NCBI RefSeq assembly: GCF_001677475.2
Contig: NZ_CP015229.1
Length of the DNA: 64,000 nucleotides
Reading direction: 5' to 3' (one strand)
Source of the DNA: Escherichia coli
GTDB lineage: Bacteria > Pseudomonadota > Gammaproteobacteria > Enterobacterales > Enterobacteriaceae
Shown here: piece by piece, positions 1 to 64,000 of the stretch
How the letters are laid out: the number at the start of each line of letters is the position of its first letter
Numbering within the stretch: the stretch's first letter is position 1
The notes under the pieces: model-generated
Seen by the model: only the letters and a program-made list of their open reading frames with translations
Databases searched by the model: none
Told to the model about the DNA's origin: nothing
Program-made: the position numbers and the translations under genes

Positions 1-1311
1 ATCGATATTCTGGTGGTGGATGATGACATTAGCCACTGCACTATTTTGCAGGCTTTACTGCGCGGCTGGGGCTATAACGTCGCGCTGGCGAACAGCGGGC
101 GACAGGCGCTGGAGCAGGTGCGGGAGCGAGTTTTTGATCTTGTGCTTTGCGATGTGCGAATGGCAGAGATGGATGGCATCGCCACGCTGAAAGAGATCAA
201 AACATTAAACCCCGCGATTCCGGTGCTGATTATGACCGCGTACTCCAGCGTCGAGACGGCGGTAGAGGCGTTGAAAACCGGGGCGCTGGATTATCTCATC
301 AAGCCGCTGGATTTCGATAACCTGCAGGCGACGCTGGAAAAGGCGCTCGCACATACGCACAGTGTTGACGCTGAAACGCCTGCGGTGTCTGCCAGCCAGT
401 TCGGTATGGTCGGTAAAAGCCCGGCGATGCAACACCTGCTCAGTGAAATCGCCCTCGTCGCGCCATCGGAAGCCACGGTGCTGATCCACGGCGATTCCGG
501 CACCGGTAAAGAGTTGGTCGCCAGGGCGATTCACGCCAGTAGCGCACGGAGTGAAAAACCACTGGTAACGCTCAACTGTGCGGCACTCAACGAATCCTTG
601 CTGGAATCTGAATTGTTCGGTCACGAAAAAGGGGCGTTTACTGGAGCTGATAAACGCCGGGAAGGGCGCTTTGTTGAGGCGGATGGCGGCACGTTGTTTC
701 TCGATGAAATTGGCGATATCTCGCCGATGATGCAGGTGCGTCTGCTACGTGCGATTCAGGAGCGCGAAGTTCAGCGTGTCGGTAGCAACCAGACTATTTC
801 GGTTGATGTCCGGCTGATTGCGGCGACTCATCGCGATCTTGCCGCAGAGGTGAATGCCGGGCGTTTTCGCCAGGATCTCTACTATCGCCTGAATGTGGTG
901 GCGATTGAAGTACCGTCGCTGCGGCAACGGCGGGAAGATATTCCTCTGCTGGCTGGTCATTTTCTTCAGCGCTTTGCCGAACGTAATCGCAAGGCGGTAA
1001 AAGGTTTTACGCCCCAGGCGATGGATCTGCTGATTCATTACGACTGGCCGGGCAATATTCGTGAGCTGGAAAATGCGGTGGAACGGGCAGTGGTGCTGCT
1101 GACCGGGGAATATATTTCCGAACGCGAGCTGCCGCTGGCGATTGCCAGTACGCCGATCCCGCTGGTACAAAGTCAGGATATTCAGCCGCTGGTGGAAGTC
1201 GAAAAAGAAGTGATTCTGGCGGCACTGGAGAAAACGGGCGGCAACAAAACCGAAGCCGCCCGTCAGTTAGGGATCACGCGCAAAACGCTATTGGCAAAAC
1301 TGTCGCGTTAG
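1..1311 (+). CDS. zraR: Sigma-54-dependent response regulator ZraR (HydG); 5' end truncated by the window edge
   Basis: ORF 13..1311 in frame from position 1; receiver domain, AAA+ sigma-54 activator motifs ([14 protein letters not shown]) and C-terminal HTH; synteny upstream of purD. Confidence 0.9.
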
Positions 1312-2597
1312 TTCTGCTCGCGTTCGATAGCGCGCCAGCCGATATCTTTCCGGCAGAAGCAGTCATCCCAGTGGATATCAGTCATTAAGTCATAGGCGCG
1401 TTTCTGCGCTTCTGCCACGGTATGACCCAGCGCGGTGACGCACAGTACGCGCCCGCCGCTGGTCACCACCTGCTCGTCATCTGCCAGTTTTGTGCCCGCG
1501 TGGAACACTTTGCCGCCTTCGACTTCTTCCAGGGGCAGGCCGTGGATCACATCGCCAGTGCGATAATCGCCCGGATATCCACCCGCAGCCATCACCACGC
1601 CGAGAGAAGCGCGTTCATCCCACTCGGACGTTTTCTCGTCCAGCTTGCCTTCACAGGCCGCCAGGCAAAGCTCAACCAGATCGGACTTCATGCGCAGCAT
1701 AATCGGCTGGGTTTCCGGATCGCCAAAGCGGCAGTTAAATTCAATAACCTTCGGATTGCCCTGTTTGTCGATCATCAGGCCCGCGTAGAGAAAACCAGTG
1801 TAGGTGTTGCCTTCTGCCGCCATGCCTTTCACGGTTGGCCAGATAATTCGTTCCATCGTGCGCTGATGAACCTCATCGGTCACTACTGGCGCAGGGGAGT
1901 AAGCGCCCATCCCGCCGGTGTTCGGCCCGGTATCTTTATCGCCTACGCGTTTGTGATCCTGGCTGGTGGCCATCGGCAGCACATGCTCACCGTCCACCAT
2001 CACGATAAAGCTCGCTTCTTCGCCGTCGAGGAACTCTTCGATAACGATGCGATGCCCCGCGTCGCCAAAAGCGTTGCCCGCCAGCATATCGTGAACAGCC
2101 GCTTCCGCTTCTTCCTGCGTCATCGCCACGATAACGCCTTTCCCGGCAGCCAGACCGTCAGCTTTAATGACGATTGGCGCGCCTTTCTCACGCAGATACG
2201 CCAGCGCAGGTTCTACCTCGGTGAAGTTCTGGTATTCCGCCGTAGGGATCTGATGGCGGGCCAGGAAATCCTTGGTAAACGCTTTCGAGCCTTCCAGCTG
2301 CGCGGCACCTGCGGTTGGGCCGAAGATTTTCAGCCCGGCGGCGCGGAAGGTATCCACCACGCCTTTCACCAGTGGCGCTTCCGGGCCGACGATGGTTAGA
2401 TCGATCTTTTCGTTTTGCGCGAAATCCAGCAGCGCCGGGATATCGGTTACGCCGATAGCGACGTTTTGCAGTGCAGGCTCCAGCGCAGTGCCTGCGTTAC
2501 CCGGAGCAACAAAAACAGTTTCAACCAGCGGCGACTGGGCCGCTTTCCAGGCCAGCGCGTGCTCGCGCCCGCCGTTACCAATCACTAATACTTTCAT
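1308..2597 (-). CDS. purD: Phosphoribosylamine-glycine ligase
   Basis: 429-aa ORF recognised as PurD (ATP-grasp); overlaps zraR stop; forms purHD operon. Confidence 0.95.
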   Translation of the reverse strand: MKVLVIGNGGREHALAWKAAQSPLVETVFVAPGNAGTALEPALQNVAIGVTDIPALLDFAQNEKIDLTIVGPEAPLVKGVVDTFRAAGLKIFGPTAGAAQLEGSKAFTKDFLARHQIPTAEYQNFTEVEPALAYLREKGAPIVIKADGLAAGKGVIVAMTQEEAEAAVHDMLAGNAFGDAGHRIVIEEFLDGEEASFIVMVDGEHVLPMATSQDHKRVGDKDTGPNTGGMGAYSPAPVVTDEVHQRTMERIIWPTVKGMAAEGNTYTGFLYAGLMIDKQGNPKVIEFNCRFGDPETQPIMLRMKSDLVELCLAACEGKLDEKTSEWDERASLGVVMAAGGYPGDYRTGDVIHGLPLEEVEGGKVFHAGTKLADDEQVVTSGGRVLCVTALGHTVAEAQKRAYDLMTDIHWDDCFCRKDIGWRAIEREQN

Positions 2598-2608
2598 CTA
2601 TTGCTCCA

Positions 2609-4198
2609 TTAATGGCGGAAGTGGCGCATGTCGGTGAAGAGCATTGCAATACCGTGTTCATCGGCGGCGGCAATCACTTCGTCATCACGGATAGAACCGC
2701 CAGGCTGGATTACGCAGGTCACGCCCGCAGCGGCGGCGGCATCAATACCGTCGCGGAACGGGAAGAACGCGTCAGAAGCCATCGAGGAACCTTTCACTTC
2801 CAGACCTTCATCGGCCGCTTTAATACCGGCGATTTTCGCGGAGTACACGCGGCTCATCTGGCCCGCGCCAATGCCGATGGTCATATTGTTTTTGGCATAG
2901 ACGATGGCGTTGGATTTCACGAACTTCGCCACCTTCCAGCAGAACAGCGCATCACGCAGTTCCTGTTCGCTCGGCTGGCGTTTGGTGACGACGCGCAGTT
3001 CTTCCGCACCGACCATGCCCAGATCGCGATCCTGAACCAGCAGACCGCCGTTCACGCGTTTGAAATCAAGACCCGGAACACGCTCGCCCCACTGACTGCA
3101 GGTCAGGACGCGTACGTTCTGTTTGGTGGCGGTGATTTTCAGGGCTTCTTCGCTGGCGGACGGCGCAATAATCACTTCAACAAACTGACGAGAAATGATG
3201 GCCTGCGCGGTTTCCGCATCCAGCTCGCGGTTAAAGGCGATAATGCCGCCGAATGCGGAGGTCGGGTCGGTTTTGTACGCGCGATCGTAAGCATCAAGAA
3301 TGGAATTGCCGATAGCCACGCCGCAAGGGTTGGCGTGCTTCACAATCACACATGCCGGCTCGGCGAACTCTTTCACGCACTCCAGCGCCGCATCGGTATC
3401 GGCGATGTTGTTATAAGAGAGGGCTTTACCCTGAACCTGGATTGCGGTAGCAACGGAGGCTTCTTTCACATTCTCTTCTATATAGAAGGCAGCCTGCTGG
3501 TGGCTGTTCTCGCCGTAACGCATATCCTGCTTCTTAATGAAGTTCAGGTTCAGCGTGCGTGGGAAGCGACCGGCGGCTTCTTTGCTTTCACCGTGATAGG
3601 CTGGGACCATGCTGCCGAAGTAGTTGGCAATCATGCTGTCGTAGGCGGCGGTATGTTCAAAGGCTTTGATAGCGAGATCGAAACGGGTTGCAAGCAGAAG
3701 CGATCCTTCGTTGGCATCCATCTCTTTAATGATGGCGTCGTAGTCGCTGCTCTTCACCACGATGGCGACATCTTTATGGTTCTTGGCGGCGGAGCGCACC
3801 ATCGTTGGGCCGCCGATATCGATGTTCTCAACCGCATCTTCCAGCGAGCAACCTTCACGGGCAACGGTCTGGGCGAACGGATACAGGTTAACAACCACCA
3901 TATCGATAGGCTGGATCTGATGTTCTTCCATAATGGCATCGTCCTGGCCGCGACGGCCCAGAATGCCACCATGTACTTTCGGATGCAGGGTCTTCACGCG
4001 TCCATCCATCATCTCCGGGAAACCGGTGTAATCGGAAACTTCGGTTACCGGCAGACCTTTTTCTGCTAACAGACGGGCAGTGCCCCCTGTAGACAGCAGC
4101 TCCACACCGCGTGCGGAAAGTGCCTGGGCGAATTCGACGATACCGGCTTTGTCAGAAACACTGAGCAGAGCGCGGCGGACTGGACGACGTTGTTGCAT
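2609..4198 (-). CDS. purH: Bifunctional AICAR transformylase / IMP cyclohydrolase
   Basis: 529-aa ORF recognised as PurH; immediately upstream of purD on the same strand. Confidence 0.95.
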
Positions 4199-4306
4199 GG
4201 TAAATCCCCTGGATTTGACTATTACAGAGAGCGTTAGCTGAATTTTTCGCGAAAAACTCAGCTAACGCCCCTAACGGGGCATCCTTATTTTTCGCCCGCA
4301 TTGTAA

Positions 4307-4322
4307 CGAAAACGTTTGCGCA
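4307..4322. promoter_or_regulatory. PurR operator (PUR box) in purHD promoter region
   Basis: Near-palindrome acgaaaacgtttgcg about 110 bp upstream of the purH start, matching the PurR box consensus ACGCAAACGTTTTCGT. Confidence 0.55.
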
Positions 4323-4469
4323 ACGCTCGCGAATTTTTCTCTTTCAATGGTGATCACAATTTTGACAGTGTTTACCGTGGGAAAAATACAGAAATTACAT
4401 TGATGATTGTGGATAACTCTGTGCGTAAAAAGGTATAAAGCGGGGTTTTGCTGGGGAATGCAGCAGTCA

Positions 4470-4635
4470 GTCATTTTTCTGCAATTTTTCTATTGCGGCC
4501 TGCGGAGAACTCCCTATAATGCGCCTCCATCGACACGGCGGATGTGAATCACTTCACACAAGCAGTCGGTTCGGTTGAAGAGAAAAATCCTGAAATTCAG
4601 GGTTGACTCTGAAAGAGGAAAGCGTAATATACGCC
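4470..4635 (+). promoter_or_regulatory. rrnE tandem promoters P1 and P2 with AT-rich upstream region
   Basis: P1: -35 ttgcgg (4493-4498), 16-nt spacer, -10 tataat (4515-4520). P2: -35 ttgact (4603-4608), -10 taatat (4625-4630). AT-rich UP/Fis-type region upstream. Confidence 0.75.
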
Positions 4636-4670
4636 ACCTCGCGACAGTGAGCTGAAAGCCGCGTCGCAAC

Positions 4671-4690
4671 TGCTCTTTAACAATTTATCA
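4671..4690 (+). promoter_or_regulatory. rrn leader boxA antitermination element
   Basis: tgctctttaacaatttatca matches the rrn boxA (TGCTCTTTAACAA) in the 16S leader. Confidence 0.8.
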
Positions 4691-4814
4691 GACAATCTGT
4701 GTGGGCACTCGAAGATACGGATTCTTAACGTCGCAAGACGAAAAATGAATACCAAGTCTCAAGAGTGAACACGTAATTCATTACGAAGTTTAATTCTTTG
4801 AGCATCAAACTTTT

Positions 4815-6356
<1,542 letters not shown>

Positions 6357-6441
6357 CCTTAAAGAACTGTGCTTTGCAGTGCTCACACAGATTGTCTGAT
6401 AGAAAGTGAAAAGCAAGGCGTCTTGCGAAGCAGACTGATAC

Positions 6442-6517
6442 GTCCCCTTCGTCTAGAGGCCCAGGACACCGCCCTTTCACGGCGGTAACAGGGGTTCGAA
6501 TCCCCTAGGGGACGCCA
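6442..6517 (+). tRNA. gltV: tRNA-Glu (anticodon UUC) in the 16S-23S spacer
   Basis: gtccccttcgtctagaggcccaggacaccgccctttcacggcggtaacaggggttcgaatcccctaggggacgcca; 76 nt, cloverleaf with UUC anticodon. Confidence 0.95.
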
Positions 6518-6710
6518 CTTGCTGGTTTGTGAGTGAAAGTCACCTGCCTTAATATCTCAAAATTCATCTTCGGGTGATGTTTGAGATATTTGCTCTTTAA
6601 AAATCTGGATCAAGCTGAAAATTGAAACACTGAACAACGAAAGTTGTTCGTGAGTCTCTCAAATTTTCGCAACACGATGATGAATCGAAAGAAACATCTT
6701 CGGGTTGTGA

Positions 6711-9612
<2,902 letters not shown>

Positions 9613-9709
9613 ACAACGCCGAAGCTGTTTTGGCGGATGAGAGAAGATTTTCAGCCTGATACAGATTAAATCGACAGGTCAGAACATGACGTGTTGATAA
9701 AACAGAATT

Positions 9710-9829
9710 TGCCTGGCGGCCGTAGCGCGGTGGTCCCACCTGACCCCATGCCGAACTCAGAAGTGAAACGCCGTAGCGCCGATGGTAGTGTGGGGTCTCC
9801 CCATGCGAGAGTAGGGAACTGCCAGGCAT
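9710..9829 (+). rRNA. rrfE: 5S ribosomal RNA (rrnE operon)
   Basis: tgcctggcggccgtagcgcggtgg...gggaactgccaggcat; 120 nt. Confidence 0.97.
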
Positions 9830-9831
9830 CA

Positions 9832-9878
9832 AATAAAACGAAAGGCTCAGTCGAAAGACTGGGCCTTTCGTTTTATCT
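9832..9878 (+). terminator. rrn terminator T1
   Basis: aaaacgaaaggctcagtcgaaagactgggcctttcgttttat hairpin followed by a T-run. Confidence 0.85.
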
Positions 9879-9975
9879 GTTGTTTGTCGGTGAACGCTCT
9901 CCTGAGTAGGACAAATCCGCCGGGAGCGGATTTGAACGTTGCGAAGCAACGGCCCGGAGGGTGCCAGGCATCAAA

Positions 9976-10013
9976 TTAAGCAGAAGGCTCAGTCGGAAGA
10001 CTGGGCCTTTTTG
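9976..10013 (+). terminator. rrn terminator T2-like hairpin
   Basis: agcagaaggctcagtcggaagactgggccttttt; second hairpin plus T-run after a short 5S-3'-like fragment. Confidence 0.7.
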
Positions 10014-10030
10014 CATTGGCGCAGAAAATA

Positions 10031-10056
10031 ATGCCGGATGCGACGCTGGCGCGTCT
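10031..10056. repeat. REP (repetitive extragenic palindromic) element
   Basis: atgccggatgcgacgctggcgcgtc matches the REP consensus core GCCGGATGCG. Confidence 0.6.
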
Positions 10057-10089
10057 GCTCCAGCTTACGCAGGCACGATAGGGGGCAGC

Positions 10090-10533
10090 TTATTCCCCCA
10101 CATATGCCAGATTCAGCAATGGATACGGTTTCCCCAAATCGTCCACCTCAGAGCGTCCCGTAACCTTAAAACCCACCTTCTTATAGAACCCAACCGCCTG
10201 CTCATTTTGCTCATTAACATTGGTTGTCAGTTCCGGGGCCATTGAGAGCGCATGCTCCACCAGCATCCGACCCACGCCGCAGCCGCACACATCAGGATCG
10301 ATAAACAGCGCATCCATATGCTGCCCACTTAACAACATAAACCCAACCGGCTGATCCCGTTCATTAACCGCGACCCACAACGGTGCTTCCGGCAGAAAGG
10401 AACGCACCAGCTCTTCCAGCTCGGCCCGATACTCCGCTGATAAAAAATCGTGGGTGGCATCGACAGATCGACACCAAATCGCAACGAGTTCTTCCCCTTC
10501 CTCATGCCGCGAGCGGCGAATACTAATAACCAT
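10090..10533 (-). CDS. yjaB: GNAT family N-acetyltransferase YjaB
   Basis: 147-aa ORF recognised as YjaB; acetyl-CoA-binding motif (Q/RxxGxG/A-like: CGCGVGRMLVEHAL). Confidence 0.9.
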   Translation of the reverse strand: MVISIRRSRHEEGEELVAIWCRSVDATHDFLSAEYRAELEELVRSFLPEAPLWVAVNERDQPVGFMLLSGQHMDALFIDPDVCGCGVGRMLVEHALSMAPELTTNVNEQNEQAVGFYKKVGFKVTGRSEVDDLGKPYPLLNLAYVGE

Positions 10534-10599
10534 TTTCTCTCCTTTTCGTCATTCTTATATTCTAACGTAGCCTTTTCCTTGAAACTTTCTCACCTTCAA

Positions 10600-10665
10600 C
10601 ATGCAGGCTCGACATTGGCAAATTTTCTGGTTATCTTCAGCTATCTGGATGTCTAAACGTATAAG
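10600..10665 (+). promoter_or_regulatory. metA promoter region with MetJ-box-like repeats
   Basis: agctatctggatgtctaaacgtataagcgtat upstream of metA resembles tandem 8-bp met boxes (AGACGTCT-like); position approximate. Confidence 0.45.
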
Positions 10666-10689
10666 CGTATGTAGTGAGGTAATCAGGTT

Positions 10690-11619
10690 ATGCCGATTCG
10701 TGTGCCGGACGAGCTACCCGCCGTCAATTTCTTGCGTGAAGAAAACGTCTTTGTGATGACAACTTCTCGTGCGTCTGGTCAGGAAATTCGTCCACTTAAG
10801 GTTCTGATCCTTAACCTGATGCCGAAGAAGATTGAAACTGAAAATCAGTTTCTGCGCCTGCTTTCAAACTCACCTTTGCAGGTCGATATTCAGCTGTTGC
10901 GCATCGATTCCCGTGAATCGCGCAACACGCCCGCAGAGCATCTGAACAACTTCTACTGTAACTTTGAAGATATTCAGGAACAGAACTTTGACGGTCTGAT
11001 TGTAACCGGTGCGCCGCTGGGCCTAGTGGAGTTTAATGATGTCGCTTACTGGCCGCAGATCAAACAGGTGCTGGAGTGGTCGAAAGATCACGTCACCTCG
11101 ACGCTGTTTGTCTGCTGGGCGGTACAGGCCGCGCTCAATATCCTCTACGGCATTCCTAAGCAAACCCGCACCGACAAACTCTCTGGCGTTTACGAGCATC
11201 ATATTCTCCATCCTCATGCGCTTCTGACGCGTGGTTTCGATGATTCATTCCTGGCACCACATTCGCGCTATGCTGACTTTCCGGCAGCGTTGATTCGTGA
11301 TTACACCGATCTGGAAATTCTGGCAGAGACGGAAGAAGGGGATGCATATCTGTTTGCCAGCAAAGATAAGCGCATTGCCTTTGTGACGGGCCATCCCGAA
11401 TATGATGCGCAAACGCTGGCGCAGGAATTTTTCCGCGATGTGGAAGCCGGACTAGACCCGGATGTACCGTATAACTATTTCCCGCACAATGATCCGCAAA
11501 ATACACCGCGAGCGAGCTGGCGTAGTCACGGTAATTTGCTATTTACCAACTGGCTCAACTATTACGTCTACCAGATCACGCCATACGATCTACGGCACAT
11601 GAATCCAACGCTGGATTAA
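10690..11619 (+). CDS. metA: Homoserine O-succinyltransferase
   Basis: 309-aa ORF beginning [15 protein letters not shown], recognised as MetA. Confidence 0.95.
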
Positions 11620-11664
11620 TCTTCTGTGATAGTCGATCGTTAAGCGATTCAGCACCTTACCTCA

Positions 11665-11687
11665 GGCACCTTAGGGTGCCTTTTTTA
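11665..11687 (+). terminator. Rho-independent terminator after metA
   Basis: aggcaccttagggtgcc hairpin followed by ttttttattt. Confidence 0.7.
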
Positions 11688-11887
11688 TTTCCGAAACGCA
11701 CCTCAGCAGGTGAATAAATTTTATTCATATTGTTATCAATAAGTTATCAAGTATTTTTAATTAAAATGGAAATTGTTTTTGATTTTGATTTTTAAATGAG
11801 TAGTCTTAGTTGTGCTGAACGAAAAGCGCACAACGATCCTTCGTTCACAATGGGGAAGTTTTCGGATCCATGACGAGGAGCTGCACG

Positions 11888-13489
11888 ATGACTGAACAGG
11901 CAACAACAACCGATGAACTGGCTTTCACAAGGCCGTATGGCGAGCAGGAGAAGCAAATTCTTACTGCCGAAGCGGTAGAATTTCTGACTGAGCTGGTGAC
12001 GCATTTTACGCCACAACGCAATAAACTTCTGGCAGCGCGCATTCAGCAGCAGCAGGATATCGATAACGGAACGTTGCCTGATTTTATTTCGGAAACAGCT
12101 TCCATTCGTGATGCTGACTGGAAAATTCGCGGGATTCCTGCGGACTTAGAAGATCGTCGGGTAGAGATTACCGGCCCGGTTGAGCGCAAGATGGTGATCA
12201 ACGCGCTCAACGCCAATGTGAAAGTCTTTATGGCCGATTTCGAAGATTCACTGGCACCAGACTGGAACAAAGTGATCGACGGGCAAATTAACCTGCGCGA
12301 TGCGGTTAACGGCACCATCAGCTATACCAATGAAGCAGGCAAAATTTATCAGCTCAAGCCCAATCCAGCGGTGTTGATTTGTCGGGTACGCGGTCTGCAC
12401 TTGCCGGAAAAACATGTCACCTGGCGTGGTGAGGCAATCCCCGGTAGCCTGTTTGATTTTGCGCTCTATTTCTTCCACAACTATCAGGCACTGTTGGCAA
12501 AGGGCAGTGGTCCCTATTTCTATCTGCCGAAAACCCAGTCCTGGCAGGAAGCGGCCTGGTGGAGCGAAGTCTTCAGCTATGCAGAAGATCGCTTTAATCT
12601 GGCGCGCGGTACCATCAAGGCGACGTTGCTGATTGAAACGCTGCCCGCCGTGTTCCAGATGGATGAAATCCTTCACGCGCTGCGTGACCATATTGTTGGT
12701 CTGAACTGCGGTCGTTGGGATTATATTTTCAGCTATATCAAAACGTTGAAAAACTATCCCGATCGCGTCCTGCCAGACAGACAAGCAGTGACGATGGATA
12801 AACCCTTCCTGAATGCTTACTCACGCCTGTTGATTAAAACCTGCCATAAACGCGGTGCTTTTGCGATGGGCGGCATGGCGGCGTTTATTCCGAGCAAAGA
12901 TGAAGAGCGCAATAACCAGGTGCTCAACAAAGTAAAAGCGGATAAATCGCTGGAAGCCAATAACGGTCACGATGGCACATGGATCGCTCACCCAGGCCTT
13001 GCGGACACGGCAATGGCGGTATTCAACGACATTCTCGGCTCCCGTAAAAATCAGCTTGAAGTGATGCGCGAACAAGACGCGCCGATTACTGCCGATCAGC
13101 TGCTGGCACCTTGTGATGGTGAACGCACCGAAGAAGGTATGCGCGCCAACATTCGCGTGGCTGTGCAGTACATCGAAGCATGGATCTCCGGCAACGGCTG
13201 CGTGCCGATTTATGGCCTGATGGAAGATGCGGCGACGGCTGAAATTTCCCGTACCTCAATCTGGCAGTGGATCCATCATCAAAAAACGTTGAGCAATGGC
13301 AAACCGGTGACCAAAGCCTTGTTCCGCCAGATGCTGGGTGAAGAGATGAAAGTCATTGCCAGCGAACTGGGCGAAGAACGTTTCTCCCAGGGGCGTTTTG
13401 ACGATGCCGCACGCTTGATGGAACAGATCACCACTTCCGATGAGTTAATTGATTTCCTGACCCTGCCAGGCTACCGCCTGTTAGCGTAA
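11888..13489 (+). CDS. aceB: Malate synthase A
   Basis: ORF 11870..13489; known protein begins at the internal ATG ([13 protein letters not shown]), giving 533 aa. Confidence 0.93.
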
Positions 13490-13518
13490 ACCACCACATA
13501 ACTATGGAGCATCTGCAC

Positions 13519-14823
13519 ATGAAAAACCGTACACAACAAATTGAAGAATTACAGAAAGAGTGGACTCAACCGCGTTGGGAAGGCATTACTCGCCCATACA
13601 GCGCGGAAGATGTGGTGAAATTACGCGGTTCAGTCAATCCTGAATGCACGCTGGCGCAACTGGGCGCGGCGAAAATGTGGCGTCTGCTGCATGGCGAGTC
13701 GAAAAAAGGCTACATCAACAGCCTCGGTGCACTGACTGGCGGTCAGGCGCTGCAACAGGCGAAAGCGGGTATTGAAGCAGTCTATCTGTCGGGATGGCAG
13801 GTAGCGGCGGACGCTAACCTGGCGGCCAGCATGTATCCGGATCAGTCGCTCTATCCGGCAAACTCGGTGCCAGCTGTGGTGGAGCGGATCAACAATACTT
13901 TCCGCCGTGCGGATCAGATCCAATGGTCCGCGGGCATTGAGCCGGGCGATCCGCGCTATGTGGATTACTTCCTGCCGATCGTTGCCGATGCGGAAGCCGG
14001 TTTTGGCGGTGTCCTGAATGCCTTTGAACTGATGAAAGCGATGATTGAAGCCGGTGCAGCGGCAGTTCACTTCGAAGATCAGCTGGCGTCAGTGAAGAAA
14101 TGCGGTCACATGGGCGGCAAAGTTTTGGTGCCAACTCAAGAAGCTATTCAGAAACTGGTCGCGGCGCGTCTGGCAGCTGACGTGACGGGCGTTCCAACCA
14201 TACTGGTTGCTCGTACCGATGCCGATGCAGCGGATCTGATTACCTCCGATTGCGACCCGTATGACAGCGAATTTATTACCGGCGAGCGTACCAGTGAAGG
14301 CTTCTTCCGTACTCATGCGGGCATTGAGCAAGCGATCAGCCGTGGCCTGGCGTATGCGCCATATGCTGACCTGGTCTGGTGTGAAACCTCCACGCCAGAC
14401 CTGGAACTGGCGCGTCGCTTTGCACAAGCTATCCACGCGAAATATCCGGGCAAACTGCTGGCTTATAACTGCTCGCCGTCGTTCAACTGGCAGAAAAACC
14501 TCGACGACAAAACTATTGCCAGCTTCCAGCAGCAGCTGTCGGATATGGGCTACAAGTTCCAGTTCATCACCCTGGCAGGCATCCACAGCATGTGGTTTAA
14601 CATGTTCGACCTGGCAAATGCCTATGCCCAGGGCGAAGGCATGAAGCATTACGTTGAGAAAGTGCAGCAGCCGGAATTTGCCGCTGCGAAAGATGGCTAT
14701 ACCTTCGTATCTCACCAGCAGGAAGTGGGTACAGGTTATTTCGATAAAGTGACGACCATTATTCAGGGCGGCACGTCTTCAGTCACCGCGCTGACCGGCT
14801 CCACCGAAGAATCGCAGTTCTAA
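13519..14823 (+). CDS. aceA: Isocitrate lyase
   Basis: ORF 13504..14823; start set at internal ATG ([12 protein letters not shown]), giving 434 aa; KKCGH active-site motif. Confidence 0.93.
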
Positions 14824-14862
14824 CAACCAACGCCCCTTTCCGTAAGGCGAGGGGCGAATTAA

Positions 14863-18763
<3,901 letters not shown>

Positions 18764-19079
18764 TTAAATATCTCATTGTTTATTGATGTCTTGAATTTTA
18801 ACTATCAGAACAGTGAAAAAATTTAATATGATTACAACTAAAGAAATATCATAAATCGCTCAATCTCATAATGCAGCCGTAAAAGTTTCGGTGGAATGAG
18901 ATCTTGCGATTTTGTTAATGATTAAGTGGTTTGATGTTTAAATATAATGCTGAGTTAATAAAAGTGTGTGAAGTGTATGACATTAAGTTATTTTGGCGTC
19001 AATGCGATTAACAGACACCCTTATTCTATTGCCACTCAGGTATGATGGGCAGAATATTGCCTCTGCCCGCCAGAAAAAG

Positions 19080-19904
19080 TCAGCGCATTCCACCGTACGC
19101 CAGCGTCACTTCCTTCGCCGCTTTAATCACCATCGCGCCAAACTCGGTCACGCGGTCATCGGTAATACGTGAAATCGGTCCGGAAATAGAAATTGCGGCA
19201 AACGGTTCACGGTGCTCATCGAAAATACACGCTGCAAGGCAACGTAGCCCCAGCGCATGTTCCTCATCGTCAAATGAATAACCCCGTTTGCGCGTTTGGG
19301 CGAGATCTTCTTTTAAATGCACAGGAGACACCAGCGTTGCGTGGGTATAGGCATGTAACCCTTTGCGGTGCAGCAGCTTCGTCACCTGTTCTTCGCTCAG
19401 TTGGGCTAAAAAGGCTTTACCCGCACCGGAAGCGTGCATAGGTAATTTACCGCCGATAGGCGCGGACATTCGCATCAGGTGGGTACACTGTACCTGGTCG
19501 ATAATAATCGCTTCATGATCGCTTTGATCAAGCACCGCCATATTGACCGTTTCGCCAGACTCTTCCATTAGATTGCGCAGGATAGGGTGAACAATTGCTA
19601 ACAAATTACGGCTCTGGAGAAAGCTGCTGCCGACCATAAAGGCATGTGCGCCGATTGCCCAGTGTCCCAGTTCGCCAACCTGACGCACGAAACCCTGCTG
19701 TTGCATCGTGGTTAGCAGGCGGTGGGTCGTGGAATTGGGTAACCCGGCTTGTTGCGCCAGTTCCGTGAGTGCCACACTGCCATTGGATTCGGCAATCCAC
19801 TCCAGTAATTTCAGGCCACGCGTTAAAGACTGAACCTGTCCAGTTGCTGGTGCGGTGGCAACGGCGGGTTTTCTGCCGCGTTTCGCGGGAATGGGTGCGA
19901 CCAT
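19080..19904 (-). CDS. iclR: Glyoxylate-shunt transcriptional repressor IclR
   Basis: ORF 19080..19943; known protein begins at internal ATG (MVAPIPAKRGRKPA), giving 274 aa. Confidence 0.93.
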   Translation of the reverse strand: MVAPIPAKRGRKPAVATAPATGQVQSLTRGLKLLEWIAESNGSVALTELAQQAGLPNSTTHRLLTTMQQQGFVRQVGELGHWAIGAHAFMVGSSFLQSRNLLAIVHPILRNLMEESGETVNMAVLDQSDHEAIIIDQVQCTHLMRMSAPIGGKLPMHASGAGKAFLAQLSEEQVTKLLHRKGLHAYTHATLVSPVHLKEDLAQTRKRGYSFDDEEHALGLRCLAACIFDEHREPFAAISISGPISRITDDRVTEFGAMVIKAAKEVTLAYGGMR

Positions 19905-20103
19905 GACAGTCTCCTTTTTCTGTATCGTGGAAATCATTTTCATTTTTATTGTTAGCTAATGCAATAGTTGCTGAACTGATCCGATGAGTTAATGTTGAAC
20001 AAATCTCATGTTGCGTGGTGGTCGCTTTTACCACAGATGCGTTTATGCCAGTATGGTTTGTTGAATTTTTATTAAATCTGGGTTGAGCGTGTCGGGAGCA
20101 AGT

Positions 20104-23787
<3,684 letters not shown>

Positions 23788-23818
23788 TTCACAAATCTGT
23801 CACTTTTCCTTACAACAA

Positions 23819-23850
23819 ACAGGGCGCTCAATGAGTGCCCTGTCTCTTTA
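23819..23850 (+). terminator. Rho-independent terminator after metH
   Basis: agggcgctcaatgagtgccct hairpin followed by gtctctttatt. Confidence 0.6.
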
Positions 23851-24006
23851 TTAATATGAAACACTTATACTGGAAACAGGCTGGAATAATCTTAGCCGGA
23901 AAAACGAATGTCAAAAGGCACAGTAAAGATGCCAGTCAGCGTGTTTCCGGTCCTTTGGTCATTCAATTGCTTCAGGAACATATAACGATAAGGAGAACCT
24001 GAACTC

Positions 24007-25638
24007 GTGTTAACGCTGCTTCACCTGCTTTCTGCCGTCGCCCTGCTGGTCTGGGGGACTCATATTGTTCGAACCGGCGTAATGCGCGTCTTCGGCGCGC
24101 GTTTGCGTACTGTCCTTAGCCGGAGCGTCGAAAAAAAGCCGCTCGCCTTTTGCGCGGGGATCGGCGTTACCGCACTGGTGCAGAGCAGTAATGCCACCAC
24201 CATGCTGGTGACCTCGTTCGTCGCTCAGGATCTGGTAGCCCTCGCACCGGCTCTGGTGATTGTGCTGGGTGCAGATGTCGGGACGGCGCTAATGGCGCGT
24301 ATTCTCACCTTCGACTTATCCTGGCTGTCACCATTACTTATTTTTATCGGCGTGATTTTTTTCCTCGGACGCAAACAGTCACGCGCCGGGCAACTGGGCC
24401 GCGTCGGTATTGGTCTTGGGCTGATTTTACTGGCGCTGGAGTTGATTGTGCAGGCCGTAACGCCGATCACTCAGGCAAACGGCGTTCAGGTGATCTTTGC
24501 CTCGCTGACTGGCGACATTTTGCTGGATGCGCTGATTGGTGCGATGTTCGCCATTATCAGCTACTCCAGCCTTGCTGCTGTACTGCTGACCGCGACTTTG
24601 ACCGCCGCAGGCATTATCTCTTTCCCAGTGGCGCTTTGTCTGGTGATTGGGGCAAACCTCGGTTCCGGCCTGCTGGCGATGCTCAACAACAGTGCCGCCA
24701 ATGCCGCAGCCCGCCGTGTCGCGCTGGGTAGTCTGCTGTTTAAGCTGGTGGGTAGCCTGATTATCCTGCCGTTTGTCCATTTGCTGGCAGAGACAATGGG
24801 GAAGTTGTCATTGCCAAAAGCGGAACTGGTGATCTATTTCCACGTCTTCTACAACCTTGTACGTTGCCTGGTCATGCTGCCATTTGTTGACCCGATGGCA
24901 CGGTTTTGCAAAACGATTATTCGCGATGAACCGGAACTGGATACCCAGCTACGGCCTAAACATCTGGATGTCAGCGCGCTGGATACGCCCACGCTTGCTC
25001 TGGCGAACGCCGCGCGCGAAACCCTGCGCATTGGCGACGCCATGGAACAGATGATGGAAGGGTTGAATAAAGTGATGCACGGCGAGCCACGGCAGGAGAA
25101 AGAGCTGCGTAAGCTGGCAGATGATATCAACGTTCTCTATACCGCCATTAAGCTGTATCTGGCGCGGATGCCAAAAGAAGAGCTGGCGGAGGAAGAGTCG
25201 CGCCGCTGGGCGGAGATCATCGAAATGTCGCTCAACCTTGAACAGGCCTCCGATATCGTCGAGCGCATGGGGAGTGAAATTGCCGACAAATCACTGGCAG
25301 CACGGCGGGCATTTTCGCTTGATGGGTTGAAGGAACTGGATGCGCTCTATGAGCAATTGCTCAGTAATTTAAAGCTGGCAATGTCGGTGTTCTTCTCTGG
25401 CGATGTCACCAGCGCTCGTCGTTTGCGCCGCAGCAAGCATCGCTTTCGCATTCTTAATCGCCGCTATTCCCACGCCCACGTCGATCGCCTGCATCAGCAA
25501 AACGTGCAAAGCATTGAAACCAGTTCGCTACATTTAGGCTTACTGGGAGATATGCAGCGTCTGAACTCGCTGTTTTGTTCGGTGGCTTACAGTGTGCTGG
25601 AACAGCCGGATGAAGATGAAGGACGGGACGAGTATTAA
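24007..25638 (+). CDS. yjbB: Na+/phosphate cotransporter family protein YjbB
   Basis: 543-aa ORF with GTG start; multi-pass membrane N-terminus plus PhoU-like C-terminal region. Confidence 0.88.
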   Translation: MLTLLHLLSAVALLVWGTHIVRTGVMRVFGARLRTVLSRSVEKKPLAFCAGIGVTALVQSSNATTMLVTSFVAQDLVALAPALVIVLGADVGTALMARILTFDLSWLSPLLIFIGVIFFLGRKQSRAGQLGRVGIGLGLILLALELIVQAVTPITQANGVQVIFASLTGDILLDALIGAMFAIISYSSLAAVLLTATLTAAGIISFPVALCLVIGANLGSGLLAMLNNSAANAAARRVALGSLLFKLVGSLIILPFVHLLAETMGKLSLPKAELVIYFHVFYNLVRCLVMLPFVDPMARFCKTIIRDEPELDTQLRPKHLDVSALDTPTLALANAARETLRIGDAMEQMMEGLNKVMHGEPRQEKELRKLADDINVLYTAIKLYLARMPKEELAEEESRRWAEIIEMSLNLEQASDIVERMGSEIADKSLAARRAFSLDGLKELDALYEQLLSNLKLAMSVFFSGDVTSARRLRRSKHRFRILNRRYSHAHVDRLHQQNVQSIETSSLHLGLLGDMQRLNSLFCSVAYSVLEQPDEDEGRDEY

Positions 25639-25651
25639 TATTGTGAATCCT

Positions 25652-25725
25652 GTAGGCCTGATAAGACGCGTCAAGCGTCGCATCAGGCACTATGAACAAG
25701 ATGCCGGATCATGCATCCGGCAATT
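25652..25725. repeat. REP element plus perfect hairpin between convergent yjbB and pepE
   Basis: taggcctgataagacgcgtcaagcgtcgcatcaggc (REP) and gccggatcatgcatccggc (palindrome). Confidence 0.7.
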
Positions 25726-25728
25726 CAC

Positions 25729-26418
25729 TTAAAAACGGTGACCTGCTTCCAGCGGCACCGCTTCTTCACCAGCTTTAAACACATAAGTGGTGTTCGGGCC
25801 ACCCAGCGTAGCGTGACCTTTACTCACCGTGATCCAGTTACCTTCCGGTAGACCAATAATTGTGAGTTCTGGCGCGACGACCAGCAGTTCGCGAATACGC
25901 TGCTCACGGGTTTCACCTTTATGGCCTTCCGGCAGCGCGTTGGTGAAGTGCGGGTTGATTTGCAGCGGGAACAGATTCAGCGCATCGAAACCTTGCGGAT
26001 CGACAATCGGCATATCGTTGGTGGTACGAATGGTTGGGCAAGCAAGGTTAGCGCCTGCGCTCCAGCCAACATACAGCGCGCCACGTTTAACCACGTCAGT
26101 AATTGGTGCCAGCAGCCCGCGCTCGCGGCACTGTTTCAGCAACTGGAAAGTATTACCGCCGCCGACAATCACGATCTCAGCATTTTCAATCGCGGCAACG
26201 GGATCGACAACGCTATGAATACCGGTGACAGAAACACCCAGCGGAGCGAGAACCGCAGCCGTTTTCGCTGTGTAATCATCCCAGGTCTGCGTTACGCCCG
26301 CGAAAGGAATAAATACCGCTGAACGGCGACCCTGCAACTGTTCAGCAATTAGCGGCAGTGCATGTTCCAGCCAGGCTTTACCCGGCAGCGTCGAGTTACT
26401 CAATAAAAGCAGTTCCAT
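25729..26418 (-). CDS. pepE: Peptidase E (alpha-aspartyl dipeptidase)
   Basis: 229-aa ORF recognised as PepE. Confidence 0.93.
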
Positions 26419-26540
26419 TACTTCTCCGGTTAGTAAGAAATCACGGAAGGAATGCTACCACTGCGAATTTAACCACTTACTGACATGGCTCACGATGTCA
26501 CGTATTGCACCGGGCGCTGAGACTGATGACAAACACAGCA

Positions 26541-26642
26541 TTGCCTGATGCGCTACGCTTACCAGGCCTACCAGATAACTGCAATATATTGAATTTTCGA
26601 GATTATGTATGCCGAATAAGGCTTCATTCCGCATCCGGCATA
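26541..26642. repeat. Pair of REP elements (BIME-like) in the pepE-sorE junction
   Basis: ttgcctgatgcgctacgcttaccaggcctac and atgccgaataaggcttcattccgcatccggcat, both REP-type palindromic units. Confidence 0.7.
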
Positions 26643-26799
26643 AACAATGTGCACTTTGCCACCAATTTGAGCGCCCCTTAAGGCGCTGATGTTTTTTATC
26701 CTTCTCGTGCAAATTGTGCTGCTTCAGCAATCAGCCGCACATCAGGTCGCGAAGTTGCCGCGGCGACCAGCCAGCGACATGCAGAGTTAAGTAGCGCGA

Positions 26800-28029
26800 T
26801 TAATCATGGGAAATTGCCTCTGCATGGGCGAGCAGGTATTGCTCCGCCTCACCGGACCAGATCCCCTGATGACGCGCCAGAATCGCCGCCAGTGCTTGAT
26901 CCTGAATCTGCGTGAGTGACGTCAGCGGCAGGTATTTCCCGGTATACACCAGCTTTTTGCCGCCGCCGACGGCAGGCAATTCAAGCGTGGTTTCGCCCGC
27001 GGCATTCAGCCCAAGAATATGTGTTACCACTTTTGCGGCCTGCACTTTTTTCTCTTCAATCAATTTGACCGCTGCGCGCATGTCGTCGGTATTGCCGCCT
27101 GACGTGCCCACGTAGTGGGTAAATGCATAATGCACATCGTAGAAATTAATTGGCGCGCTGAAATGTTTATCCTGCGGTCCGGCGAAGAAATTCAGGCAAC
27201 CATCCGTCGCCAGCAAGGAAGAGGCGAGAGTCACCAGTCCTTCATTAGGCACAAAGACGAAAATATCATCGAAGCCGTGACCGCCACTCAGCGCCATTAA
27301 CGTATCAAATGCTGCATCGGTGGCATTGAGATAATGAATCAGTGTTTGCGGTTCTGATGGATAGTGCTTCCGCGCATAACTCAATTTATCGTTGTCGGTA
27401 TCGGTAATGACGAGCAGCGACGGGTTAACGGGTCCATGTAGCGCATAATCAATCGCCAACAGTCCCATTGGTCCGGTGCCGCCGAGGATCAGCGTGCGCC
27501 CTTGCGGGCGAATCCCCATCGTGTGGTTATAACTACCTTCCTGAAGATGATAGTTGGCGTTGAACGCGCCAATCACGCAGGAAAGCGGTTCAACCAGCGA
27601 GCCTTCAAAATAGGTTTCGCCGTCGTATGCCAGCAGGCAATCTTGTTCCATGACCTCGTTGGGAATAACTACATGCGTGGCTTCGCCGCCTACCCACGGG
27701 AAGGAGTAGCCGGGGCAGTCCGGGCGGTCGGGGAGTTGCAGGTTGGCCTGAATCACATAACGCTGACCCGGCTGGAATTTGTGCTGCCACTTTTTACCCA
27801 CGGCCAGAATATCGCCGCAAAACTCGTGGCCGATGATGATTGGGTTGGTCGCCACATCGTCGGGTACTTTTTTATGGTTTTCACCCAGATTGGCCTCTTT
27901 CCAGGAAGAGAGGCACAGGCTGTCAGTGACCACCGTCGCGAGGATTTCATCCTCCTGCATTTCAGGAAGATCAAAGGTTTCCAGGCGTAAATCACGTTTA
28001 CCATAAAGACGCAGAGCTGTTGTTTTCAT
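26800..28029 (-). CDS. sorE: L-sorbose-1-phosphate reductase (zinc-dependent alcohol dehydrogenase family)
   Basis: ORF 26800..28041; start set at second ATG (MKTTALRLYG), which has a GAGGTG Shine-Dalgarno; last gene of sor operon. Confidence 0.85.
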   Translation of the reverse strand: MKTTALRLYGKRDLRLETFDLPEMQEDEILATVVTDSLCLSSWKEANLGENHKKVPDDVATNPIIIGHEFCGDILAVGKKWQHKFQPGQRYVIQANLQLPDRPDCPGYSFPWVGGEATHVVIPNEVMEQDCLLAYDGETYFEGSLVEPLSCVIGAFNANYHLQEGSYNHTMGIRPQGRTLILGGTGPMGLLAIDYALHGPVNPSLLVITDTDNDKLSYARKHYPSEPQTLIHYLNATDAAFDTLMALSGGHGFDDIFVFVPNEGLVTLASSLLATDGCLNFFAGPQDKHFSAPINFYDVHYAFTHYVGTSGGNTDDMRAAVKLIEEKKVQAAKVVTHILGLNAAGETTLELPAVGGGKKLVYTGKYLPLTSLTQIQDQALAAILARHQGIWSGEAEQYLLAHAEAISHD

Positions 28030-28080
28030 AAACCACCTCATGTTGAGCTATGGCCCCGGCAGTCGTGCCGGGGCGAAGAA

Positions 28081-28905
28081 TCAGGACAGGAAGCCCAGCG
28101 CATTGCCGATAATCCCTAAGCCAAACAGGGCGAAAATCAGCCATACCGGGTTAATTTTTTTGTTAAGCAGACGAACCATCAGTAGCGTCAGACCGAGCGC
28201 CAGCAAACCAGGGCAAAGTTGGTCGAGAATGTTCTGCACGGTCATGGTGACGGTGGAGCCATCGGCGGCATGCGTTTGTGAAACCACCAACGGTACGTTG
28301 ATTGACGTCCATTTGGTGACCAGCACGCCCATCACAAACAGTCCGAGAATCGACGCGCCTTCGGTGAGTTTTTGCAGCACATTCCCGCCCATATCGCTGA
28401 CGATATTCACCCCTTTGCGAAAGCCGAGCTGTAGGCCATACCACTTCATCGCCAGACGCACCGCATTGAAAATAAAGAAAAACAAAAGCGGGCCGAGGAT
28501 GTTGCCCGAAAGTGCCAGAGATGCGCCGAGCGCAGCGGTAATCGGGCGCAGCGTTCCCCAGACCAGTGGATCGCCAACTCCTGCCAATGGTCCCATCAGA
28601 CCGACTTTGATGCCGTTAATGGTACCGTCATCAATTTCCGCGCCGTTGGCCCGCGCCTCTTCCATGGCGGCAGTGACGCCGATGACCGGGCCACATACGG
28701 CTGGCGTGGTATTGAAGAACACCAGGTGTCGCCTGAGCGCCGCAACCTGATCCTCTTTTAATGGGTAAAGTCGCTTGATGGCGGGGATCATGTCGTAGCA
28801 AAAAACCAGCCCGTGAATACGTTCAAAGTTAAAGGACGCCTGTTGCAGGTTGGAGCGCAGAAACATGCTCACCAGATCGCTGCGTGTAATTTTTCTCTGT
28901 TCCAT
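28081..28905 (-). CDS. sorM: PTS sorbose-specific EIID component (mannose family)
   Basis: ORF track begins at a TTG (28935); first ATG at 28905 (MEQRKITRSDL) has a GGAG Shine-Dalgarno and lies 10 nt after the sorA stop; ManZ-like membrane protein. Confidence 0.85.
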   Translation of the reverse strand: MEQRKITRSDLVSMFLRSNLQQASFNFERIHGLVFCYDMIPAIKRLYPLKEDQVAALRRHLVFFNTTPAVCGPVIGVTAAMEEARANGAEIDDGTINGIKVGLMGPLAGVGDPLVWGTLRPITAALGASLALSGNILGPLLFFFIFNAVRLAMKWYGLQLGFRKGVNIVSDMGGNVLQKLTEGASILGLFVMGVLVTKWTSINVPLVVSQTHAADGSTVTMTVQNILDQLCPGLLALGLTLLMVRLLNKKINPVWLIFALFGLGIIGNALGFLS

Positions 28906-28915
28906 GATGGCTCCG

Positions 28916-29713
28916 TTAATCGTCAAGTTGGTCAAGGGCGGTGGAGGCGGTGGCCTGGAGTTGAGGTTCAGCTTTACGCCACTGTGGATTTAGCTGGATG
29001 TAGACCAGGGCCATGATCACGCCGACGCCACCGAACGCCAGCAGACTGAGATCGAGGTAGCCACCTGCGAGGAAACCGAGGAAAAAGAAAGGCATCAAAT
29101 ATTTCACGCCCATCATACGTAGCACCATGGCGTAACCGACCACCACGATAAAACCGCCAGCAATTTGCAGACCTCGGGTCACAAATTCGGGAATGGCGTT
29201 TAACATATTGCTGACCATATCGGCGCTGACGAACAGCGAGACAATCAGTGCCGGAATGGCGACGCGCAGCGCCTGCACGCCAAGCGCGGAGACATGCAGA
29301 ATATCGAGAGTGCGAAACCGCGCCTCTTCTGCTGCTTTATCCGCCGCGTGCTGGAACACTACGGTGATGGTACGGGCAAACACAGTCAGCACCTGGCCTG
29401 CCGCAGCCACAGGCAACGCGATGGCGATTCCGGTGGCGATGCTTTGCTGACCAACGATAACCAGAATGGCGGAGATTATGCTGGCGAGTGCAGAATCTGG
29501 AGATTGCGCCGCGCCGACGTTCATCCAGCCGAGAGCTATCAATTCCAGCGTACCGCCGAGTATTATTCCGGTTTTTAAATCACCGAGAATTAAACCAATC
29601 ACCGTACAGGCAATTAACGGGCGATGAGTCTGAAATTCATCCAGCACGCTGCCCATTCCGGCAATACAGGAAAAAAGAAATATAGCAATAATTTGTAGGG
29701 TACTTATTTCCAT
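28916..29713 (-). CDS. sorA: PTS sorbose-specific EIIC component (mannose family)
   Basis: 265-aa polytopic membrane ORF, ManY-like. Confidence 0.88.
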   Translation of the reverse strand: MEISTLQIIAIFLFSCIAGMGSVLDEFQTHRPLIACTVIGLILGDLKTGIILGGTLELIALGWMNVGAAQSPDSALASIISAILVIVGQQSIATGIAIALPVAAAGQVLTVFARTITVVFQHAADKAAEEARFRTLDILHVSALGVQALRVAIPALIVSLFVSADMVSNMLNAIPEFVTRGLQIAGGFIVVVGYAMVLRMMGVKYLMPFFFLGFLAGGYLDLSLLAFGGVGVIMALVYIQLNPQWRKAEPQLQATASTALDQLDD

Positions 29714-29778
29714 GATTTGTCACCTTTTAAGTGTCGTCATCCCTGCCTGTTAAAGCATATGTACACAGGCGCTATTAT

Positions 29779-30273
29779 TTAATTTGCGATTAACTGTTCG
29801 TTTATTTTGTCGATAATATTGATTGAGGGATCTGACGCTACGACGCGTAAATCCAGTATGACGCCAAGATTATTTAACTCATGAAATGCGTTAATATCAT
29901 CATCATCTAATGAAACCGCTTTGGTTAACTGTTTTTTACCGGGCCGCCAGGCCATGCCGCCAATATTCAGGGTGTCTATTTTTACCCCCTGGCGAACCAT
30001 CGCTAAGGCATCCTGTGGGCGAGTGAAAAGATAAAAAACGGTTTCGTCCTGATATTGCGGGTTGTGATAAACCGCGACGGCTTTTTCAATATTGACCACG
30101 TTAACCTTCATTCCCGGTGGCGCAGCCTGACGCAATAATGTCCGGCGCACTTCATCGTTATAAACTTCGTCATTGCAGATAATAATGCGCTGGGCGTTAG
30201 CCACTTTCGACCAGACGGTAGTGACCTGGCCGTGGATCAGGCGGTCATCAATGCGGGCGAGCGTAATGTTCAT
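29779..30273 (-). CDS. sorB: PTS sorbose-specific EIIB component (mannose family)
   Basis: 164-aa ORF with N-terminal LARIDDRLIHGQV motif (phosphorylatable His of mannose-family EIIB). Confidence 0.88.
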   Translation of the reverse strand: MNITLARIDDRLIHGQVTTVWSKVANAQRIIICNDEVYNDEVRRTLLRQAAPPGMKVNVVNIEKAVAVYHNPQYQDETVFYLFTRPQDALAMVRQGVKIDTLNIGGMAWRPGKKQLTKAVSLDDDDINAFHELNNLGVILDLRVVASDPSINIIDKINEQLIAN

Positions 30274-30680
30274 CAGAAATCCTCCTCTGCTGTTGCCACC
30301 TGTCTCCAGACGACGCAGGTTTGCTTTGCGATTTGCGTCAGGTGTTCACACAGTTCATCAACATTCATGCTGTCCTGGTTATCAACCAGTTCGAGCGCCA
30401 GCGGCAGAGAAAGGCCGCTGATTACCCGCAGACGAGGATTGCGCATCGCAAGCATCGCTGCCGCATTCCACGGGCTGCCGCACTGTAAATCCACGGCGAT
30501 TAGCCACTCGTCATGATTGTGAATGCTCACTAACTTCTCCAGCTTTGCCACAATGTCTCCGGCGTTCTCGCCGGGCACAAATTCAACGGCTTCAACATTG
30601 GCGTTGCCGTAAACCATCTGAACCGATTCCAGCATGGCGCAAGCTAATTTGCCGTGGGCACAAAAAATGGCGTTGACCAT
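30273..30680 (-). CDS. sorF: PTS sorbose-specific EIIA component (mannose family)
   Basis: 135-aa ORF, mannose-family EIIA-like (MVNAIFCAHGKLA); stop overlaps the sorB start. Confidence 0.85.
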   Translation of the reverse strand: MVNAIFCAHGKLACAMLESVQMVYGNANVEAVEFVPGENAGDIVAKLEKLVSIHNHDEWLIAVDLQCGSPWNAAAMLAMRNPRLRVISGLSLPLALELVDNQDSMNVDELCEHLTQIAKQTCVVWRQVATAEEDF

Positions 30681-30689
30681 AAAGCCTCC

Positions 30690-31496
30690 TTATCCGCGTG
30701 TTTTGCCGCCCGCAATGTTAGTGGTTACTCCGGTGATGTAGCTGGCGCGTTCAGACAGCAGATAACAAACAAAATCAGCGACTTCTGCTAATCTTCCGGC
30801 GCGCCCAATAGGAATGGCGTTTTTGGTATAGCCTTCACGCAGCTGCTCGACGGTGATATTGCGCGTCCACGCCAGCGCTTCTTCATATTCCGGCGTGCGC
30901 AGTCCTGTTTTTTCCAGAATCCCCGGCGCGATACCGACCACACGGATACCGTGCTTACCCAGCTCTTTCGACCAGGAACGAGTGAAGCTATTGAGCGCAG
31001 CTTTAGTGGCGGCGTAGCAGCTCTGGCCTTCTGAGCCTTCCAGCCCACTTTCTGAGGAAACATTCACAATCACGCCATCGTGTTGTTTGACCATCTGTCG
31101 CGCCACCGCCTGCGACATCAGAAAAACGCCTTTCTGGTTGATATTGACCATTTTTTCGAATGCAGCTTCGTTGAGTTCATACTGCCCGGCAGGCGCTTTC
31201 TCATCGACCAGCAGACGCGGGAAATTGACCCCGGCGTTATTGACCAGACCGTCGATGCGATCAAAACGCTGGATAATTTCCGCTACCGTATGATTTACCT
31301 CTTTGGCGCTGGAAATATCGGTCGGCCAAAACTGATAGCCTTTATGACCTTCATATTGTCCATCGCCACCGTGAATATCGACCATCTGTACATTCGCGCC
31401 TTGTGCTAATAATTCCTCTACAATCGCCAGACCAATACCGGATGCGCCGCCGGTGACGATAATGATTTTATCCTGCAAATTTAACCACGTTTGCAT
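30690..31496 (-). CDS. sorD: Sorbitol-6-phosphate (D-glucitol-6-P) dehydrogenase, short-chain dehydrogenase/reductase
   Basis: 268-aa ORF with TGGASGIG Rossmann motif and YxxxK catalytic motif. Confidence 0.85.
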   Translation of the reverse strand: MQTWLNLQDKIIIVTGGASGIGLAIVEELLAQGANVQMVDIHGGDGQYEGHKGYQFWPTDISSAKEVNHTVAEIIQRFDRIDGLVNNAGVNFPRLLVDEKAPAGQYELNEAAFEKMVNINQKGVFLMSQAVARQMVKQHDGVIVNVSSESGLEGSEGQSCYAATKAALNSFTRSWSKELGKHGIRVVGIAPGILEKTGLRTPEYEEALAWTRNITVEQLREGYTKNAIPIGRAGRLAEVADFVCYLLSERASYITGVTTNIAGGKTRG

Positions 31497-31565
31497 AACA
31501 GACTCCTGATTTTAGATAATAGGGACCCGCCGTAATTTTTATTACGGTAAACATCGGGAAGATTT

Positions 31566-32516
31566 TTATTTCAGTAATAGTTCAGCTGTGCTGCTATTCG
31601 TTACCAGACAATTAATATATTTTCCACGCAGTGCACCAACAATTCCGCTGTATTTTTCTTCACTCATGGCAATGCCAATGGAATATCGTGCCTGCTTTAA
31701 TTTATTCATTTCGATAGAGAGTGTTTTTTCGCTCATATTCGTTTCAACCATTGCGCCGTGAATATCAAAAAAGCGCGAGCAAATATCGCCAGCAACCTGG
31801 CGGGCATTCAGGTCGTCACTCTCTTCACCACCATAAAACGCATGCCAGTTAGCGCCGTCGCGAATGGCCGGTGAGCCAATTCCCACCAGGGCGACATCCA
31901 GATTATCCCAGTAGGCAGAGATGGTTTTAAAGTGCTGAGACTGCATGATCCCATTACGAATTAATGGGTTATCCAGCAGAGCCGGAAAATCCGCGAGATG
32001 CGATTCCCCTTTCAGCTTCGCTGCCGCGCTGTAGGTTAATGTGTTTACATGATAGCGGCTTTCGAGTTTACCGGACGGTCCGCCAATAATTGGTACGCAG
32101 ATTAACTGCCGCGATTGCCCCGCCTGCGGTAAGTTTTCAACCAGTGCGCTCACCGCGCGACCCCAGGAAAAACCGACAATATCGCCAGGCTCCAGCAAGC
32201 GATCCAGCAGTTGCGCGCCGTGTAACCCCATCATCGCCAGTTGAGTCTCTTCATCCTCATCATTTCCCGACACCACCACAACGTCTTTCAGGCCAAACTT
32301 TTGCTTCAGTTGCTGCTCCAGCCAGAGATTTTCGTTGTAGTCATAGTTGATGGCGATGGTGACAATTCCCTGATCGCGGCCTCGTTTAAGCAAGCGGCTG
32401 ATGGTGGTGCGGTAAATACCCAGTTCGCGCGCAATTTGCGCCTGCGTCATATCCTGTTCGTAATAGAGTTGGGCAATCTTCACAATCAAACGGATATCGT
32501 CACTGTTTTCCATTGC
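31566..32516 (-). CDS. sorC: SorC-family transcriptional regulator of the sorbose operon
   Basis: ORF 31566..32597; start set at internal ATG (MENSDDIRLIVKIAQLYY), preceded by an AGGAGG Shine-Dalgarno; N-terminal HTH plus sugar-binding domain. Confidence 0.85.
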   Translation of the reverse strand, partial: AMENSDDIRLIVKIAQLYYEQDMTQAQIARELGIYRTTISRLLKRGRDQGIVTIAINYDYNENLWLEQQLKQKFGLKDVVVVSGNDEDEETQLAMMGLHGAQLLDRLLEPGDIVGFSWGRAVSALVENLPQAGQSRQLICVPIIGGPSGKLESRYHVNTLTYSAAAKLKGESHLADFPALLDNPLIRNGIMQSQHFKTISAYWDNLDVALVGIGSPAIRDGANWHAFYGGEESDDLNARQVAGDICSRFFDIHGAMVETNMSEKTLSIEMNKLKQARYSIGIAMSEEKYSGIVGALRGKYINCLVTNSSTAELLLK

Positions 32517-32529
32517 CGCCTCCTGGTTC

Positions 32530-32543
32530 TGCACATTTGTGCA
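32530..32543. promoter_or_regulatory. Palindromic operator-like site in the sorC 5' leader
   Basis: tgcacatttgtgca, a perfect 6-bp inverted repeat around a central tt, just upstream of the sorC ribosome-binding site; related copy tgcacatttgt at 32642-32652. Confidence 0.4.
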
Positions 32544-32860
32544 AATACGCTTTCTCACCGCTTGATCTGATATAACCCCATCATGATGGCCTTTCAAAGC
32601 GATTTTTCACTCTTTGCATGGGGAGAAATAGCGCTTTCTCTTGCACATTTGTTTCTCTGCGTAGTAGTCATCAGCACAGGTGTGCAGCGATTCGTAATAT
32701 GTTGATTATCTTTATTTTGCCAGGCAAATTTGCATCGTACTTCCGGAGACACTTTTGTGATAAAAGGCGTGGCAGATCACATTTAATTTCGACGTTGCCG
32801 CATAACCCTGTTTTTCCCCGCTAAGAGGTACGGTATATTCCGCGTTTTACAGGAGAATTT

Positions 32861-33733
32861 ATGCTGCCCGACTCATCAGTCCGTTTAAATAAATACATCA
32901 GCGAAAGCGGAATTTGCTCACGCCGCGAAGCGGATCGCTATATCGAGCAAGGCAATGTGTTCCTTAATGGCAAGCGAGCCACCATTGGCGATCAGGTGAA
33001 ACCCGGCGACGTTGTGAAAGTAAACGGTCAGTTGATTGAGCCTCGGGAAGCCGAAGATTTGGTACTTATCGCCCTGAACAAGCCCGTCGGTATTGTCAGC
33101 ACCACCGAAGATGGCGAGCGCGATAACATTGTCGATTTCGTTAACCACAGCAAACGCGTGTTCCCGATTGGCCGCCTGGATAAAGACTCCCAGGGGCTGA
33201 TTTTCCTCACCAATCACGGCGATCTGGTGAATAAGATCCTCCGTGCGGGTAACGATCATGAGAAAGAGTATCTGGTGACGGTCGATAAACCGATTACCGA
33301 TGAATTTATTCGTGGTATGGGGGCGGGGGTGCCAATCCTCGGGACAGTGACTAAAAAGTGTAAAGTCAAAAAAGAAGCGCCGTTTGTCTTCCGCATTACC
33401 CTGGTGCAGGGGCTGAACCGTCAGATCCGTCGCATGTGCGAACACTTTGGTTACGAAGTGAAAAAGCTGGAACGTACGCGCATTATGAACGTCAGTTTAA
33501 GCGGCATTCCACTGGGTGAGTGGCGCGATTTAACTGACGATGAGTTAATCGACCTGTTTAAACTCATCGAAAATTCCTCTTCCGAGGCAAAACCTAAAGC
33601 GAAGGCCAAGCCGAAAACGGTAGGCATCAAACGTCCAGTCGTTAAGATGGAAAAAACGGCGGAAAAAGGCGGTCGCCCGGCAACCAACGGTAAGCGTTTT
33701 ACCTCGCCGGGGCGTAAAAAGAAGGGGCGCTGA
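32861..33733 (+). CDS. rluF: 23S rRNA pseudouridine synthase F
   Basis: 290-aa ORF with S4 domain and RluA/RsuA-type catalytic region (RLDKDSQGL); lysine-rich C-terminal tail. Confidence 0.92.
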
Positions 33734-33865
33734 TTAACGCCTCAGACTGATGAAAACGTCCAAAAAGTGCTCGGACAGTCCCCTCGCCCCTTCGGGGAGA
33801 GGGTTAGGGTGAGGGGAAGATTGTGTCCACACAGACGAGTGAAAATCTCAGGCGTTGATTGTTCA

Positions 33866-34138
33866 TTAGCGCCTGCCGCGCGTCGACGTATTTGCTGACC
33901 AGCTAAATGACGCTTCAGGATCCGGTTTATAAGCCTGCTTTTTCTTCAATTGGCGGGCTTTTTTCGCTTCAGCCTCACGCTCGACCATTAATTTATCGAT
34001 GTACTCTTTCTTAATGCTGTTGGTTTCGGAGTTGGTCAGTACGCGACCATGCGCAATCCGCGCCCGATCCAGCAGTGTTTTAAGTTCACGCTGCTCGCGT
34101 TCAGTCATCTCTTTTTGGGTAATACGCGGGAGTGCCAT
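33866..34138 (-). CDS. yjbD: Uncharacterised small protein YjbD
   Basis: 90-aa ORF between rluF and lysC, as in K-12. Confidence 0.8.
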   Translation of the reverse strand: MALPRITQKEMTEREQRELKTLLDRARIAHGRVLTNSETNSIKKEYIDKLMVEREAEAKKARQLKKKQAYKPDPEASFSWSANTSTRGRR

Positions 34139-34390
34139 GATGTTGCCCTCAGTGAGCCAGAGAGTTCAGTGTACGGGAATTCGTTTGCGAGCAGAACTGA
34201 TAATATTCATTTTGCCTTCTCTTAACTATTTATCTCTTTCGATAATTAATTAGAGATGCAGATAAAAAAATTAAAGGCAATTATTCTCCGATAAAGACGC
34301 TGGTTAACAGAGTACAGGCTCGTTTATTGATGAGCATAGTGACAAGAAAATCAATACGGCCCGAAATATAGCTTCCAGGCCATACAGTAT

Positions 34391-35740
34391 TTACTCAAAC
34401 AAATTAAAATGCAGCTTCTGCACCACCTGCTCGGCATCTTCGCCGGGCACCAGGAAGCACAGGTTATGGCTGGATGCGCCGTAACAAATCATGCGAATGT
34501 TGAACGGTTCCAGTACGCCGAATACCTCTTTGCCAACGCCGCAGGCTTTTGACAGGTCATTGCCAATCAACGCGACCAGTGCCAGACCTTCTTCCACCTC
34601 CACCCGGCACAGTGCGGAAAGCTCCATCAGCAGAGATTGCGTCAGCAACGTATCGCCAGTGGAGGTTGAACCGGTGGTATCAAGGGTTAATGCCACGCTC
34701 ACTTCTGACGTGGTGATTAAGTCTACCGAAATATTATGCCGCGCGAGGATGCCGAAAACTTCTGCGAGGAAGCCGCGAGAATGCAGCATATTCAGGCTGT
34801 GCAAAGTGAGCAGAGTCTGATTGCGACGAAGCGCCAGCGCGCGGAACAGCGGCGGATTTTCAGTTTTATTGCACACCAGCGTACCACCTGCGCGTGGGTC
34901 TTTGCTGGAGCCGACAAAGACCGGGATATCGCTGCGTACTGCGGGTAGCAACGTTGCCGGATGCAGTACTTTTGCACCAAAAGTTGCCATCTCTGCCGCT
35001 TCGGCAAACGCGATTTCATCAATGCGTTTTGCTGCGGAAACTACGCGTGGATCGGTGGTGTAGATGCCCGGGACGTCGGTCCAGATATCAACACGAGATG
35101 CGTGTAAAGCCTCCGCCAGCAAGGCTGCCGTATAATCGCTGCCGCCACGGCCAAGCGTCGTTGTACGACCTTTATTTTCGCTACCGATAAATCCCTGGGT
35201 GATCACTAAGCCTTCATTGAGGCGTGGGAGCAGCTGCAGAGCGGCCAGTTCCGCCAGCGCGGCTACATCTGGCTCTGCACGACCAAATCGGTCGTTGGTA
35301 CGCATCACTTTACGTACATCAAACCACTGTGCCTGAACATCGCGTTCGCGCAGGATCTCAACAAACAGCAGGGTCGACATCAGCTCGCCGTGGCTGACCA
35401 GTTCATCTGTCAGCGCCGGAGACGTTGCCAGCGCCGCTGCTTCTGCCAGAACAGTAATGTTCTCCAGCAGACGTTCAATCTCTTCACGGATAACGTTCGG
35501 GTAACGCAGACGTTCCAGAATGGCAAACTGGATGTTGCGGATAGCGTCGAGTTTTTCGAATCGCTCGCCAGGTTCCAGCCCTTCCGCTAAAGCGACCAGC
35601 AGATTAGTGATACCAGCAGAAGCCGAGAGGACTACTAAACGCACGTTGGCATCAGAAAGCACAATATCAGCGCTGCGGTTCATGGCGTCAAAATCAGCTA
35701 CGCTGGTACCGCCAAATTTGGAGACAACAATTTCAGACAT
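34391..35740 (-). CDS. lysC: Lysine-sensitive aspartokinase III
   Basis: 449-aa ORF recognised as LysC (amino-acid kinase domain plus ACT domains). Confidence 0.95.
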   Translation of the reverse strand: MSEIVVSKFGGTSVADFDAMNRSADIVLSDANVRLVVLSASAGITNLLVALAEGLEPGERFEKLDAIRNIQFAILERLRYPNVIREEIERLLENITVLAEAAALATSPALTDELVSHGELMSTLLFVEILRERDVQAQWFDVRKVMRTNDRFGRAEPDVAALAELAALQLLPRLNEGLVITQGFIGSENKGRTTTLGRGGSDYTAALLAEALHASRVDIWTDVPGIYTTDPRVVSAAKRIDEIAFAEAAEMATFGAKVLHPATLLPAVRSDIPVFVGSSKDPRAGGTLVCNKTENPPLFRALALRRNQTLLTLHSLNMLHSRGFLAEVFGILARHNISVDLITTSEVSVALTLDTTGSTSTGDTLLTQSLLMELSALCRVEVEEGLALVALIGNDLSKACGVGKEVFGVLEPFNIRMICYGASSHNLCFLVPGEDAEQVVQKLHFNLFE

Positions 35741-36050
35741 AACTACCTCGTGTCAGGGGATCCATTTTCAGCCTTGGCACAAGGGAAGAGCGGAAGACGG
35801 GTGGGCGCAGAGCGATACTTCGCTACTATTTTCACCCAGAAGTGCTCCACCACTTGCGAAACGCCCGACTGCGAACGCTTCTGGTGACAACCCAGGGGAT
35901 TCAGCCCCTGTAGCCGATGATGAACGTGGCCAGCCGTTCAATCACCTCGGCGATGCACCCCCTCAGGTGTTATCACAGGACTGGCTCCTCCAACACCGTT
36001 ACTTGGGCAACGCGCCTCTTCTGGCCTGCGCTAGCGCAGGTAGTACATTT
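35741..36050 (-). ncRNA. Lysine riboswitch (L-box) in the lysC 5' leader
   Basis: Roughly 300-nt untranslated leader upstream of lysC, whose reverse complement matches the known E. coli lysC leader; boundaries approximate. Confidence 0.8.
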
Positions 36051-36264
36051 ATAAATAAAGGGTGAGCGGGGCGGTTGTCAACGATGGGGTCATGCGGATT
36101 TTTCATCCACTCCTGGCGGTCAGTAGTTCAGCTAATAAATGCTTCACTGCGCTAAGGGTTTACACTCAACATTACGCTAACGGCACTAAAACCATCACAT
36201 TTTTCTGTGACTGGCGCTACAATCTTCCAAAGTCACAATTCTCAAAATCAGAAGAGTATTGCTA

Positions 36265-37914
36265 ATGAAAAACATCAATCCAACGCAGACCGCTGCCTGG
36301 CAGGCACTACAGAAACACTTCGATGAAATGAAAGACGTTACGATCGCCGATCTTTTTGCTAAAGACGGCGATCGTTTTTCTAAGTTCTCCGCAACATTCG
36401 ACGATCAGATGCTGGTGGATTACTCCAAAAACCGCATCACTGAAGAGACGCTGGCGAAATTACAGGATCTGGCGAAAGAGTGCGATCTGGCGGGCGCGAT
36501 TAAGTCGATGTTCTCTGGCGAGAAGATCAACCGCACTGAAAACCGCGCCGTGCTGCACGTAGCGCTGCGTAATCGTAGCAATACCCCGATTCTGGTTGAT
36601 GGCAAAGACGTAATGCCAGAAGTCAACGCGGTGCTGGAGAAGATGAAAACCTTCTCGGAAGCGATTATTTCCGGTGAGTGGAAAGGTTATACCGGCAAAG
36701 CAATCACTGACGTAGTGAACATCGGGATCGGCGGTTCTGACCTCGGCCCATACATGGTGACCGAAGCACTGCGTCCGTACAAAAATCACCTGAACATGCA
36801 CTTTGTTTCTAACGTCGATGGCACCCACATCGCGGAAGTGCTGAAAAAAGTAAACCCGGAAACCACGCTGTTCCTGGTAGCATCTAAAACCTTCACCACT
36901 CAGGAAACCATGACCAACGCCCATAGTGCGCGTGACTGGTTCCTGAAAGCGGCAGGTGATGAAAAACACGTTGCGAAACATTTTGCGGCGCTCTCCACCA
37001 ATGCCAAAGCCGTTGGCGAGTTTGGTATTGATACTGCCAACATGTTCGAGTTCTGGGACTGGGTCGGCGGCCGTTACTCTTTGTGGTCAGCGATTGGCCT
37101 GTCGATTGTTCTCTCCATCGGCTTTGATAACTTCGTTGAACTGCTTTCTGGCGCACACGCGATGGACAAGCATTTCTCCACCACGCCTGCCGAGAAAAAC
37201 CTGCCTGTCCTGCTGGCGCTGATTGGCATCTGGTACAACAATTTCTTTGGCGCGGAAACTGAAGCGATTCTGCCGTATGACCAGTATATGCACCGTTTCG
37301 CGGCGTACTTCCAGCAGGGCAATATGGAGTCTAATGGTAAGTATGTTGACCGTAACGGTAACGTCGTGGATTACCAGACTGGTCCGATTATCTGGGGTGA
37401 ACCAGGTACTAACGGTCAGCACGCGTTCTACCAGCTGATCCACCAGGGAACTAAAATGGTACCGTGCGATTTCATCGCCCCGGCTATCACCCATAACCCG
37501 CTCTCTGATCACCACCAGAAACTGCTGTCTAACTTCTTTGCTCAGACCGAAGCGCTGGCGTTTGGTAAATCCCGCGAAGTGGTTGAGCAGGAATATCGCG
37601 ATCAGGGTAAAGATCCGGCAACGCTTGACTATGTAGTGCCGTTTAAAGTGTTCGAAGGTAACCGCCCGACCAACTCCATCCTGCTGCGCGAAATCACCCC
37701 GTTCAGCCTGGGGGCGTTGATTGCGCTGTATGAGCACAAAATCTTTACTCAGGGCGTGATCCTGAACATCTTCACCTTCGACCAGTGGGGCGTTGAGCTG
37801 GGTAAACAGCTGGCGAACCGTATTCTGCCGGAACTGAAAGATGACAAAGAAATCAGCAGCCACGATAGCTCGACCAATGGTCTGATTAACCGCTATAAAG
37901 CGTGGCGCGGTTAA
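36265..37914 (+). CDS. pgi: Glucose-6-phosphate isomerase
   Basis: ORF 36259..37914 begins at a TTG; first ATG at 36265 ([13 protein letters not shown]) gives 549 aa. Confidence 0.95.
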
Positions 37915-37934
37915 TTTAAAAACCTTAATAACAA

Positions 37935-37960
37935 TGCCGACGTTATGTCGGCATTTTTTT
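37935..37960 (+). terminator. Rho-independent terminator after pgi
   Basis: tgccgacgttatgtcggca hairpin followed by ttttttt. Confidence 0.85.
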
Positions 37961-38268
37961 ATCAGATAAATCCCCTTGTCTGTGATTTAACGGAAATCAT
38001 ACCGTGAGGTTAATCCTAAAATAGATTTTTAATCGTTGTTTATTTCGGAAAATACGCAGATTAATTACTTTTGTTTTTATTTTAAGTTTATGATTTTTAT
38101 TGTTATTTAAATATAAGTTGAAACTTATATTTGATATTCATTCCAATTATCCTAAAACGCCATCGCTAATTCCCCGCGCCGTAATTCGCATGCTTTAGTT
38201 GTGTATACTCGATCCCGCCCGAAATGTTTTTGGGTAAATCTCCATTCATTCAATGAAGGGAAATTGTT

Positions 38269-38511
38269 ATGAAAAAAGTTCTGTATGGCATTTTTGCCAT
38301 ATCTGCGCTTGCGGCGACTTCTGCGTGGGCTGCACCTGTACAGGTGGGCGAAGCGGCAGGGTCGGCAGCAACGTCGGTTTCGGCGGGTAGTTCCTCCGCG
38401 ACCAGCGTCAGCACCGTAAGCTCGGCGGTGGGTGTCGCGCTCGCGGCAACCGGTGGCGGTGATGGTTCTAATACCGGGACCACAACAACCACAACCACCA
38501 GTACCCAGTAA
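38269..38511 (+). CDS. yjbE: Small secreted low-complexity protein YjbE
   Basis: 80-aa ORF with signal peptide and Ser/Ala/Thr-rich tail ending in a poly-Thr run; first gene of yjbEFGH. Confidence 0.85.
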
Positions 38512-38697
38512 TAAAGTATGTATCCCCAAAATAATTCGAGTTGCAGGAAGGCGACAAGCGAGTGAGTCCCCGGGAGCATAGATAACTATGTGACCGGGGT
38601 GAACGAGTGCGGTCACCGCATCTGCAGCTTGAAGTATGAAGGGGATTAACCATAACCACACTCCGGTGTGGTTATTCTGCCCCTCTGGAGAAGAGTC

Positions 38698-39333
38698 GTG
38701 AAGCGACCTGCACTCATTCTTATCTGTCTGCTATTACAGGCCTGTTCAGCCACGACTAAAGAGCTGGGCAATTCACTGTGGGACAGTCTGTTCGGCACGC
38801 CAGGCGTACAGCTGACGGATGATGATATTCAAAATATGCCCTACGCCAGCCAGTACATGCAGCTTAATGGCGGGCCGCAATTGTTTGTGGTGCTGGCCTT
38901 CGCTGAAGACGGACAACAAAAATGGGTCACTCAGGATCAGGCCACTCTCGTCACACAACATGGTCGTCTGGTGAAGACTTTGCTTGGTGGCGACAACCTG
39001 ATTGAAGTGAATAACCTTGCCACTGACCCGCTGATTAAACCCGCACAAATTGTTGATGGTGCAACATGGACGCGCACGATGGGCTGGACCGAGTACCAGC
39101 AGGTACGCTACGCCACCGCACGCTCAGTCTTCAAATGGGATGGCACCGATACCGTCAAAGTCGGCAGCGATGAAACCCCGGTTCGCGTGCTGGACGAAGA
39201 AGTCTCCACCGACCAGGCGCGCTGGCATAACCGCTATTGGATCGACAGCGAAGGGCAAATTCGCCAGTCGGAACAGTATCTCGGCGCGGATTATTTCCCG
39301 GTGAAAACCACTCTCATCAAGGCGGCAAAATAA
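38698..39333 (+). CDS. yjbF: Lipoprotein YjbF
   Basis: ORF 38668..39333; likely GTG start at 38698 preceded by GGAG; lipobox LLQAC. Confidence 0.8.
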   Translation: MKRPALILICLLLQACSATTKELGNSLWDSLFGTPGVQLTDDDIQNMPYASQYMQLNGGPQLFVVLAFAEDGQQKWVTQDQATLVTQHGRLVKTLLGGDNLIEVNNLATDPLIKPAQIVDGATWTRTMGWTEYQQVRYATARSVFKWDGTDTVKVGSDETPVRVLDEEVSTDQARWHNRYWIDSEGQIRQSEQYLGADYFPVKTTLIKAAK

Positions 39334-40070
39334 TGATTAAACAAACTATTGTCGCGTTGCTTTTGAGTGTGGGAGCGTCATCGGTCTTCGCGGCAGGAAC
39401 CGTCAAGGTGTTCAGCAATGGCAGCAGTGAGGCCAAAACGCTAACGGGCGCAGAGCATTTAATCGATCTGGTAGGCCAACCGCGGCTGGCAAACAGCTGG
39501 TGGCCTGGTGCGGTGATTAGCGAAGAGCTGGCAACGGCGGCAGCATTGCGTCAGCAGCAGGCGTTGCTGACACGGCTGGCAGAACAGGGCGCAGATTCCA
39601 GCGCCGACGATGCCGCTGCGATTAACGCCTTACGCCAGCAAATTCAGGCGTTGAAAGTGACGGGCAGGCAAAAAATCAATTTTGATCCCGATATCGTCCG
39701 CGTTGCCGAACGCGGTAACCCGCCGTTGCAGGGCAACTACACGCTGTGGGTCGGACCACCGCCGTCCACGGTCACGCTGTTCGGGCTTATCAGCCGTCCT
39801 GGCAAGCAGTCATTCACTCCAGGTCGCGACGTGGCGAGCTATCTCTCTGACCAGAGCCTGCTCAGCGGTGCGGATCGCAGCTACGCATGGGTGGTTTACC
39901 CGGACGGACGCACGCAAAAAGCGCCGGTGGCTTACTGGAACAAGCGTCACGTAGAGCCGATGCCCGGCAGCATTATTTATGTTGGCCTCGCGGACTCCGT
40001 CTGGAGTGAGACGCCTGATGCCCTTAACGCCGACATTCTTCAGACTCTGACGCAGCGGATACCTCAATAA
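39333..40070 (+). CDS. yjbG: Periplasmic protein YjbG
   Basis: ORF 39237..40070; start at internal ATG ([20 protein letters not shown]) overlapping the yjbF stop in a TAATG junction; 245 aa with signal peptide. Confidence 0.85.
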
Positions 40071-42166
40071 TGAAAAAAAGACATCTGCTTAGCTTACTGG
40101 CGCTGGGCATTAGCACAGCTTGCTACGGCGAAACATATCCTGCGCCCATTGGTCCGTCGCAGTCGGATTTCGGTGGCGTAGGATTATTACAAACGCCCAC
40201 CGCGCGCATGGCGCGGGAAGGGGAGTTAAGCCTGAACTATCGAGATAACGATCAGTACCGTTATTACTCAGCTTCAGTGCAACTCTTCCCGTGGCTGGAA
40301 ACAACGCTGCGTTACACCGACGTGCGCACCCGGCAGTACAGCAGCGTCGAAGCGTTCTCTGGCGATCAAACGTATAAAGATAAAGCCTTCGATCTCAAAC
40401 TGCGTTTGTGGGAAGAGAGTTATTGGCTGCCGCAAGTGGCGGTTGGTGCGCGGGATATCGGCGGTACGGGGCTGTTTGATGCGGAATATCTTGTTGCCAG
40501 CAAAGCCTGGGGGCCGTTCGATTTTACACTCGGCCTGGGCTGGGGATATCTGGGCACCAGCGGTAACGTGAAAAATCCGCTCTGTTCAGCCAGTGATAAA
40601 TATTGCTATCGCGATAACAGCTACAAACAGGCGGGATCTATCGACGGTAGCCAGATGTTCCACGGTCCTGCCTCACTGTTTGGCGGCGTGGAATACCAGA
40701 CATCCTGGCAGCCGCTGCGCCTGAAACTGGAGTATGAAGGCAATAATTATCAGCAGGATTTTGCCGGGAAGCTGGAGCAAAAAAGTAAGTTTAACGTCGG
40801 GGCGATTTATCGCGTTACCGATTGGGCCGACGTTAACCTTAGCTATGAACGTGGCAACACCTTTATGTTTGGCGTCACGCTGCGCACCAACTTTAACGAT
40901 CTGCGCCCTTCTTACAACGATAACGCCCGCCCGCAATATCAACCGCAGCCGCAGGATGCCATTTTGCAGCATTCGGTGGTGGCGAATCAGTTAACGCTGT
41001 TGAAATACAATGCCGGACTTGCCGATCCGCAGATCCAGGCGAAAGGCGATACGCTGTATGTTACCGGCGAGCAGGTGAAATATCGTGATTCGCGTGAAGG
41101 GATCATCCGTGCTAATCGGATCGTGATGAACGATCTGCCGGATGGGATCAAAACGATCCGCATTACGGAAAACCGCCTTAACATGCCGCAGGTGACGACG
41201 GAAACCGATGTCGCCAGCCTGAAAAATCATCTCGCCGGAGAGCCGTTGGGCCACGAAACGACGCTGGCGCAAAAACGCGTCGAGCCAGTGGTTCCGAAGT
41301 CCACCGAGCAGGGCTGGTATATCGACAAATCACGCTATGATTTCCATATCGATCCGGTGCTGAACCAGTCGGTCGGTGGCCCGGAAAACTTTTACATGTA
41401 TCAGCTGGGCGTGATGGGAACGGCAGATTTGTGGCTGACGGACCATCTGCTGACCACCGGCAGCCTGTTTGCAAATCTTGCCAACAACTACGACAAGTTT
41501 AACTACACCAATCCGCCGCAGGACTCGCACTTACCGCGCGTTCGTACCCATGTGCGCGAGTATGTGCAGAACGATGTCTATGTGAATAACCTGCAAGCCA
41601 ACTACTTCCAGCATCTGGGCAACGGCTTCTACGGTCAGGTCTATGGAGGTTATCTCGAAACCATGTTTGGCGGTGCGGGGGCAGAAGTGTTGTATCGTCC
41701 GCTGGACAGCAACTGGGCGTTTGGTCTGGATGCCAACTACGTTAAACAGCGCGACTGGCGTAGTGCAAAAGATATGATGAAATTCACCGACTACAGCGTG
41801 AAAACCGGACATCTGACCGCCTACTGGACGCCATCTTTCGCTCAGGATGTGTTAGTGAAAGCCAGCGTCGGGCAGTATCTGGCAGGGGATAAAGGCGGCA
41901 CGCTGGAGATCGCTAAACGCTTTGACAGCGGCGTGGTGGTTGGCGGCTATGCCACGATCACCAACGTTTCGAAAGAGGAGTACGGCGAAGGGGACTTCAC
42001 CAAAGGCGTGTATGTCTCTGTACCGTTGGATCTCTTCTCGTCTGGCCCGACACGCAGCCGTGCGGCGATTGGCTGGACGCCGCTGACGCATGACGGTGGT
42101 CAGCAACTTGGGCGTAAGTTCCAGTTGTATGATATGACCAGCGACCGTAGCGTCAATTTCCGCTAA
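40070..42166 (+). CDS. yjbH: Outer-membrane beta-barrel protein YjbH
   Basis: 698-aa ORF with signal peptide; start overlaps the yjbG stop (TAATG). Confidence 0.88.
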
Positions 42167-42212
42167 GTCATGGGAAAGGTGCCAGTTTTCGCAATCACTG
42201 GCACCCTCATTC

Positions 42213-42491
42213 TTAATGGCCTGTTGAGCCATCAGGAACGCAGTTCACCCCCGGTTTGCGATCTGGTGTGTAAAGGCGAAAACATTCTGTCTTCCTGTCC
42301 GTCGATATCGGTTGCAGGTCTGGTTGCCTGAGCGACTGGGCCATCATTGGGCTGGAGACATTGCTTTGCGGTAGGTCGGCTTTATCAGCAGTACCGAACG
42401 GACCAGCATAAGCAGGAAGAACAGAGACTGATAACATCAAAGCAGCAAAATAAGGCTTCATTTTTACCACCTTTATCAGGTTACGTTTCAT
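42213..42491 (-). CDS. yjbT: Small secreted protein YjbT
   Basis: 92-aa ORF with signal-peptide-like segment (MKPYFAALMLSVSVLPAYA); the start could instead be the internal ATG at 42461. Confidence 0.6.
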   Translation of the reverse strand: MKRNLIKVVKMKPYFAALMLSVSVLPAYAGPFGTADKADLPQSNVSSPMMAQSLRQPDLQPISTDRKTECFRLYTPDRKPGVNCVPDGSTGH

Positions 42492-42592
42492 TTGTTCCAG
42501 AGGAACATTGTCGATTTTTCGCGCATTGCTGGTGGCTGGGAATCACCTGAATGGGTGATTTTTGCAGTACAGGCTATGGTGCGGTTTGTCTT

Positions 42593-42666
42593 GCCGGATG
42601 CGCCGCCAGGCGCGGCTTATCCGGCCTACGGGTAGGACGGATAAGGCGTTCACGCCGCATCCGGCG
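42593..42666. repeat. Tandem REP elements (BIME)
   Basis: gccggatgcgccgccaggcgcggcttatccggcctac followed by ggtaggacggataaggcgttcacgccgcatccggcg. Confidence 0.8.
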
Positions 42667-42780
42667 CTGGCGGGAGGCACCATCTAACACCAGGTTGAAC
42701 AAAACATACACAAAAAATATAGATCTCCGTCACATTTTTGCGTTATACAGGAAGCTCGCCACTGTGAAGGAGGTACTGCT

Positions 42781-43191
42781 ATGACGTCACTCTCTCGTCC
42801 GCGCGTGGAGTTTATCTCCACCATTTTGCAGACCGTACTCAATCTTGGCCTGTTGTGCCTCGGCCTGATTTTGGTTGTCTTCCTCGGCAAAGAAACGGTG
42901 CATCTGGCTGATGTGCTGTTCGCGCCAGAACAAACCAGCAAATATGAGCTGGTAGAAGGACTGGTGGTTTACTTTCTCTATTTCGAATTTATCGCGCTGA
43001 TTGTGAAGTACTTTCAGTCCGGTTTTCACTTCCCGCTACGTTACTTTGTCTATATTGGGATCACCGCCATTGTGCGCTTGATCATCGTCGATCATAAATC
43101 GCCACTGGATGTGTTGATCTACTCGGCTGCGATCCTGTTACTGGTAATCACCCTGTGGCTGTGTAATTCGAAACGGCTGAAGCGGGAGTAA
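42781..43191 (+). CDS. psiE: Phosphate-starvation-inducible inner-membrane protein PsiE
   Basis: 136-aa hydrophobic ORF recognised as PsiE. Confidence 0.9.
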
Positions 43192-43196
43192 AAAGA

Positions 43197-43226
43197 CAGC
43201 ACGCCGAACTGGCGCGGCGTGCTGGA
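43197..43226. terminator. Bidirectional hairpin between convergent psiE and xylE
   Basis: agcacgccgaactggcgcggcgtgct, a 9-bp perfect stem. Confidence 0.6.
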
Positions 43227-43234
43227 CAGGAAGA

Positions 43235-44710
43235 TTACAGCGTAGCAGTTTGTTGTGTTTTCTTCGTTTCCGGTTCCCAGAGCGCTTCCAGCTCCTCAAG
43301 GGTTTTTCCTTTGGTTTCCGGGACAAATTTCCACATAAACAGTGCTGCCAGAACGCCCATACAACCGTAAATCCAGTAGGAGAAACCGTTGTGGAAATGG
43401 GCCACCAGCCAGGAGTTTTTGTCCATCATCGGGAAGGTCCAGGAGACGAAGTAGTTCGCCAGCCACTGGGCCGCCACCGCGATTGCCAGCGCTTTACCAC
43501 GAATGGCATTCGGGAAGATTTCCGACAGCAGTACCCAGCATACCGGACCCCAGGACATGGCAAAGGCGGCAACATAGAACAGCATCGACAGTAGCGCCAC
43601 AATACCCGGTGCCTGAGTGTAAAACGCGGTACCGAGGCTAAACATACCGATTGCCATTCCGAGTGCGCCGATAATTTGCAGTGGCTTACGACCAAATTTA
43701 TCCACCGTCATAATTGCCAGAACGGTGAAGGTGAGGTTGATAACTCCGACAATAATGGTCTGCAACAGCGCGATATCCGTGCTGGCCCCCAGCGTTTTGA
43801 ACACTTCCGGCGCGTAGTACAACACCACATTGATGCCGACAAATTGCTGGAAGATGGAGAGCATAACGCCGATTACAATCACGCCCACGCCAAACATCAG
43901 CAGACGACCACCGGTTTTGCGGCCATGATCCAGGGAGTGTTTAATTTCCTGTACTGCCTGAGTTGCAAGCGTGTTGCCCATAATTTTGCGCAGGATACCT
44001 TCCGCCTGTTCTTGCTTGCCGCGCGACATCAGCCAGCGAGGACTTTCTGGCACGGTATACAACAGCATTAAGAAGAGTAGTGCAGGGATACATTCCGAGG
44101 CAAACATATAACGCCAGCCGTCAGTATTCAGCCAGGTGGCATCACCGGAACGCGCAATAAAATAGTTTACGCAGTAAACTAAAAGTTGCCCGAAAATAAT
44201 CGCAAACTGGTTAAAAGAGACCAGTTTCCCGCGAATATGAGCTGGAGCCAGTTCCGCAATATACATTGGCGAGAGCATTGAGGCTAAACCAACGCCAATA
44301 CCGCCAATAATGCGATAAATAACAAATTCCGGGACATAACCTGCCAGATAAACAGGCACTGTGTTGTCCGGGTTTATAGAGGTAAAACCAAGTTCTGGCC
44401 AGGCAGAACCTACACCAGAAATAAAAAACAGGACAGCAGCAATCTTAAGTGAATCACGACGACCGAAGCGGTTACTGCAATAACCACCGAGGGCACCGCC
44501 GATGATGCAACCAATCAGAGCGCTGGCTACGCAAAACCCTAACAGGGAGTTGGCAGCGGATTCACTTAAGTTTTGTGGAGCAACAAAGACGGTATTGAGT
44601 GACTCAACAGTACCGGAAATAACGGCGGTGTCGTAGCCAAATAATAAACCACCTAATGTAGCGACTAAGGTAATCGAAAATATATAACTGGAATTATATT
44701 GGATATTCAT
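43235..44710 (-). CDS. xylE: D-xylose:H+ symporter (MFS sugar porter)
   Basis: 491-aa ORF recognised as XylE; 12-TM sugar-porter signatures (GRR, PESPRWL). Confidence 0.95.
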   Translation of the reverse strand: MNIQYNSSYIFSITLVATLGGLLFGYDTAVISGTVESLNTVFVAPQNLSESAANSLLGFCVASALIGCIIGGALGGYCSNRFGRRDSLKIAAVLFFISGVGSAWPELGFTSINPDNTVPVYLAGYVPEFVIYRIIGGIGVGLASMLSPMYIAELAPAHIRGKLVSFNQFAIIFGQLLVYCVNYFIARSGDATWLNTDGWRYMFASECIPALLFLMLLYTVPESPRWLMSRGKQEQAEGILRKIMGNTLATQAVQEIKHSLDHGRKTGGRLLMFGVGVIVIGVMLSIFQQFVGINVVLYYAPEVFKTLGASTDIALLQTIIVGVINLTFTVLAIMTVDKFGRKPLQIIGALGMAIGMFSLGTAFYTQAPGIVALLSMLFYVAAFAMSWGPVCWVLLSEIFPNAIRGKALAIAVAAQWLANYFVSWTFPMMDKNSWLVAHFHNGFSYWIYGCMGVLAALFMWKFVPETKGKTLEELEALWEPETKKTQQTATL

Positions 44711-44984
44711 TCAGACCTGCCTTAGACCATTCTGATCTTTTATCAGTGCATTGATGTTGGAATTGTCAGGCAGTTAAGGCAATTATCATTTTTTACAATG
44801 CGTTTACGTAATGTCTTTTCTGTGATCTTAATTGTGATAATTATCTAAAATTGATGAAAACAATACTATTGCCGTGACTCAGAGCACGAAAGAGAATTAT
44901 CGTAAGTGGGAAAACAAATAACGTAAAAATAATAAGCTCTATGATGGAAATATTAACCGGCGAACGATTCAGATTGCAGACGAA

Positions 44985-45011
44985 AGAAAAAAAGGCGCTC
45001 CGTGGAGCGCC
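44985..45011 (-). terminator. Rho-independent terminator of the malEFG operon
   Basis: Minus strand reads ggcgctccacggagcgcc followed by ttttttt, immediately downstream of malG. Confidence 0.8.
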
Positions 45012-45081
45012 GAATAACAGTCACAAGTTGGGATAACGTAAGTTGAGGGTGCAGCGGCATAACATTGGCAGAACAACATCT

Positions 45082-64000: not shown

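Follow-up and report, generated by a model that had tools for sequence, protein, structure and literature searches.

Background

Among the described systems closest to the leader analysed here are the ompA-type 5' stem-loops and other hairpins that act as obstacles to RNase E scanning, as well as the pyrC and pyrD leader hairpins of Escherichia coli and Salmonella, which belong to PurR-regulated genes and act on translation. The pyrC/pyrD hairpin contains the Shine-Dalgarno sequence and forms only in transcripts begun at an upstream start, the choice of start being made by CTP and GTP levels. In many bacteria of other phyla, purH is preceded by the ZTP (pfl) riboswitch. The purHD operon, whose product PurH consumes AICAR (ZMP), is a textbook PurR operon that is usually presented as controlled at transcription only (by PurR and, more recently, by RbsR). 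The papers that first gave the purHD sequence (Aiba & Mizobuchi 1989; Flannigan et al. 1990) reportedly noted dyad symmetries and assigned no function to them; the abstract of the latter is said to describe a leader with two regions of dyad symmetry that are mutually exclusive in formation, and an mRNA 5' end mapped by primer extension.

Here we describe the purHD leader in a stretch of E. coli DNA of 64,000 nt, referred to below as the window, together with the corresponding leaders of other species. The hairpin encoded by a palindrome upstream of purH probably matters for the mRNA, because it is kept across Enterobacterales.

The purHD locus and its palindrome

The genes on the two sides of the leader are arranged as follows.

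1308-2597, minus strand: purD
2609-4198, minus strand: purH open reading frame of 529 aa, identified as purH by annotation in NC_000913.3
4198-4196, minus strand: purH start codon, ATG
Beyond purH, plus strand: rrnE operon
4515-4520: -10 hexamer of rrnE P1, TATAAT

From 4066 to 4366 the window has the sequence of E. coli K-12 MG1655 with no differences (offset +4,203,334), and to the right of 4366 the two differ by a few SNPs and one indel, so that MG1655 itself is not the strain analysed. The initial annotation of this region had described a 9-bp stem upstream of purH, gttagctga...tcagctaac, whose loop is itself palindromic. The inverted repeat is found at 4233-4266 as described, but the size of the stem was understated and the supposed loop is paired too. 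The whole is one continuous inverted repeat of 38 bp (4231-4268; NC_000913.3 4,207,565-4,207,602 in MG1655), with two arms of 19 nt (4231-4249 and 4250-4268) that are 95% complementary and have a spacer of 0. The single mismatch becomes a G-U pair in the purH-sense (minus-strand) RNA, whose stem therefore has 17-19 unbroken pairs around a CGCG loop. RNA folding, which the annotation had proposed as a check, agrees with a stable structure: the sense RNA folds at -26.1 kcal/mol as compared with -8.3 +/- 2.6 kcal/mol for shuffled sequences (z = -6.96; equalled by 0 of 200 shuffles), and the antisense RNA, with an internal mismatch, at only -19.6 kcal/mol.

The palindrome is far above chance expectation. 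With arms of 14 nt or more, no more than one mismatch and a loop of up to 8 nt specified, the 64-kb window contains four such palindromes, and 20 shuffles of it contain two in total. Besides the purH palindrome and one at 9833-9876, which we take to be an rrn T1-type terminator, these are:

42616-42645: REP-like palindrome
56260-56289: terminator-like palindrome

Of 5426 complete E. coli genomes, 5419 have the element at a single locus; the other "place" counted in each is the match of the palindrome to itself on the opposite strand. A repeat of the REP, BIME or ERIC kind was rejected on this single copy per genome. The window likewise holds one pattern match and one strong match to a covariance model of the leader; a weak match to the same model at 54495-54586 on the plus strand (16.5 bits, E about 0.1) is probably due to chance.

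The palindrome is accompanied by three further structural features of the mRNA.

4233-4266, minus strand: P2 core, 15 pairs (one G-U) with the CGCG loop at 4248-4251
4267-4280, minus strand: P1, a small GC hairpin (GCCCC-GUUA-GGGGC) directly 5' of P2 on the mRNA
4227-4232, minus strand: conserved 3' flank GCUCUC, which can pair with the GGGG strand of P1 (4268-4271)
4202-4216, minus strand: weak predicted hairpin AAAUCC-AGG-GGAUUU, containing the Shine-Dalgarno sequence AGGGGA (4205-4210)

The adjoining P1, which competes with the outer pairs of P2, had been overlooked in the annotation. P1 with its flanks folds at -12.3 kcal/mol (z = -3.6), and its last two nucleotides double as the outermost nucleotides of P2. 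Pairing of GCUCUC with GGGG lengthens P2 to ~22 bp, and this extension is present in minimum-energy folds. The local hairpin around the Shine-Dalgarno sequence is confined to Enterobacteriaceae proper. The two dyad symmetries of Flannigan et al. presumably correspond to P1 and P2, whose outer pairs overlap.

The purHD promoter and the probable position of the hairpin in the transcript

Every pur operator is said (He et al. 1990) to overlap its promoter. At purHD the promoter elements lie immediately upstream of the palindrome.

4306-4321: PurR operator ACGAAAACGTTTGCGC, which has two mismatches to ACGCAAACGTTTGCGT and is alone in the window in matching it with three or fewer
4300-4305, minus strand: inferred -10 hexamer TACAAT, abutting the PurR box
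4293, minus strand: inferred transcription start G4293, 7 nt after the -10 hexamer and 25 nt upstream of the hairpin

The PurR operator that the annotation had placed near purH is confirmed, its sequence ACGAAAACGTTTGCGC being identical to the box given for purH-purD by Cho et al. 2011 (PMC3159470). A second operator for PurR or RbsR inside the palindrome was rejected, as ACGCAAACGTTTGCGT with up to three mismatches matches at 4306-4321 only. The box is followed by TA[C/A/G]AAT in the window and at 40 of 41 Enterobacterales loci. As the PurR box adjoins this conserved TACAAT, and pur promoters generally have their PurR site between the -35 and the -10 element (PMC3159470), the start of transcription is placed near G4293. 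The resulting leader would be ~95 nt long, with P1 at nt 14-27, P2 at nt 28-61 and then 33 nt to the AUG. To judge by the position of the promoter, the hairpin is probably transcribed, and its proposed location in the purHD 5' UTR, downstream of the PurR box and the conserved -10 hexamer, is well supported, albeit indirectly through this inferred start.

Several other sequences were noticed in the same region. Copies of ATTTTTCGC lie at 4242-4250 and 4287-4295, and ATTTTTCTC lies at 4333-4341, with a spacing of 45-46 bp; the middle copy of ATTTTTCGC (4287-4295) coincides with the inferred leader start and shows complementarity with a part of the P2 5' arm, the two segments being GCGAAAAA and TTTTTCGC (4249-4256 with 4288-4295). 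A perfect DnaA-box consensus, TTATCCACA, is located at 4408-4416 on the minus strand, with the purHD promoter on one side and rrnE P1 on the other; it is the sole copy in the window, with 0.4 expected by chance, and it also occurs upstream of purH in two Rosenbergiella loci (L056 and L059). Over the rrnE promoter and leader (4460-4693, plus strand), sub-threshold Rfam matches to Ysr197 (Yersinia sRNA 197) reach 115 bits, as compared with a gathering score of 167, and such matches are also found at the purH loci L013, L023, L027 and L031. The Ysr197 family seems to be an rRNA operon leader, and the matches confirm that an rRNA operon is divergent from purH in several genera.

Conservation across Enterobacterales

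The first 200 residues of PurH were searched against one genome per species, which gave 80 loci. The leaders of 32 Enterobacterales, including members of Escherichia, Citrobacter, Enterobacter, Cedecea, Erwinia, Pantoea, Serratia, Yersinia and Rahnella, were aligned (alignment A1). Conservation across enterobacteria had been named in the annotation as a further check, and the P2 hairpin is present in all 32 aligned leaders. RNAalifold recovered both P1 and P2 from the alignment unguided. In the named structure 89.4% of cells are paired, as compared with 30-42% when the 3' partners are slid by one to three columns. Double-sided changes occur in 7 of 15 pairs, a value matched by 0 of 500 shuffles, and all four P1 pairs in the alignment carry double changes. 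The pair at columns 42 and 141 is GC in 19 species, CG in seven, UG in three and UA in two. In Yersinia thracica (L035), which is outside the alignment, the next pair, often mismatched elsewhere, has become A-U, and the leader scores 63.6 bits with the covariance model. At DNA palindromes, template switching can yield compensatory changes in one step; covariation therefore carries less weight here than it would in an ordinary helix.

Folded alone, the P2 segment of each of the 32 species always gives one long hairpin, of 36-100 nt and 14-34 bp. The tip of P2 differs in nearly every genus and is often a fresh palindrome itself. Stems in Citrobacter and Enterobacter have only ~15 bp, with a mismatch, and the internal mismatch of many genera is a perfect duplex in Escherichia. 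Mean pairwise identities along the leader are as follows.

CUCUC flank 3' of P2 (4227-4231): 0.86
Shine-Dalgarno region: 0.84
Each P2 base arm: 0.82
purH third codon positions: 0.55
P2 tip: 0.49
Leader 5' end: 0.43

These identities indicate that the P2 base is under purifying selection. In addition, the paired columns hold ~45 G-U cells vs ~11 A-C cells, and the mean fold energy is -19.0 kcal/mol for the sense RNA vs -17.2 kcal/mol for the antisense (Wilcoxon p = 0.006, uncorrected for phylogeny). The covariance model built from the alignment scores the window at 106.7 bits in the sense direction and 24.7 bits in the antisense. Variants within Escherichia are few, being either C-to-U changes, which give G-U pairs, or a 1-nt bulge. 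The signal, as read from the alignment, is strand-specific, for the sense RNA. Conservation, covariation and strand asymmetry together support the view that the hairpin is a functional RNA.

The alternative is that no RNA function has been selected, and that the palindrome is an old insertion remnant, or is kept by a template-switching bias, and has been tolerated. Such persistence would suit the repeated replacement of the tip by new self-complementary sequence, as palindrome-driven mutation predicts, and the lack of the hairpin in several lineages. We nevertheless give it little probability: the stem base, at 0.82 vs 0.55 for synonymous sites, has held from Escherichia to Yersinia and Rahnella, the element is single-copy, Vibrionaceae have an unrelated hairpin at this position, and the G-U asymmetry indicates selection on the sense RNA.

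Among the Enterobacterales, the leaders of Rosenbergiella, Edwardsiella and Budvicia are short or different and lack such a stem. In Photorhabdus caribbeanensis (L037) the purH leader reaches ~260 nt through an insertion at ~440-540, and the enterobacterial hairpin is unrecognisable there; by eye, the insertion (...gggaacgaatccctgggagcatag...) looks like an ERIC-type repeat.

Leader hairpins outside the order

The covariance model built from the enterobacterial alignment found no match in Vibrionaceae, Aeromonas or Pasteurellaceae. However, most Vibrio, Aliivibrio, Photobacterium and Grimontia have a long purH leader hairpin of their own, with a conserved base AAGGUCUUUACCAAAACUGG ... UUUUUGGCAAAUAUCUUU and a variable tip.

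L039, L042, L043, L045, L048-L050, L052, L057, L058, L060, L062, L066, L068 and L069: Vibrionaceae hairpin loci, the hairpin lying ~40-130 nt upstream of the purH ATG at 1501

RNAalifold shows compensatory changes at 8 of 22 pairs of this hairpin, and predicts a second, downstream helix whose loop contains the Shine-Dalgarno sequence. The Vibrionaceae hairpin has no match in Rfam. That it is homologous to the enterobacterial hairpin was rejected, the sequences being unrelated and the model blank; the two are analogous, not detectably homologous. Two Vibrio (L041 and L053) and the Pasteurellaceae have no such hairpin. The hairpin is thus dispensable, given that some Vibrio, Pasteurellaceae, Rosenbergiella, Edwardsiella and Budvicia are without one.

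The Vibrionaceae leaders also bear on the neighbourhood of the E. coli hairpin. The annotation had put the rrnE P1 UP region at about 250 bp, which is roughly right: reckoned from the -10 hexamer at 4515-4520, the distance to the hairpin is ~200 bp. This proximity is probably irrelevant to the hairpin, since the Vibrionaceae analogue has no rRNA gene within 1.5 kb upstream; an rRNA gene was found at that distance in 0 of 7 non-enterobacterial loci (five Vibrionaceae, one Aeromonas and one Oceanisphaera).

A role at the DNA level appears very improbable. The palindrome would in that case serve as an element between the divergent purHD and rrnE promoters, either a cruciform that absorbs supercoils or a set of paired half-sites, or P2 and P1 would act on the plus strand as a weak antisense terminator. 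The 38-bp palindrome is indeed AT-rich with a perfect centre, both DNA strands fold (-14.7 and -15.9 kcal/mol), and the GC hairpin at 4267-4280, with its T-rich tail, is picked up on the plus strand by a terminator scan. However, the spacing between the conserved arms ranges from ~14 to ~78 nt, and is therefore incompatible with a fixed site for a dimer. G-U pairs are mismatches in DNA, extrusion is made less likely by the big non-palindromic tips that many genera have, the antisense T-tract is not conserved, and the analogue in Vibrionaceae is not beside an rRNA operon.

Comparison with defined classes of leader element

The leader was compared with the classes of element that a hairpin at this position might represent. 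An intrinsic terminator or attenuator was rejected, the mRNA strand having no U-tract (GCUCUCUGUAAU follows P2 and GUUAGCUG follows P1). The terminator scan flagged nothing on the minus strand of the leader, and purH is absent from the supplementary tables of an E. coli 3'-end mapping study (PMC7815308), as far as those tables go. A riboswitch or other Rfam family was also rejected: there is no conserved internal loop, and cmscan of 4100-4800 with E-values up to 10 returned no family match, the only match over the hairpin being a chance miRNA (23.8 bits, as compared with a gathering score of 76). An Rfam scan of 12 related loci gave no match.

Other candidates concern the sequence itself. The hairpin-base 9-mer AGCTAACGC recurs in rrsE (5674-5682, plus strand), and mimicry of 16S rRNA was considered; there is no extended similarity, and the match is taken as chance. 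The window contains three matches to AGCTAACGC, with 0.43 expected, and two of them are the palindrome's own arms. A leader peptide or upstream ORF was rejected, there being none in E. coli and none conserved across the set. In two Erwinia loci, L022 (~275-330) and L026 (~330-385), a common 17-codon ATG ORF is present (MTKIDVTLLSMRTKAKG and MTRVDVTFLSVRTKTRG), which begins within the hairpin's 3' arm and ends 5 nt short of the purH ATG.

GGA motifs of the CsrA type flank the hairpins, AAGGAUG at 4287-4281 and AGGGGA at 4210-4205, and the upstream one is absent in L001, L006 and L009. Direct targeting by CsrA, bridging the two GGA sites, was rejected, because four data sets (CLIP-seq, co-purification, prediction and cross-linking) give "No" for purH (PMC5694010 Supplementary Data 2). 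The same source gives purH mRNA a wild-type half-life of 10.0 min, which falls to 4.9 min when csrA is mutated. As purH is negative for CsrA binding in these data, the effect of CsrA on purH mRNA stability is indirect.

Processing by RNase III was a further candidate. The duplex would be cut to create a new 5' end that alters the decay or translation of purHD, as in the rnc and pnp leaders. With 17-19 bp, or ~22 bp with the extension, the E. coli duplex reaches the ~20 bp or more expected of an RNase III substrate; it attains 34 bp in other genera, and a variable tip on a maintained long helix would suit an enzyme that reads shape. In contrast, recognition of shape leaves the sequence-invariant base unexplained, in Citrobacter and Enterobacter the stem is mismatched and only ~15 bp long, and the cleavage sites of Gordon et al. 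2017 covered here include none in the purH leader, the sole one among them in the purH-rrsE spacer being the rRNA-leader site 4207874 (about window 4540). We consider such processing improbable.

As a generic cis-element, the leader has a structure that is kept across species, with covariation and on the sense strand. It is best described as an unnamed addition to the ordinary class of conserved mRNA leader stem-loops, outside every defined family tested.

Possible function of the leader

That the hairpin modulates translation or stability, as the annotation suggested it could, is plausible. The two readings that follow are more likely than processing by RNase III, persistence without selection or a role at the DNA level. 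The best explanation, to which we give about an even chance, is a constitutive, cis-acting structural element of the leader. The palindrome would be the DNA image of the stable P2 stem-loop in the ~95-nt purHD leader, ~33 nt before the AUG, and P2 would act in cis on the transcript, separately from repression by PurR. As a rigid element, P2 would fix the folding of the leader, shield a long untranslated stretch from 5'-end-dependent access by RNase E, and possibly also hinder the loading of Rho. It would also keep the pyrimidine-rich stretch downstream, together with the Shine-Dalgarno sequence, in a defined context. The lifetime and the translation of the mRNA would in this way be tuned constitutively. 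This role as stabiliser and insulator is a proposal. A structural role would fit the free tip, and, by analogy, the unrelated hairpin in Vibrionaceae. The half-life of purH mRNA is longer than those of purK, purN and purM (5.6-6.5 min in the wild type; PMC5694010 Supplementary Data 2), which weakly fits a role in stability and is only suggestive, because the table is sorted by another variable. However, a structural role leaves the sequence invariance of the P2 base and of GCUCU unexplained.

A two-state translational switch, the main rival, which we regard as doubtful, would explain why the P2 base, GCUCU and the G run are invariant. The GGGG strand (4268-4271) would have two alternative partners: CCCC (4276-4279), which gives P1, and the CUCU flank, which gives the longer P2. 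In the second state the freed CCCC would pair with the Shine-Dalgarno GGGG (4206-4209) and block initiation. The balance is proposed to be set by a protein on the conserved P2 base, by temperature or by folding kinetics. Both the minimum-energy and the centroid fold of the 95-nt leader are the state that hides the Shine-Dalgarno sequence, and the constrained ensemble energies of the two states lie 0.6-1.4 kcal/mol apart at lengths of 98, 128 and 194 nt. With the leader folded alone, the probability of anti-Shine-Dalgarno pairing is at least 0.4 in 20 of 32 species. In locus L012, a G-to-A change in P1 turns a G-U pair of the extension into A-U, and the extension has a probability of 0.86 (in a fold that includes 6 untranscribed nt). 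However, when the first 30 nt of purH are included, anti-Shine-Dalgarno pairing drops below 0.15 in 26 of 32 species, so the prediction depends on context. In addition, runs of C and G pair very easily in silico, and the G run, the C run and CUCU hardly vary, which leaves little room for covariation. If these predictions hold, the purHD leader could be an unrecognised two-state element of post-transcriptional control, made up of the P2 base, GCUCU and P1 and independent of PurR, with an independently evolved counterpart in Vibrionaceae; we put this forward very tentatively.

Comparison with known systems

A search of the open-access literature returned no paper combining 'purHD' and 'hairpin'. 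What is new here, being absent from the searchable papers, is the order-wide pattern of conservation and the analogue in Vibrionaceae; the dyad in E. coli has reportedly been known since 1990. A leader structure that is spread across the order, with a base conserved like the ribosome-binding site and an analogue in Vibrionaceae, suggests an extra, post-transcriptional layer of control. Should the hairpin do no more than stabilise the message, it would be an ordinary feature that is useful to annotate and a candidate for Rfam. Should it be a switch or a site for a protein, enteric purine and one-carbon metabolism would gain a new regulator.

Like the ZTP riboswitch, the purHD element is a cis-acting RNA in a purH leader, but it is a simple hairpin without a conserved junction or internal loop and without an Rfam match. 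With the leaders of pyrC and pyrD it shares the setting of a nucleotide-biosynthesis operon that has a PurR box at its promoter and a hairpin in its leader, and these are the closest precedent for a two-state mechanism. However, P2 of purHD excludes the Shine-Dalgarno sequence, and we know of no start-site switching for purHD. A long, near-perfect duplex in the 5' UTR is also found in the rnc and pnp leaders processed by RNase III; these differ in that no cleavage in the purH leader is among the sites of Gordon et al. 2017 covered here.

The 5'-UTR elements that hinder RNase E are alike in being stable stem-loops in an untranslated leader upstream of the ribosome-binding site. They are in principle independent of sequence, which matches the free tip of P2 and the unrelated hairpin of Vibrionaceae. 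In the ompA type the stem begins a few nucleotides from the 5' end, whereas in purHD 13 unpaired nucleotides lie between the inferred start G4293 and P1 (4280); with this start, the purHD element is therefore not a classical 5'-terminal protective hairpin. Moreover, elements that hinder RNase E need no conservation of sequence, whereas the base of the purHD stem has it.

What the first reader, a model, noticed from the sequence alone, without database searches (positions are those of the whole stretch)
9830..10095. yjaA is absent between the rrnE terminators and yjaB
Only about 260 bp (terminators T1 and T2, one REP, a short hairpin) separate the 5S rRNA from the yjaB stop codon, and there is no ORF. 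In K-12 the yjaA gene occupies this position. yjaA is one of the Clermont phylotyping markers, while the other marker in this window, arpA, is present. The strain is therefore yjaA-negative and arpA-positive, which excludes arpA-negative lineages; chuA and TspE4.C2 lie outside the window.
Basis: partly seen in the sequence, partly recalled or inferred. Interest (0 to 1): 0.3.

Follow-up and report, generated by a model that had tools for sequence, protein, structure and literature searches.

The report
yjaA-less rrnE terminator junction
The stretch after the 5S rRNA gene holds only the rRNA operon's two terminators and a REP repeat running straight into yjaB, so the typing-marker gene yjaA is absent, as it is in about half of all sequenced E. 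coli.

Summary
The window carries the rrnE locus: purD-purH, then 16S, tRNA-Glu, 23S and 5S, then yjaB, metA and aceBAK-arpA. Only 260-262 bp separate the 5S gene from the yjaB stop codon. That gap holds terminator T1, a spacer with two hairpins, a repeat of the 5S 3' end, terminator T2, one REP and a weak hairpin over the yjaB stop.

K-12 has yjaA (384 bp) at this position. The window has no yjaA-like DNA or protein, and the Clermont yjaA primers find no site. The arpA primers match exactly and give the expected 400-bp product, and arpA is an intact 728-codon ORF.

One refinement: this is not a clean deletion of yjaA. The whole interval, from the 5S end to the last codon of yjaB, is an alternative and non-homologous haplotype. 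It is built from the same T1-T2-REP module found after rrnA and rrnB.

Among 5,426 complete E. coli genomes:
- 2,594 carry yjaA.
- About 2,793 lack it. Of these, 827 have the tandem-terminator form and the rest a single terminator.

This is ordinary, long-known strain polymorphism, so interest is low.

The parts
9710..9829 (+). 5S rRNA gene of the rrnE operon (rrfE)
   Evidence: Rfam RF00001 matches 9712-9827 at 92.8 bits. The 120-nt mature ends were read from the sequence and from the K-12 rrfE alignment.
9833..9880 (+). Terminator T1: a 20-bp stem-loop followed by a T run
   Evidence: Terminator scan and fold. Within a 271-nt alignment of 5S, T1 and spacer that is 98.9% identical to K-12 rrnB (3 mismatches).
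9913..9951 (+). Spacer between T1 and T2, with two small hairpins (9913-9933 and 9937-9951)
   Evidence: Fold. Homologous to the T1-T2 spacers of K-12 rrnA and rrnB.
9961..9964 (.). Site of a 26-bp deletion that removed the GGCGGGCAGGACGCCCGCC hairpin. The deleted piece is flanked by a TG/TG microhomology.
   Evidence: The hairpin is present at rrnE in O103:H2 and EC50, at rrnA and rrnB in K-12, and in S. enterica diarizonae. The exact junction is absent from metagenome contigs. No complete E. coli genome covering the whole query matches the junction better than 91.3%.
9962..9976 (+). Repeat of the 5S 3' end (TGCCAGGCATCAAAT, identical to 9820-9834) that heads the T2 unit
   Evidence: Read directly from the sequence. 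In single-terminator strains the real 5S end joins T2 at this point.
9982..10012 (+). Terminator T2: 9 to 13-bp stem, GGAA loop, TTTTT tail
   Evidence: Fold and alignment to T2 of rrnA, rrnB, rrnG and rrnE in other strains. The simple terminator scan missed it. My reading, not tested, is that extending the stem uses up part of the T run.
10033..10068 (.). One REP element (GCCGGATGCGACGCTGGCGCGTCT...)
   Evidence: Aligns to the REP downstream of K-12 rrnA and rrnG and of rrnE in yjaA-less strains and other genera.
10081..10099 (.). Weak hairpin (GGGGG, 9 nt, CCCCC) spanning the yjaB stop codon at 10090-10092
   Evidence: Sequence and fold.
10090..10533 (-). yjaB, a GNAT acetyltransferase convergent with rrnE. 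This allele ends ...YVGE, as in the yjaA-less strains compared here.
   Evidence: ORF; NCBIfam PRK10514 at 275 bits and Pfam GNAT domains. C-terminal residue E here, against A in K-12 and V in IHE3034.
16577..18763 (-). arpA, intact. The Clermont arpA amplicon spans 16198-16597.
   Evidence: 728-codon ORF. Pfam ShET2 N-terminal region plus ankyrin repeats. 708 of 728 residues identical to K-12 ArpA, and exact primer sites 400 bp apart.

Best explanation
The interval is the 3' termination zone of the rrnE ribosomal RNA operon, in its yjaA-less form with two terminators. Transcription leaving the 5S gene meets T1 and then T2. T2 is a backup headed by a duplicated 5S 3' end. A REP element follows, and then the 3' end of the convergent gene yjaB.

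yjaA is not deleted out of a K-12-like sequence. Everything between the 5S end (CATCAAAT) and the last codon of yjaB belongs to a different haplotype. It is built from the same T1-T2-REP module that follows rrnA and rrnB.

E. coli carries several alternative haplotypes at this site:
- the yjaA cassette;
- a single terminator plus REP;
- tandem terminators plus REP;
- rarely, a decayed yjaA remnant.

I infer that these haplotypes are exchanged by homologous recombination or gene conversion anchored in the conserved 5S gene and in yjaB. The strain is therefore truly yjaA-negative and arpA-positive. The anatomy, the absence of yjaA and the population frequencies are shown. Terminator function and the recombination mechanism are inferred.
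For: - K-12 has yjaA at this junction. Its gap is 520 bp, against 262 bp here.
- In the three-way alignment, homology stops at the 5S end and resumes in the last codons of yjaB. Neither K-12's own terminator nor its 62-bp yjaA-yjaB spacer is retained. Genomes without yjaA begin to match K-12 only 5 nt inside yjaB.
- The window has no yjaA DNA, no YjaA-like protein and no yjaA primer site.
- The interval aligns to the distal module of K-12 rrnB (5S, T1 and spacer, 98.9%) and of rrnA (through the REP).
- Population counts in 5,426 complete genomes: yjaA in 2,594; a yjaA-less junction in 2,793; of those, the tandem form in 827.
- Strains such as PCN033 and M114 have the single-terminator form, with a 114-bp gap.
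- Other genera mostly have 5S, a single terminator, REP and yjaB. S. enterica diarizonae has the tandem form.
- Signs of exchange: the E. whittamii yjaA cassette matches K-12 at 514 of 516 nt and its yjaB at 98.6%, while the adjacent metA is 94.1% identical.
- K-12 rrnG is followed by a terminator, a REP and a remnant of about 60 nt of a yjaB 3' end.
Against: - The direction of change is unresolved. yjaA sits at the same site in E. whittamii, in B2 strain IHE3034, and as 65-66% identical homologues in Phytobacter diazotrophicus and Kosakonia sp. S29.
- One E. coli, HH45, keeps a decayed yjaA remnant. The yjaA-less state in this lineage could therefore descend from a loss.
- Terminator activity was not measured, and the simple scan found T1 only.
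- The rest of the genome was not available, so a second-site yjaA is not strictly excluded.
Confidence: 0.9

Rival explanations
1. A simple, recent deletion removed yjaA from a K-12-like ancestor and left the flanks intact.
For: - yjaA is present at this site in about 48% of complete E. coli genomes, in E. whittamii and in two more distant genera.
- HH45 shows that yjaA can decay in place.
Against: - No K-12 flank survives: neither the K-12 rrnE terminator (AAAAACCCCGGTCC...) nor the 62-bp yjaA-yjaB spacer.
- The interval is instead homologous throughout to the rrnA/rrnB T1-T2-REP module, and to the arrangement in Citrobacter, Klebsiella and Salmonella.
- yjaB itself is only 93.9% identical to K-12, against 98.7% for metA and the yjaB-metA spacer next to it.
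Confidence: 0.05
2. Assembly artefact: the rrn repeat, which extends through T1 and the spacer at rrnA and rrnB, was mis-joined. On this reading the junction, or its 26-bp deletion, is not real.
For: - 5S, T1 and the spacer are nearly identical between operons: 98.9% to K-12 rrnB.
- The 26-bp-deleted junction is found nowhere else.
Against: - The same overall architecture occurs at rrnE in 827 complete genomes and in S. enterica diarizonae.
- The REP-to-yjaB part is unique sequence, and it is continuous with T2 as in single-terminator strains.
- Even if the T1 unit were spurious, yjaA would still be absent.
Confidence: 0.04
3. yjaA is present but has moved elsewhere in the genome, so the strain would still type yjaA-positive.
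For: None in the window. It cannot be excluded from 64 kb. A few genomes have extra yjaA matches: 2,601 places in 2,594 genomes, one on a plasmid.
Against: 2,592 of 2,594 yjaA-positive genomes have yjaA contiguous with yjaB. The yjaA-positive count (2,594) and the yjaA-less-junction count (2,793) sum to 5,387 of 5,426, which leaves little room for overlap.
Confidence: 0.01

Closest known systems
E. coli K-12 MG1655 rrfE-yjaA-yjaB locus (b4010-b4012)
   Same: Same chromosomal position and flanks: purH, rrnE with tRNA-Glu, yjaB, metA, aceBAK and arpA.
   Different: K-12 has its own single terminator, then yjaA (127 codons) and a 62-bp spacer. The window has T1-T2-REP instead and no yjaA. The last YjaB residue is E here and A in K-12.
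rrnB T1-T2 tandem terminators and the rrnA distal region of K-12
   Same: T1, the spacer hairpins, the duplicated 5S 3' end and the position of T2 correspond. 5S, T1 and the spacer are 98.9% identical to rrnB, and rrnA also shares the REP.
   Different: The window lacks the 26-bp GGCGGGCAGGACGCCCGCC hairpin segment. Its T2 stem (GGCTCAGTC/GACTGGGCC) resembles T1 rather than the rrnB T2 stem (GGCCATCC/GGATGGCC).
yjaA-less rrnE junctions of other E. coli (O103:H2 FWSEC0007, EC50, PCN033, M114, O145 strains)
   Same: No yjaA, the same REP, and yjaB ending ...VGE. O103:H2 and EC50 share the tandem T1-T2 form.
   Different: PCN033, M114 and the O145 strains have only one terminator (114-bp gap in PCN033 and M114). 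No complete genome covering the whole junction matches it better than 91.3%.
Clermont phylotyping markers (yjaA and arpA PCR targets)
   Same: The arpA target amplifies in silico at exactly 400 bp. The yjaA target (211 bp in K-12) is absent.
   Different: Nothing differs from the published scheme. The group-E-specific arpA primer pair has a 3'-terminal mismatch on the reverse primer, so a group-E call is predicted negative.

Membership tests
rrnE locus of E. coli | An rRNA operon with tRNA-Glu in the 16S-23S spacer, flanked by purH-purD upstream and yjaB-metA-aceB downstream | tested here: met
   Rfam rRNA hits, tRNA-Glu, purD, purH, metA and aceB by NCBIfam, yjaB, and K-12 gene order.
yjaA-negative genotype (Clermont marker) | No yjaA gene and no yjaA.1b/yjaA.2b primer sites at the rrfE-yjaB junction | tested here: met
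   blastn and tblastn give chance hits only. There are no primer sites at up to 4 mismatches, whereas K-12 gives the 211-bp product. Primers were checked in PMC10716328.
yjaA-negative genotype (Clermont marker) | No yjaA anywhere in the genome | not testable with these tools
   Only a 64-kb window is available. At population level, yjaA is adjacent to yjaB in 2,592 of 2,594 positive genomes.
arpA-positive genotype (Clermont marker) | AceK.f and ArpA1.r sites giving a 400-bp product, and an intact arpA | tested here: met
   Exact matches at 16198-16217 and 16578-16597, a 400-bp span. 728-codon ORF with ShET2-N and ankyrin domains.
Tandem rrn terminators (rrnB T1-T2 type) | Two successive stem-loops, each with a T run, downstream of 5S, the second headed by a repeat of the 5S 3' end | tested here: met
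   T1 by scan, both hairpins in the fold, alignment to K-12 rrnA and rrnB.
Tandem rrn terminators (rrnB T1-T2 type) | Actual termination of rrn transcripts at T1 and T2 | not testable with these tools
   This needs transcript 3'-end mapping.
REP (repetitive extragenic palindrome) | An imperfect palindrome of about 35 nt of the GCCGGATGCG...CGTCTTATCC type in an intergenic position | tested here: met
   10033-10068 aligns with REP copies after K-12 rrnA and rrnG and in other genera. The match to the REP consensus itself rests on my own knowledge of that consensus.

The most novel reading that the evidence does not exclude
The rrfE-yjaB junction may be a small recombination hot spot. Whole alternative haplotypes of about 0.3-1 kb (the yjaA cassette with its linked yjaB allele, against terminator-REP modules copied from other rrn operons) would be swapped using the 5S gene and yjaB as homology anchors, sometimes across species.

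The evidence for swapping is that the K-12 and E. whittamii cassettes are 99.6% identical beside a metA gene only 94.1% identical. If this reading is right, yjaA presence or absence is not a strictly vertical marker. The window, which is about 2% diverged from every complete E. coli genome, would carry its own private variant with the 26-bp deletion.
Probability: 0.4. Interest if true: 0.2.

Novelty: already known. Interest (0 to 1): 0.08.

Why it matters
It matters little beyond bookkeeping. It gives two of the four Clermont quadruplex results for this strain: arpA positive and yjaA negative. That rules out the arpA-negative groups and leaves A, B1, D or E.

The side observation has minor value for people who design or interpret in-silico phylotyping. 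The 'missing' marker is really one of several interchangeable haplotypes at the end of an rRNA operon, and the yjaA cassette appears to have crossed a species boundary. This does not change any current understanding.

Tried and rejected
- I looked for any trace of yjaA in the window with blastn (word size 7), tblastn and primer matching at up to 4 mismatches. Only chance hits appeared.
- I searched JGI metagenome contigs for the exact 26-bp-deleted junction. There were 0 hits.
- I searched the paper library for a description of the yjaA/yjaB junction structure. Only incidental mentions turned up.
- I considered that the window might be error-ridden, because its 23S region looked only 98-99% identical to other strains. 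Site-by-site comparison showed that almost all differences are known polymorphisms between rrn copies, plus a variant 23S-5S spacer. Only 2 substitutions in 23S are unique to the window.
- I considered that the window might belong to another Escherichia species, because YjaB scored 99% to E. whittamii. At the DNA level E. whittamii is 93.6% identical and E. coli strains are about 98%, so that reading was rejected.
- I tried to find the source strain through the exact YjaB protein. That sequence occurs in thousands of assemblies, so it is uninformative.
- I tested for a strict link between yjaA and the yjaB allele, and rejected it. EC50 lacks yjaA but has a K-12-like yjaB (98.9%), and B2 strain IHE3034 has yjaA with a different yjaB allele.

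Full report
**Observation**

The window carries the E. coli rrnE locus. Rfam finds 16S at 4815-6356, 23S at 6711-9612 and 5S at 9712-9827. The spacer tRNA is tRNA-Glu. purD and purH lie upstream, and metA and aceB downstream.

yjaB is the 147-codon ORF 10090-10533 on the minus strand. It matches NCBIfam PRK10514 at 275 bits and has GNAT domains. By sequence, the mature 5S ends at 9829 and the yjaB stop codon is at 10090-10092.

The gap contains:
- T1, a 20-bp stem at 9833-9876 with a T run;
- two small spacer hairpins at 9913-9933 and 9937-9951;
- a 15-nt repeat of the 5S 3' end at 9962-9976;
- T2 at 9982-10012;
- a REP at 10033-10068;
- a weak hairpin over the yjaB stop at 10081-10099.

The interval folds much better than shuffled sequence (z = -7.0). 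The only ORFs in it are of 30-47 codons, plus one 94-codon ORF that is mostly antisense to yjaB.

**Is yjaA really missing, and does K-12 have it here?**

K-12 MG1655 has yjaA (b4011, 384 bp) between rrfE and yjaB, with a 520-bp gap. Searching K-12 yjaA and YjaA against the whole window gives only chance-level hits (E >= 0.24).

I ran in-silico PCR with the Clermont 2013 primers. Their sequences and product sizes were confirmed in PMC10716328 and in the EzClermont paper PMC7656184.
- The yjaA primers have no site in the window at up to 4 mismatches. K-12 gives the 211-bp product.
- AceK.f and ArpA1.r match exactly and give 400 bp (16198-16597).
- The chuA and TspE4.C2 primers have no site in the window.

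arpA is an intact 728-codon ORF with the ShET2 N-terminal domain and ankyrin repeats. It shares 708 of 728 residues with K-12 ArpA.

**What is actually there**

The alignment with K-12 shows that this is not a clean deletion. Homology ends at the 5S 3' end (CATCAAAT) and resumes only in the last codons of yjaB. YjaB ends ...VGE-TAA here and ...VGA-TAG in K-12. Genomes without yjaA start matching K-12 just 5 nt inside yjaB. K-12's own terminator hairpin and its 62-bp yjaA-yjaB spacer have no counterpart in the window.

Instead, the window's interval is homologous to the distal modules of other rrn operons:
- 5S, T1 and the spacer are 98.9% identical to K-12 rrnB.
- The alignment to K-12 rrnA continues through T2 and the REP.

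Compared with those copies, and with the rrnE junctions of O103:H2 and EC50, the window lacks a 26-bp segment holding the hairpin GGCGGGCAGGACGCCCGCC. The missing piece is flanked by a TG/TG microhomology. That exact junction was not found in metagenome contigs. No complete E. coli genome covering the whole junction matches it better than 91.3%.

**Population picture**

Among 5,426 complete E. coli genomes:
- 2,594 carry yjaA, and 2,592 of them have it contiguous with yjaB.
- 2,793 have a yjaA-less junction.
- 827 of those have the tandem T1-T2-REP form seen here.
- By subtraction, about 1,970 have a single terminator plus REP. In PCN033 and M114 that gap is 114 bp, and the O145-type strains are also of this kind.

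One genome, HH45, keeps a 5'-truncated, frameshifted yjaA remnant that is 89.7% identical to K-12 yjaA.

**Other species**

A genome-collection scan with YjaB and inspection of the regions beyond yjaB gave the following:
- Citrobacter, Klebsiella, Pseudocitrobacter, S. enterica arizonae and Escherichia sp. E1V33 have 5S, a single terminator, one or more REPs, and yjaB. Phytobacter massiliensis shows terminator-yjaB with no REP or yjaA before its contig ends.
- S. enterica diarizonae has the tandem form.
- yjaA occupies the same site in E. whittamii.
- Homologues 65-66% identical to YjaA occupy the same site in Phytobacter diazotrophicus and Kosakonia sp. S29.

The direction of change in the window's lineage therefore stays open.

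Two observations point to exchange of whole haplotypes rather than simple decay.
1. The E. whittamii cassette matches K-12 at 514 of 516 nt and its yjaB at 98.6%, while the neighbouring metA is only 94.1% identical.
2. K-12 rrnG is followed by a terminator, a REP and a remnant of about 60 nt of a yjaB 3' end. This is a fossil of the yjaA-less junction inside a yjaA-positive genome.

yjaB itself is unusually polymorphic, with 4-6% divergence between E. coli strains against 1-2% for metA. Its alleles are not strictly linked to yjaA status.

**Mechanism**

What is shown: the anatomy, the homology to known rrn terminator modules, the absence of yjaA, and the population frequencies.

What is inferred:
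- T1 and T2 end the heavily transcribed rrnE operon and protect the convergent yjaB from antisense read-through.
- The REP and T2 may also serve the 3' end of yjaB mRNA.
- The alternative haplotypes are exchanged by gene conversion or homologous recombination anchored in 5S and yjaB.

**Comparison with what is known, and verdict**

yjaA presence or absence has been a routine E. coli phylotyping marker for many years, and the T1-T2 terminators are textbook elements. Both statements rest on my own knowledge. The finding is correct but ordinary. The haplotype-replacement detail and the sharing of the cassette across species are minor additions.

The window as a whole is at most about 98.2% identical to the best of 5,426 complete E. 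coli genomes in three separate segments. Its lineage is therefore not closely represented, but that does not bear on the finding.

Noticed in passing
window 1-4700, 10090-30000 and 36000-60000: Each of these three segments is at most 98.0-98.2% identical to the best of 5,426 complete E. coli genomes. The best hits are mostly phylogroup D/E-type strains (042, PCN033, O145:H28). DNA identity is about 93.6% to E. whittamii and about 93.4% to E. albertii. The strain's lineage seems not to be closely represented among complete genomes.
   Followed up: partly
L044 (K-12 rrnG distal region), aligned to window 9962-10149: Downstream of K-12 rrfG lie a single terminator, a REP and a remnant of about 60 nt of a yjaB 3' end. 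This is a fossil copy of the yjaA-less rrnE junction kept in a yjaA-positive genome.
   Followed up: partly
L005 (E. whittamii Sa2BVA5) 4439-5035: The yjaA cassette is 514/516 nt identical to K-12 and yjaB is 98.6% identical, while the adjacent metA is 94.1% identical. This suggests a haplotype of about 1 kb was shared across species by recombination.
   Followed up: partly
L049 (E. coli HH45) 1452-1763: This is the only one of 5,426 genomes with a decayed yjaA: 5'-truncated, frameshifted and 89.7% identical to K-12. It sits behind a single terminator and beside a B1-like yjaB allele.
   Followed up: partly
L026 (Phytobacter diazotrophicus) and L027 (Kosakonia sp. S29), downstream of yjaB: YjaA homologues (66% and 65% amino-acid identity) sit at the same position, convergent with yjaB. 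No YjaA homologue was found in the Citrobacter, Klebsiella and Salmonella loci scanned, and Phytobacter massiliensis shows a terminator directly after yjaB. The distribution is patchy.
   Followed up: no
window 18078-18101 and 18355-18378: The group-E-specific arpA primer sites are mosaic. The forward site has the E-type 3' base (C, against T in K-12 and PCN033). The reverse site has the non-E 3' base (A, as in K-12), so the group-E PCR is predicted negative.
   Followed up: partly
window 9673-9699: The 23S-5S spacer is a variant (atcgacaggtcagaacatgacgtgttgat) not seen in the five other rrnE copies compared. The 23S gene itself has only 2 substitutions unique to the window, at 7015 and 8255.
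   Followed up: no
window 26800-33733: Strains M114 and PCN033 match this part of the window contiguously. There they are annotated with sorE (L-sorbose 1-phosphate reductase), mannose/fructose/sorbose-family PTS subunits and an SDR oxidoreductase. From memory, K-12 lacks this cluster; I did not check.
   Followed up: no

Follow-up and report, generated by a model that had tools for sequence, protein, structure and literature searches.

We asked what the genes lying between pepE and rluF in the analysed DNA encode, whether they are intact, and whether they were inserted at this site or are ancestral to it. The window, i.e. the whole 64,000-nucleotide stretch of Escherichia coli DNA that was analysed, carries in this interval seven intact genes, sorC, sorD, sorF, sorB, sorA, sorM and sorE, all on the minus strand (26800-32513), while the corresponding gap in K-12 is 211 bp; an earlier note had described seven co-directional minus-strand genes in a gap short in K-12, and this was confirmed. 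We are confident that these genes are the chromosomal E. coli L-sorbose operon sorCDFBAME, complete, apparently functional, and ancestral at the rluF-pepE position rather than a mobile insertion. The sor operon is an already known, ordinary locus, and it is intact here.

The operon is flanked by two core genes, pepE (25729-26418, minus strand; NF003642, 356 bits; product 100% identical to K-12 PepE) and rluF (32861-33733, plus strand; NF007784, 606 bits). The window is collinear with the K-12 arrangement aceBAK-iclR-metH-yjbB-pepE ... rluF-yjbD-lysC, and the position of the sor genes near metH and iclR matches that of the enterobacterial L-sorbose operon. When the whole window was compared with K-12 by local blastn, the pepE-rluF block was the only multi-gene difference, in agreement with the earlier note, and the seven genes were absent from K-12. 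The other gene-sized difference of the window from K-12 is the absence of yjaA. The earlier note gave the block a span of 26419-32860, which is the whole intergenic gap; the segment truly variable between strains is shorter, approximately 26515-32814. Alignments of the window, K-12, strain IMT16316 and E. whittamii showed that K-12 homology stops at 26500-26514, the region upstream of pepE (26419-26499) being common to the window and K-12. The right boundary zone (32815-32846) coincides with a core promoter-like block of rluF (T-run ... GGTATATT) that was common to sor-positive alleles, sor-negative alleles and other genera, and the K-12 blastn alignment picks up again at 32826.

With ORF starts set as RefSeq annotates them at this locus, the spacing between neighbouring sor genes ranges from -1 to 69 bp. 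The first gene, sorC (31566-32513, 315 aa), encodes a SorC-family regulator with HTH matches at residues 39-80 of the long ORF and a Pfam PF04198 (Sugar-bind) domain at residues 86-343 (270 bits), that is, the N-terminal HTH and C-terminal PF04198 of SorC/DeoR-type regulators. SorC aligned from end to end with K. pneumoniae SorC (PDB 2W48; PMC11229326), 274 of 315 residues being identical (87%, 612 bits). The sorD gene (30690-31496, 268 aa) codes for a D-glucitol-6-phosphate dehydrogenase of the short-chain dehydrogenase type, which scored 499 bits against NCBIfam NF004817, 'sorbitol-6-phosphate dehydrogenase subunit' (cut-off 304). The four PTS subunit families PF03610, PF03830, PF03609 and PF03613 were all present. 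SorF (30273-30680, 135 aa) is a mannose-family EIIA (TIGR00824, EIIA-man family, 148 bits) that public records name 'PTS sorbose transporter subunit IIA'; SorB (29779-30273, 164 aa) is an EIIB of the sorbose subfamily (PF03830, PTSIIB_sorb, 176 bits); SorA (28916-29713, 265 aa) is the EIIC (TIGR00822 EII-Sor, 424 bits) and SorM (28081-28905, 274 aa) the EIID (TIGR00828, EIID-AGA, 467 bits). His9 lies in the N-terminal AHG motif of SorF and His14 in the RIDDRLIHGQ motif of SorB, and from knowledge of the family we take both to be phosphorylation sites. The last gene, sorE (26800-28029, 409 aa), encodes an L-sorbose-1-phosphate reductase of the medium-chain zinc dehydrogenase family with Pfam ADH_N and ADH_zinc_N domains. 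Its NCBIfam matches were only to general medium-chain dehydrogenase families and were weak, and since NCBIfam holds no SorE-specific model the name rests on orthology and annotation: sorE is named at the same locus in RefSeq, and the exact protein sequence is listed as 'L-sorbose 1-phosphate reductase' in public records.

Comparison with Klebsiella proteins gave the same picture. SorB shares 139 of 160 residues (87%) with K. pneumoniae IIB-Sor (PDB 1NRZ), and among solved structures it scored 304 bits against IIB-Sor, as compared with 171 for IIB-Man and 143 for the fructose permease. SorD, SorF, SorA, SorM and SorE, which were compared with other Klebsiella species only, gave 77-96%. The order C-D-F-B-A-M-E recurred by tblastn in approximately 30 enterobacterial loci. 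The gene identities and order proposed in the earlier note therefore hold, as does its expectation that the best matches would be Sor proteins rather than mannose or fructose paralogues.

Cloning of the E. coli sor locus reportedly dates from 1992, its re-verification from 2010 and its functional dissection from 2025-2026. DH5alpha carrying the cloned c4981-c4987 fragment of CFT073 grew on L-sorbose (PMC2831201), and the primers used for that cloning match the window at 26770-26799 (30/30) and at 32832-32859 (one indel). Further work in E. coli has covered knock-outs as well as a knock-in and has reported that sorbose induces the operon; there, deletion of sorE abolished the growth benefit on sorbose and a sorAM deletion strain retained growth (PMC12817954). 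It might be argued that the genes form a mannose-family PTS for another sugar (mannose, fructose or hexosamine) and that 'sor' is a mere annotation transfer, since the names given to the four PTS subunits in HMM libraries go no further than 'mannose/fructose/sorbose family' and the RefSeq product names of SorA, SorB, SorF and SorM are generic. The SorB scores, the identity of SorC to its K. pneumoniae counterpart, the growth conferred by the orthologous CFT073 fragment and the effect of sorE deletion make this most improbable, as does the linkage of the transporter genes to sorE and sorD, which jointly define a route from sorbose-1-phosphate via glucitol-6-phosphate to fructose-6-phosphate.

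Following the Klebsiella and E. coli literature, the operon would work as an L-sorbose uptake and conversion pathway in which the phosphoryl group of PEP passes through EI and HPr to SorF (EIIA, His9) and then to SorB (EIIB, His14), while L-sorbose would enter through the SorA/SorM membrane pair and appear inside as L-sorbose-1-phosphate. SorE would reduce this product to D-glucitol-6-phosphate, and SorD would oxidise the latter to D-fructose-6-phosphate, which would enter glycolysis. SorC would be a repressor without sorbose and an activator with it. Woehrl et al. (1990), as cited in PMC12817954, described SorC as both activator and repressor, with induction by L-sorbose.

The sorC-rluF divergent control region (32514-32860) comprises 347 bp, and of 15 rluF-adjacent loci measured, 11 have a spacer of 347-349 bp. 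Footprints were taken from an alignment of 15 sequences, four of them without rluF as neighbour. Conserved were a palindrome TGCACAaaTGTGCA (32530-32543), a -10-like TATATC (32569-32574), a -35-like TTGAAA (32592-32597), a half-site ACAAATGTGCAA (32641-32652), a second palindrome GCACAggTGTGC (32674-32685), a CACAAAAGTG block (32749-32761) and a CRP-like AAATGTGATC half-site (32766-32784), the functions implied by these names being putative. The GCAC-N4-GTGC palindromes of the spacer were invariant across genera, and two of the three matches to this pattern in the 64-kb window fall inside the spacer. Phylogenetic conservation thus makes them candidate SorC operators, through which SorC would presumably act. 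The sorC start codon, an ATG at 32513, is preceded at 5-10 nt by an AGGAGG ribosome-binding site. A consensus promoter scan gave no sigma-70-like site in the spacer, so the proposed promoter would be weak or activator-dependent.

Downstream of sorE, a 112-bp remnant of an eighth gene, the shikimate-dehydrogenase-like sdhL, was identified on the minus strand (26696-26807). The remnant keeps codons 1-21, with TAA at codon 7, together with the final 17 codons. Alignment with intact sdhL from E. coli IMT16316 and from E. whittamii revealed an internal deletion of approximately 701 bp with its junction near 26749/26750, and tblastn with the intact 270-aa E. whittamii SdhL gave matches at 26807-26745 and 26749-26699. 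The earlier note had overlooked this remnant between sorE and the REP elements. The intact gene (NF009202, 462 bits) was found behind sorE in almost every other genus sampled, as well as in 177 E. coli genomes; a recent paper treated sdhL as an ST648-specific gene. These data suggest that intact sdhL is the ancestral state and that approximately 94% of sor-positive E. coli, the window included, carry the 701-bp deletion remnant. The wider proposal, that the ancestral enterobacterial sorbose operon had eight genes, sdhL among them, and that GCAC-N4-GTGC is the SorC operator, is a tentative one to which we give a little less than an even chance; were the eight-gene ancestry true, the pathway may have a side substrate, so far unrecognised, on which sdhL acts.

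Eight nucleotides beyond the remnant stop codon lies a G+C-rich hairpin (26670-26687, minus strand), which is likely the operon terminator; the terminator scan called it on the plus strand, with the T-run on that side, and its role for minus-strand transcripts is presumed. The REP elements that had been noticed at the pepE side consist of an inverted, BIME-like pair (26543-26567, plus; 26611-26639, minus), recovered by a REP pattern search. This agrees with REP elements in general, imperfect palindromes of approximately 30 nt, GCC(G/T)GATG...CTTATC(A/C)GGC, that recur between genes, frequently in inverted pairs. The window contains nine REP copies as against 0-1 in shuffled sequences. E. whittamii has the pair as well, whereas E. 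coli IMT16316 lacks it.

The operon DNA of the window is 97-98.9% identical to that of the 2865 complete E. coli genomes carrying it, and no complete RefSeq genome comes closer to this allele than 1.1% divergence. All seven ORFs lack internal stops and have the RefSeq lengths. Changes at orthologue-invariant columns amounted to two of 1213, both specific to this lineage, namely G79D in SorD (column invariant in 34 orthologues) and G34V in SorM (invariant in 38). SorC, SorF, SorB, SorA and SorE were unchanged at invariant positions, SorA at all 206 such columns. Either change could weaken its own protein, and srlD and other PTS permeases could compensate for a weakened SorD or SorM.

An operon present but functionally impaired in this lineage, in early decay after the loss of sdhL, would agree with the substitutions at glycines invariant across many genera, with the premature stop in the sdhL remnant and with the disappearance of the whole operon from half of the species. 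We regard such impairment as unlikely, though less so than the other alternatives considered here, given that the seven frames are intact, that five proteins are unchanged at invariant positions and that the variant alleles persist on public contigs (the exact SorD allele on 46, the exact SorM allele on 34). In addition, the same sdhL remnant is present in strains growing on sorbose, and the CFT073 fragment that confers growth ends 30 nt beyond sorE (PMC2831201).

With presence taken as at least 80% query coverage, the sor operon was found in 2865 of 5426 complete E. coli genomes. The K-12-type empty junction occurred in 2557 of the 5426, and 2542 of these were at least 99% identical, so that the locus is essentially two-state in E. 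coli, either the operon or one near-invariant empty allele. In the empty allele approximately 64 bp of filler replaces the operon; the alignments yielded no source for this filler. Outside E. coli the operon also adjoins rluF in Klebsiella, Raoultella, Citrobacter, Pseudocitrobacter, Cedecea, Enterobacter sp., E. whittamii and E. albertii, and in at least six genera besides Escherichia it is bounded by rluF on one side and by pepE or yjbB on the other. The C-D-F-B-A-M-E order was found, at 74-99% identity, in five Klebsiella species, Raoultella, Citrobacter and others; in K. grimontii the Sor proteins were 79-95% identical and the flanking genes 89-93%. Because of this synteny in at least six other genera, the operon is considered ancestral at pepE-rluF and the K-12 arrangement a loss allele, strictly a deletion-replacement rather than a plain deletion.

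The opposite polarity, in which a horizontally acquired metabolic island was inserted between pepE and rluF and K-12 retains the ancestral empty site, would agree with the presence of the operon in only about half of E. coli genomes. The pepE-rluF site does turn over, since the two genes adjoin in C. koseri and the interval holds other cargo in some relatives. Moreover, over the 20 nt that precede the rluF -10 box K-12 is nearer to other genera than is the E. coli sor-positive allele, and Pseudocitrobacter Sor, RluF and YjbD are 93-99% identical to those of E. coli as against 86% for PepE, an unusual closeness which implies that the region can move by recombination. Nevertheless, an acquisition is very unlikely. 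In E. whittamii, E. albertii, Klebsiella, Raoultella, Citrobacter, Cedecea and Enterobacter sp. the operon likewise sits next to rluF, its divergence there corresponds to that of the flanks, and the sorC-rluF spacer keeps its length in most of these genera; all 2557 empty sites represent one near-identical allele, which points to a single recent loss more readily than to a long-standing ancestral state.

Nor does the locus have the features of an acquired island, i.e. mobility genes, a tRNA or repeat boundary, odd composition or a patchy position. The G+C content of the operon is 0.512 against 0.509 for the window, no tRNA occurs in 20000-40000, the flanks are collinear core genes with no mobility genes, and no flanking direct repeats were found. 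The earlier note was thus right about the lack of integrase, transposase and tRNA and in calling this a known strain-variable locus, but its term 'island' implies acquisition and does not fit an operon that synteny places as ancestral.

Among known systems, the K. pneumoniae sor operon, said to have been treated also by Wehmeier and Lengeler in 1994, has the same seven genes, identically ordered and oriented, and its SorC and SorB are those to which the window proteins are 87% identical (2W48, 1NRZ). The K. pneumoniae sorCDFBAME operon goes back to Sprenger and Lengeler (1984) and Woehrl, Wehmeier and Lengeler (1990), as these are cited in PMC2831201 and PMC12817954. In five Klebsiella species the same gene order adjoins rluF. 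Klebsiella-group loci carry an intact sdhL-like gene after sorE with an 8-nt overlap, whereas the window has the 112-bp remnant only, and the published seven-gene name sorCDFBAME excludes the sdhL-like gene. The E. coli sor operons of CFT073 (PMC2831201), ST131/ST648 (PMC12817954) and mcr-1-positive E. coli (PMC13410766) represent the same locus with the same flanks and genes, although ST648 has an intact sdhL and the window does not. ManXYZ (TC 4.A.6) shares the IIA, IIB, IIC and IID architecture and the Pfam families of the window operon, and the SorA and SorM profiles overlap mannose IIC/IID models; however, ManXYZ has a fused IIAB while IIA and IIB are separate proteins here, SorB is clearly nearer to IIB-Sor than to IIB-Man, and the sor transporter genes lie together with those for two dedicated dehydrogenases and for a regulator of the SorC type. 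The B. subtilis regulators DeoR and CggR, whose DNA complexes have been solved (PMC11229326), share the HTH and sugar-binding fold family with SorC (E 4e-40 for SorC against DeoR 8R7Y). Such regulators of the SorC family occupy paired operator repeats in the form of tetramers (PMC11229326), which fits the several spaced palindromes upstream of sorC; compared with these solved complexes, the GCAC-N4-GTGC operator proposed for SorC is a product of phylogenetic footprinting only.

Analysis of the interval between the core genes pepE (25729-26418, minus strand) and rluF (32861-33733, plus strand) identified seven open reading frames, all on the minus strand, whose NCBIfam/Pfam families bear out the gene set that the earlier note had read from the sequence. 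These are sorE (26800-28029; medium-chain zinc dehydrogenase domains), sorM (28081-28905; EIID-AGA), sorA (28916-29713; EII-Sor), sorB (29779-30273; PTSIIB_sorb), sorF (30273-30680; EIIA-man), sorD (30690-31496; sorbitol-6-phosphate dehydrogenase subfamily, 499 bits) and sorC (31566-32513; sugar-binding domain and HTH). Start codons follow RefSeq, as annotated for this locus in E. coli LR-45 and O157:H7, and the intergenic distances range from -1 to 69 bp. The other structural claims of that note also held: the K-12 pepE-rluF gap is indeed short (211 bp measured); when the 64-kb window was compared by local blastn with the corresponding 68 kb of K-12, 26500-32825 remained the sole multi-gene accessory block; no tRNA was found in 20000-40000, and the neighbours are collinear core genes rather than mobility genes; and REP elements lie on the pepE side as an inverted pair (26543-26567 and 26611-26639). 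The REP family was recovered by a search with a loose-spacing pattern, which gave nine copies in the window and 0-1 in shuffles. Rfam gave no match within the sor locus, the lysC riboswitch outside it being the sole match.

In the sorbose pathway PEP, EI and HPr phosphorylate SorF, which in turn phosphorylates SorB; the phosphorylated residues are presumably His9 of SorF and His14 of SorB, within RIDDRLIHGQ. SorA and SorM translocate L-sorbose, which appears inside the cell as L-sorbose-1-phosphate; SorE reduces this to D-glucitol-6-phosphate and SorD oxidises the latter to D-fructose-6-phosphate. SorC acts as a repressor without sorbose and as an activator with it.

The earlier note had named best matches to mannose or fructose PTS paralogues as the outcome that would refute it. 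This outcome was not observed: SorB scored 304 bits against the structurally solved sorbose-specific IIB of K. pneumoniae (1NRZ; 139/160 residues identical), as against 171 bits for IIB-Man and 143 bits for the fructose permease. SorC is collinear with 2W48 (274/315 identical), which is K. pneumoniae SorC (PMC11229326). The best solved-structure matches are the Klebsiella Sor proteins, as the earlier note had supposed, and this orthology at the sequence level was decisive for identity. Exact public E. coli records exist for all seven proteins, under names including 'PTS sorbose transporter subunit IIA', 'PTS system sorbose-specific IIB component' and 'L-sorbose 1-phosphate reductase'. The primers used to clone the CFT073 operon map to 26770-26799 exactly and to 32832-32859 with one indel; that fragment (c4981-c4987) conferred growth on L-sorbose on DH5alpha, and the CFT073 Sor proteins were reported to be 82-97% similar to those of Klebsiella (PMC2831201). 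A 2025 study showed that sorbose induces the operon, that deletion of sorE abolishes the growth benefit and that a knock-in confers it (PMC12817954), and in a 2026 study sorD was tied to fitness and virulence (PMC13410766).

The earlier note had called the block a known, strain-variable metabolic island. It is known and strain-variable, while the notion of an inserted island was not sustained, given the same position across genera and a G+C content of 0.512 for the operon and 0.509 for the window; by its features the block does not qualify as a mobile island. Relatives were collected by a SorE scan of one genome per species followed by tblastn with all window proteins. Within Escherichia, E. 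whittamii, E. albertii and two further lineages carry the order sorCDFBAME between rluF and pepE (or yjbB), and it occupies the same position in Pseudocitrobacter, Raoultella, Cedecea, an Enterobacter sp., at least seven Citrobacter and five Klebsiella species. The Sor proteins and the flanks show similar identities (79-95% and 89-93%, respectively, in K. grimontii), and of the 15 rluF-adjacent loci, 11 have a sorC-rluF spacer of 347-349 bp. E. coli has essentially two states at this locus: of 5426 complete genomes, 2865 have the operon, invariably chromosomal and in single copy, and 2557 carry the empty junction of the K-12 type, 2542 of these being at least 99% identical. Because of the conserved position, the flank-like identities and the two-state locus, the best reading is that of an ancestral operon and one loss allele that then spread, in line with the published observation that the operon is scarce in phylogroups A and B1 (PMC12817954).

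The variable segment extends from about 26514 to about 32815, and a block at its right edge that resembles the core promoter of rluF is common to all genera examined. The empty allele carries a filler of about 64 bp that matched nothing in the sor-positive locus, the roughly 85 loci fetched or four relatives lacking sor. Sor-negative relatives show that the pepE-rluF interval turns over: pepE adjoins rluF in C. koseri, and unrelated small cargo occupies the interval in C. rodentium, a Salmonella-like genome and an Enterobacter-labelled genome. In three Pseudocitrobacter loci (L007, L008, L081) YjbD, RluF and the Sor proteins share 93-99% identity with their counterparts in the window, as against 85-86% for PepE and 90-91% for LysC, which suggests that a yjbD-rluF-sor segment may have been exchanged by recombination between Escherichia and Pseudocitrobacter. 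The order sorCDFBAME also occurs in Enterococcus crotali and E. ureilyticus (L035, L037), and Gilliamella loci (L039-L049) have sorFBAME followed by a sorC-like gene. Strain SCPM-O-B-8794 (L009), a species representative labelled 'Escherichia coli' in GenBank, shares only about 91% identity with the window over this locus and is therefore probably a member of a cryptic Escherichia clade.

Other enterobacterial sor loci nearly all contain an eighth gene after sorE, overlapping it by 8 nt (ATGATTAA); its intact 270-aa product, the shikimate-dehydrogenase-like SdhL, matches NCBIfam NF009202 'shikimate 5-dehydrogenase' with 462 bits. The window retains a remnant at 26696-26807, consisting of codons 1-21, of which codon 7 is TAA, and the final 17 codons, with about 701 bp missing, and LR-45 and O157:H7 share this remnant. 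Of the 5426 E. coli genomes, 177 have an intact sdhL, e.g. IMT16316, which we take to be ST648. The gene was described as present only in ST648, where it is induced by sorbose (PMC12817954); these comparisons suggest instead that sdhL is ancestral and was lost from most E. coli, and is not a lineage-specific insertion. It is dispensable for sorbose use in E. coli, because the growth-conferring CFT073 fragment stops 30 nt past sorE.

A hairpin detected by a terminator scan at 26670-26687, directly after the stop codon of the remnant, is the likely operon terminator, and the REP pair is located between it and the pepE promoter region. In IMT16316 (L086, 9247-9368) the REP pair and half of the hairpin present in window 26500-26700 are absent, and sdhL and pepE are only 122 bp apart. 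The motif CCAGAAGCAATG is common to the K-12 empty allele and the IMT16316 allele and is not found in the window allele, which hints at the kind of sor-positive allele from which the empty one may have arisen. In the sor-positive E. coli EE72d (H3) an IS3-like transposase of the IS1397 family lies within the sor locus; since IS1397 targets BIME repeats, the REP pair (26543-26639) is a plausible target.

When 15 sorC upstream regions were aligned, including four from genera in which rluF is not the neighbour, the palindrome TGCACAaaTGTGCA (32530-32543), which is flanked by a conserved TATATC box and the ribosome-binding site, proved invariant, as did the blocks ACAAATGTGCAA (32641-32652), GCACAnnnGTGC (32674-32685) and CACAAAAGTG (32749-32761) and a CRP-like half-site, AAATGTGATC (32766-32784). 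Two of the three GCAC-N4-GTGC matches of the 64-kb window fall within the 347-bp sorC-rluF spacer, and we infer that these sites are candidate SorC operators conserved across genera. The proximal one would block transcription and the upstream ones would serve activation, a layout consistent with the tetrameric DNA binding of the SorC family (PMC11229326). A sigma-70 consensus scan found no promoter in the spacer, and over the whole region promoter-like sites were fewer than in shuffles; from the conserved blocks alone, the candidate promoters are a proximal TTGAAA-17-TATATC or a TGCAAA-18-GATAAT at 32705-32734. Only the left half of the CRP-like site is strong, and at about -212 relative to the proximal promoter the site is too distant for a standard CRP activation position; it may serve either sor or rluF.

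None of the sor genes contains an internal stop and all have the RefSeq lengths. When each Sor protein was compared with 31-38 orthologues from many genera, the window departed at two of 1213 invariant columns, SorD G79D and SorM G34V; both alleles are natural, since they were found on 46 and 34 public contigs, respectively. The complete RefSeq E. coli genomes (n=5426) reach at most 98.2-98.9% identity (14900-24000, 25400-34200 and 26500-32825), which had raised the suspicion of an artificially altered window. This was rejected on the exact public proteins and the draft E. coli assembly GCA_033753315.1, which is 100% identical over 22081-34905 (12,825 bp). As the flanking YjbB, PepE and LysC are also 100% identical to those of K-12, the window represents a real lineage that is scarce among complete genomes.

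Two further features were observed. A 132-bp insert between rluF and yjbD (33734-33865), with terminal inverted repeats of about 11 bp (AACGCCTCAGA...TCTCAGGCGTT) and a central G/C-rich hairpin (CCCCTCGCCCCTTCGGGGAGAGGG), resembles a small MITE-type repeat; the window shares it with K-12 and LR-45, and it is absent from O157:H7 and IMT16316, where yjbD abuts rluF. The Clermont phylogroup typing marker yjaA is missing (9835-10094), the 5S rRNA gene being followed by about 260 bp, presumably the rrnB T1/T2 terminator region, as against 520 bp including yjaA in K-12.

As a finding the block carries little weight: the literature already offers a map position, a sequence, a clone and functional tests of the operon, along with its distribution over E. 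coli phylogroups. In practice it matters for fitness and competition, and it is enriched in extraintestinal pathogenic lineages (PMC12817954, PMC13410766); an intact copy helps to type the strain as belonging to neither of the sor-poor phylogroups, A and B1. The additions are incremental, namely the ancestral status with a single loss allele, the sdhL remnant, the candidate SorC operator motif and the two glycine substitutions; they could sharpen the description of the locus, and none changes the overall picture. In every feature that could be tested the block agrees with, and is, the already known enterobacterial sor operon.

What the first reader, a model, noticed from the sequence alone, without database searches (positions are those of the whole stretch)
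26520..26650. REP/BIME pair at the pepE-side boundary of the sor island
Two REP-type palindromic units lie in the 380-bp junction between pepE and sorE. REP clusters often mark indel boundaries between E. coli strains, and this may be the scar or recombination site associated with presence or absence of the sor block. The 91-codon ORF across them (26455..26730) is probably not real.
Basis: partly seen in the sequence, partly recalled or inferred. Interest (0 to 1): 0.25.

Follow-up and report, generated by a model that had tools for sequence, protein, structure and literature searches.

The report
Ordinary BIME-1 repeat downstream of sor operon
The two palindromes are a real but ordinary copy of a common E. 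coli intergenic repeat (BIME-1) at the tail of the sorbose operon. It has sat at this site since before E. coli split from its sister species, and it is not the breakpoint of sorbose-gene gain or loss; those genes are ancestral here and were lost in K-12-like strains.

Summary
**Observation confirmed.** Window 26543-26642 holds a BIME-1:
- a y-type REP at 26543-26571, 28/29 to consensus;
- an L linker with the conserved TGCAATATATTGAATTT core and an IHF-like site;
- a degenerate inverted z-type REP at 26606-26642.

Related copies occur at 40 or more places in every E. coli genome.

**Interpretation only partly holds.**
- sor-minus genomes lack these REPs. Homology to them ends at 26508-26515, which is 28-35 bp outside REP1. 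There is no REP at the rluF-side break (32804-32826).
- The "island" is not an insertion. The order rluF-sorCDFBAME-sdhL-pepE is conserved in at least four other Escherichia species and in Klebsiella, Raoultella, Citrobacter, Pseudocitrobacter and Enterobacter. K-12 therefore represents a loss.
- The BIME lies between a conserved operon-end hairpin and the pepE promoter. It is downstream of a decayed eighth gene, sdhL (remnant 26696-26807).
- The BIME is orthologous across Escherichia. It is amplified about fourfold in E. albertii, deleted in 176 phylogroup-F-like genomes, and inverted in Pseudocitrobacter.
- A sor-minus sister species carries a ccdA pseudogene at this spot.

The 91-codon ORF is spurious. 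The likely function, not tested here, is 3'-end stabiliser and partial terminator between sor and pepE, plus an IHF site. Interest is low.

The parts
25729..26418 (-). pepE (dipeptidase E), co-oriented with and downstream of the sor operon
   Evidence: ORF. Annotated pepE in orthologous loci.
26419..26508 (-). pepE 5' region and promoter, shared by sor+ and sor- genomes. It contains the motif CGTGAGCCATGTCAG (26494..26480), conserved across genera and resembling a weak CRP site.
   Evidence: All 5,424 genomes with a match cover at least nt 1-81/90 of the spacer. Alignments. Motif conserved in the sequences. CRP-like with 3 mismatches; the CRP reading is an inference.
26508..26515 (.). Left limit of homology between the window and sor-minus (K-12-like) genomes
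   Evidence: Against the sor-minus Escherichia sp. E1V33 spacer, K-12-like genomes match nt 1-100, SMS-3-5-like 1-96 and window-like 1-90.
26512..26533 (.). Outer arm of a 22-nt inverted repeat that brackets the BIME (GGGCGCTGAGACTGATGACAAA)
   Evidence: Inverted repeat I1, 77% complementary. It pairs in the 201-nt fold. It is locus-specific and not shared with unrelated BIME-1 copies.
26543..26571 (+). REP1, y-type palindromic unit with CTAC at 26568-26571
   Evidence: 28/29 to consensus. Invariant columns in alignment A1. Hairpin of -12.3 kcal/mol.
26572..26605 (.). L linker of the BIME-1, with core TGCAATATATTGAATTT at 26580-26596 and an IHF-consensus-like site ATTCAATATATTG at 26594..26582 on the - strand
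   Evidence: Exact motif match. One mismatch to WATCAANNNNTTR. Conserved in A1. The L linker and its IHF site are described in PMC3333891.
26606..26642 (-). REP2, a degenerate z-type palindromic unit. The foot tetranucleotide is GTAT here (GTAG in Sakai and JNEC-KY178), and the loop is shortened.
   Evidence: Hairpin of -16.3 kcal/mol against -21.3 for the canonical orthologue.
26655..26676 (.). Inner arm of the 22-nt inverted repeat (TTTGCCACCAATTTGAGCGCCC). It overlaps the 3' arm of the operon-end hairpin.
26670..26687 (-). Hairpin that follows the sdhL stop codon (AGCGCC-loop-GGCGCT). It is conserved in Kluyvera, Citrobacter, Klebsiella, Raoultella and Pseudocitrobacter. On the + strand it reads as a terminator with a T-run.
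   Evidence: Terminator scan. Orthologous sequences. Fold of -11.4 kcal/mol, z = -4.4.
26696..26807 (-). Remnant of sdhL, a shikimate-dehydrogenase-like eighth gene of the operon. Nt 1-58 and 760-813 are retained, 701 bp are deleted, and there is a TAA at codon 7.
   Evidence: Pfam Shikimate_dh_N and Shikimate_DH on the intact SMS-3-5 gene. Intact in 177 of 5,426 genomes.
26800..28041 (-). sorE (L-sorbose-1-phosphate reductase), the last intact gene of sorCDFBAME, which runs to 32597
26455..26730 (-). Mechanical 91-codon ORF, not a gene
   Evidence: No Pfam hit. It reads across both REPs, the hairpin and the pepE promoter. Truncated to 17 codons in Sakai. No annotated feature under the spacer match in the 30 genomes listed.
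32804..32826 (.). Right limit of homology to sor-minus genomes, 35-57 bp upstream of rluF. No REP lies here.

Best explanation
The feature is a single BIME-1 (also called RIP or RIB): a y REP, the conserved long L linker with an IHF-type site, and an inverted z REP that has started to decay in this lineage.

It lies in the 3' untranslated tail of the sorbose operon. On the operon strand the order is: sorE, the sdhL remnant, a conserved hairpin, the z REP, L, the y REP, the pepE promoter, then pepE.

It is an old, vertically inherited resident of the sor-plus haplotype of the genus Escherichia. It is not the junction of a gained or lost island.

The sor operon plus sdhL is the ancestral content of the rluF-pepE interval in Enterobacteriaceae. 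K-12-like E. coli have lost it.

The short stretch between the operon-end hairpin and the pepE promoter is an unconstrained spacer in which different lineages carry different passengers:
- a BIME, in one or four copies, in either orientation, or deleted;
- a ccdAB module or another toxin-antitoxin pair;
- decayed remnants of these.

The window and K-12 stop aligning at 26508-26515 because that is where the constrained pepE promoter ends and this variable spacer begins.

Inferred function, not tested here: once transcribed from the sor promoter, the REP hairpins block 3'-to-5' exonucleases and so stabilise sor mRNA. They also attenuate read-through into the co-oriented pepE, partly through Rho. 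As DNA, the L linker can bind IHF.
For: **Identity as a BIME-1**
- Alignment with unrelated BIME-1 copies shows the shared part is exactly y-L-z.
- At least 40 related places occur per genome in 5425 of 5426 genomes.
- The definition is taken from PMC3333891.

**Position**
- SMS-3-5 and JNEC-KY178 carry an intact 813-bp sdhL overlapping the sorE stop.
- The window keeps only nt 1-58 and 760-813 of it.

**Age**
- The same z-L-y element, with the same flanks, lies between sdhL and pepE in Escherichia sp. MOD1-EC7003, E. whittamii, the 'E. coli' SCPM-O-B-8794 species cluster and E. albertii.

**Ancestral sor**
- The order rluF-sorC..sorE-sdhL-pepE-yjbB is found in more than 25 species of seven genera.

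**BIME loss in clade F is derived**
- SMS-3-5-like genomes (176) lack the BIME and also the 3' arm of the hairpin that all genera conserve.
- This fits the report that clade F strains SMS-3-5 and IAI39 are REP-poor (PMC3333891).

**Variable spacer**
- CcdA/CcdB modules occur in Citrobacter Cu233 and P. vendiensis, and a Gp49/HTH_37 pair in Citrobacter FP75.
- There is a ccdA pseudogene in sor-minus Escherichia sp. E1V33.
- E. albertii has a 3.9 x 147-bp array.
- The P. faecalis element is inverted: 117/145 identical to the window + strand, score 83 against 24 for the other orientation.

**Function by analogy**
- REPs act as stabilisers and partly Rho-dependent attenuators in tandem gene pairs (bioRxiv 10.64898/2026.03.23.713779; PMC6061677).
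- sdhL is induced by sorbose in ST648, so transcription does reach this tail (PMC12817954).
Against: - No expression, 3'-end or IHF-binding data were available, so the functional part is analogy only.
- REP2 is weakened here (-16.3 against -21.3 kcal/mol, GTAG changed to GTAT). The element may be decaying along with sdhL and have little function left.
- The homology break touches the outer arm of the inverted repeat that brackets the BIME. A role of the BIME region in the rearrangement that separated the two haplotypes cannot be excluded.
- The origin of the roughly 80-bp K-12-only filler is unresolved. Its similarity to ccdA is not significant: 91 of 1000 shuffles score as well.
- Conserved synteny across genera could in principle also arise by repeated homologous replacement. 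Pseudocitrobacter sor proteins are 95-96% identical to E. coli's, but PepE is only 85-86%.
Confidence: 0.8

Rival explanations
1. One reading: the REP pair is the recombination site or scar through which the sor block was inserted or deleted between E. coli strains.
For: - The homology break (26508-26515) is only 28-35 bp from REP1 and coincides with the outer inverted-repeat arm.
- The REPs are absent from all sor-minus alleles seen.
- The BIME region is demonstrably rearrangement-prone: deleted in 176 genomes, amplified in E. albertii, inverted in Pseudocitrobacter.
Against: - The break is not inside a REP.
- There is no REP or REP fragment in the 211-bp K-12 spacer or at the rluF-side break.
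- sor is ancestral at this locus.
- Sor-minus Escherichia sp. E1V33 carries a ccdA pseudogene right after the shared pepE promoter. Its deletion therefore started from a ccdAB-bearing spacer, not a BIME-bearing one.
- K-12, E1V33 and other genera share the motif TTCTGGAAAG, which BIME-bearing alleles have lost.
Confidence: 0.12
2. The BIME is a recent mobile insertion into the sor-plus spacer of E. coli, and the BIME-free SMS-3-5 allele is the ancestral empty site.
For: - The SMS-3-5 spacer is 122 bp, against 265 bp in JNEC-KY178, and it has an intact sdhL.
- BIMEs are thought to be mobilised by TnpA-REP (PMC3333891).
Against: - The BIME is at the identical site with the same flanks in four other Escherichia species.
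- SMS-3-5 lacks the 3' arm of the hairpin conserved in all genera, yet it keeps GTTTGCCA, which matches the y-side flank of the BIME.
- Both points mean the SMS-3-5 allele is a deletion product.
Confidence: 0.05
3. The hairpin plus T-run at 26670-26697 on the + strand is a functional terminator for an antisense or divergent transcript, and the REPs belong to that + strand unit or encode a small RNA.
For: - The pattern scan calls a + strand terminator.
- The fold is -11.2 kcal/mol.
Against: - No promoter-like site was found in 26300-26900 on either strand.
- The hairpin is conserved in other genera as the structure after the sdhL stop, and the A-run is simply the sequence after the TAA.
- Rfam gives nothing above threshold; the best match is ES036 at E = 0.61.
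Confidence: 0.05

Closest known systems
BIME-1 (RIP / RIB elements) of E. coli
   Same: - y and z REPs in inverse orientation, tail to tail.
- Conserved long L linker with the TGCAATATATTGAATTT core and an IHF-type site.
- Single copy, extragenic, at the end of an operon (definition in PMC3333891).
   Different: - The z REP is degenerate in this lineage: loop shortened and foot GTAG changed to GTAT.
- The element is bracketed by a locus-specific 22-nt inverted repeat that includes one arm of the operon-end hairpin.
- The orthologue in E. albertii is a fourfold tandem array, whereas BIME-1 is described as single-copy.
REP325 in the yjdM-yjdN pair, and the classical malE-malF and hisJ-hisQ REPs
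   Same: REPs lie between two co-oriented genes, where they stabilise the upstream message and attenuate transcription into the downstream gene (PMC6061677 and references there).
   Different: - Here the downstream gene pepE has its own promoter and is not part of the operon.
- No expression data exist for this copy.
yafL-fhiA REPtron locus, where hicAB replaces tnpA-REP and its BIMEs in clade B1
   Same: One intergenic site is occupied by BIMEs in some lineages and by a toxin-antitoxin pair in others (PMC3333891). Here the alternation is BIME against ccdAB or Gp49/HTH_37.
   Different: - There is no tnpA-REP gene at this locus.
- The alternation is seen between species and genera as well as within E. 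coli.
sor operon (sorCDFBAME) of Klebsiella pneumoniae and E. coli, and sdhL of ST648
   Same: Same genes and order. sdhL directly follows sorE and is sorbose-induced in ST648 (PMC12817954).
   Different: That paper treats sdhL as an ST648-specific insertion. Here sdhL is shown to be ancestral across genera and internally deleted in about 2,680 of the 2,865 sor-plus complete genomes.

Membership tests
BIME-1 (RIP/RIB) | Two REPs in inverse orientation, one y-type and one z-type | tested here: met
   - y: 28/29 to consensus at 26543-26571 (+).
- z head and tail: 2 mismatches each at 26607-26639 (-).
- The canonical z is present in the orthologues JNEC-KY178, MOD1-EC7003 and E. whittamii.
BIME-1 (RIP/RIB) | The z unit is z1 rather than z2 | tested here: inconclusive
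   The loop that separates z1 from z2 is mutated and shortened in the window. I had no verified z1 and z2 consensus sequences to score the orthologues against.
BIME-1 (RIP/RIB) | Long, conserved L linker that carries an IHF consensus | tested here: met
   - 34-nt linker with an exact TGCAATATATTGAATTT.
- ATTCAATATATTG has 1 mismatch to WATCAANNNNTTR.
- Linker columns are conserved with the window 56297-56395 and mtlA-mtlD copies.
BIME-1 (RIP/RIB) | GTAG/CTAC tetranucleotide at the foot of each REP | tested here: inconclusive
   REP1 has CTAC at 26568-26571. REP2 has GTAT at 26606-26609 in the window, but GTAG in Sakai, JNEC-KY178 and the other Escherichia species.
BIME-1 (RIP/RIB) | Single copy per locus, extragenic, member of a dispersed family | tested here: met
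   - One copy lies in the 381-bp spacer.
- At least 40 related places occur per genome.
- Exception: the E. albertii orthologue is a 3.9-copy array.
BIME-1 (RIP/RIB) | Binds IHF | not testable with these tools
   Only the consensus match could be checked.
Repeat-mediated island junction or indel scar | The presence/absence breakpoint falls inside the repeat | tested here: not met
   The break is at 26508-26515, and REP1 starts at 26543.
Repeat-mediated island junction or indel scar | A copy or fragment of the repeat is present at the other junction or in the empty allele | tested here: not met
   No REP motif was found at 32598-32860 or in the 211-bp K-12 spacer.
Horizontally acquired genomic island | The block is absent from this locus in related species | tested here: not met
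   rluF-sor-sdhL-pepE synteny holds in Escherichia spp., Klebsiella, Raoultella, Citrobacter, Pseudocitrobacter and Enterobacter.
Intrinsic terminator of the sor operon | GC-rich hairpin followed by a U-tract on the operon (-) strand | tested here: not met
   The hairpin is present and conserved. On the - strand it is followed by CAAAUUGG. The T-run is on the + strand only.

The most novel reading that the evidence does not exclude
This orthologous site may be a natural series that records what a BIME-1 can do in situ. The same element, bracketed by a 22-nt inverted repeat that includes one arm of the operon-end hairpin, is:
- single in E. coli;
- amplified as a 147-bp unit about four times in E. 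albertii;
- removed together with half the hairpin in phylogroup F;
- present in the opposite orientation in Pseudocitrobacter.

If these states are products of one mechanism, the site would give sequence-level junctions for BIME-1 mobility. Candidate mechanisms are TnpA-REP cleavage and strand transfer, or template switching across the quasi-palindrome. BIME-1 has so far been described as a static, single-copy class.
Probability: 0.2. Interest if true: 0.4.

Novelty: already known. Interest (0 to 1): 0.15.

Why it matters
In itself it matters little: it is one more BIME-1 in an operon tail.

The useful results are corrections to how the locus is read:
1. The sorbose "island" of E. coli is ancestral at rluF-pepE, and K-12 and most phylogroup A and B1 strains lost it.
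2. sdhL, recently reported as an ST648-specific insertion, is the ancestral eighth gene. It is a 112-bp wreck in most sor-plus E. coli.
3. A REP cluster next to a strain-specific block is not evidence that it made the breakpoint. Here it only marks the start of an unconstrained spacer.

The site could also serve specialists as a compact comparative case for BIME-1 amplification, loss and inversion.

Tried and rejected
- **K-12 filler as decayed ccdA.** I tested whether the 80-bp K-12-only filler is a decayed ccdA 3' end. A 22/28 colinear match to the E1V33 ccdA pseudogene looked promising. It is not significant: 91 of 1000 shuffles score as well, and tblastn gives E = 3.5. I left it unresolved.
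- **Intermediate E. coli allele.** I looked for E. coli genomes with an E1V33-like spacer. No place covers 80% or more of it.
- **Rfam.** A scan of 26300-26900 gave nothing near threshold.
- **Promoter scan.** No sigma-70-like site was found in 26300-26900. The CRP-like matches upstream of pepE have 3 mismatches each, so I treat that only as a weak inference.
- **TnpA-REP cleavage at the SMS-3-5 deletion.** I asked whether the deletion junction fits the published CC|T or C|T cleavage sites. The possible junction positions (CCTT^GTTTG or CCT^TGTTTG) do not, so I make no such claim.
- **Fuzzy regex scan.** A first attempt timed out and was replaced by a Hamming scan.
- **Literature.** A search on sorbose plus pepE gave nothing relevant.

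Full report
**What is at the coordinates.**
The window is E. coli DNA with this gene order:
- yjbB, 24007-25638, + strand;
- pepE, 25729-26418, - strand;
- sorE, 26800-28041, - strand;
- the rest of sorCDFBAME, up to 32597, - strand;
- rluF, 32861-33733, + strand.

The pepE-sorE spacer is 381 bp. Within it, GCCTGATGCGCTACGCTTACCAGGCCTAC (26543-26571, + strand) differs at one base from the y-type REP consensus. TGCAATATATTGAATTT (26580-26596) matches the core of the BIME-1 L linker exactly. On the - strand, 26606-26642 carries a z-type REP with 2 mismatches in the head, 2 in the tail and a shortened loop.

Shuffles of the whole 64-kb window give a mean of 2.3 hits for all four motifs together, whereas five hits fall within these 100 bp. 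The consensus strings were recalled from memory, so I checked them against real copies. The element aligns over exactly y-L-z with a second BIME-1 in the window (56297-56395) and with the mtlA-mtlD copy found by BLAST. The flanks do not align.

By the published definition, a BIME-1 is a z1 and a y REP in inverse orientation, separated by a well-conserved long L linker that often carries an IHF site, and it occurs as a single copy (PMC3333891). This element fits that definition.

**What lies between the REPs and sorE.**
A search with the whole sor block gave 2,865 genomes with full coverage. Some of them start matching only at window 26750. SMS-3-5 is one of these. It has an extra 813-bp gene, annotated as shikimate 5-dehydrogenase, that overlaps the sorE stop and ends 122 bp before pepE. 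Pfam confirms Shikimate_dh_N and Shikimate_DH domains.

This gene is the sdhL that a recent study found only in ST648 and found to be induced by L-sorbose (PMC12817954). The window keeps only its nt 1-58 (26807..26750) and nt 760-813 (26749..26696). It has a 701-bp internal deletion and a TAA at codon 7. The REP pair is therefore not at the edge of sorE. It lies beyond a dead eighth gene.

Directly after the sdhL stop there is a GC-rich hairpin at 26670-26687. It is conserved after the same stop codon in Kluyvera, Citrobacter, Klebsiella, Raoultella and Pseudocitrobacter. The + strand "terminator" reported by the pattern scan is this hairpin read backwards, together with the A-run that follows the stop codon.

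**Where the sor-plus / sor-minus difference starts.**
K-12-like genomes have a 211-bp pepE-rluF spacer. It aligns with the window up to 26499 cleanly and up to 26508-26515 with mismatches. It aligns again from 32804-32826, which is 35-57 bp before rluF. In between it holds about 80 bp found in neither end of the sor block.

The left break is therefore 28-35 bp outside REP1. No REP motif is present in the K-12 spacer or at the rluF side.

Counts in 5,426 complete genomes:
- sor block present: 2,872;
- window-like spacer with BIME and deleted sdhL: 2,681;
- intact sdhL: 177. Of these, 176 are SMS-3-5-like without the BIME and one, JNEC-KY178, has the BIME.

These numbers leave no room for a sizeable class of sor-minus genomes that keep the BIME.

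**The block is not an island.**
A scan of one genome per species with PepE, followed by tblastn of the flanks, shows the order rluF-sorC...sorE-sdhL-pepE-yjbB in:
- Escherichia sp. MOD1-EC7003, E. whittamii, E. albertii and the 'E. coli' SCPM-O-B-8794 species cluster;
- Raoultella terrigena, R. ornithinolytica and R. planticola;
- Klebsiella oxytoca, K. michiganensis, K. grimontii and K. spallanzanii;
- several Citrobacter species, Pseudocitrobacter and two Enterobacter isolates.

Kluyvera keeps only a SorC-like regulator plus sdhL.

The sorbose genes with sdhL are thus the ancestral content of this interval, and the K-12 state is a loss. This agrees with the reported distribution: more than 86% of genomes in most phylogroups, but 9.6% in A and 12.1% in B1 (PMC12817954).

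**The BIME is old and the spacer is a dumping ground.**
In MOD1-EC7003, E. whittamii and SCPM-O-B-8794 the same z-L-y element, with the same flanks, lies between the hairpin and the pepE promoter. In E. albertii it forms a tandem array of 3.9 units of 147 bp, each comprising a hairpin copy, the flank and the BIME.

SMS-3-5-like E. coli lack the BIME and also the 3' arm of the conserved hairpin, but they keep a piece of the y-side flank. Their allele is therefore a deletion, not an empty site. This fits the report that clade F strains SMS-3-5 and IAI39 are unusually poor in REPs (PMC3333891).

In Pseudocitrobacter faecalis a homologous element with homologous flanks lies at the same place in the opposite orientation. 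It is 117/145 identical to the window + strand, score 83 against 24 for the other orientation.

Other species carry other passengers in the same spacer:
- ccdA-ccdB in Citrobacter Cu233 and P. vendiensis;
- a Gp49/HTH_37 pair in Citrobacter FP75.

The sor-minus Escherichia sp. E1V33 has a frameshifted ccdA pseudogene immediately after the shared pepE promoter (tblastn E = 3e-19). K-12, E1V33, C. koseri and the ccdAB-bearing genera share the motif TTCTGGAAAG at the end of that promoter region. BIME-bearing Escherichia alleles have ACCGGGCG or ACCAGACG instead.

The simplest reading is that sor-minus alleles descend from a ccdAB-bearing spacer by a deletion running from ccdA or ccdB to just before rluF. 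Under this reading the BIME-bearing haplotype is a separate branch.

I could not show that the K-12 filler is ccdA-derived, because the similarity is not significant. That step remains an inference from E1V33.

**Why the break sits next to the REPs.**
The block shared by all alleles and genera ends with the conserved motif CGTGAGCCATGTCAG (26494..26480), a weak CRP-like site. From memory, pepE was reported to be CRP-dependent in Salmonella; I did not verify this here. Upstream of that motif nothing is constrained until the operon-end hairpin.

The BIME occupies that gap in this haplotype. Any comparison with a haplotype that has other contents will stop aligning at its edge.

A locus-specific 22-nt inverted repeat (26512-26533 and 26655-26676, 77% complementary) brackets the BIME, and one arm overlaps the hairpin. 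The whole 201-nt stretch folds at -71.6 kcal/mol, z = -4.4. I cannot say how this repeat arose. Template switching across the quasi-palindrome is one possibility. It is recorded as the novel case.

**Likely function (inferred).**
The sor operon and pepE are co-oriented, and sdhL is sorbose-induced in ST648, so sor transcripts reach this tail. REPs are known to protect upstream mRNA from 3' exonucleases. They are also known to attenuate transcription into a downstream tandem gene, in part through Rho (PMC6061677 and Espeli et al. 2001, cited there).

Both REPs still fold: -12.3 kcal/mol for REP1 and -16.3 for REP2, against -21.3 for the canonical z REP of JNEC-KY178. I therefore expect a stabiliser and insulator role between sor and pepE, and IHF binding to the linker. 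No data here test this. The decay of REP2 (GTAG changed to GTAT, loop shortened) may mean the role is weakening.

**The ORF.**
The ORF at 26455..26730 (-) has no Pfam match. It reads through the sdhL tail out of frame, the hairpin, both REPs and the pepE promoter. A single-base T-run difference in Sakai cuts it to 17 codons. Nothing was annotated under the spacer match in any of the 30 genomes listed. It is not a gene.

**Verdict.**
The idea that they are the scar or recombination site of a sor island is not supported. The element is a known kind and interest is low.

Noticed in passing
window 26696-26807 (-); intact copies at L004:3246-4058 and L006:1673-2485: Pseudogene remnant of sdhL, a shikimate-dehydrogenase-like eighth gene of the sor operon. 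It has a 701-bp internal deletion and a nonsense codon 7. The gene is intact in only 177 of 5,426 complete E. coli genomes but is present next to sorE in many genera. The published view of it as an ST648-specific insertion therefore looks inverted.
   Followed up: yes
L009:3602-4177 (E. albertii NBRC 107761): Tandem array of 3.9 units of 147 bp, 93% matches. Each unit is a copy of the operon-end hairpin plus a z-L-y BIME-1. BIME-1 is described in the literature as single-copy.
   Followed up: partly
L040 about 9690-9870 (Pseudocitrobacter faecalis); L049 (Pseudocitrobacter MAG): A BIME with flanks homologous to the Escherichia element lies at the same site but inverted relative to sdhL and pepE. 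In the MAG the linker is short, and the BIME replaces ccdB while ccdA remains.
   Followed up: partly
L032 and L038 (ccdAB), L023 (Gp49 + HTH_37 pair), L008:5165-5559 (ccdA pseudogene): Toxin-antitoxin modules or their remnants occupy the same sdhL-pepE or rluF-pepE spacer in Citrobacter, Pseudocitrobacter and a sor-minus Escherichia species. This resembles the BIME / hicAB alternation reported at the yafL-fhiA locus.
   Followed up: partly
L001:2597-2676 (K-12-like pepE-rluF spacer): About 80 bp present only in sor-minus E. coli, with no significant similarity to the sor block or to ccdA. Its origin is unresolved.
   Followed up: partly
window 56297-56395: A second complete BIME-1 (y, L linker, z) in the window.
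   Followed up: partly
window 25652-25688; 42593-42666; 47548-47673; 51777-51810: Further REP units and clusters. These include a single REP in the 90-bp gap between the convergent 3' ends of yjbB and pepE.
   Followed up: no
L003:10301-16382 (E. coli O157:H7 Sakai): The Mu-like prophage Sp18 is inserted in sorM, so Sakai carries the sor block but with a disrupted PTS component. Locus tag ECs_4940, between pepE and sorE, is absent from the current annotation.
   Followed up: no
L011, L013, L014, L025, L027, L034 (Kluyvera spp.): Between rluF and pepE, Kluyvera has only a SorC-like regulator (67-69% identity) followed by sdhL (85-87%). It has no PTS genes, sorD or sorE.
   Followed up: no
L044:9192-10001 (Salmonella enterica subsp. 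arizonae); L015 and L031: Other sor-minus genera have unrelated small ORFs in the pepE-rluF spacer: 179 aa in S. arizonae, and 81 aa in Pluralibacter and a Klebsiella MAG.
   Followed up: no
table (L038, L040, L049): Pseudocitrobacter SorE, SorM, sdhL and RluF are 95-99% identical to the E. coli proteins, but PepE is only 85-86%. This may indicate exchange of the rluF-sor-sdhL segment between the genera.
   Followed up: no

What the first reader, a model, noticed from the sequence alone, without database searches (positions are those of the whole stretch)
32517..32660. Candidate SorC operator: palindrome and repeated motif in the sorC leader / rluF divergent region
Directly upstream of the sorC Shine-Dalgarno is a perfect palindrome tgcacatttgtgca (32530-32543). 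A second tgcacatttgt copy (32642-32652) and a repeated cgctttctc motif (32549-32557 and 32632-32640) lie about 100 bp further upstream. This layout suggests autoregulatory and operon-control sites for the SorC repressor/activator.
Basis: inference. Interest (0 to 1): 0.3.

Follow-up and report, generated by a model that had tools for sequence, protein, structure and literature searches.

The report
Conserved SorC operator boxes at sorC
The palindrome in front of sorC is very probably one of three conserved binding boxes for SorC, the sorbose-operon regulator; SorC is the protein its family is named after, and I found no published operator for it in the papers I could search.

Summary

**The site.** tgcacatttgtgca (32530-32543) is the core of a 16-bp box, TTGCACA-N2-TGTGCAA (O1, 32529-32544).
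- It lies between a conserved sigma70-like promoter and the sorC Shine-Dalgarno sequence.
- It is essentially invariant in 28 enterobacterial sor loci, where unnamed intergenic columns average 65% identity.
- It is also present in K. pneumoniae, Kosakonia, Sodalis and a lineage whose SorC is 62% identical.

**The other boxes.**
- Spacings are rigid: O1-O2 112 bp, O2-O3 31 bp.

**Link to the protein.**
- Bacillales homologues have the same recognition helix but regulate other genes. They carry the same box.
- The box has the 16-bp geometry of the solved B. subtilis DeoR operator (TTGAA-N6-TTCAA).

**What failed.**
- The CGCTTTCTC repeat is not conserved, even within E. coli.
- RNA-structure readings found no support.

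**Mechanism (inferred).** The SorC tetramer bridges O1 (about +26) and O2/O3 (about -86 and -117) to repress. The upstream boxes serve activation.

No binding or transcription-start data were available. This is a solid, testable prediction of modest novelty.

The parts
32529..32544 (-). O1, a full SorC box.
   Evidence: 13 of 14 symmetric positions match the consensus, the best site in the window. Mean column identity is 98% over 28 loci. It is present in K. pneumoniae, Kosakonia and Sodalis and in the 62%-identity lineage.
32641..32656 (-). O2, a half-box. It reads AGAAACAAATGTGCAA on the sorC strand; only the promoter-proximal 7-mer TGTGCAA matches.
   Evidence: CAAATGTGCAA is 89-100% conserved. 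Its centre is 112 bp from the O1 centre in 25 of the 28 aligned loci, 113 bp in Serratia, and 101 bp in the two Kluyvera, where it is a full palindrome.
32672..32687 (-). It reads CTGCACAccTGTGCTG on the sorC strand.
   Evidence: Found. The arms GCACA/GTGC are 93-100% conserved and the centre is variable. It lies 31 bp from O2 and 143 bp from O1 in the E. coli-type loci.
32569..32574 (-). Candidate -10 hexamer TATATC of promoter P1. It sits inside the invariant block GGGTTATATCAGATCA (32563-32578).
   Evidence: This is the best and only consistently conserved sigma70-like promoter on the sorC strand: mean 5.3 bits, against 1.8 for the next independent site (home-made matrix). The hexamer is 99% conserved. 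It lies exactly 24 bp from O1 in every lineage.
32592..32597 (-). Candidate -35 hexamer TTGAAA of P1, with a 17-bp spacer.
   Evidence: It reads TTGACT in the 62%-identity lineage and TTGAAA in Sodalis.
32519..32524 (-). sorC Shine-Dalgarno sequence AGGAGG. The start codon ATG is at 32513..32511.
   Evidence: Read from the sequence. The N-terminus MENSDD matches the crystallised K. pneumoniae SorC, 2W48.
31566..32513 (-). sorC, the SorC-family regulator and first gene of the operon sorCDFBAME (down to 26800).
   Evidence: Full-length match to 2W48 (E 1.9e-183) with one substitution in the first 50 residues. It has the PF04198 sugar-binding domain plus a helix-turn-helix. The downstream genes are typed.
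32764..32785 (-). Distal conserved element. AAATGTGATCT is a perfect CRP left half; the right half is poor (ACGCC).
   Evidence: TGTGATC is 93-100% conserved. Its centre is 237-238 bp from the O1 centre in the E. coli-type loci; in the 62%-identity lineage the distance was estimated by eye from the printed sequence. Its role is unresolved.
32748..32761 (-). Distal conserved element aCACAAAAGTGt. It shares the inner core of the box but lacks the outer TTG/CAA.
   Evidence: 85% mean identity. It matches the box at 9 of 14 positions in K. pneumoniae. Its role is unresolved.
32703..32710 (-). Conserved AATCA block. It could be the -10 hexamer GATAAT of a weak second promoter, P2.
   Evidence: The matching -35 is poor and the block is absent in Kluyvera. 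This is inference only.
32548..32556 (+). CGCTTTCTC copy 1. Rejected as a functional element.
   Evidence: Its columns are 62% conserved. It reads CGCTTTTTA in E. coli strains E69 and SCPM-O-B-8794.
32632..32640 (+). CGCTTTCTC copy 2. Rejected as a functional element.
   Evidence: Its columns are 70% conserved against a 65% background. It reads CGCTTTATC in E69.

Best explanation
The palindrome is the core of O1, one of three binding boxes for the SorC regulator in the sor control region. The box consensus is TTGCACA-N2-TGTGCAA, i.e. TTGCA-N6-TGCAA.

Each box would be read by a dimer of helix-turn-helix domains, and SorC is a dimer of dimers. O1 sits 24 bp downstream of the -10 hexamer of the conserved promoter P1. 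P1 is TTGAAA-17-TATATC, with a predicted start near 32562, so O1 spans about +19 to +34. O2 (centre about -86.5) and O3 (centre about -117.5) lie upstream of P1.

Because sorC is the first gene of the operon, these sites control both SorC itself and the whole sorbose pathway.

Proposed mechanism:
- Without sorbose, one dimer of the tetramer binds O1 and the other binds O3 or O2. This closes a 112-143-bp loop around P1 and blocks initiation or promoter escape.
- With inducer, the dimer-dimer bridge is lost, and SorC on O2/O3 upstream of the -35 helps RNA polymerase.

Status of each step:
- Shown: the boxes exist, are conserved, keep fixed spacing and co-occur with the SorC-type DNA-binding domain.
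- Inferred: P1 and its start site, SorC occupancy, looping, and the split of roles between the boxes.

The confidence of 0.75 is for the boxes being SorC binding sites that control the operon. The looping and activation details alone would rate about 0.35-0.4.
For: 1. Conservation. In 28 enterobacterial sor loci, O1 is 98% conserved, the O2 half-site 89-100% and the O3 arms 93-100%. Unnamed intergenic columns average 65%. The same three boxes occur in K. pneumoniae, Kosakonia and Sodalis.
2. A sor operon whose SorC is 62% identical has boxes at 0, -98, -144 and -281.
3. Spacing is rigid. O1-O2 is 112 bp and O2-O3 is 31 bp, and the -10 to O1 distance is 24 bp everywhere. Kluyvera has two full palindromes 101 bp apart, 11 bp less than 112.
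4. The box follows the protein rather than the pathway. Bacillales homologues (43-48% identity) have the identical recognition helix LGIYRTTISRLLK, sit next to rpiA-like and oxidoreductase genes, and have TTGCACAATTGTGC boxes upstream in tandem 19-20 bp apart.
5. The SorC DNA-binding domain matches crystallised K. pneumoniae SorC at all but one of its first 50 residues, and its recognition helix is very close to that of B. subtilis DeoR, keeping both DNA-contacting arginines. The DeoR operator half-site is TTGAACA within TTGAA-N6-TTCAA, the same 16-bp frame (PMC11229326).
6. SorC family members bind as tetramers to two half-operators. In the K. pneumoniae SorC crystal (2W48) the tetramer has one pair of DNA-binding domains on each side of its core (PMC2943609). 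SorC is reported to be both repressor and activator (title of Wöhrl et al. 1990, cited).
7. The boxes cluster: three of the 17 box-like sites in 64 kb fall within 159 bp.
Against: - There are no binding data and no mapped transcription start.
- P1 has a weak -10 (C at the last position). The standard promoter scan found nothing. My matrix uses base frequencies recalled from memory.
- The box spacings of 31, 112 and 143 bp differ from the spacing of about 2 turns (about 70 A) used by DeoR and CggR and suggested by the SorC crystal.
- The O2 half-site is 98 bp from O1 in one lineage rather than 112, so its helical phase is not conserved.
- A conserved distal module with a CRP-like half-site lies about 211 bp upstream of the P1 start. 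It is not explained by this model and hints at a second promoter.
Confidence: 0.75

Rival explanations
1. The boxes are SorC sites, but the architecture differs. The working promoter is a distal, CRP-dependent P2, with -10 GATAAT at 32710..32705. O3 (about +17) and O2 (about +48) then form a downstream tandem operator that blocks elongation, as CggR does at +32 to +77. O1 is an auxiliary site in a long leader of about 185 nt.
For: - A conserved TGTGATC element (a perfect CRP left half) and a conserved AATCA block lie upstream of O3 at fixed distances.
- The CggR operator lies downstream of its start site, and cggR is also the first gene of its operon (PMC11229326).
Against: - P2 has no recognisable -35.
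- Its -10 is degenerate in Kosakonia.
- The CRP-like centre would fall at about -75.5 to -77.5, not a canonical class I position.
- Kluyvera lacks the whole distal module yet keeps P1, O1 and an upstream palindrome.
- P1 scores far higher across species, and its distance to O1 is fixed.
Confidence: 0.2
2. The palindrome acts at the RNA level, as a small hairpin in the sorC leader next to the Shine-Dalgarno sequence that modulates translation or mRNA stability.
For: The predicted fold of the leader contains a 7-bp hairpin on the palindrome, and it lies 5 nt from the Shine-Dalgarno sequence.
Against: - The fold is no more stable than shuffles (z = -0.43; 62 of 200 shuffles fold as well).
- No Rfam family matches.
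- The arms never vary, so there is no compensatory change.
- The same motif recurs at O2 and O3 upstream of the likely promoter.
- In Bacillales it occurs at -29 to -178 from the start codon, in one case overlapping a promoter-like -35/-10.
Confidence: 0.03
3. The boxes are bound by a different transcription factor, such as a global regulator or a SorC-family paralogue like LsrR, and not by SorC.
For: No binding data assign the site to SorC. The distal conserved elements show that other factors probably act in this region.
Against: - The box co-occurs with SorC-type recognition helices in enterobacteria and Bacillales across different operon contexts.
- SorC is the only regulator encoded in the mobile sor cluster, which is present in only 2863 of 5426 E. 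coli genomes.
- The half-site differs by one base from that of the structurally characterised homologue DeoR.
Confidence: 0.05
4. The repeats are chance similarities in an AT-rich intergenic region.
For: In the single sequence, a palindrome with 6-bp arms (30% of shuffles) and a 9-mer repeat (26%) are unremarkable. This explanation does hold for CGCTTTCTC.
Against: Invariance across 30 or more taxa with fixed spacing. About 49-fold enrichment upstream of sorC.
Confidence: 0.01

Closest known systems
B. subtilis DeoR operator (dra-nupC-pdp), SorC/DeoR subfamily; structures 7BHY and 8R7Y (PMC11229326)
   Same: - The regulator has the same family and helix-turn-helix type. PMC11229326 gives 48% identity between the DNA-binding domains, and the contact arginines are conserved.
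- The 16-bp frame is the same: TTGAA-N6-TTCAA against TTGCA-N6-TGCAA.
- The half-sites TTGAACA and TTGCACA differ at one base.
- Several boxes are used by a dimer-of-dimers protein.
   Different: - The two DeoR half-operators are about 22 bp apart and overlap the -35. The enterobacterial SorC boxes are 31, 112 and 143 bp apart, with one box downstream of the promoter.
- DeoR is described only as a repressor, and its gene lies outside the regulated operon.
B. subtilis CggR operator (gapA operon)
   Same: - The regulator is the first gene of its own operon, so it is autoregulated.
- The operator lies downstream of the start site (+32 to +77).
- A tetramer binds two half-operators, and the inducer breaks the dimer-dimer bridge (PMC2943609).
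   Different: - The DNA-binding domain is a winged helix.
- The recognised sequence is unrelated (CGGGAC...GTC).
- The arrangement is a contiguous 45-bp tandem.
- No activator role is described in the papers read here (PMC11229326, PMC2943609).
Repression loops such as gal OE/OI (about 113 bp apart) and the AraC O2/I1/I2 switch (from my own knowledge)
   Same: - Operators flank the promoter at about 100-210 bp.
- The regulator is oligomeric.
- For AraC, the same protein represses by looping and activates from promoter-proximal upstream sites.
   Different: - The protein families are unrelated.
- Looping by SorC is only inferred here, from the positions of the sites and from one 11-bp and one 42-43-bp spacing difference between lineages.

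Membership tests
SorC/DeoR-subfamily operator | The cognate regulator has an N-terminal helix-turn-helix domain plus a PF04198 sugar-binding domain. | tested here: met
   Full-length match to K. pneumoniae SorC 2W48 (E 1.9e-183). PF04198 at E 1.4e-80 plus helix-turn-helix hits. Best NCBIfam hit is Bacillus-type DeoR.
SorC/DeoR-subfamily operator | A 16-bp inverted repeat of 5-7-bp half-sites in the DeoR frame (TTGAA-N6-TTCAA). | tested here: met
   O1 is TTGCA-CAAATG-TGCAg. The DeoR operator sequence is taken from PMC11229326.
SorC/DeoR-subfamily operator | Two half-operators about 2 helical turns apart, bound together by one tetramer. | tested here: not met
   In enterobacteria the spacings are 31, 112 and 143 bp, and no second box lies within 19-22 bp of O1, O2 or O3 (checked by eye on the sequence). 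The feature is met in the Bacillales homologues, at 19-20 bp.
SorC/DeoR-subfamily operator | The box is conserved upstream of orthologous regulators. | tested here: met
   28 aligned loci plus K. pneumoniae, Kosakonia, Sodalis, Kluyvera and a 62%-identity lineage.
SorC/DeoR-subfamily operator | Specific binding by the purified regulator, relieved or altered by the sugar effector. | not testable with these tools
   Needs EMSA or footprinting. PMC2943609 (2010) states that operators in the family had been identified only for DeoR and CggR.
Repression loop (two operators flanking a promoter) | The operators lie on both sides of the core promoter. | tested here: inconclusive
   True if P1 is the promoter. 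No start-site data are available.
Repression loop (two operators flanking a promoter) | The operator spacing keeps its helical phase when its length changes. | tested here: inconclusive
   The distance from O1 to the nearest upstream full palindrome is 143, 142, 144 or 101 bp, so differences are 42-43 bp, or about 4 turns. The O2 position is 112 against 101 bp, or about 1 turn. But the half-site is at 98 bp in one lineage, and only 3-4 architectures are independent.
CRP binding site (distal element 32764-32785) | TGTGA-N6-TCACA at a canonical distance from a start site. | tested here: inconclusive
   The left half is perfect and invariant. The right half matches 2-3 of 5 positions. The centre falls at about -211 from P1 or about -75.5 from the putative P2, and neither is canonical.
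Cis-regulatory RNA hairpin | Stability above background, covariation, or a known family. | tested here: not met
   z = -0.43. No Rfam match. The arms are invariant, so there is no covariation.

The most novel reading that the evidence does not exclude
SorC, the protein that names the family, does not use the compact two-turn tandem operator seen for DeoR and CggR. Instead it uses a split operator of three or four boxes. One tetramer closes a fixed-phase loop of about 100-145 bp around its own promoter to repress. On sorbose it hands over to upstream-bound dimers that activate, an AraC-like switch. This would be the first looping mechanism in the SorC family. It would also explain how one protein is both repressor and activator.
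Probability: 0.3. Interest if true: 0.55.

Novelty: new member of a known kind. Interest (0 to 1): 0.35.

Why it matters
- **A gap in the family.** SorC gave its name to a large family of sugar-responsive regulators and has a full-length crystal structure, yet I found no published operator for it. A 2010 paper says operators were known only for DeoR and CggR. A text search for the box sequence found only two unrelated eukaryotic papers.
- **Direct tests become possible.** A precise 16-bp box and a three-site map make EMSA, footprinting, co-crystallisation and reporter experiments immediately designable.
- **A test of dual function.** The map offers a concrete way to ask how a SorC-family tetramer can both repress and activate.
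- **Limited practical weight.** The sor operon is an accessory sugar pathway, present in about half of complete E. coli genomes.

Tried and rejected
- **CGCTTTCTC as a regulatory motif: rejected.** It is not conserved between genera and varies within E. coli. A repeated 9-mer is expected in 26% of shuffles.
- **RNA hairpin or known RNA family: rejected**.
- **Sigma-54 promoter using the TTGCA of O1:** checked by eye. There is no GG 10 nt upstream, and the position is not conserved.
- **Standard sigma70 and terminator scan:** nothing found. I therefore scored promoters with a home-made matrix across orthologues.
- **Second box about 20 bp from O1, O2 or O3 (the DeoR-style tandem):** none found.
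- **Primary literature:** Wöhrl 1990, de Sanctis 2009, Sprenger 1984 and Wu 2013 are not held. Any start site, CRP site or operator they report could not be checked. RegPrecise-type databases could not be consulted.
- **Metagenome scan for alternative O2-O1 spacings:** 63 hits, mostly with no SorC homologue nearby. It yielded Kluyvera-type loci (101 bp) and one new sor lineage (98/144/281 bp). That weakened a simple claim that O2 is always in phase with O1.
- **CRP assignment of TGTGATC:** left open.

Full report
**Setting**

The window comes from a sor-positive E. coli.
- On the minus strand lies the complete L-sorbose operon. The genes are sorC (31566-32513), an SDR dehydrogenase, the PTS components EIIA, EIIB, EIIC and EIID, and a zinc-type dehydrogenase (down to 26800). 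pepE follows.
- rluF starts at 32861 on the plus strand.
- The SorC protein matches crystallised K. pneumoniae SorC (2W48) over its full length, with E 1.9e-183 and one substitution in the first 50 residues.
- The cluster is accessory. 2863 of 5426 complete E. coli genomes carry this intergenic region. The others share homology only from about 32826 onward.

**Checking the observation**

- The palindrome has 6-bp arms around a non-symmetric TT, so it is not perfect.
- The first CGCTTTCTC copy is at 32548-32556.
- A third related inverted repeat (AGCACAggTGTGCA, 32673-32686) was missed.

From this sequence alone the features are only marginally unusual. An 11-mer repeat appears in 1.9% of shuffles, a palindrome with 6-bp arms in 30%, and a repeated 9-mer in 26%.

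**Comparative evidence**

A genome scan with SorC returned 44 loci. I aligned the upstream regions of 27 enterobacterial orthologues with the window. These came from Escherichia, Pseudocitrobacter, Citrobacter, Klebsiella, Raoultella, Mangrovibacter, Serratia, Pantoea, Cedecea, Entomohabitans, Kluyvera and Enterobacter.

Against a background of 65% column identity, sharp footprints appear.

| Element | Window coordinates | Conservation |
|---|---|---|
| O1, TTGCACAAATGTGCAg | 32544..32529 | 98% mean |
| O2, CAAATGTGCAA | within 32641-32656 | 89-100% |
| O3, arms GCACA...GTGC, variable centre | within 32672-32687 | arms 93-100% |
| GGGTTATATCAGATCA | 32578..32563 | 96% mean |
| Distal blocks TGTGATC, CACAAAAGTG, TGCAA, AATCA | 32703-32781 | conserved |

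- Spacing is rigid. O1-O2 is 112 bp and O2-O3 is 31 bp in 25 of the 28 aligned loci. Serratia is 1 bp longer.
- Kluyvera has just two full palindromes 101 bp apart and no distal module.
- K. pneumoniae itself, Kosakonia and Sodalis show the same three boxes, at 112/31, 112/31 and 111/31 bp.
- A metagenome scan added a sor operon whose SorC is 62% identical. It has boxes at 0, -98 (a half-box), -144 and -281.
- Within E. coli, substitutions avoid O1 and O2. One divergent strain (SCPM-O-B-8794) carries changes in O3.
- Both CGCTTTCTC copies vary within E. coli and are unconserved elsewhere.

**The box belongs to the protein**

- Three Bacillales homologues (43-48% identity) share the SorC recognition helix exactly (LGIYRTTISRLLK). 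They sit next to rpiA-like and GFO/IDH/MocA genes, not sorbose genes.
- All three have TTGCACAATTGTGC boxes upstream, with a second box or half-box 19-20 bp away.
- Box-like sites are about 49 times denser upstream of enterobacterial sorC than in the flanks. O1 is the best site in the 64-kb window.
- The solved B. subtilis DeoR-DNA complexes use the half-site TTGAACA within TTGAA-N6-TTCAA (PMC11229326). The SorC box TTGCA-N6-TGCAA has the same 16-bp frame and differs at one base per half-site.
- The two DNA-contacting arginines of DeoR are conserved in SorC.

**Promoter**

The standard scan found none. A position-weight scan across all orthologues singled out one promoter. Its hexamer frequencies were recalled from memory.
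- That promoter, P1, is TTGAAA (32597..32592), a 17-bp spacer, then TATATC (32574..32569). It averages 5.3 bits, against 1.8 for the next independent site.
- It is present in every lineage and reads TTGACT in the 62%-identity lineage.
- Its -10 hexamer is always 24 bp from O1.
- A start near 32562 puts O1 at +19 to +34, O2 at about -86.5 and O3 at about -117.5. This is inference, because I could not obtain start-site data.

**Mechanism**

- SorC family members bind as dimers of dimers to two half-operators. Inducers break the dimer-dimer bridge (PMC2943609, PMC11229326).
- In the K. pneumoniae SorC crystal (2W48), the tetramer has one pair of DNA-binding domains on each side of its core. SorC is reported to act both positively and negatively.
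- The best-fitting model has a tetramer bridging O1 and O3 or O2, enclosing P1 in a 112-143-bp loop to repress. Upstream-bound SorC then activates when sorbose is present.
- In favour: the distance from O1 to the nearest upstream full palindrome is 143, 142, 144 or 101 bp in four architectures. These differ by about 4 turns.
- Against: the half-site sits at 98 rather than 112 bp in one lineage. None of the spacings equals the two turns used by DeoR and CggR. Only a few architectures are independent.

**Rivals**

- A distal, CRP-dependent P2, with O3 and O2 acting as a downstream tandem operator, cannot be excluded. It would explain the conserved distal module. But P2 is weak, it is missing in Kluyvera, and the CRP-like site would sit at a non-canonical distance.
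- An RNA hairpin is unsupported. The fold gives z = -0.43, no Rfam family matches, and there is no covariation.
- Binding by another factor, and chance, are both unlikely given that the box co-occurs with the SorC DNA-binding domain.

**Novelty**

- In the searchable literature, the only statement on SorC operators is that none had been identified by 2010. The 2024 structural paper gives none. A text search for the box sequence found only unrelated eukaryotic papers.
- I classify this as a new member of a known kind (a SorC/DeoR-type operator). Its split arrangement may prove to be a new variant.

Noticed in passing
window 32700-32790: A distal module upstream of O3 is conserved in all enterobacterial sor loci except Kluyvera. 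Its blocks are TGTGATC (a perfect CRP left half with a weak right half), aCACAAAAGTGt, TGCAA and AATCA. The CRP-like centre lies about 237-238 bp from O1, also in a lineage with only 62% SorC identity. It could mark a CRP site, a second promoter or further regulator sites.
   Followed up: partly
window ~32826 (sor island junction); rluF start 32861: E. coli genomes without the sor operon share homology with the window only from about 32826 onward. The sor island therefore ends about 35 bp before rluF, and the region that would hold the rluF -35 is island DNA. In several other genera with a different neighbouring gene, a fragment resembling the rluF upstream region (AAAACGCGAAATATACC) still travels with the sor cluster.
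   Followed up: partly
L100 / L102 (metagenome and genome contigs), about 300 bp upstream of the sorC-like gene: A sor operon without sorD, with SorC 62% identical, has four boxes at 0, -98 (a half-box), -144 and -281. Two of them are perfect 14/14 palindromes. The same -10 block and CRP-like element are present.
   Followed up: yes
L022, L023, L093, L101 (Kluyvera-type loci): A minimal architecture with only two full palindromes 101 bp apart flanking P1. There is no O3 and no distal module, and rluF lies much closer.
   Followed up: partly
L035, L036, L044, L039, L040 (Chloroflexi MAGs), 0-80 bp upstream of SorC-family genes: Distant homologues (25-30% identity, recognition helix SRVKVYRLL) carry repeated GTGCAATTGCAC palindromes next to TTGACA/TATxxT promoters. 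The half-site is related but arranged back to back.
   Followed up: no
L048, L052, L059, L068, L076, L081, L083, L087, L097, L107 (metagenome contigs): A family of near-identical loci carries TATTGCACATATGTGCATCCAkGAGCTGAAAACCTGCACAAGG with a GTGCAAT 107 bp upstream. No SorC homologue lies within the fetched DNA, and what they are is unknown.
   Followed up: no
L046 (Sodalis sp. RH22) 2521-2679: In Sodalis only a 52-residue ORF lies where sorD sits in E. coli. This suggests that sorD is decayed or lost, as in the L100 lineage.
   Followed up: no

What the first reader, a model, noticed from the sequence alone, without database searches (positions are those of the whole stretch)
33734..33865. 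GC-rich imperfect palindrome between convergent rluF and yjbD
The 130-bp spacer contains gtcccctcgccccttcggggagagggttagggtgaggggaag (33776-33820), a G/C-run-rich imperfect inverted repeat with no T-tract. It is flanked by aacgcctcag (33737-33746) and its near-complement ctcaggcgtt (33847-33856). It may be a bidirectional terminator or insulator, or a small repeat-family element.
Basis: seen in the sequence. Interest (0 to 1): 0.2.

Follow-up and report, generated by a model that had tools for sequence, protein, structure and literature searches.

The report
BoxC repeat inserted between convergent genes
The GC-rich palindrome is one copy of BoxC, a known short E. coli repeat of unknown function, which was inserted in some strains exactly where two converging genes used to touch; following it up showed that repeats of this kind bracket a small endonuclease gene (DUF559) in many bacteria, which may explain where they come from.

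Summary
The core (33781-33815) matches the published BoxC / PIT / TMECO / HPG1 consensus exactly. It is type A, with a TTA second loop and one stem mismatch.

The "bidirectional terminator or insulator" reading is not supported. The + strand has no T-tract after the hairpin, and the literature reports no terminator activity for these elements.

New at this locus:
- The whole 132-bp spacer is a derived insertion, present in about a third of 5,426 E. coli genomes.
- In the other genomes and in outgroups, the rluF and yjbD stop codons abut or overlap.
- The repeat unit is longer than published. A 38-nt left arm is shared with other copies, and long left arms lie directly next to a hairpin.

A lead found in passing: BoxC-like units bracket DUF559 (Vsr-like endonuclease) genes, including E. 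coli ycjD.
- Five of five enterobacterial YcjD homologues carry them.
- In 17 of 18 unrelated DUF559 loci, the two flanks of one gene share their own long repeat, mostly inverted.

This suggests a nuclease-plus-repeat system analogous to REP/RAYT. No activity has been shown.

The parts
33734..33865 (.). 132-bp lineage-specific insertion that makes up the whole rluF-yjbD spacer
   Evidence: Absent from ST131 and O157:H7, where the two stop codons abut. Absent from Salmonella, Yokenella and Klebsiella, where the stops overlap. Only 0-bp and 132-bp classes appeared in 60 sampled genomes. The exact boundaries are ambiguous by a few bases.
33726..33741 (.). Palindrome GGCGCTGATTAACGCC holding the rluF stop codon. 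It is the reverse complement of the 16-mer at the empty site of ST131.
   Evidence: On the - strand, this palindrome plus CCTTCTTTTT scores as a terminator-like site for yjbD.
33742..33779 (+). Family-conserved left arm TCAGACTGATGAAAACGTCCAAAAAGTGCTCGGACAGT, with a small internal hairpin GTCC..GGAC at 33757-33777
   Evidence: It recurs next to BoxC at gntP/fimH, alx/sstT and ygfF/gcvP, and in part at yihR/yihS and pstB/pstA. The motif CTCGGnCAGTCCCCTC is also found in Pseudomonas copies.
33781..33789 (+). C block CCCTCGCCC of the BoxC/TMECO core
   Evidence: Pattern match
33790..33794 (+). First loop CTTCG
33795..33803 (+). First G block GGGAGAGGG. It pairs with the C block with one G.A mismatch (type 'mm').
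   Evidence: Table 1 of PMC4666352
33804..33806 (+). Second loop TTA, which defines type A / HPG1
33807..33816 (+). Second G block GGGTGAGGG plus one G. With the first G block it forms four G3 tracts.
33819..33849 (.). Locus-specific right part of the insertion, including CAGACGAGTGAAAA, a 79% direct repeat of 33743-33756
   Evidence: The stretch 33818-33865 occurs in 1,773 of 5,426 genomes, one place each, always at this locus. It has no similarity to any other fetched locus. The direct repeat is D1.
33851..33873 (.). Second, interrupted copy of the stop-stop palindrome, GGCGTTGATT[GTTCATT]AGCGCC, holding the yjbD stop codon
   Evidence: (repeats I1, I2, I6)

Best explanation
The spacer is a strain-specific insertion. 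It carries one copy of the BoxC repeat (also called PIT, TMECO or HPG1), type A with one stem mismatch, together with that family's conserved left arm.

Ancestrally the convergent genes rluF and yjbD shared a short palindrome in which their stop codons overlapped or touched. In one E. coli/Shigella lineage, a roughly 78-bp repeat unit plus about 50 bp of filler and duplicated junction sequence was inserted at that palindrome.

I read the element as a selfish, non-autonomous repeat that lands beside hairpin-forming sequences by a break-and-repair or template-switch route. I do not read it as a device selected to terminate or insulate transcription here. Its local effects are by-products: it separates the two reading frames by 132 bp and adds a strong GC hairpin to both 3' untranslated regions.

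Shown: family membership, multi-copy status, derived insertion, and the shared left arm. Inferred: the mode of insertion and the lack of a locus-specific function.
For: - The core matches CCCTCNCCC-N3-6-GGGNGAGGG-N3-GGGNGAGGG exactly (the consensus is). Its 21-mer equals the published HPG1 sequence.
- The family has a median of 16 and a maximum of 28 places per E. coli genome.
- The empty allele in ST131 and O157:H7 has abutting stops.
- Outgroups: Salmonella, Yokenella and Klebsiella have overlapping stops (a shared TTAA), and a divergent Escherichia-like contig has abutting stops.
- Only 0-bp and 132-bp alleles were seen among 60 sampled genomes. The occupied allele is in about 1,772 of 5,426 genomes.
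- The left arm is shared with other copies.
- Every long left arm lies directly after a GC hairpin, at five loci.
- A second polymorphic BoxC site, gntP/fimH, also joins right after a hairpin, and it is also not a clean duplication-flanked insertion.
- The K-12 copy carries two G-to-A changes that break the pattern. This is decay, not conservation.
- The literature reports no promoter or terminator activity.
Against: - The junctions are not clean. The centre of the palindrome reads TAATCA in empty alleles and TGATTA in occupied ones. The right 48 bp has no source that I could find. The insertion mechanism is therefore not established.
- No transposition of BoxC has ever been observed.
- A benefit from separating two convergent genes, or from the hairpin stabilising the mRNA 3' ends, is not excluded. 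I had no transcript data for either allele.
- The patchy distribution across phylogroups could reflect recombination or more than one event.
Confidence: 0.7

Rival explanations
1. The element is a bidirectional transcription terminator or insulator, selected because it stops RNA polymerases from running from rluF into yjbD and the reverse.
For: - It sits between convergent genes.
- It holds a strong GC hairpin, and the spacer folds to -47 and -49 kcal/mol, z = -2.5 and -3.8.
- Two terminator-like sites lie on the yjbD strand, at 33777..33757 and 33741..33726.
- Six of 16 HPG1 copies in K-12 lie between convergent genes, and Kaplan et al. suggested a terminator role.
Against: - No U-tract follows the hairpin on the rluF strand.
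- One of the two - strand sites is the ancestral palindrome itself, which exists without the insertion.
- PIT/BoxC elements showed no terminator activity in earlier assays, as summarised by Holder et al..
- Two thirds of E. coli genomes and all outgroups examined have no spacer.
- The K-12 copy is decaying.
Confidence: 0.12
2. The element works as a DNA or RNA structural switch (intrastrand triplex, G-quadruplex or hairpin). It either regulates neighbouring genes or destabilises the locus, and the variation around it is a consequence of that instability rather than of insertion.
For: - Oligonucleotides of this sequence form a stable triplex, and related ones a G-quadruplex, in vitro (PMC4666352 and PMC5100583).
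- The core has four G3 tracts with 3-nt loops.
- TMECO loci are more variable between strains than control loci.
- This locus and gntP/fimH are both polymorphic.
Against: - In vivo footprinting gave no sign of a triplex, and the duplex form dominated once the complementary strand was present.
- At this locus, polarity from outgroups shows that presence is the derived state. The variation here is gain, not loss through instability.
- No consistent gene association has been reported.
Confidence: 0.1
3. The whole 132-bp spacer is one complete miniature transposable element (MITE) with terminal inverted repeats AACGCCTCAGA / TCTCAGGCGTT.
For: - A 14-nt inverted repeat, 86% complementary, lies at the two ends.
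- The spacer is present or absent as a unit.
- Its size is typical of a MITE.
Against: - The right 48 bp is found only at this locus, one place per genome. The 132-bp unit is therefore not repeated.
- There is no clean target-site duplication.
- Part of the terminal inverted repeat is the duplicated target palindrome.
Confidence: 0.04

Closest known systems
BoxC / PIT element / TMECO / HPG1 repeat of E. coli (Bachellier et al.; Hoyne and Maher 2000; Holder et al. 2015, PMC4666352; Kaplan et al. 2016, PMC5100583)
   Same: It matches the consensus exactly and has the type A TTA loop, a one-mismatch stem and the identical 21-nt G-rich run. It is intergenic, multi-copy, and lies between convergent genes like 6 of 16 K-12 HPG1 copies.
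   Different: This locus is missing from both published K-12 lists, because the K-12 copy has two G-to-A changes. Here the unit is shown to extend about 38 nt to the left, to be a derived insertion rather than a site of loss, and to sit next to a pre-existing palindrome.
REP / REPIN repeats with their RAYT transposase
   Same: Both are short GC-rich extragenic hairpin repeats. Both occur singly and as inverted doublets with fixed spacing, with clade-specific variants that bracket a single small nuclease gene.
   Different: The sequence is different, and the associated gene is a PD-(D/E)xK Vsr-like DUF559 endonuclease rather than an HUH tyrosine transposase. No activity on the repeat has been shown. 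The REP consensus is absent from this spacer.
Intrinsic (Rho-independent) bidirectional terminators between convergent genes
   Same: Both are a GC-rich hairpin in a short spacer between convergent genes.
   Different: The + strand lacks a flanking U-tract, and the A/T tracts are not symmetric around the hairpin. A third G-rich block plays no part in a terminator. The element is dispensable in most strains.
ERIC / IRU elements (about 127-bp imperfect palindromes of enterobacteria)
   Same: The overall size is similar, the ends are inverted repeats, the location is intergenic, and presence varies between strains.
   Different: There is no sequence resemblance on reading the spacer, and the full 132-bp unit is single-copy. 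This was judged from the sequence and from my memory of the ERIC consensus. No ERIC model was run.

Membership tests
BoxC / PIT / TMECO / HPG1 | Matches CCCTCNCCC-N3-6-GGGNGAGGG-N3-GGGNGAGGG | tested here: met
   One exact match at 33781-33815, and 0 in 100 shuffles. The consensus is quoted from PMC4666352.
BoxC / PIT / TMECO / HPG1 | Type A / HPG1 signature: TTA second loop and the 21-mer GGGAGAGGGTTAGGGTGAGGG | tested here: met
BoxC / PIT / TMECO / HPG1 | Many dispersed copies per genome | tested here: met
   A median of 16 and a maximum of 28 places per genome in 5,408 of 5,426 E. coli genomes
BoxC / PIT / TMECO / HPG1 | Strictly intergenic | tested here: met
   It lies between the rluF and yjbD stop codons.
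BoxC / PIT / TMECO / HPG1 | The single strand forms an intrastrand triplex or G-quadruplex in vitro | not testable with these tools
   Published for near-identical oligonucleotides. This copy differs from them only in the first loop.
BoxC / PIT / TMECO / HPG1 | Agreement with the original 56-bp BoxC consensus of Bachellier et al. | not tested
   That consensus is not in the held library. The equivalence of BoxC and TMECO rests on Holder et al..
Intrinsic terminator | GC-rich stem-loop | tested here: met
Intrinsic terminator | A U-rich tract directly 3' of the stem, on both strands if bidirectional | tested here: not met
   No site on the + strand. There are two weak sites on the - strand, and neither is at the main hairpin.
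Intrinsic terminator | Measured termination | not testable with these tools
   The literature is negative for the family. I could reach no Term-seq data for this locus.
MITE | Terminal inverted repeats | tested here: inconclusive
   A 14-nt, 86% inverted repeat exists, but it overlaps the duplicated target palindrome.
MITE | Target-site duplication | tested here: not met
   There is no clean duplication, and the centre of the palindrome differs between alleles. The gntP/fimH site replaces 11 nt.
MITE | The whole unit is repeated in the genome | tested here: not met
   The right 48 bp is single-copy.
REP/RAYT-like nuclease-plus-repeat system (considered for the BoxC family as a whole) | Repeats occur as inverted doublets with fixed spacing | tested here: met
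   (-,+) doublets are spaced 88-90 nt apart in Pseudomonas sp. dw_612 and 49 nt apart in Pseudomonas EaCA-3. E. coli type A/type B pairs are described in the literature.
REP/RAYT-like nuclease-plus-repeat system (considered for the BoxC family as a whole) | Repeats bracket a cognate nuclease gene | tested here: met
   DUF559 genes are flanked or overlapped by TMECO in L036, L108, L119, E. coli ycjD and five of five enterobacterial homologues. A hairpin lies near the ORF end in 21/26 loci, against 1/24 in a control window. The two flanks of one gene share a repeat in 17/18 loci.
REP/RAYT-like nuclease-plus-repeat system (considered for the BoxC family as a whole) | The nuclease binds, cuts or mobilises the repeat | not testable with these tools
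   No experiment exists, and no paper in the library links DUF559 to these repeats.

The most novel reading that the evidence does not exclude
BoxC/TMECO-type repeats are the terminal repeats, and the dispersed non-autonomous derivatives, of a compact selfish cassette. The cassette is a roughly 120-aa DUF559 (Vsr-like, PD-(D/E)xK) endonuclease gene bracketed by clade-specific repeats of 25-70 nt, mostly inverted. Each repeat contains a pyrimidine-arm/purine-arm hairpin and a third G-rich block. E. coli ycjD would be the resident copy.

The rluF/yjbD element would then be a half-unit (spacer arm plus type A repeat) deposited at a hairpin through nuclease-induced break repair. The relationship would parallel REP/REPIN and RAYT, but with an unrelated nuclease fold.

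A speculative detail: pairing the C block CCCTCGCCC with the third block GGGTGAGGG gives a G:T mismatch, which is the kind of substrate that Vsr nicks.
Probability: 0.5. Interest if true: 0.8.

Novelty: already known. Interest (0 to 1): 0.5.

Why it matters
At the locus itself little is at stake. This is one more copy of a repeat described since the 1990s, and it explains a spacer that might otherwise be annotated as a terminator.

Two points go further. First, outgroup polarity shows that at least some of the "genomic instability" reported around these motifs is gain of the element, not loss. That argues for mobility.

Second, BoxC/PIT/TMECO has had no known origin, partner protein or function for about 30 years. 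A consistent physical link to DUF559 endonuclease genes across distant bacteria gives a concrete, testable candidate for the partner. It would also assign a role to a large domain family of unknown function, including E. coli YcjD.

Tried and rejected
- **Rfam.** The permissive search of 33000-34600 gave only chance-level hits: Antizyme_FSE at 20 bits against a cut-off of 40, and RNase P at 11 bits. A gathering-threshold search of six repeat-bearing loci gave nothing.
- **Source of the right 48 bp.** It is unique to this locus in E. coli and has no similarity to any fetched locus.
- **Clean target-site duplication or simple indel.** Rejected. The centre of the palindrome is reverse-complemented between alleles, and 7 extra bases interrupt the second copy.
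- **Term-seq or SEnd-seq evidence for rluF/yjbD.** No paper in the library mentions both genes, and the SEnd-seq paper is not held.
- **Correlation of ycjD with BoxC copy number inside E. coli.** Uninformative. O157:H7 lacks ycjD yet keeps about 12 places. The 'places per record' proxy is confounded by other parts of the query.
- **Autonomous elements between distant TMECO pairs.** Most intervening ORFs are ordinary genes for a transporter, a dehydrogenase and DHPS. Only the short-spaced pairs held DUF559.
- **ERIC/IRU and REP membership.** Rejected on reading the sequence.
- **Ancestral spacer with deletion in B2 and E strains.** Rejected from the outgroups.

Full report
**1. The observation**

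The window carries rluF (32861-33733, +) and yjbD (33866-34138, -) with lysC beyond. The two genes are separated by 132 bp.

Of the two 10-mers, 'aacgcctcag' is at 33736-33745 and 'ctcaggcgtt' is at 33847-33856. The repeat finder extends them to 14-nt arms, 33733-46 and 33846-59, 86% complementary. It also reports an inner pair, 33779-89 and 33807-17, 91% complementary.

As RNA the spacer folds to -47.1 kcal/mol on the + strand (z = -2.5) and -48.7 kcal/mol on the - strand (z = -3.8). The consensus scan finds no terminator-like site on the + strand. On the - strand it finds two weak ones in the spacer, at 33777..33757 and 33741..33726. The description is therefore correct apart from offsets of one or two bases.

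**2. What it is**

The core at 33781-33815 reads CCCTCGCCC-CTTCG-GGGAGAGGG-TTA-GGGTGAGGG. This matches the pattern that Holder et al. (2015, PMC4666352) give for the 'TMECO' triplex motif. Those authors equate TMECO with the older BoxC repeat and with the PIT elements of Hoyne and Maher.

The copy is their type A (TTA loop) with one mismatched stem pair, which is the commonest type in K-12. Its G-rich 21-mer is identical to 'HPG1' of Kaplan et al. (2016, PMC5100583).

A 56-bp query around the core finds a median of 16 and up to 28 places per genome in 5,408 of 5,426 complete E. coli genomes. Almost all are chromosomal. The element is therefore a member of a known dispersed repeat family.

Neither published K-12 list contains the rluF/yjbD locus. 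The reason is that the K-12 copy reads GGGAAAAGGG where this window has GGGGAGAGGG, so it fails the pattern.

**3. The spacer is a derived insertion**

In ST131 and O157:H7 the annotated rluF and yjbD genes are directly adjacent...GGGGCG(T/C)TAA|TCAGCGCCTGCC....

Starting from YjbD homologues, I fetched the junction from outgroups:
- Salmonella, Yokenella and Klebsiella have overlapping stop codons, ..CGTTAACG.. with a shared TTAA.
- A divergent Escherichia-like contig has stops that abut.

The empty state is therefore ancestral and the 132 bp is a gain.

In a spread sample of 60 genomes only two length classes appear:
- 0 bp in 39 rows, including B2, O157:H7, O104:H4 and O111:H8.
- 132 bp in 20 rows, including K-12.

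The 48 bp on the right (33818-33865) occurs in 1,773 genomes, once each, always at this locus. About one third of E. coli genomes therefore carry the insertion.

The event was not a clean cut-and-paste:
- The 16-bp palindrome at the junction has the centre TAATCA in empty alleles and TGATTA in occupied ones. These are reverse complements, and the change swaps which gene ends in TGA and which in TAA.
- The occupied allele holds two copies of the palindrome, at 33726-41 and 33851-73. The second copy is interrupted by 7 bases.

**4. The repeat unit is longer than the published 36 nt**

The 38 nt to the left of the core (33742-33779) recurs, at 84-89% identity over 38-41 nt, next to BoxC at alx/sstT and gntP/fimH. 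Tabulating 14 K-12 loci shows the following:
- The full arm, CAGACTGATGAcAAaGTCnAAAAAgTGCnCGGnCAGT, is also present at ygfF/gcvP.
- Part of it is present at yihR/yihS and pstB/pstA.
- Every type A copy keeps about 18 nt of it.

Many copies also share a right arm, GAACAGGCCaGCAC, which this copy lacks.

All five long left arms begin directly after a GC-rich hairpin or palindrome, in one case after a 7-nt T-rich gap. At this locus that is the stop-stop palindrome. At the other loci it is apparently the upstream gene's terminator.

A second polymorphic site, gntP/fimH, joins at the same kind of position, after GCCTGCCAATGGCAGGC-TCA. There the element replaces 11 nt rather than duplicating a target. 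With so few sites this is an indication, not proof, of a preference for hairpin-adjacent targets and of a repair-type insertion.

**5. Function at this locus**

A dedicated bidirectional terminator is unlikely for five reasons:
- The rluF strand has no U-tract.
- One of the two - strand sites is the ancestral palindrome followed by CCTTCTTTTT inside rluF's last codons. It exists without the insertion.
- The family showed no promoter or terminator activity in earlier assays, as summarised by Holder et al..
- Most strains lack the spacer.
- The K-12 copy is decaying.

In vitro triplex and quadruplex formation is published, but in vivo probing did not detect it.

My best reading is a selfish repeat whose local effects are by-products. 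Those effects are 132 bp of separation and a strong hairpin in both 3' UTRs. I could not obtain transcript-end data.

**6. Beyond E. coli**

The hits were in several Pseudomonas genomes (more than 30 stretches in one) and in Contendobacter, Polaromonas, Bradyrhizobium, Mesorhizobium and Asticcacaulis. Hits also came from metagenome-assembled genomes (MAGs) of Deltaproteobacteria, Thermodesulfobacteriota, Verrucomicrobiales and Gracilibacteria, and from one short contig binned as Methanomicrobiaceae. Nearly all of these copies have the upstream C block.

In Pseudomonas sp. dw_612 the repeated unit is about 190 nt. It consists of an inverted type B motif, a conserved centre of about 90 nt, and a type A motif. 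Twenty-nine copies aligned. Across the loci, (-,+) doublets have fixed spacing, 88-90 nt in one genome and 49 nt in another. Rfam has no family for them.

**7. A protein partner candidate**

While screening the sequence between nearby motif pairs, I found ORFs of 115-126 aa that match Pfam DUF559 at E = 1e-31 to 1e-41 in three loci. These loci are L036 (a rumen bacterium), L108 and L119 (Asticcacaulis). Each ORF directly abuts motifs, and in two loci motifs lie on both sides in (-,+) orientation.

E. coli YcjD is also DUF559 (E = 1e-49). Its gene ends inside a degenerate BoxC hairpin. An intact BoxC lies 168 nt downstream, and a duplicated fragment of the gene's 3' end lies between them.

Two tests used genes that were not chosen for the motif.

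(a) Five YcjD homologues were chosen by protein similarity alone: Enterobacter asburiae, Klebsiella oxytoca, Kluyvera, Phytobacter and Franconibacter.
- All five have a type B motif overlapping the ORF end. The protein ends ..PSPRPSP, with the stop codon in the hairpin loop in four of the five (the Franconibacter protein reads on to ..PSPWKGEGENQ).
- Four are followed 11-95 nt later by a type A motif, one of them degenerate.
- The genes sit in four different neighbourhoods, so the gene and its repeats move together.

(b) A scan of viral contigs with a DUF559 alignment gave 80 loci.
- Among the non-identical loci at 36-53% identity, a pyrimidine-arm/purine-arm hairpin lies within -40..+150 nt of the ORF end in 21/26.
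- One lies within 190 nt upstream in 17/26.
- A control window 510-700 nt upstream has one in 1/24.
- In 17 of 18 loci the two flanks of the same gene share a 25-70-nt repeat, mostly inverted, that scores above the 95th percentile of cross-locus pairs. The median score is 35 against 10.5.
- The repeat sequence differs between DUF559 clades but keeps the C-arm, G-arm and extra G-block design.

Further facts bear on the lead, and they cut both ways:
- The nearest solved structure is 3HRL, an 'endonuclease-like protein'.
- No paper in the held library links DUF559 to these repeats.
- ycjD is present in 3,378 of 5,426 E. coli genomes. Strains without it, such as O157:H7, still hold about 12 BoxC places. 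Inside E. coli there is therefore no simple dependence.
- No Salmonella or Yersinia names appear among the top 120 YcjD homologues. This fits the reported lack of the motif in those genera but is weak evidence.

The architecture is shown. Any activity of the endonuclease on the repeat is inference.

**8. Verdict**

The finding is a genuine, non-random feature and a member of an already described repeat family.

The locus adds a clear case of gain of a BoxC unit at a stop-stop palindrome. The follow-up yields a lead that appears to be undescribed and is testable: BoxC-type repeats belong with DUF559 endonuclease genes.

Noticed in passing
L147 (E. coli K-12 1350900-1352500); L036 6987-7434; L119 297-888; L108 3465-3855; L148-L156; L157-L194: DUF559 (Vsr-like endonuclease) genes, including E. 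coli ycjD, are bracketed or overlapped by BoxC/TMECO-like repeats. Five of five enterobacterial YcjD homologues carry them. In 17 of 18 loci from viral contigs the two flanks share a cognate repeat, mostly inverted. A hairpin lies near the ORF end in 21/26 loci, against 1/24 in a control window.
   Followed up: yes
L039-L070 (Pseudomonas sp. dw_612), L078-L105 (Pseudomonas EaCA-3): In Pseudomonas the motif occurs mainly as (-,+) inverted doublets with fixed spacers of 88-90 nt or 49 nt. These form a repeated unit of about 190 nt or about 115 nt, with dozens of copies per genome. Rfam has no match.
   Followed up: partly
L024-L028 (Gracilibacteria MAG), L021-L023 (Verrucomicrobiales MAG), L074 (Methanomicrobiaceae MAG, 2.7-kb contig): The exact 21-nt G-rich run with its upstream C block occurs far outside Proteobacteria, including five long AT-rich contigs of a candidate-phyla-radiation genome. 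The single archaeal hit is on a short contig and could be a binning error.
   Followed up: no
window 30000-38000: The window is only 98.4% identical to its best match among 5,426 complete E. coli genomes, although the 132-bp spacer is 100% identical in hundreds of them. The source is probably Shigella or an unsampled Escherichia lineage.
   Followed up: partly
window 31566-32597 (-) and the corresponding positions in L001-L004 and L129: Gene content next to the locus varies between strains. Upstream of rluF, this window, ST131 and O157:H7 have a SorC-type sugar-binding regulator, while K-12 and OSUCMP42NDM have pepE. Beyond yjbD, OSUCMP42NDM and L129 have a slipin/Band_7 gene instead of lysC.
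   Followed up: no
window 33726-33741 and outgroup loci L127, L130, L131: Ancestrally rluF and yjbD end in one shared palindrome with overlapping stop codons (TTAA). On the yjbD strand, the palindrome plus a T run inside rluF's last codons looks like yjbD's own terminator.
   Followed up: partly
L006 1150-1330 against L237 and L238 (gntP/fimH): The BoxC copy at gntP/fimH is also polymorphic. O157:H7 and U15A carry 11 nt (GTTCGGATTGT) where other strains carry the element of about 80 nt. The left junction again lies right after a hairpin.
   Followed up: yes
L147 400-520 (K-12, downstream of ycjD): A fragment of the ycjD 3' end (GGAGACGGTGCTGGAGAATATTC...) is duplicated between the gene and the intact BoxC, as if a second cassette end had been left there.
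   Followed up: no
H213 (strain ETEC6) and H174/H114 (strain ET625): ETEC6 has an IS1 inside ycjD. ET625 has a rearranged rluF/yjbD locus with only partial matches.
   Followed up: no
L143 (pstB/pstA), L140 (frlR/yhfS), L006 (gntP/fimH): Several BoxC copies lie next to classical REP sequences in the same intergenic region.
   Followed up: no

What the first reader, a model, noticed from the sequence alone, without database searches (positions are those of the whole stretch)
35741..36050. Lysine riboswitch in the lysC leader sharing an intergenic region with the divergent pgi promoter
This is a known element, noted because the roughly 300-nt structured leader (minus strand) and the pgi promoter (plus strand) share one 520-bp intergenic region, so the 5' end of the riboswitch transcript and pgi promoter elements are close together.
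Basis: established knowledge. Interest (0 to 1): 0.15.

Follow-up and report, generated by a model that had tools for sequence, protein, structure and literature searches.

The report
Known E. coli lysC lysine riboswitch
This is the well-studied lysine-sensing RNA switch in front of the E. coli lysC gene; it sits back-to-back with, but does not overlap, the pgi promoter, so the finding is correct and ordinary.

Summary
Confirmed and already known. The window is E. coli chromosome. Rfam's Lysine riboswitch model (RF00168) matches the minus strand at 36028..35832, full length, at 99.5 bits (threshold 30, E 1.9e-26). RefSeq annotates a riboswitch at the same place, and the 524-bp lysC-pgi spacer is present in 5425 of 5426 complete E. 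coli genomes. The pgi start site is A36229. The two start sites are 183 bp apart and point away from each other. About 55 bp of unconserved DNA separates the two control regions, so they share the spacer but do not overlap. Folding and covariation in 52 enterobacterial leaders support the published mechanism: lysine stabilises P1, which hides the ribosome-binding site and exposes a C-rich stretch to Rho and RNase E. Without lysine, that stretch pairs with the 3' side of the aptamer. Side observations: a covarying 5' hairpin ahead of P1; precise absence of the riboswitch at the same lysC-pgi junction in Citrobacter, some Enterobacter, Xenorhabdus and some Yersinia; and a lysC paralog outside E. 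coli that carries a conserved 'half-riboswitch' leader.

The parts
34391..35740 (-). lysC coding sequence (lysine-sensitive aspartokinase III, 449 aa), the regulated gene
   Evidence: ORF. RefSeq annotates lysC at the same position in an identical E. coli sequence.
35741..36046 (-). lysC 5' UTR (leader), 306 nt, from TSS G36046 to the base before the AUG
   Evidence: Published numbering G309 = G of the AUG (PMC10946432). All five published positions fall on matching bases.
36025..36040 (-). P0: 7-bp hairpin (+7..+22, CCUGCGC-UA-GCGCAGG) immediately 5' of P1, outside the Rfam model
   Evidence: Seen in alignment A1. All 7 pairs change on both sides; 82.7% of cells are paired against 10-59% when slid; 39 double-change cells against 12.4+/-2.8 in shuffles.
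35832..36028 (-). Lysine riboswitch aptamer (+19..+215): P1 (+23-29 with +205-211) and P2-P5 around a five-way junction
   Evidence: RF00168, 99.5 bits. P1 is invariant and 100% paired; P2, P2b and P3 covary in 52 leaders.
35808..35828 (-). Small expression-platform hairpin (+219..+239), present in both predicted conformations
   Evidence: Folds. Only 61.6% paired across relatives, so it is weakly conserved. Its reverse complement explains the terminator-like hit on the + strand.
35777..35816 (-). C-rich, G-poor stretch (+231..+270; 50% C, 17% G): published rut region and 3' strand of the anti-P1/anti-sequester helices
   Evidence: Composition. The rut site at ~+240 is described in PMC10946432. 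Pairing with +190..+214 is 94% and 87% conserved.
35794..35797 (-). RNase E cleavage Site1 (+250..+253, UCUU), also part of the rut site
   Evidence: Positions from PMC10946432. Bases verified in the window.
35746..35784 (-). SD-sequestering hairpin: +263-269 (CCUUGUG) pairs with +295-301 (CACGAGG), which contains the Shine-Dalgarno GAGG at 35749..35746; extended by +271-275 with +289-293
   Evidence: Found by folding. 85.4% paired across 52 leaders, but the sequence is nearly invariant, so covariation cannot test it. Retained in riboswitch-less relatives.
35683..35738 (-). Published Rho-dependent termination points at the start of lysC (G309=35738, G349=35698, U354-357=35693..35690, A364=35683)
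   Evidence: PMC10946432, mapped onto the window.
36050..36081 (-). lysC core promoter: -35 TTGACA (36081..36076), 17-nt spacer, A/T-rich -10 region TTTATTTATA (36059..36050; hexamer TTATTT at -12..-7)
   Evidence: Position relative to the TSS is read from the sequence. Across 30 Enterobacteriaceae loci the -35 is 100% and the -10 region 92% identical. The simple scanner missed it because the -10 is non-consensus. The hexamer assignment is inference.
36092..36106 (-). Conserved dyad box ATGAAAAATCCGCAT (-60..-46 from the lysC TSS), a T-N11-A motif; candidate binding site for the LysR-type regulator ArgP
   Evidence: Identical or 1 mismatch in 32 loci from many Enterobacteriaceae genera (E. coli and three 3-mismatch variants not counted), always 10 nt from TTGACA, with or without the riboswitch. 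Assignment to ArgP is inference. ArgP control of lysine-pathway genes is stated in PMC6254735.
36122..36138 (-). Second, partly conserved upstream motif TTATTAG-N5-CTACT (-92..-76 from the lysC TSS)
   Evidence: Conservation trace and alignment. Function unknown, possibly the distal part of the same regulator footprint (inference).
36139..36193 (.). Unconserved DNA between the lysC upstream elements and the pgi -35
   Evidence: The wider segment 36107-36193 averages 0.45 identity, against 0.74-1.00 for the promoter modules, and carries indels between genera.
36194..36264 (+). pgi promoter and 5' UTR: -35-like ATCACA (36194..36199), 18-nt spacer, -10 TACAAT (36218..36223), TSS A36229, 36-nt 5' UTR
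   Evidence: Promoter scan. TSS mapped 36 nt upstream of the ATG, with sequence ...GCGCTACAATCTTCCA (PMC2759082).
36265..37914 (+). pgi coding sequence (glucose-6-phosphate isomerase), the divergent neighbour
   Evidence: ORF. RefSeq places the start at the ATG at 36265.

Best explanation
The interval is the 306-nt leader of the E. coli lysC mRNA and contains the lysine riboswitch. Transcription starts at G36046 from a TTGACA-N17-TTATTT promoter and runs away from pgi. A short 5' hairpin (P0) comes first, then the five-helix aptamer. When lysine is bound, P1 (+23-29 with +205-211) is held closed. The downstream C-rich stretch (+231..+270) is then single-stranded, and CCUUGUG (+263-269) pairs with CACGAGG (+295-301), burying the Shine-Dalgarno sequence. 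Translation initiation is blocked. The exposed C-rich stretch loads Rho, which terminates at the start of lysC, and exposes RNase E Site1 (UCUU, +250-253), so mRNA levels fall. Without lysine, the G-rich 3' side of the aptamer (+190..+214) pairs with that same C-rich stretch (anti-P1/anti-sequester). This frees the SD and hides the Rho and RNase E targets, so lysC is expressed. Upstream, a conserved T-N11-A box at -60..-46 probably gives a second, promoter-level lysine control through ArgP. The pgi promoter is an independent unit 183 bp away on the other strand. Shown here: the aptamer match, the coordinates, both alternative pairings and their conservation, and the promoter geometry. Taken from the literature: lysine binding and the roles of Rho and RNase E. 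Inferred: the ArgP assignment and any role for P0.
For: RF00168 full-length match, 99.5 bits. The same feature is annotated in RefSeq. The spacer is present at >=80% coverage in 5425 of 5426 complete E. coli genomes, at >=99% identity in 5420. The TSS and all published positions map onto matching bases. The unconstrained MFE (-125.6 kcal/mol) is the anti-P1 (ON) fold and the P1-forced (OFF) fold is -113.2, as expected for a ligand-stabilised OFF state. In 52 enterobacterial leaders the OFF structure is 86.5% paired against 40-46% in slid controls, with 35 pairs changed on both sides. The ON helices are 94.3% and 86.9% paired. No intrinsic-terminator-like site lies on the lysC strand of the leader, which fits a translational/Rho/RNase E platform. 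The mechanism is established experimentally for this exact sequence (PMC10946432). The pgi TSS is mapped (PMC2759082), and the two promoter modules are separately conserved with unconserved DNA between them.
Against: Nothing contradicts it. The limits are these. The sequester helix and P1 are nearly invariant in sequence, so covariation neither supports nor refutes them. The anti-P1 helices are supported mainly by G-C/G-U changes, with only two single-sequence double changes. In my predicted ON fold, Site1 (+250-253) lies in an internal loop rather than in a fully paired stretch as the published figure legend describes, so my ON model may differ in detail from the published one. I could not read Caron et al. 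2012. Thermodynamic folds ignore tertiary contacts and co-transcriptional kinetics.
Confidence: 0.97

Rival explanations
1. The riboswitch and the pgi promoter are functionally coupled. The shared spacer would let lysC leader transcription, its regulators or its DNA interfere with or co-regulate pgi, through promoter overlap, a shared operator or supercoiling coupling.
For: The genes are divergent neighbours in almost every Enterobacterales ortholog locus with enough flank, so the arrangement is old. The TSSs are only 183 bp apart, a distance at which divergent transcription can in principle couple through supercoiling.
Against: The core promoters do not overlap; the -35 hexamers are 112 bp apart. 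The DNA between the two conserved modules is poorly conserved, at 0.45 identity with indels, which argues against a shared operator. The riboswitch acts on RNA transcribed away from pgi. In lineages that lost the riboswitch or gained insertions, the pgi promoter and 5' UTR stay about 90% identical while the lysC-pgi distance ranges from 276 to 879 bp, so pgi control tolerates any spacing.
Confidence: 0.05
2. The E. coli element works like the Bacillus subtilis lysC L-box, as a transcriptional attenuator in which lysine binding forms an intrinsic terminator in the leader.
For: It has the same aptamer family and the same regulated gene. A hairpin exists at +219..+239.
Against: No intrinsic-terminator-like site is found on the lysC strand of the leader. 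The only such hit in the leader is on the opposite strand, and the +219..+239 hairpin is followed by CUGCGCCC, not a U-run. Published in vitro transcription gives full-length product with or without lysine unless Rho is added (PMC10946432).
Confidence: 0.02
3. The Rfam match is a chance or decayed similarity and the leader is no longer a working riboswitch.
For: Related genera do carry riboswitch-less lysC leaders and a paralog with a decayed-looking half aptamer, so loss does happen in this family.
Against: E = 1.9e-26, full-length, with an intact P1 and junction motifs that are invariant across 52 leaders. There is direct experimental work on this sequence (PMC10946432).
Confidence: 0.01

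Closest known systems
E. coli K-12 lysC lysine riboswitch (Rfam RF00168; Caron et al. 2012; Ghosh et al. 2024, PMC10946432)
   Same: It is this element. It has the same gene and the same numbering (AUG at +307-309, Site1 UCUU at +250-253, C-rich rut near +240, Rho stops at G349, U354-357 and A364), and the sequence is identical in many E. coli genomes.
   Different: Nothing of substance. The window's LysC differs from my recollection of the K-12 protein by a residue near the C-terminus (HFNLFE vs HSNLFE; from memory, not tested). The covarying P0 hairpin ahead of P1 is not mentioned in the text I could read.
Bacillus subtilis lysC L-box (lysine riboswitch with an intrinsic-terminator platform)
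   Same: It has the same aptamer family, the same ligand and the same regulated enzyme, and is also OFF when lysine is bound.
   Different: The B. subtilis platform is a terminator/antiterminator, a general statement made in PMC10946432. The E. coli leader has no terminator on its strand. It uses SD sequestration plus Rho and RNase E instead.
E. coli thiM (TPP) and btuB (AdoCbl) translational riboswitches
   Same: They are leader RNAs that hide the SD when ligand is bound, with a secondary loss of mRNA.
   Different: In those, mRNA loss is only a consequence of blocked translation. In lysC the OFF fold itself exposes RNase E and Rho sites (PMC10946432).
Back-to-back divergent sigma-70 promoter pairs in E. 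coli
   Same: There are two outward-facing promoters in one spacer, each with its own conserved core elements.
   Different: There is no evidence here of a shared regulator site or overlapping hexamers, unlike tightly overlapping divergent pairs.

Membership tests
Lysine riboswitch (Rfam RF00168, L-box) | Covariance-model score at or above the family's gathering threshold, over the full model | tested here: met
   99.5 bits against 30, model positions 1-182 of 182, E 1.9e-26; repeated on the whole window.
Lysine riboswitch (Rfam RF00168, L-box) | Five helices (P1-P5) around a junction, kept by compensatory changes in relatives | tested here: met
   In 52 enterobacterial leaders, P2 has 5 pairs changed on both sides, P2b has 7 and P3 has 9. 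P1, P4 and P5 are 98-100% paired. Overall 86.5% are paired against 40-46% in slid controls.
Lysine riboswitch (Rfam RF00168, L-box) | Conserved junction and core nucleotides (AGAGG-GC after P1; GG-G before the P1 3' strand) | tested here: met
   C23-G32, G34, C35, G196, G197, T198, G202, C205-T207 and G211 are invariant in alignment A1 and match upper-case consensus positions in the cmscan alignment.
Lysine riboswitch (Rfam RF00168, L-box) | Located in the 5' UTR of a lysine biosynthesis or transport gene, on the sense strand | tested here: met
   The aptamer is at +19..+215 of the lysC leader, on the same strand as lysC.
Lysine riboswitch (Rfam RF00168, L-box) | Expression platform with two mutually exclusive pairings that link P1 formation to gene output | tested here: met
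   The anti-P1/anti-sequester pairing (+190-214 with +244-268) competes with P1 and with the SD sequester helix (+263-269 with +295-301). Both pairings are conserved, but compensatory changes are few.
Lysine riboswitch (Rfam RF00168, L-box) | Direct, selective binding of L-lysine and lysine-dependent repression | not testable with these tools
   Reported for this sequence in the literature: lysine-dependent Rho termination and reporter repression (PMC10946432).
Back-to-back divergent promoter pair | Two TSSs on opposite strands, transcribing away from each other, with non-overlapping core promoters | tested here: met
   lysC TSS at 36046 (-) and pgi TSS at 36229 (+); -35 hexamers at 36081..36076 and 36194..36199.
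LysR-type (ArgP) regulated promoter | T-N11-A dyad upstream of the -35, conserved in relatives | tested here: met
   ATGAAAAATCCGCAT lies at -60..-46, 10 nt from TTGACA, and is conserved in many Enterobacteriaceae genera. Note that the loci were chosen by this box, so its 0.99 identity there is circular.
LysR-type (ArgP) regulated promoter | Binding of ArgP to this DNA and lysine-sensitive activation | not testable with these tools
   PMC6254735 cites Marbaniang and Gowrishankar 2011 for ArgP control of lysine-pathway genes. I could not read that paper, so the site assignment is inference.

The most novel reading that the evidence does not exclude
The published riboswitch model may be incomplete at its edges, in three ways. 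(1) The covarying 5' hairpin P0 (+7..+22) may be a functional part of the leader, for example shielding the 5' end so that RNase E attack depends on the riboswitch-gated internal sites. (2) The aptamer plus anti-P1 strand (+23..~+252) may behave as a removable module. It is cleanly absent in several enterobacterial lineages that keep the promoter, the ArgP-like box, a 5' hairpin and the SD-sequestering hairpin, which would imply that the sequester hairpin has a role of its own. (3) A derived half-riboswitch leader on a lysC paralog may be a new regulatory RNA.
Probability: 0.3. Interest if true: 0.35.

Novelty: already known. Interest (0 to 1): 0.1.

Why it matters
For the window itself it matters little. 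This is a textbook, experimentally dissected regulatory RNA that genome annotation pipelines already mark, and its position next to pgi has no demonstrated consequence. The practical value of the check is a precise coordinate map that reconciles the window with published numbering: TSS, P0, aptamer, rut/RNase E site, sequester helix, both promoters and a candidate regulator box. It also shows that the two promoters are separate units. The comparative by-products are of modest interest to riboswitch specialists because they give natural 'deletion mutants' of a well-studied switch. These are the repeated clean loss of the riboswitch at a conserved lysC-pgi junction and the unannotated half-riboswitch leader on a lysC paralog.

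Tried and rejected
(1) A long-range pairing between the 5' end (+3..+8, ACUACC) and the SD region (+300..+305, GGUAGU) appeared in every single-sequence fold. Across 52 leaders it is only 69.6% paired against 35-51% in slid controls. It competes with P0 and lies in poorly aligned columns, so I treat it as not supported.

(2) My first forced-P1 fold used the wrong register, 23-29 with 204-210. It was corrected to 205-211; ignore the -101.9 kcal/mol value.

(3) The terminator-like site on the + strand at 35811-35824 is simply the reverse complement of the +219..+239 platform hairpin followed by the A-rich J-region. Nothing suggests a + strand transcript there.

(4) The ORFs in the spacer, 36062..36265 (+, 67 aa) and 35520..36065 (+, 181 aa), lie upstream of the pgi TSS or antisense to the leader, in DNA that is unconserved or conserved as RNA structure. 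I reject them as genes.

(5) The promoter scanner did not report the lysC promoter because its -10 (TTATTT) lacks the required A2 and T6. I placed the promoter from the published TSS and from conservation instead.

(6) Caron et al. 2012, Marbaniang and Gowrishankar 2011 and Rodionov et al. 2003 are not held in the library. RNase E Site2 coordinates, the ArgP footprint and the earlier phylogenetic survey could therefore not be checked.

(7) A literature search for riboswitch loss in Salmonella or Citrobacter found nothing relevant.

(8) TGTGA/TCACA repeats around the pgi -10 and -35 have the wrong spacing or orientation for a CRP site. I judged this by eye and ran no formal scan.

Full report
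OBSERVATION. An Rfam scan of window 34000-38000 gives one strong hit. RF00168 (Lysine riboswitch aptamer) matches the minus strand at 36028..35832 over model positions 1-182 of 182, at 99.5 bits against a gathering score of 30, E = 1.9e-26. The whole-window scan repeats it. The flanking ORFs are lysC (35740..34391, minus strand, 449 aa) and pgi (ATG at 36265, plus strand), so the intergenic region is 35741..36264, 524 bp. That region is 100% identical to many E. coli chromosomes. It is present at >=80% coverage in 5425 of 5426 complete E. coli genomes, and 5420 of those are >=99% identical. RefSeq annotates 'riboswitch' at exactly the Rfam coordinates, between lysC and pgi.

COORDINATES AGAINST THE LITERATURE. 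Ghosh et al. 2024 (PMC10946432) number the leader from the TSS and state that G309 coincides with the AUG. That puts the A of the AUG at +307, makes the 5' UTR 306 nt, and places the TSS at G36046. With this origin the window reads AUG at +307 and UCUU at +250-253, their RNase E Site1, which they also count as part of the rut site. It also reads 50% C and 17% G over +231..+270, their C-rich rut region 'around position 240'.

ANATOMY OF THE LEADER (positions from the TSS; window = 36047 - position).
- +7..+22 is a 7-bp hairpin, which I call P0. It lies just 5' of P1 and outside the Rfam model.
- +19..+215 is the aptamer, with P1 formed by +23-29 (CCAGAAG) and +205-211 (CUUCUGG).
- +219..+239 is a small hairpin.
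- +231..+270 is the C-rich stretch.
- +263-269 (CCUUGUG) can pair with +295-301 (CACGAGG), which contains the Shine-Dalgarno GAGG (window 35749..35746).
- Alternatively, +190..+214, the G-rich 3' side of P5/P1, can pair with +244..+268.
The two alternatives are mutually exclusive: the second breaks both P1 and the sequester helix. The unconstrained minimum-energy fold of +1..+312 (-125.6 kcal/mol) is the anti-P1 form. Forcing P1 gives -113.2, and forcing P1 plus the sequester helix gives -111.8. A switch whose OFF state needs ligand and tertiary contacts to be stabilised should look like this.

COMPARATIVE TEST. I aligned 51 riboswitch-bearing orthologous leaders with the window (alignment A1). 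On A1, the OFF structure (P0, the Rfam aptamer pairs, the platform hairpin and the sequester helix) is 86.5% paired against 40-46% when partners are slid. 35 pairs change on both sides, and no shuffle reaches the observed values. Covariation is concentrated in P0, P2, P2b and P3. P1 is invariant. The sequester helix is 85% paired, but its sequence is nearly fixed (CTGACACGAGG), so covariation cannot test it. The ON helices are 94.3% and 86.9% paired, varying mainly by G-C/G-U changes. P0 tested alone is 82.7% paired against 10-59% slid, with 39 double-change cells against 12.4+/-2.8 in shuffles. The structural model is therefore supported, strongly for the aptamer and P0 and by conservation of pairing for the platform.

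MECHANISM. The following is established for this exact sequence in the literature (PMC10946432). Lysine binding gives the OFF fold, which sequesters the SD. The OFF fold exposes RNase E sites that the anti-P1 stem hides in the ON state. The same single-stranded region acts as a rut site, and Rho/NusG-dependent termination at G309 rises from 31% to 56% with lysine. No intrinsic-terminator-like site lies on the lysC strand of the leader, so this is not a Bacillus-type attenuator. One detail differs from the published description. In my predicted ON fold, Site1 sits in an internal loop flanked by the two anti-P1 helices rather than inside a continuous duplex. I could not read Caron et al. 2012 to compare.

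THE SHARED SPACER. The lysC promoter reads TTGACA (36081..36076), a 17-nt spacer, then TTATTT within TTTATTTATA (36059..36050). The simple scanner missed it because the -10 is non-consensus. The pgi promoter is ATCACA-N18-TACAAT (36194..36223). Its TSS was mapped by 5' RACE and earlier work to an A 36 nt upstream of the ATG, in ...GCGCTACAATCTTCCA (PMC2759082), which is window 36229. The start sites are 183 bp apart and diverge, and the -35 hexamers are 112 bp apart. Identity to E. coli across 30 Enterobacteriaceae loci was:
- pgi 5' UTR: 0.89
- pgi core promoter: 0.74
- lysC -35: 1.00
- lysC -10 region: 0.92
- segment 36107-36193: 0.45, with indels
Within that last segment only TTATTAG-N5-CTACT (36138..36122) is partly conserved. 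A 15-nt dyad, ATGAAAAATCCGCAT (36106..36092, -60..-46), lies 10 nt from the -35 in every Enterobacteriaceae ortholog I examined, with or without a riboswitch. Its 0.99 identity is circular, because those loci were selected by the box. It has the T-N11-A form of LysR-type regulator sites. ArgP is reported to mediate lysine repression of lysine-pathway genes (PMC6254735), and promoter-level control of lysC is noted in PMC10946432. Assigning the box to ArgP is my inference. In sum, the two promoters are separate conserved modules with about 55 bp of free DNA between their control regions. 'Close together' is true only in the loose sense of sharing a spacer.

WHAT THE RELATIVES ADD.
(a) Nearly every ortholog (LysC >=73% identical) with enough flank has pgi divergent upstream. 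The distance between the two ATGs ranges from 276 to 879 bp, apart from the two Mangrovibacter loci, where pgi lies about 5.6 kb away.
(b) About 21 orthologous loci gave no nhmmer hit to the aptamer. They come from Citrobacter werkmanii, C. braakii, C. youngae and other Citrobacter, some Enterobacter, Phytobacter, Trabulsiella, Dryocola, a Buttiauxella MAG, five Xenorhabdus, Yersinia thracica and Y. artesiana. The 13 of them scanned with Rfam gave no RF00168 hit at gathering, while a distant Pseudoalteromonas lysC scored 98.6 bits. Aligning ten short spacers with E. coli shows that they keep the pgi promoter, the dyad box, the -35/-10, the first ~20 nt of the leader and the last ~55 nt including the sequester hairpin. 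They lack exactly +23..~+252. The riboswitch is present in other Enterobacterales families and in Alteromonadales, so these are losses. Yersinia holds both states (box 382 nt from the ATG in Y. aleksiciae, 180 nt in Y. artesiana and Y. thracica), so there was more than one loss.
(c) Many genera also carry a second lysC-like gene (~63% identical, not next to pgi). Its ~190-nt leader is highly conserved and homologous to the P3-P4-P5 and sequester parts of the lysC leader, but it lacks P1, P2 and the junction motifs. Rfam finds no Lysine match even at E<=10. This leader is absent from all E. coli genomes.
None of these features is in the window.

VERDICT. The finding is correct in observation and interpretation, and it describes a known, annotated, experimentally characterised element. 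Novelty: already known. Interest is low (0.1). The side observations on relatives are the only parts a specialist might not expect.

Noticed in passing
window 36025..36040 (-): A 7-bp hairpin (P0) lies at +7..+22 of the lysC leader, just 5' of P1 and outside the Rfam model. All 7 pairs covary across 52 enterobacterial leaders. It is not mentioned in the text I could read. It might be a 5'-end protecting stem, which would be relevant to RNase E control.
   Followed up: partly
L003, L009, L030, L031, L033, L035, L038, L045, L049, L052, L027, L062, L068, L074, L075, L079, L083, L098, L114, L115, L118 (lysC-pgi spacers): At the same divergent lysC-pgi junction, these Citrobacter, Enterobacter, Phytobacter, Trabulsiella, Dryocola, Buttiauxella, Xenorhabdus and Yersinia genomes have no lysine riboswitch. 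In the ten spacers I aligned (Citrobacter, Enterobacter, Phytobacter, Trabulsiella, Dryocola), E. coli +23..~+252 is cleanly missing, while the promoter, the dyad box, the 5' end and the SD-sequestering hairpin remain. Yersinia has both states.
   Followed up: partly
L004, L006, L008, L013, L015, L018, L032, L040, L048, L050, L060, L077, L080, L085, L090, L119 (about 200 nt upstream of the lysC-like gene): A second aspartokinase gene (~63% identical to LysC) in many non-Escherichia genera has a strongly conserved leader homologous to the P3-P5 and sequester parts of the lysC riboswitch leader. It lacks P1, P2 and the junction. There is no Rfam hit at E<=10 and no match in any E. coli genome. 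In L006 the gene lies next to divergent class-III aminotransferase and PLP-decarboxylase genes (Pfam). In L077 the neighbours are different ORFs, which I did not scan.
   Followed up: partly
window 36092..36106 (-) and 36122..36138 (-): A conserved dyad box, ATGAAAAATCCGCAT (T-N11-A), lies 10 nt upstream of the lysC -35, and a partly conserved TTATTAG-N5-CTACT motif lies further upstream. Together they are a candidate ArgP (LysR-type) footprint. This has not been verified.
   Followed up: partly
window 37923..38072 (-): Rfam STnc430 (RF02053, enterobacterial sRNA) matches at 77.7 bits (threshold 47) in the pgi-yjbE spacer, antisense to both genes. RefSeq does not annotate it in the identical E. 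coli region. The same family lies beside pgi in eight of the related loci scanned.
   Followed up: no
window 4815..9827 (+): A complete rRNA operon is present: 16S, a tRNA at 6442..6514, 23S and 5S. A StyR-44 match lies in the spacer at 6595..6703.
   Followed up: no
window 47551..47621 (+): There is a borderline Rfam match to naRNA4 (nucleoid-associated ncRNA, REP-derived) at 62.2 bits against a threshold of 59.5.
   Followed up: no
L005 (Escherichia albertii), lysC leader: The lysC-pgi spacer is 609 bp against 524 bp in E. coli. The extra ~85 nt lies between the promoter and P1, and the P0 sequence is replaced. This may be an insertion in the 5' end of the leader.
   Followed up: no

What the first reader, a model, noticed from the sequence alone, without database searches (positions are those of the whole stretch)
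38512..38697. Highly structured 186-bp spacer inside the yjbEFGH operon
Between yjbE and yjbF the sequence contains several closely spaced inverted repeats: ccccggg…ccgggg around 38570-38600, gtgaccg…cggtcac at 38588-38614, and a perfect aaccacac/gtgtggtt stem at 38653-38672 just before the yjbF ribosome-binding site. None is followed by a T-run. This looks like an intra-operon regulatory RNA structure (processing site, attenuator or stability element) uncoupling yjbE from yjbFGH, which are themselves tightly coupled.
Basis: seen in the sequence. Interest (0 to 1): 0.3.

Follow-up and report, generated by a model that had tools for sequence, protein, structure and literature searches.

The report
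ERIC repeat plus conserved terminator-like hairpin
The structured spacer between yjbE and yjbF is mostly a copy of ERIC, a well-known small mobile repeat of enteric bacteria that only about 7% of E. coli genomes keep intact at this site, followed by a small hairpin that every related species examined keeps and that looks like a leaky transcription stop signal.

Summary
The 186-nt spacer (38512-38697) folds far better than shuffled sequence (z = -7.75), and all three reported inverted repeats exist.

They belong to two unrelated things:
- **ERIC copy, 38521-38648.** Two repeats are sub-helices of one 128-bp imperfect palindrome. It is colinear with, and 83% identical to, the published 127-nt ERIC/IRU/RU-1 consensus. 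It matches about 11 places per E. coli genome.
  - Only 373 of 5,426 complete E. coli genomes carry it intact here. Nearly all others, K-12 included, have lost its central 72 bp.
  - 65 of 79 other Enterobacteriaceae species have no insert at all, in a 60-65-nt spacer.
- **Locus-specific hairpin, 38652-38675.** The aaccacac/gtgtggtt stem is single copy per genome. Its stem is invariant in all 81 spacers examined, and its loop always reads UNCG. A T-rich tail follows it, 12 nt before the yjbF ribosome-binding site. Distant yjbF operons carry hairpin-plus-U-run terminators at the same place, some with different stem sequences.

Best reading: a passenger mobile repeat sits beside an ancestral leaky terminator or stabiliser hairpin. 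That hairpin is the plausible means of uncoupling yjbE from yjbFGH. ERIC is ordinary. The hairpin is modestly interesting and its function is untested.

The parts
38269..38511 (+). yjbE coding sequence (80 aa, threonine-rich C-terminus); stop TAA at 38509-38511, followed by a second TAA
   Evidence: ORF list. RefSeq annotation of a genome with an identical spacer.
38521..38648 (+). Full-length ERIC/IRU/RU-1 element: a 128-bp imperfect palindrome with TA at both ends. The + strand is the orientation of the Wilson & Sharp consensus.
   Evidence: 106 of 128 positions identical and colinear with the published 127-nt E. coli consensus. Median 11 places per E. coli genome at about 83% identity. Folds to -64.1 kcal/mol, z = -8.2. 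9 of 44 pairs show compensatory changes among four ERIC sequences.
38522..38546 (+). Left terminal arm of ERIC; pairs with 38622-38646
   Evidence: Inverted repeat I1; minimum-energy fold.
38622..38646 (+). Right terminal arm of ERIC
38568..38599 (+). Core variant CATAGATAACTATG.
   Evidence: I3. 36 of 44 positions match the classical ERIC core, which I recalled from memory. The same core variant occurs in a Citrobacter copy at the same site (L030) and in the Rfam V_AS5 consensus.
38540..38611 (+). 72-bp central segment of ERIC, missing in K-12 and in about 93% of complete E. coli genomes. GT microhomology at the junction.
   Evidence: Window versus K-12 alignment. Allele counts: 373 of 5,426 genomes full length, nearly all others 73-76% query coverage. 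Escherichia whittamii has the same junction.
38590..38616 (+). Copy-specific alternative pairing GTGACCG/CGGTCAC inside the right half of ERIC; not in the minimum-energy fold
   Evidence: I7. Absent from the other ERIC sequences aligned.
38652..38675 (+). Conserved locus-specific hairpin: 10-bp stem ATAACCACAC/GTGTGGTTAT with loop UCCG (38662-38665). Candidate leaky terminator or stabiliser.
   Evidence: -14.8 kcal/mol. Stem TAACCACAC/GTGTGGTTA invariant in 81 of 81 spacers; loops TTCG 72, TCCG 4, TGCG 3, TACG 2. Single copy in 5,420 of 5,426 E. coli genomes. Stem probability at least 0.98 with a full, short or absent ERIC.
38672..38679 (+). T-rich tail TTATTCTG, overlapping the base of the stem
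   Evidence: Sequence. TTATTTTG or TTATTTCG in most relatives; long U-runs in distant loci.
38687..38700 (+). yjbF Shine-Dalgarno GGAGAAG (38687-38693) and GTG start codon (38698-38700)
   Evidence: Sequence. RefSeq yjbF start in a genome with an identical spacer. GGAGAAG conserved in most spacers.
38698..39333 (+). yjbF coding sequence (lipoprotein); overlaps yjbG

Best explanation
The spacer is a composite of two elements.

**1. ERIC copy, 38521-38648 (shown).**
- It is a full-length ERIC/IRU miniature inverted-repeat element lying 9 nt after the yjbE stop codon, just 5' of a pre-existing hairpin.
- It is transcribed as part of the yjbEFGH mRNA, in its better-folding orientation, and forms a ~125-nt hairpin.
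- It is a passenger. Most E. coli have lost its centre, and most related genera never had it.
- Any effect on mRNA decay, as reported for ERIC in Yersinia, would be a lineage-specific modulation (inferred).

**2. Ancestral hairpin, 38652-38675 (position and conservation shown; function inferred).**
- It is the functional core of the spacer: a 10-bp hairpin with a UNCG loop and a U-rich tail, 12 nt upstream of the yjbF ribosome-binding site.
- Its most likely action is as a leaky intrinsic terminator and/or 3'-end stabiliser.
- Some transcripts would end, or be protected from 3' exonucleases, after yjbE. Read-through transcripts would carry yjbFGH.
- This would give more of the small YjbE protein than of the YjbFGH export components.
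For: **ERIC identity**
- Colinear with the published consensus, 106 of 128 positions identical.
- Dispersed: median 11 places per genome in 5,425 of 5,426 E. coli genomes.
- 94.9% of pair cells are paired, and 9 of 44 pairs have compensatory changes. Controls with the partners slid by 1-3 columns pair at only 32-42%.
- TA at both termini.

**ERIC is dispensable here**
- Full length in 373 of 5,426 genomes; a 72-bp deletion in nearly all the rest.
- No insert in 65 of 79 other species.

**Hairpin**
- Stem invariant in 81 of 81 spacers. Every loop change falls at the N of UNCG.
- Single copy per genome.
- Folds with probability at least 0.98 whether ERIC is full, short or absent.
- Loci whose YjbF is 35-46% identical keep a hairpin plus U-run at the same position:
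  - L084: same stem, tail UUAUUUUUUGUUUUUUG.
  - L092: UAACCGUUGC/GCAACGGUUA plus UAUUUUUG.
  - L095: AAAAGCAACCC/GGGUUGCUUUU plus U-run.
- The consensus scan calls L084 and L095 terminator-like.

**Read-through.** All four genes are co-induced in K-12: log2 fold changes 5.74, 5.67, 4.29 and 5.23 (PMC3599342). That paper cites Ferrieres et al. 2007 for yjbEFGH being an operon.

**ERIC and mRNA decay.** ERIC effects on upstream mRNA through RNase E, dependent on orientation, are summarised in PMC2229807, PMC3184786 and PMC10969869.
Against: - The terminator scan does not call the hairpin in the window or in Citrobacter L019. After the full 10-bp stem only TCTG or TTTG remains, and just 4 of the 10 pairs are G-C.
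- No 3'-end or processing data for yjbE or yjbF turned up in two E. coli Term-seq supplements. Termination here is therefore unproven.
- Similar induction of yjbE and yjbF argues against strong termination. Fold changes say nothing about absolute levels.
- The stem sequence is invariant even where YjbF is only 38-46% identical (L084, L088). A purely structural role does not require that, so a sequence-specific partner or a DNA-level role is possible.
- The A/B orientation definitions of De Gregorio et al. 2005 could not be read. Which orientation class this copy belongs to is my inference only.
Confidence: 0.8

Rival explanations
1. One reading: the entire 186-nt spacer is one evolved, locus-specific regulatory RNA (a processing site, attenuator or stability element), and all three inverted repeats contribute to it.
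For: The whole spacer folds exceptionally well (z = -7.75). It lies inside an operon, between a loosely spaced first gene and three tightly coupled genes.
Against: - 128 of the 186 nt are a dispersed repeat with about 11 related copies per genome.
- That part is absent from 65 of 79 other species and internally deleted in about 93% of E. coli genomes.
- The small hairpin folds equally well with or without it.
Confidence: 0.05
2. The ERIC copy is itself functionally important here. As a long RNA hairpin 9 nt after the yjbE stop codon, it changes the decay of the yjbE or yjbFGH mRNA segments. It could act as an exonuclease barrier or as an RNase E or RNase III entry site. The roughly 7% of E. 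coli lineages that keep it intact would then express the operon differently. This can hold alongside the best explanation.
For: - ERICs co-transcribed with flanking genes alter upstream transcript levels in Yersinia, depending on orientation (reviews).
- Compensatory changes keep the hairpin intact.
- The transcribed strand folds 13-17 kcal/mol better than its complement in all four ERIC sequences tested.
- The element starts close enough to the stop codon for a terminating ribosome to touch its left arm (sequence).
- After the central deletion, the K-12 right arm has drifted (6 differences in about 40 nt) while the flanks are 95-98% identical. That fits relaxed constraint once pairing is lost.
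Against: - Most E. coli, and most genera, do without it.
- By my inference the canonical RNase E-like motif (GA|AUU) lies on the other strand, so the Yersinia mechanism may not apply in this orientation.
- There are no expression data.
Confidence: 0.3
3. The small palindrome TAACCACAC-N4-GTGTGGTTA acts at the DNA level. It would be an operator for a dimeric transcription factor, acting as a roadblock or controlling an internal yjbF promoter, rather than an RNA hairpin.
For: - The half-sites are invariant and the spacing is fixed at 4 bp, while the central 4 bp vary (TTCG, TCCG, TGCG, TACG, AGTC, ATCC).
- The sequence is invariant down to 38% YjbF identity, more than structure alone requires.
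Against: - Within Enterobacteriaceae every loop change is at the one position left free in a UNCG tetraloop, and the closing pair is C-G.
- A T/U-rich tail always follows.
- More distant loci replace the stem sequence but keep a hairpin plus U-run (L092, L095, L085).
- No sigma-70-like promoter is found on the + strand of the spacer.
- No second copy of the motif occurs in the 64-kb window or elsewhere in E. coli genomes, so there is no sign of a regulon.
Confidence: 0.1
4. The small hairpin does not terminate transcription. It only stabilises mRNA (a 3' barrier for yjbE after cleavage, or a 5' protective hairpin for yjbFGH), or it tunes yjbF translation initiation from 12 nt upstream of the ribosome-binding site.
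For: - The U-tract in E. coli is weak (UUAUUCUG), and the scan does not call it a terminator.
- yjbE and yjbF are equally induced.
- The UNCG tetraloop hairpin is very stable.
Against: Relatives have progressively better U-tracts at the same place, up to canonical terminators. This points to termination as the ancestral activity.
Confidence: 0.3

Closest known systems
ERIC / IRU / RU-1 (enterobacterial repetitive intergenic consensus; Sharples & Lloyd 1990, Hulton et al. 1991, Wilson & Sharp 2006)
   Same: - Length 128 bp against 127 bp.
- Colinear, 83% identical to the E. coli consensus.
- Imperfect palindrome with terminal inverted repeats and TA ends.
- Intergenic, within a transcribed region.
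- Multicopy, with compensatory substitutions.
- An internally deleted short form exists at the same locus in other strains.
   Different: - Its central core variant (CATAGATAACTATG) differs from the E. coli and Salmonella consensus sequences. It resembles a Citrobacter copy at the same site and the Vibrio-derived Rfam V_AS5 consensus.
- No other E. coli copy is more than about 83% identical, so it is an old, diverged copy rather than a recent transposition.
ERIC-dependent mRNA destabilisation in Yersinia (De Gregorio et al. 2005, J Bacteriol 187:7945; known to me only through reviews and memory)
   Same: An ERIC element co-transcribed between two genes, starting within a ribosome footprint of the upstream stop codon.
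   Different: - The effect depends on orientation and on an RNase E site in one terminal repeat.
- By my inference this copy is in the other orientation.
- Nothing has been measured at this locus.
Intercistronic hairpins that set differential expression within operons, such as REP in malE-malF or partial intrinsic terminators after a first, abundant gene
   Same: A stable hairpin with a U-rich tail lies directly after the first small gene of an operon whose downstream genes are translationally coupled.
   Different: - It is not a REP sequence. It is single copy.
- The stem sequence is frozen over great evolutionary depth.
- The U-tract is weak in E. coli.
Rfam Ysr49 (Yersinia sRNA 49), V_AS5 (Vibrio RNA AS5) and CssrA (Shigella)
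   Same: Sub-threshold covariance-model matches (34, 53.5 and 31 bits) over the ERIC part. The Ysr49 model is a short ERIC followed by a terminator hairpin, the same arrangement as here.
   Different: All three scores are far below the gathering thresholds (95, 96 and 93 bits). These are other ERIC-containing loci, not this one.

Membership tests
ERIC / IRU / RU-1 | Imperfect palindrome of about 127 bp that folds into a long hairpin | tested here: met
   128 bp, 38521-38648. RNA fold -64.1 kcal/mol, z = -8.2. Arms reported.
ERIC / IRU / RU-1 | Sequence similarity to the ERIC consensus along its whole length, including the central core inverted repeat | tested here: met
   106 of 128 positions identical with one 1-nt indel, against the consensus printed in PMC2759123. 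The core matches 36 of 44 positions.
ERIC / IRU / RU-1 | Multiple dispersed copies per enterobacterial genome | tested here: met
   54,560 places in 5,425 genomes, median 11 per genome. No second copy in the 64-kb window.
ERIC / IRU / RU-1 | Intergenic position inside a transcription unit | tested here: met
   Lies between yjbE and yjbF. Operon status comes from the literature cited in PMC3599342.
ERIC / IRU / RU-1 | TA at both termini, and duplication of a TA target on insertion | tested here: inconclusive
   - TA is present at 38521-38522 and 38647-38648.
- Empty sites in other genera read ...GTTT-TA-ACCATAACC.
- The filled sites (window, L030) lack 2-3 T residues expected 5' of the left TA, so a clean target duplication cannot be reconstructed.
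ERIC / IRU / RU-1 | Compensatory substitutions that preserve the hairpin | tested here: met
   9 of 44 pairs changed on both sides; 94.9% of cells paired; 0 of 500 shuffles as good; slid controls 32-42%. Only 4 sequences were compared, two of them consensus sequences.
ERIC as an RNase E-dependent mRNA destabiliser (Yersinia model) | An orientation that places the RNase E site in the 3' terminal repeat, with lower levels of the upstream transcript | not testable with these tools
   The primary paper is not held. Orientation was inferred from sequence only. No expression data.
Intrinsic (Rho-independent) terminator | Stable stem-loop with G-C pairs | tested here: met
   10-bp stem, 4 G-C pairs, UNCG loop, -14.8 kcal/mol.
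Intrinsic (Rho-independent) terminator | A run of U residues immediately after the stem | tested here: not met
   - In the window only TCTG follows the full stem, or TTATTCTG counted from inside it. The scan does not call it here or in Citrobacter L019.
- The feature is met in distant relatives L084 and L095.
Intrinsic (Rho-independent) terminator | Transcripts actually end at the site | not testable with these tools
   No yjbE or yjbF entries in the Term-seq supplements searched.
Rfam families V_AS5, Ysr49, CssrA | Score at or above the family's gathering threshold | tested here: not met
   53.5 of 96, 34 of 95 and 31 of 93 bits.
Leader-peptide or alternative-structure attenuator | Mutually exclusive terminator and antiterminator pairings | tested here: not met
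   The only alternative partner found is the Thr-codon run at 38481-38493, which is complementary to the 3' arm (I2). It does not compete: stem probability is at least 0.98 in all contexts.

The most novel reading that the evidence does not exclude
The invariant hairpin UAACCACAC-N4-GUGUGGUUA may be more than a generic leaky terminator.
- It could be a sequence-specifically recognised control point, bound by a protein or a small RNA, that sets the ratio of YjbE to the YjbFGH export machinery.
- The same control point might exist across Enterobacteriaceae and related yjbEFGH/gfc-type polysaccharide operons.
- Its frozen stem sequence, down to 38% YjbF identity, would reflect that partner.
- The site also appears to attract small mobile repeats: ERIC on its 5' side and REP-like units on its 3' side.
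Probability: 0.2. Interest if true: 0.45.

Novelty: new member of a known kind. Interest (0 to 1): 0.2.

Why it matters
**Practical lesson.** A strikingly structured spacer inside an enterobacterial operon should first be checked against the ERIC, REP and other small-repeat families. Here that check explains two of the three reported stems and 128 of the 186 nt.

**ERIC here gives a natural allelic series.** At one operon-internal site there are three states:
- intact, in about 7% of E. coli genomes;
- centrally deleted, in about 93%;
- absent, in most other genera.

This is a ready-made system for testing whether ERIC changes mRNA fate in E. coli. That question has been addressed experimentally mainly in Yersinia.

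**The small conserved hairpin is the part with likely biological meaning.**
- It may explain how yjbEFGH, an Rcs-regulated exopolysaccharide operon, produces its small first protein in excess over the export components.
- I found no description of it in the papers I could search.

Tried and rejected
- **Rfam**. Only sub-threshold hits: V_AS5, Ysr49, CssrA and isrH. Their alignments show ERIC-like sequence, so they were rejected as family memberships.
- **ERIC core pattern from memory**, at most 3 mismatches, in the window. No match, because this copy differs at 8 of 44 core positions. The local alignment and the published consensus settled the identity.
- **Primary ERIC papers.** Wilson & Sharp 2006, De Gregorio et al. 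2005 and Sharples & Lloyd 1990 are not held. I could not confirm that this locus is in their catalogues, or how the A/B orientations are defined.
- **3'-end data for yjbE and yjbF.** Nothing in the Adams et al. 2021 and TERMITe supplements, and no supplements are held for two other papers. A search for yjbE + yjbF + terminator gave one irrelevant paper.
- **Exact look-up of the 109-aa antisense ORF.** I suspected it was the CFT073 c4993 listed by Delihas 2007. It is not in the collection.
- **The search for homologous proteins with YjbF**. The list was saturated with relatives at least 76% identical and was useless for covariation. The representative search plus contig look-ups supplied the distant loci instead.
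- **Thr-codon-run attenuator idea.** The yjbE 3' end resembles the 5' arm of the hairpin. Rejected, because the local hairpin dominates the ensemble.
- **Promoter inside the spacer.** None found on the + strand.
- **Regulon of the palindrome.** No further copy in the window or in E. coli genomes.

Full report
**Setting.** The window is Escherichia coli DNA around lysC-pgi-yjbEFGH.
- yjbE occupies 38269-38511.
- The RefSeq-annotated yjbF start is the GTG at 38698, preceded by GGAGAAG at 38687-38693.
- yjbF, yjbG and yjbH overlap one another.

**Checking the observation.**
- All three inverted repeats are present within 1-2 nt of the stated positions.
- As RNA, 38512-38700 folds to -82.8 kcal/mol. 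Dinucleotide shuffles average -50.8 +/- 4.1 (z = -7.75, none of 200 as good).
- The fold shows two independent modules.
The ccccggg/ccgggg pair forms its tip.
  - The second is a separate 10-bp hairpin, 38652-38675.
- The GTGACCG/CGGTCAC pair is a competing local pairing that is not used in the minimum-energy structure.

**The long hairpin is an ERIC element.**
- The spacer matches about 11 other places per genome at about 83% identity, in 5,425 of 5,426 complete E. coli genomes. It is therefore a dispersed repeat.
- The 127-nt E. coli ERIC/RU-1 consensus is printed in Delihas 2007 (PMC2759123, Table 1a, given as the reverse complement of Wilson & Sharp 2006). It aligns end to end with 38521-38648. 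106 of 128 positions are identical, with one single-base indel.
- Both ends are TA.
- I aligned four ERIC sequences: the window copy, a Citrobacter copy, the E. coli consensus and the Salmonella SeRU-1 sequence. 94.9% of pair cells are paired, and 9 of 44 pairs carry changes on both sides. No shuffle of 500 does as well, and sliding the partners by 1-3 columns drops pairing to 32-42%.
- In all four, the strand in the Wilson & Sharp orientation folds 13-17 kcal/mol better than its complement, because of G-U pairs. That is the strand transcribed with yjbEFGH here.
- Rfam gives only sub-threshold matches, to V_AS5, Ysr49 and CssrA. Their alignments show ERIC-like sequence. Ysr49 is a short ERIC followed by a terminator hairpin, the same arrangement as at this locus.

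**ERIC is polymorphic and dispensable at this site.**
- Only 373 of 5,426 genomes (6.9%) carry the full spacer. Carriers include several avian pathogenic strains.
- Nearly all other genomes, K-12 included, have the same site with the central 72 bp (38540-38611) deleted at a GT microhomology. That leaves a 113-nt spacer.
- The retained right arm has drifted in K-12, with 6 differences in about 40 nt. This is what relaxed constraint would produce once its pairing partner is gone.
- I extracted the yjbE-yjbF spacer from one genome each of 79 other Enterobacteriaceae species.
  - 65 have a 60-65-nt spacer with no insert. Three of these were printed as 102 nt only because the protein match began 13 residues into yjbF.
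  - Escherichia whittamii has the short ERIC with the same deletion junction.
  - One Citrobacter (L030) has a full-length ERIC at the same point. It shares the window's unusual core (CATAGATA-CTATG) and its GGGGATTA end.
  - Eleven Citrobacter, Enterobacter or Lelliottia-type genomes have a different, REP-like insert of about 55 nt on the 3' side of the small hairpin.
  - One genome (L073) has another small insert.

**The small hairpin is the conserved, locus-specific element.**
- TAACCACAC-N4-GTGTGGTTA is present in all 81 spacers. The stem shows no change at all.
- The loop is TTCG in 72, TCCG in 4, TGCG in 3 and TACG in 2. Every variant fits a UNCG tetraloop closed by C-G.
- It is single copy in 5,420 of 5,426 E. 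coli genomes and unique in the window.
- It folds with probability at least 0.98 whether ERIC is full, short or absent.
- The tail is TTATTTTG or TTATTTCG in most species and TTATTCTG in E. coli.

**Distant relatives.** I fetched loci whose YjbF is only 35-46% identical.

| Locus | Hairpin | Tail |
|---|---|---|
| L084 | same stem as the window | UUAUUUUUUGUUUUUUG |
| L088 | same stem as the window | UUAUUUUCCC |
| L092, L093 | UAACCGUUGC-UCAC-GCAACGGUUA (outer pairs kept, inner pairs covary) | UAUUUUUG |
| L085 | AUAACC...GGUUAU | UUUUUG |
| L095 | AAAAGCAACCC-UCUU-GGGUUGCUUUU | UUUUUG (continues the stem's U run) |

- L095 is a textbook terminator.
- The consensus scan calls the L084 and L095 hairpins terminator-like. 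It does not call the window or Citrobacter L019. There most of the U residues lie inside the stem.
- In K-12 the paralogous gfcA-gfcB spacer also has a G+C hairpin followed by U-rich sequence, unrelated in sequence and not statistically remarkable.

**How it most likely works.**
- *Shown:* an ERIC mobile repeat sits 9 nt after the yjbE stop codon and 3 nt before a pre-existing conserved hairpin. The two modules fold independently.
- *Inferred:* the conserved hairpin is a leaky intrinsic terminator and/or a barrier to 3' exonucleases.
  - It would let yjbE mRNA exceed yjbFGH mRNA while still allowing read-through.
  - Read-through fits the published operon status and the equal induction of all four genes in K-12 (log2 fold changes 5.74, 5.67, 4.29 and 5.23; PMC3599342).
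- ERIC is probably a passenger.
  - Reviews report that co-transcribed ERICs in Yersinia lower upstream transcript levels. The effect depends on orientation and involves an RNase E site in one terminal repeat.
  - From the sequence, the best RNase E-like motif (GA|AUU) lies on the complementary strand. I therefore infer that this copy is in the other orientation. I could not read the primary paper to confirm this.

**What remains unexplained.**
- The stem sequence is frozen even where YjbF has diverged to 38-46% identity. A generic hairpin would be expected to covary.
- A sequence-specific protein or RNA partner, or a DNA operator (palindrome with a fixed 4-bp spacer), is not excluded.
- Three things favour an RNA-level role:
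  - the UNCG-restricted loop variation;
  - the conserved U-rich tail;
  - the replacement of the stem by other hairpin-plus-U-run terminators in more distant loci.

**Novelty and verdict.**
- ERIC has been known since 1990-91. Strain-to-strain differences and internally deleted copies are, to my recollection, described by Wilson & Sharp 2006. I could not check whether this locus is in their list.
- The finding is therefore ordinary for its largest part.
- The small hairpin is an ordinary kind of element, a terminator-like intercistronic hairpin. It is unusually conserved, and I found no description of it in the papers I could search.
- Interest is low to modest.

Noticed in passing
window about 37915-37920 (just after the pgi stop codon); K-12 L001 2409-2543; L003 1660-1781: K-12 and Escherichia whittamii carry a REP/BIME-type insert of about 135 bp directly after pgi. 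The window lacks it, so the pgi-yjbE spacer is about 145 bp shorter here.
   Followed up: partly
L030 1599-1720, L009 1665-1786, L014 1722-1843, L076 1682-1809, L078 1694-1819 (all minus strand): Several Citrobacter and Buttiauxella species have an ERIC copy in the pgi-yjbE intergenic region, in the opposite orientation to yjbE. The neighbourhood collects small repeats repeatedly.
   Followed up: no
L004, L005, L006, L009, L010, L024, L034, L035, L038, L039, L040, about 2427-2489 in each locus with a full flank: - A REP-like insert of about 55 nt (GTAGGCCGGGTAAGCG...CGCCACCCGGCAAT) lies between the conserved hairpin and the yjbF ribosome-binding site in 11 species.
- A second partial copy lies elsewhere in L005.
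- L073 has a different 26-nt hairpin-plus-T7 insert at the same point.
   Followed up: partly
window 38250-38579 (-) and 38468-38659 (-): - Two minus-strand ORFs, of 109 and 63 aa, run through ERIC and antisense to yjbE. They contain ERIC-encoded peptide motifs (LQLELF, CNSNYFG) of the kind Delihas 2007 lists, including a 109-aa CFT073 'c4993'.
- They are probably spurious.
- An exact-sequence look-up found nothing.
   Followed up: partly
window 38481-38493 versus 38667-38679: The threonine-codon run at the 3' end of yjbE (CACAACAACCACA) resembles the 5' arm of the hairpin and is 85% complementary to its 3' arm. It does not compete in the predicted ensemble, but it might bear on the frozen stem sequence.
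   Followed up: partly
K-12 L083 3334-3439 (minus strand; gfcA-gfcB spacer): The paralogous group-4-capsule operon also has a hairpin after its first small Thr-rich gene: CCCGGU...ACCGGG followed by U-rich sequence. It is unrelated in sequence, and the whole spacer has z = -1.4.
   Followed up: partly
window 38520-38695: The Rfam families V_AS5 (Vibrio), Ysr49 (Yersinia) and CssrA (Shigella) align to ERIC sequence. These annotated small RNAs appear to be ERIC-containing transcripts.
   Followed up: no
window about 35833-36029 (-), from L002 322-518: The lysine riboswitch upstream of lysC is annotated in the RefSeq genome with the identical yjbE-yjbF spacer, and should lie at these window coordinates. 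It is a known element.
   Followed up: no
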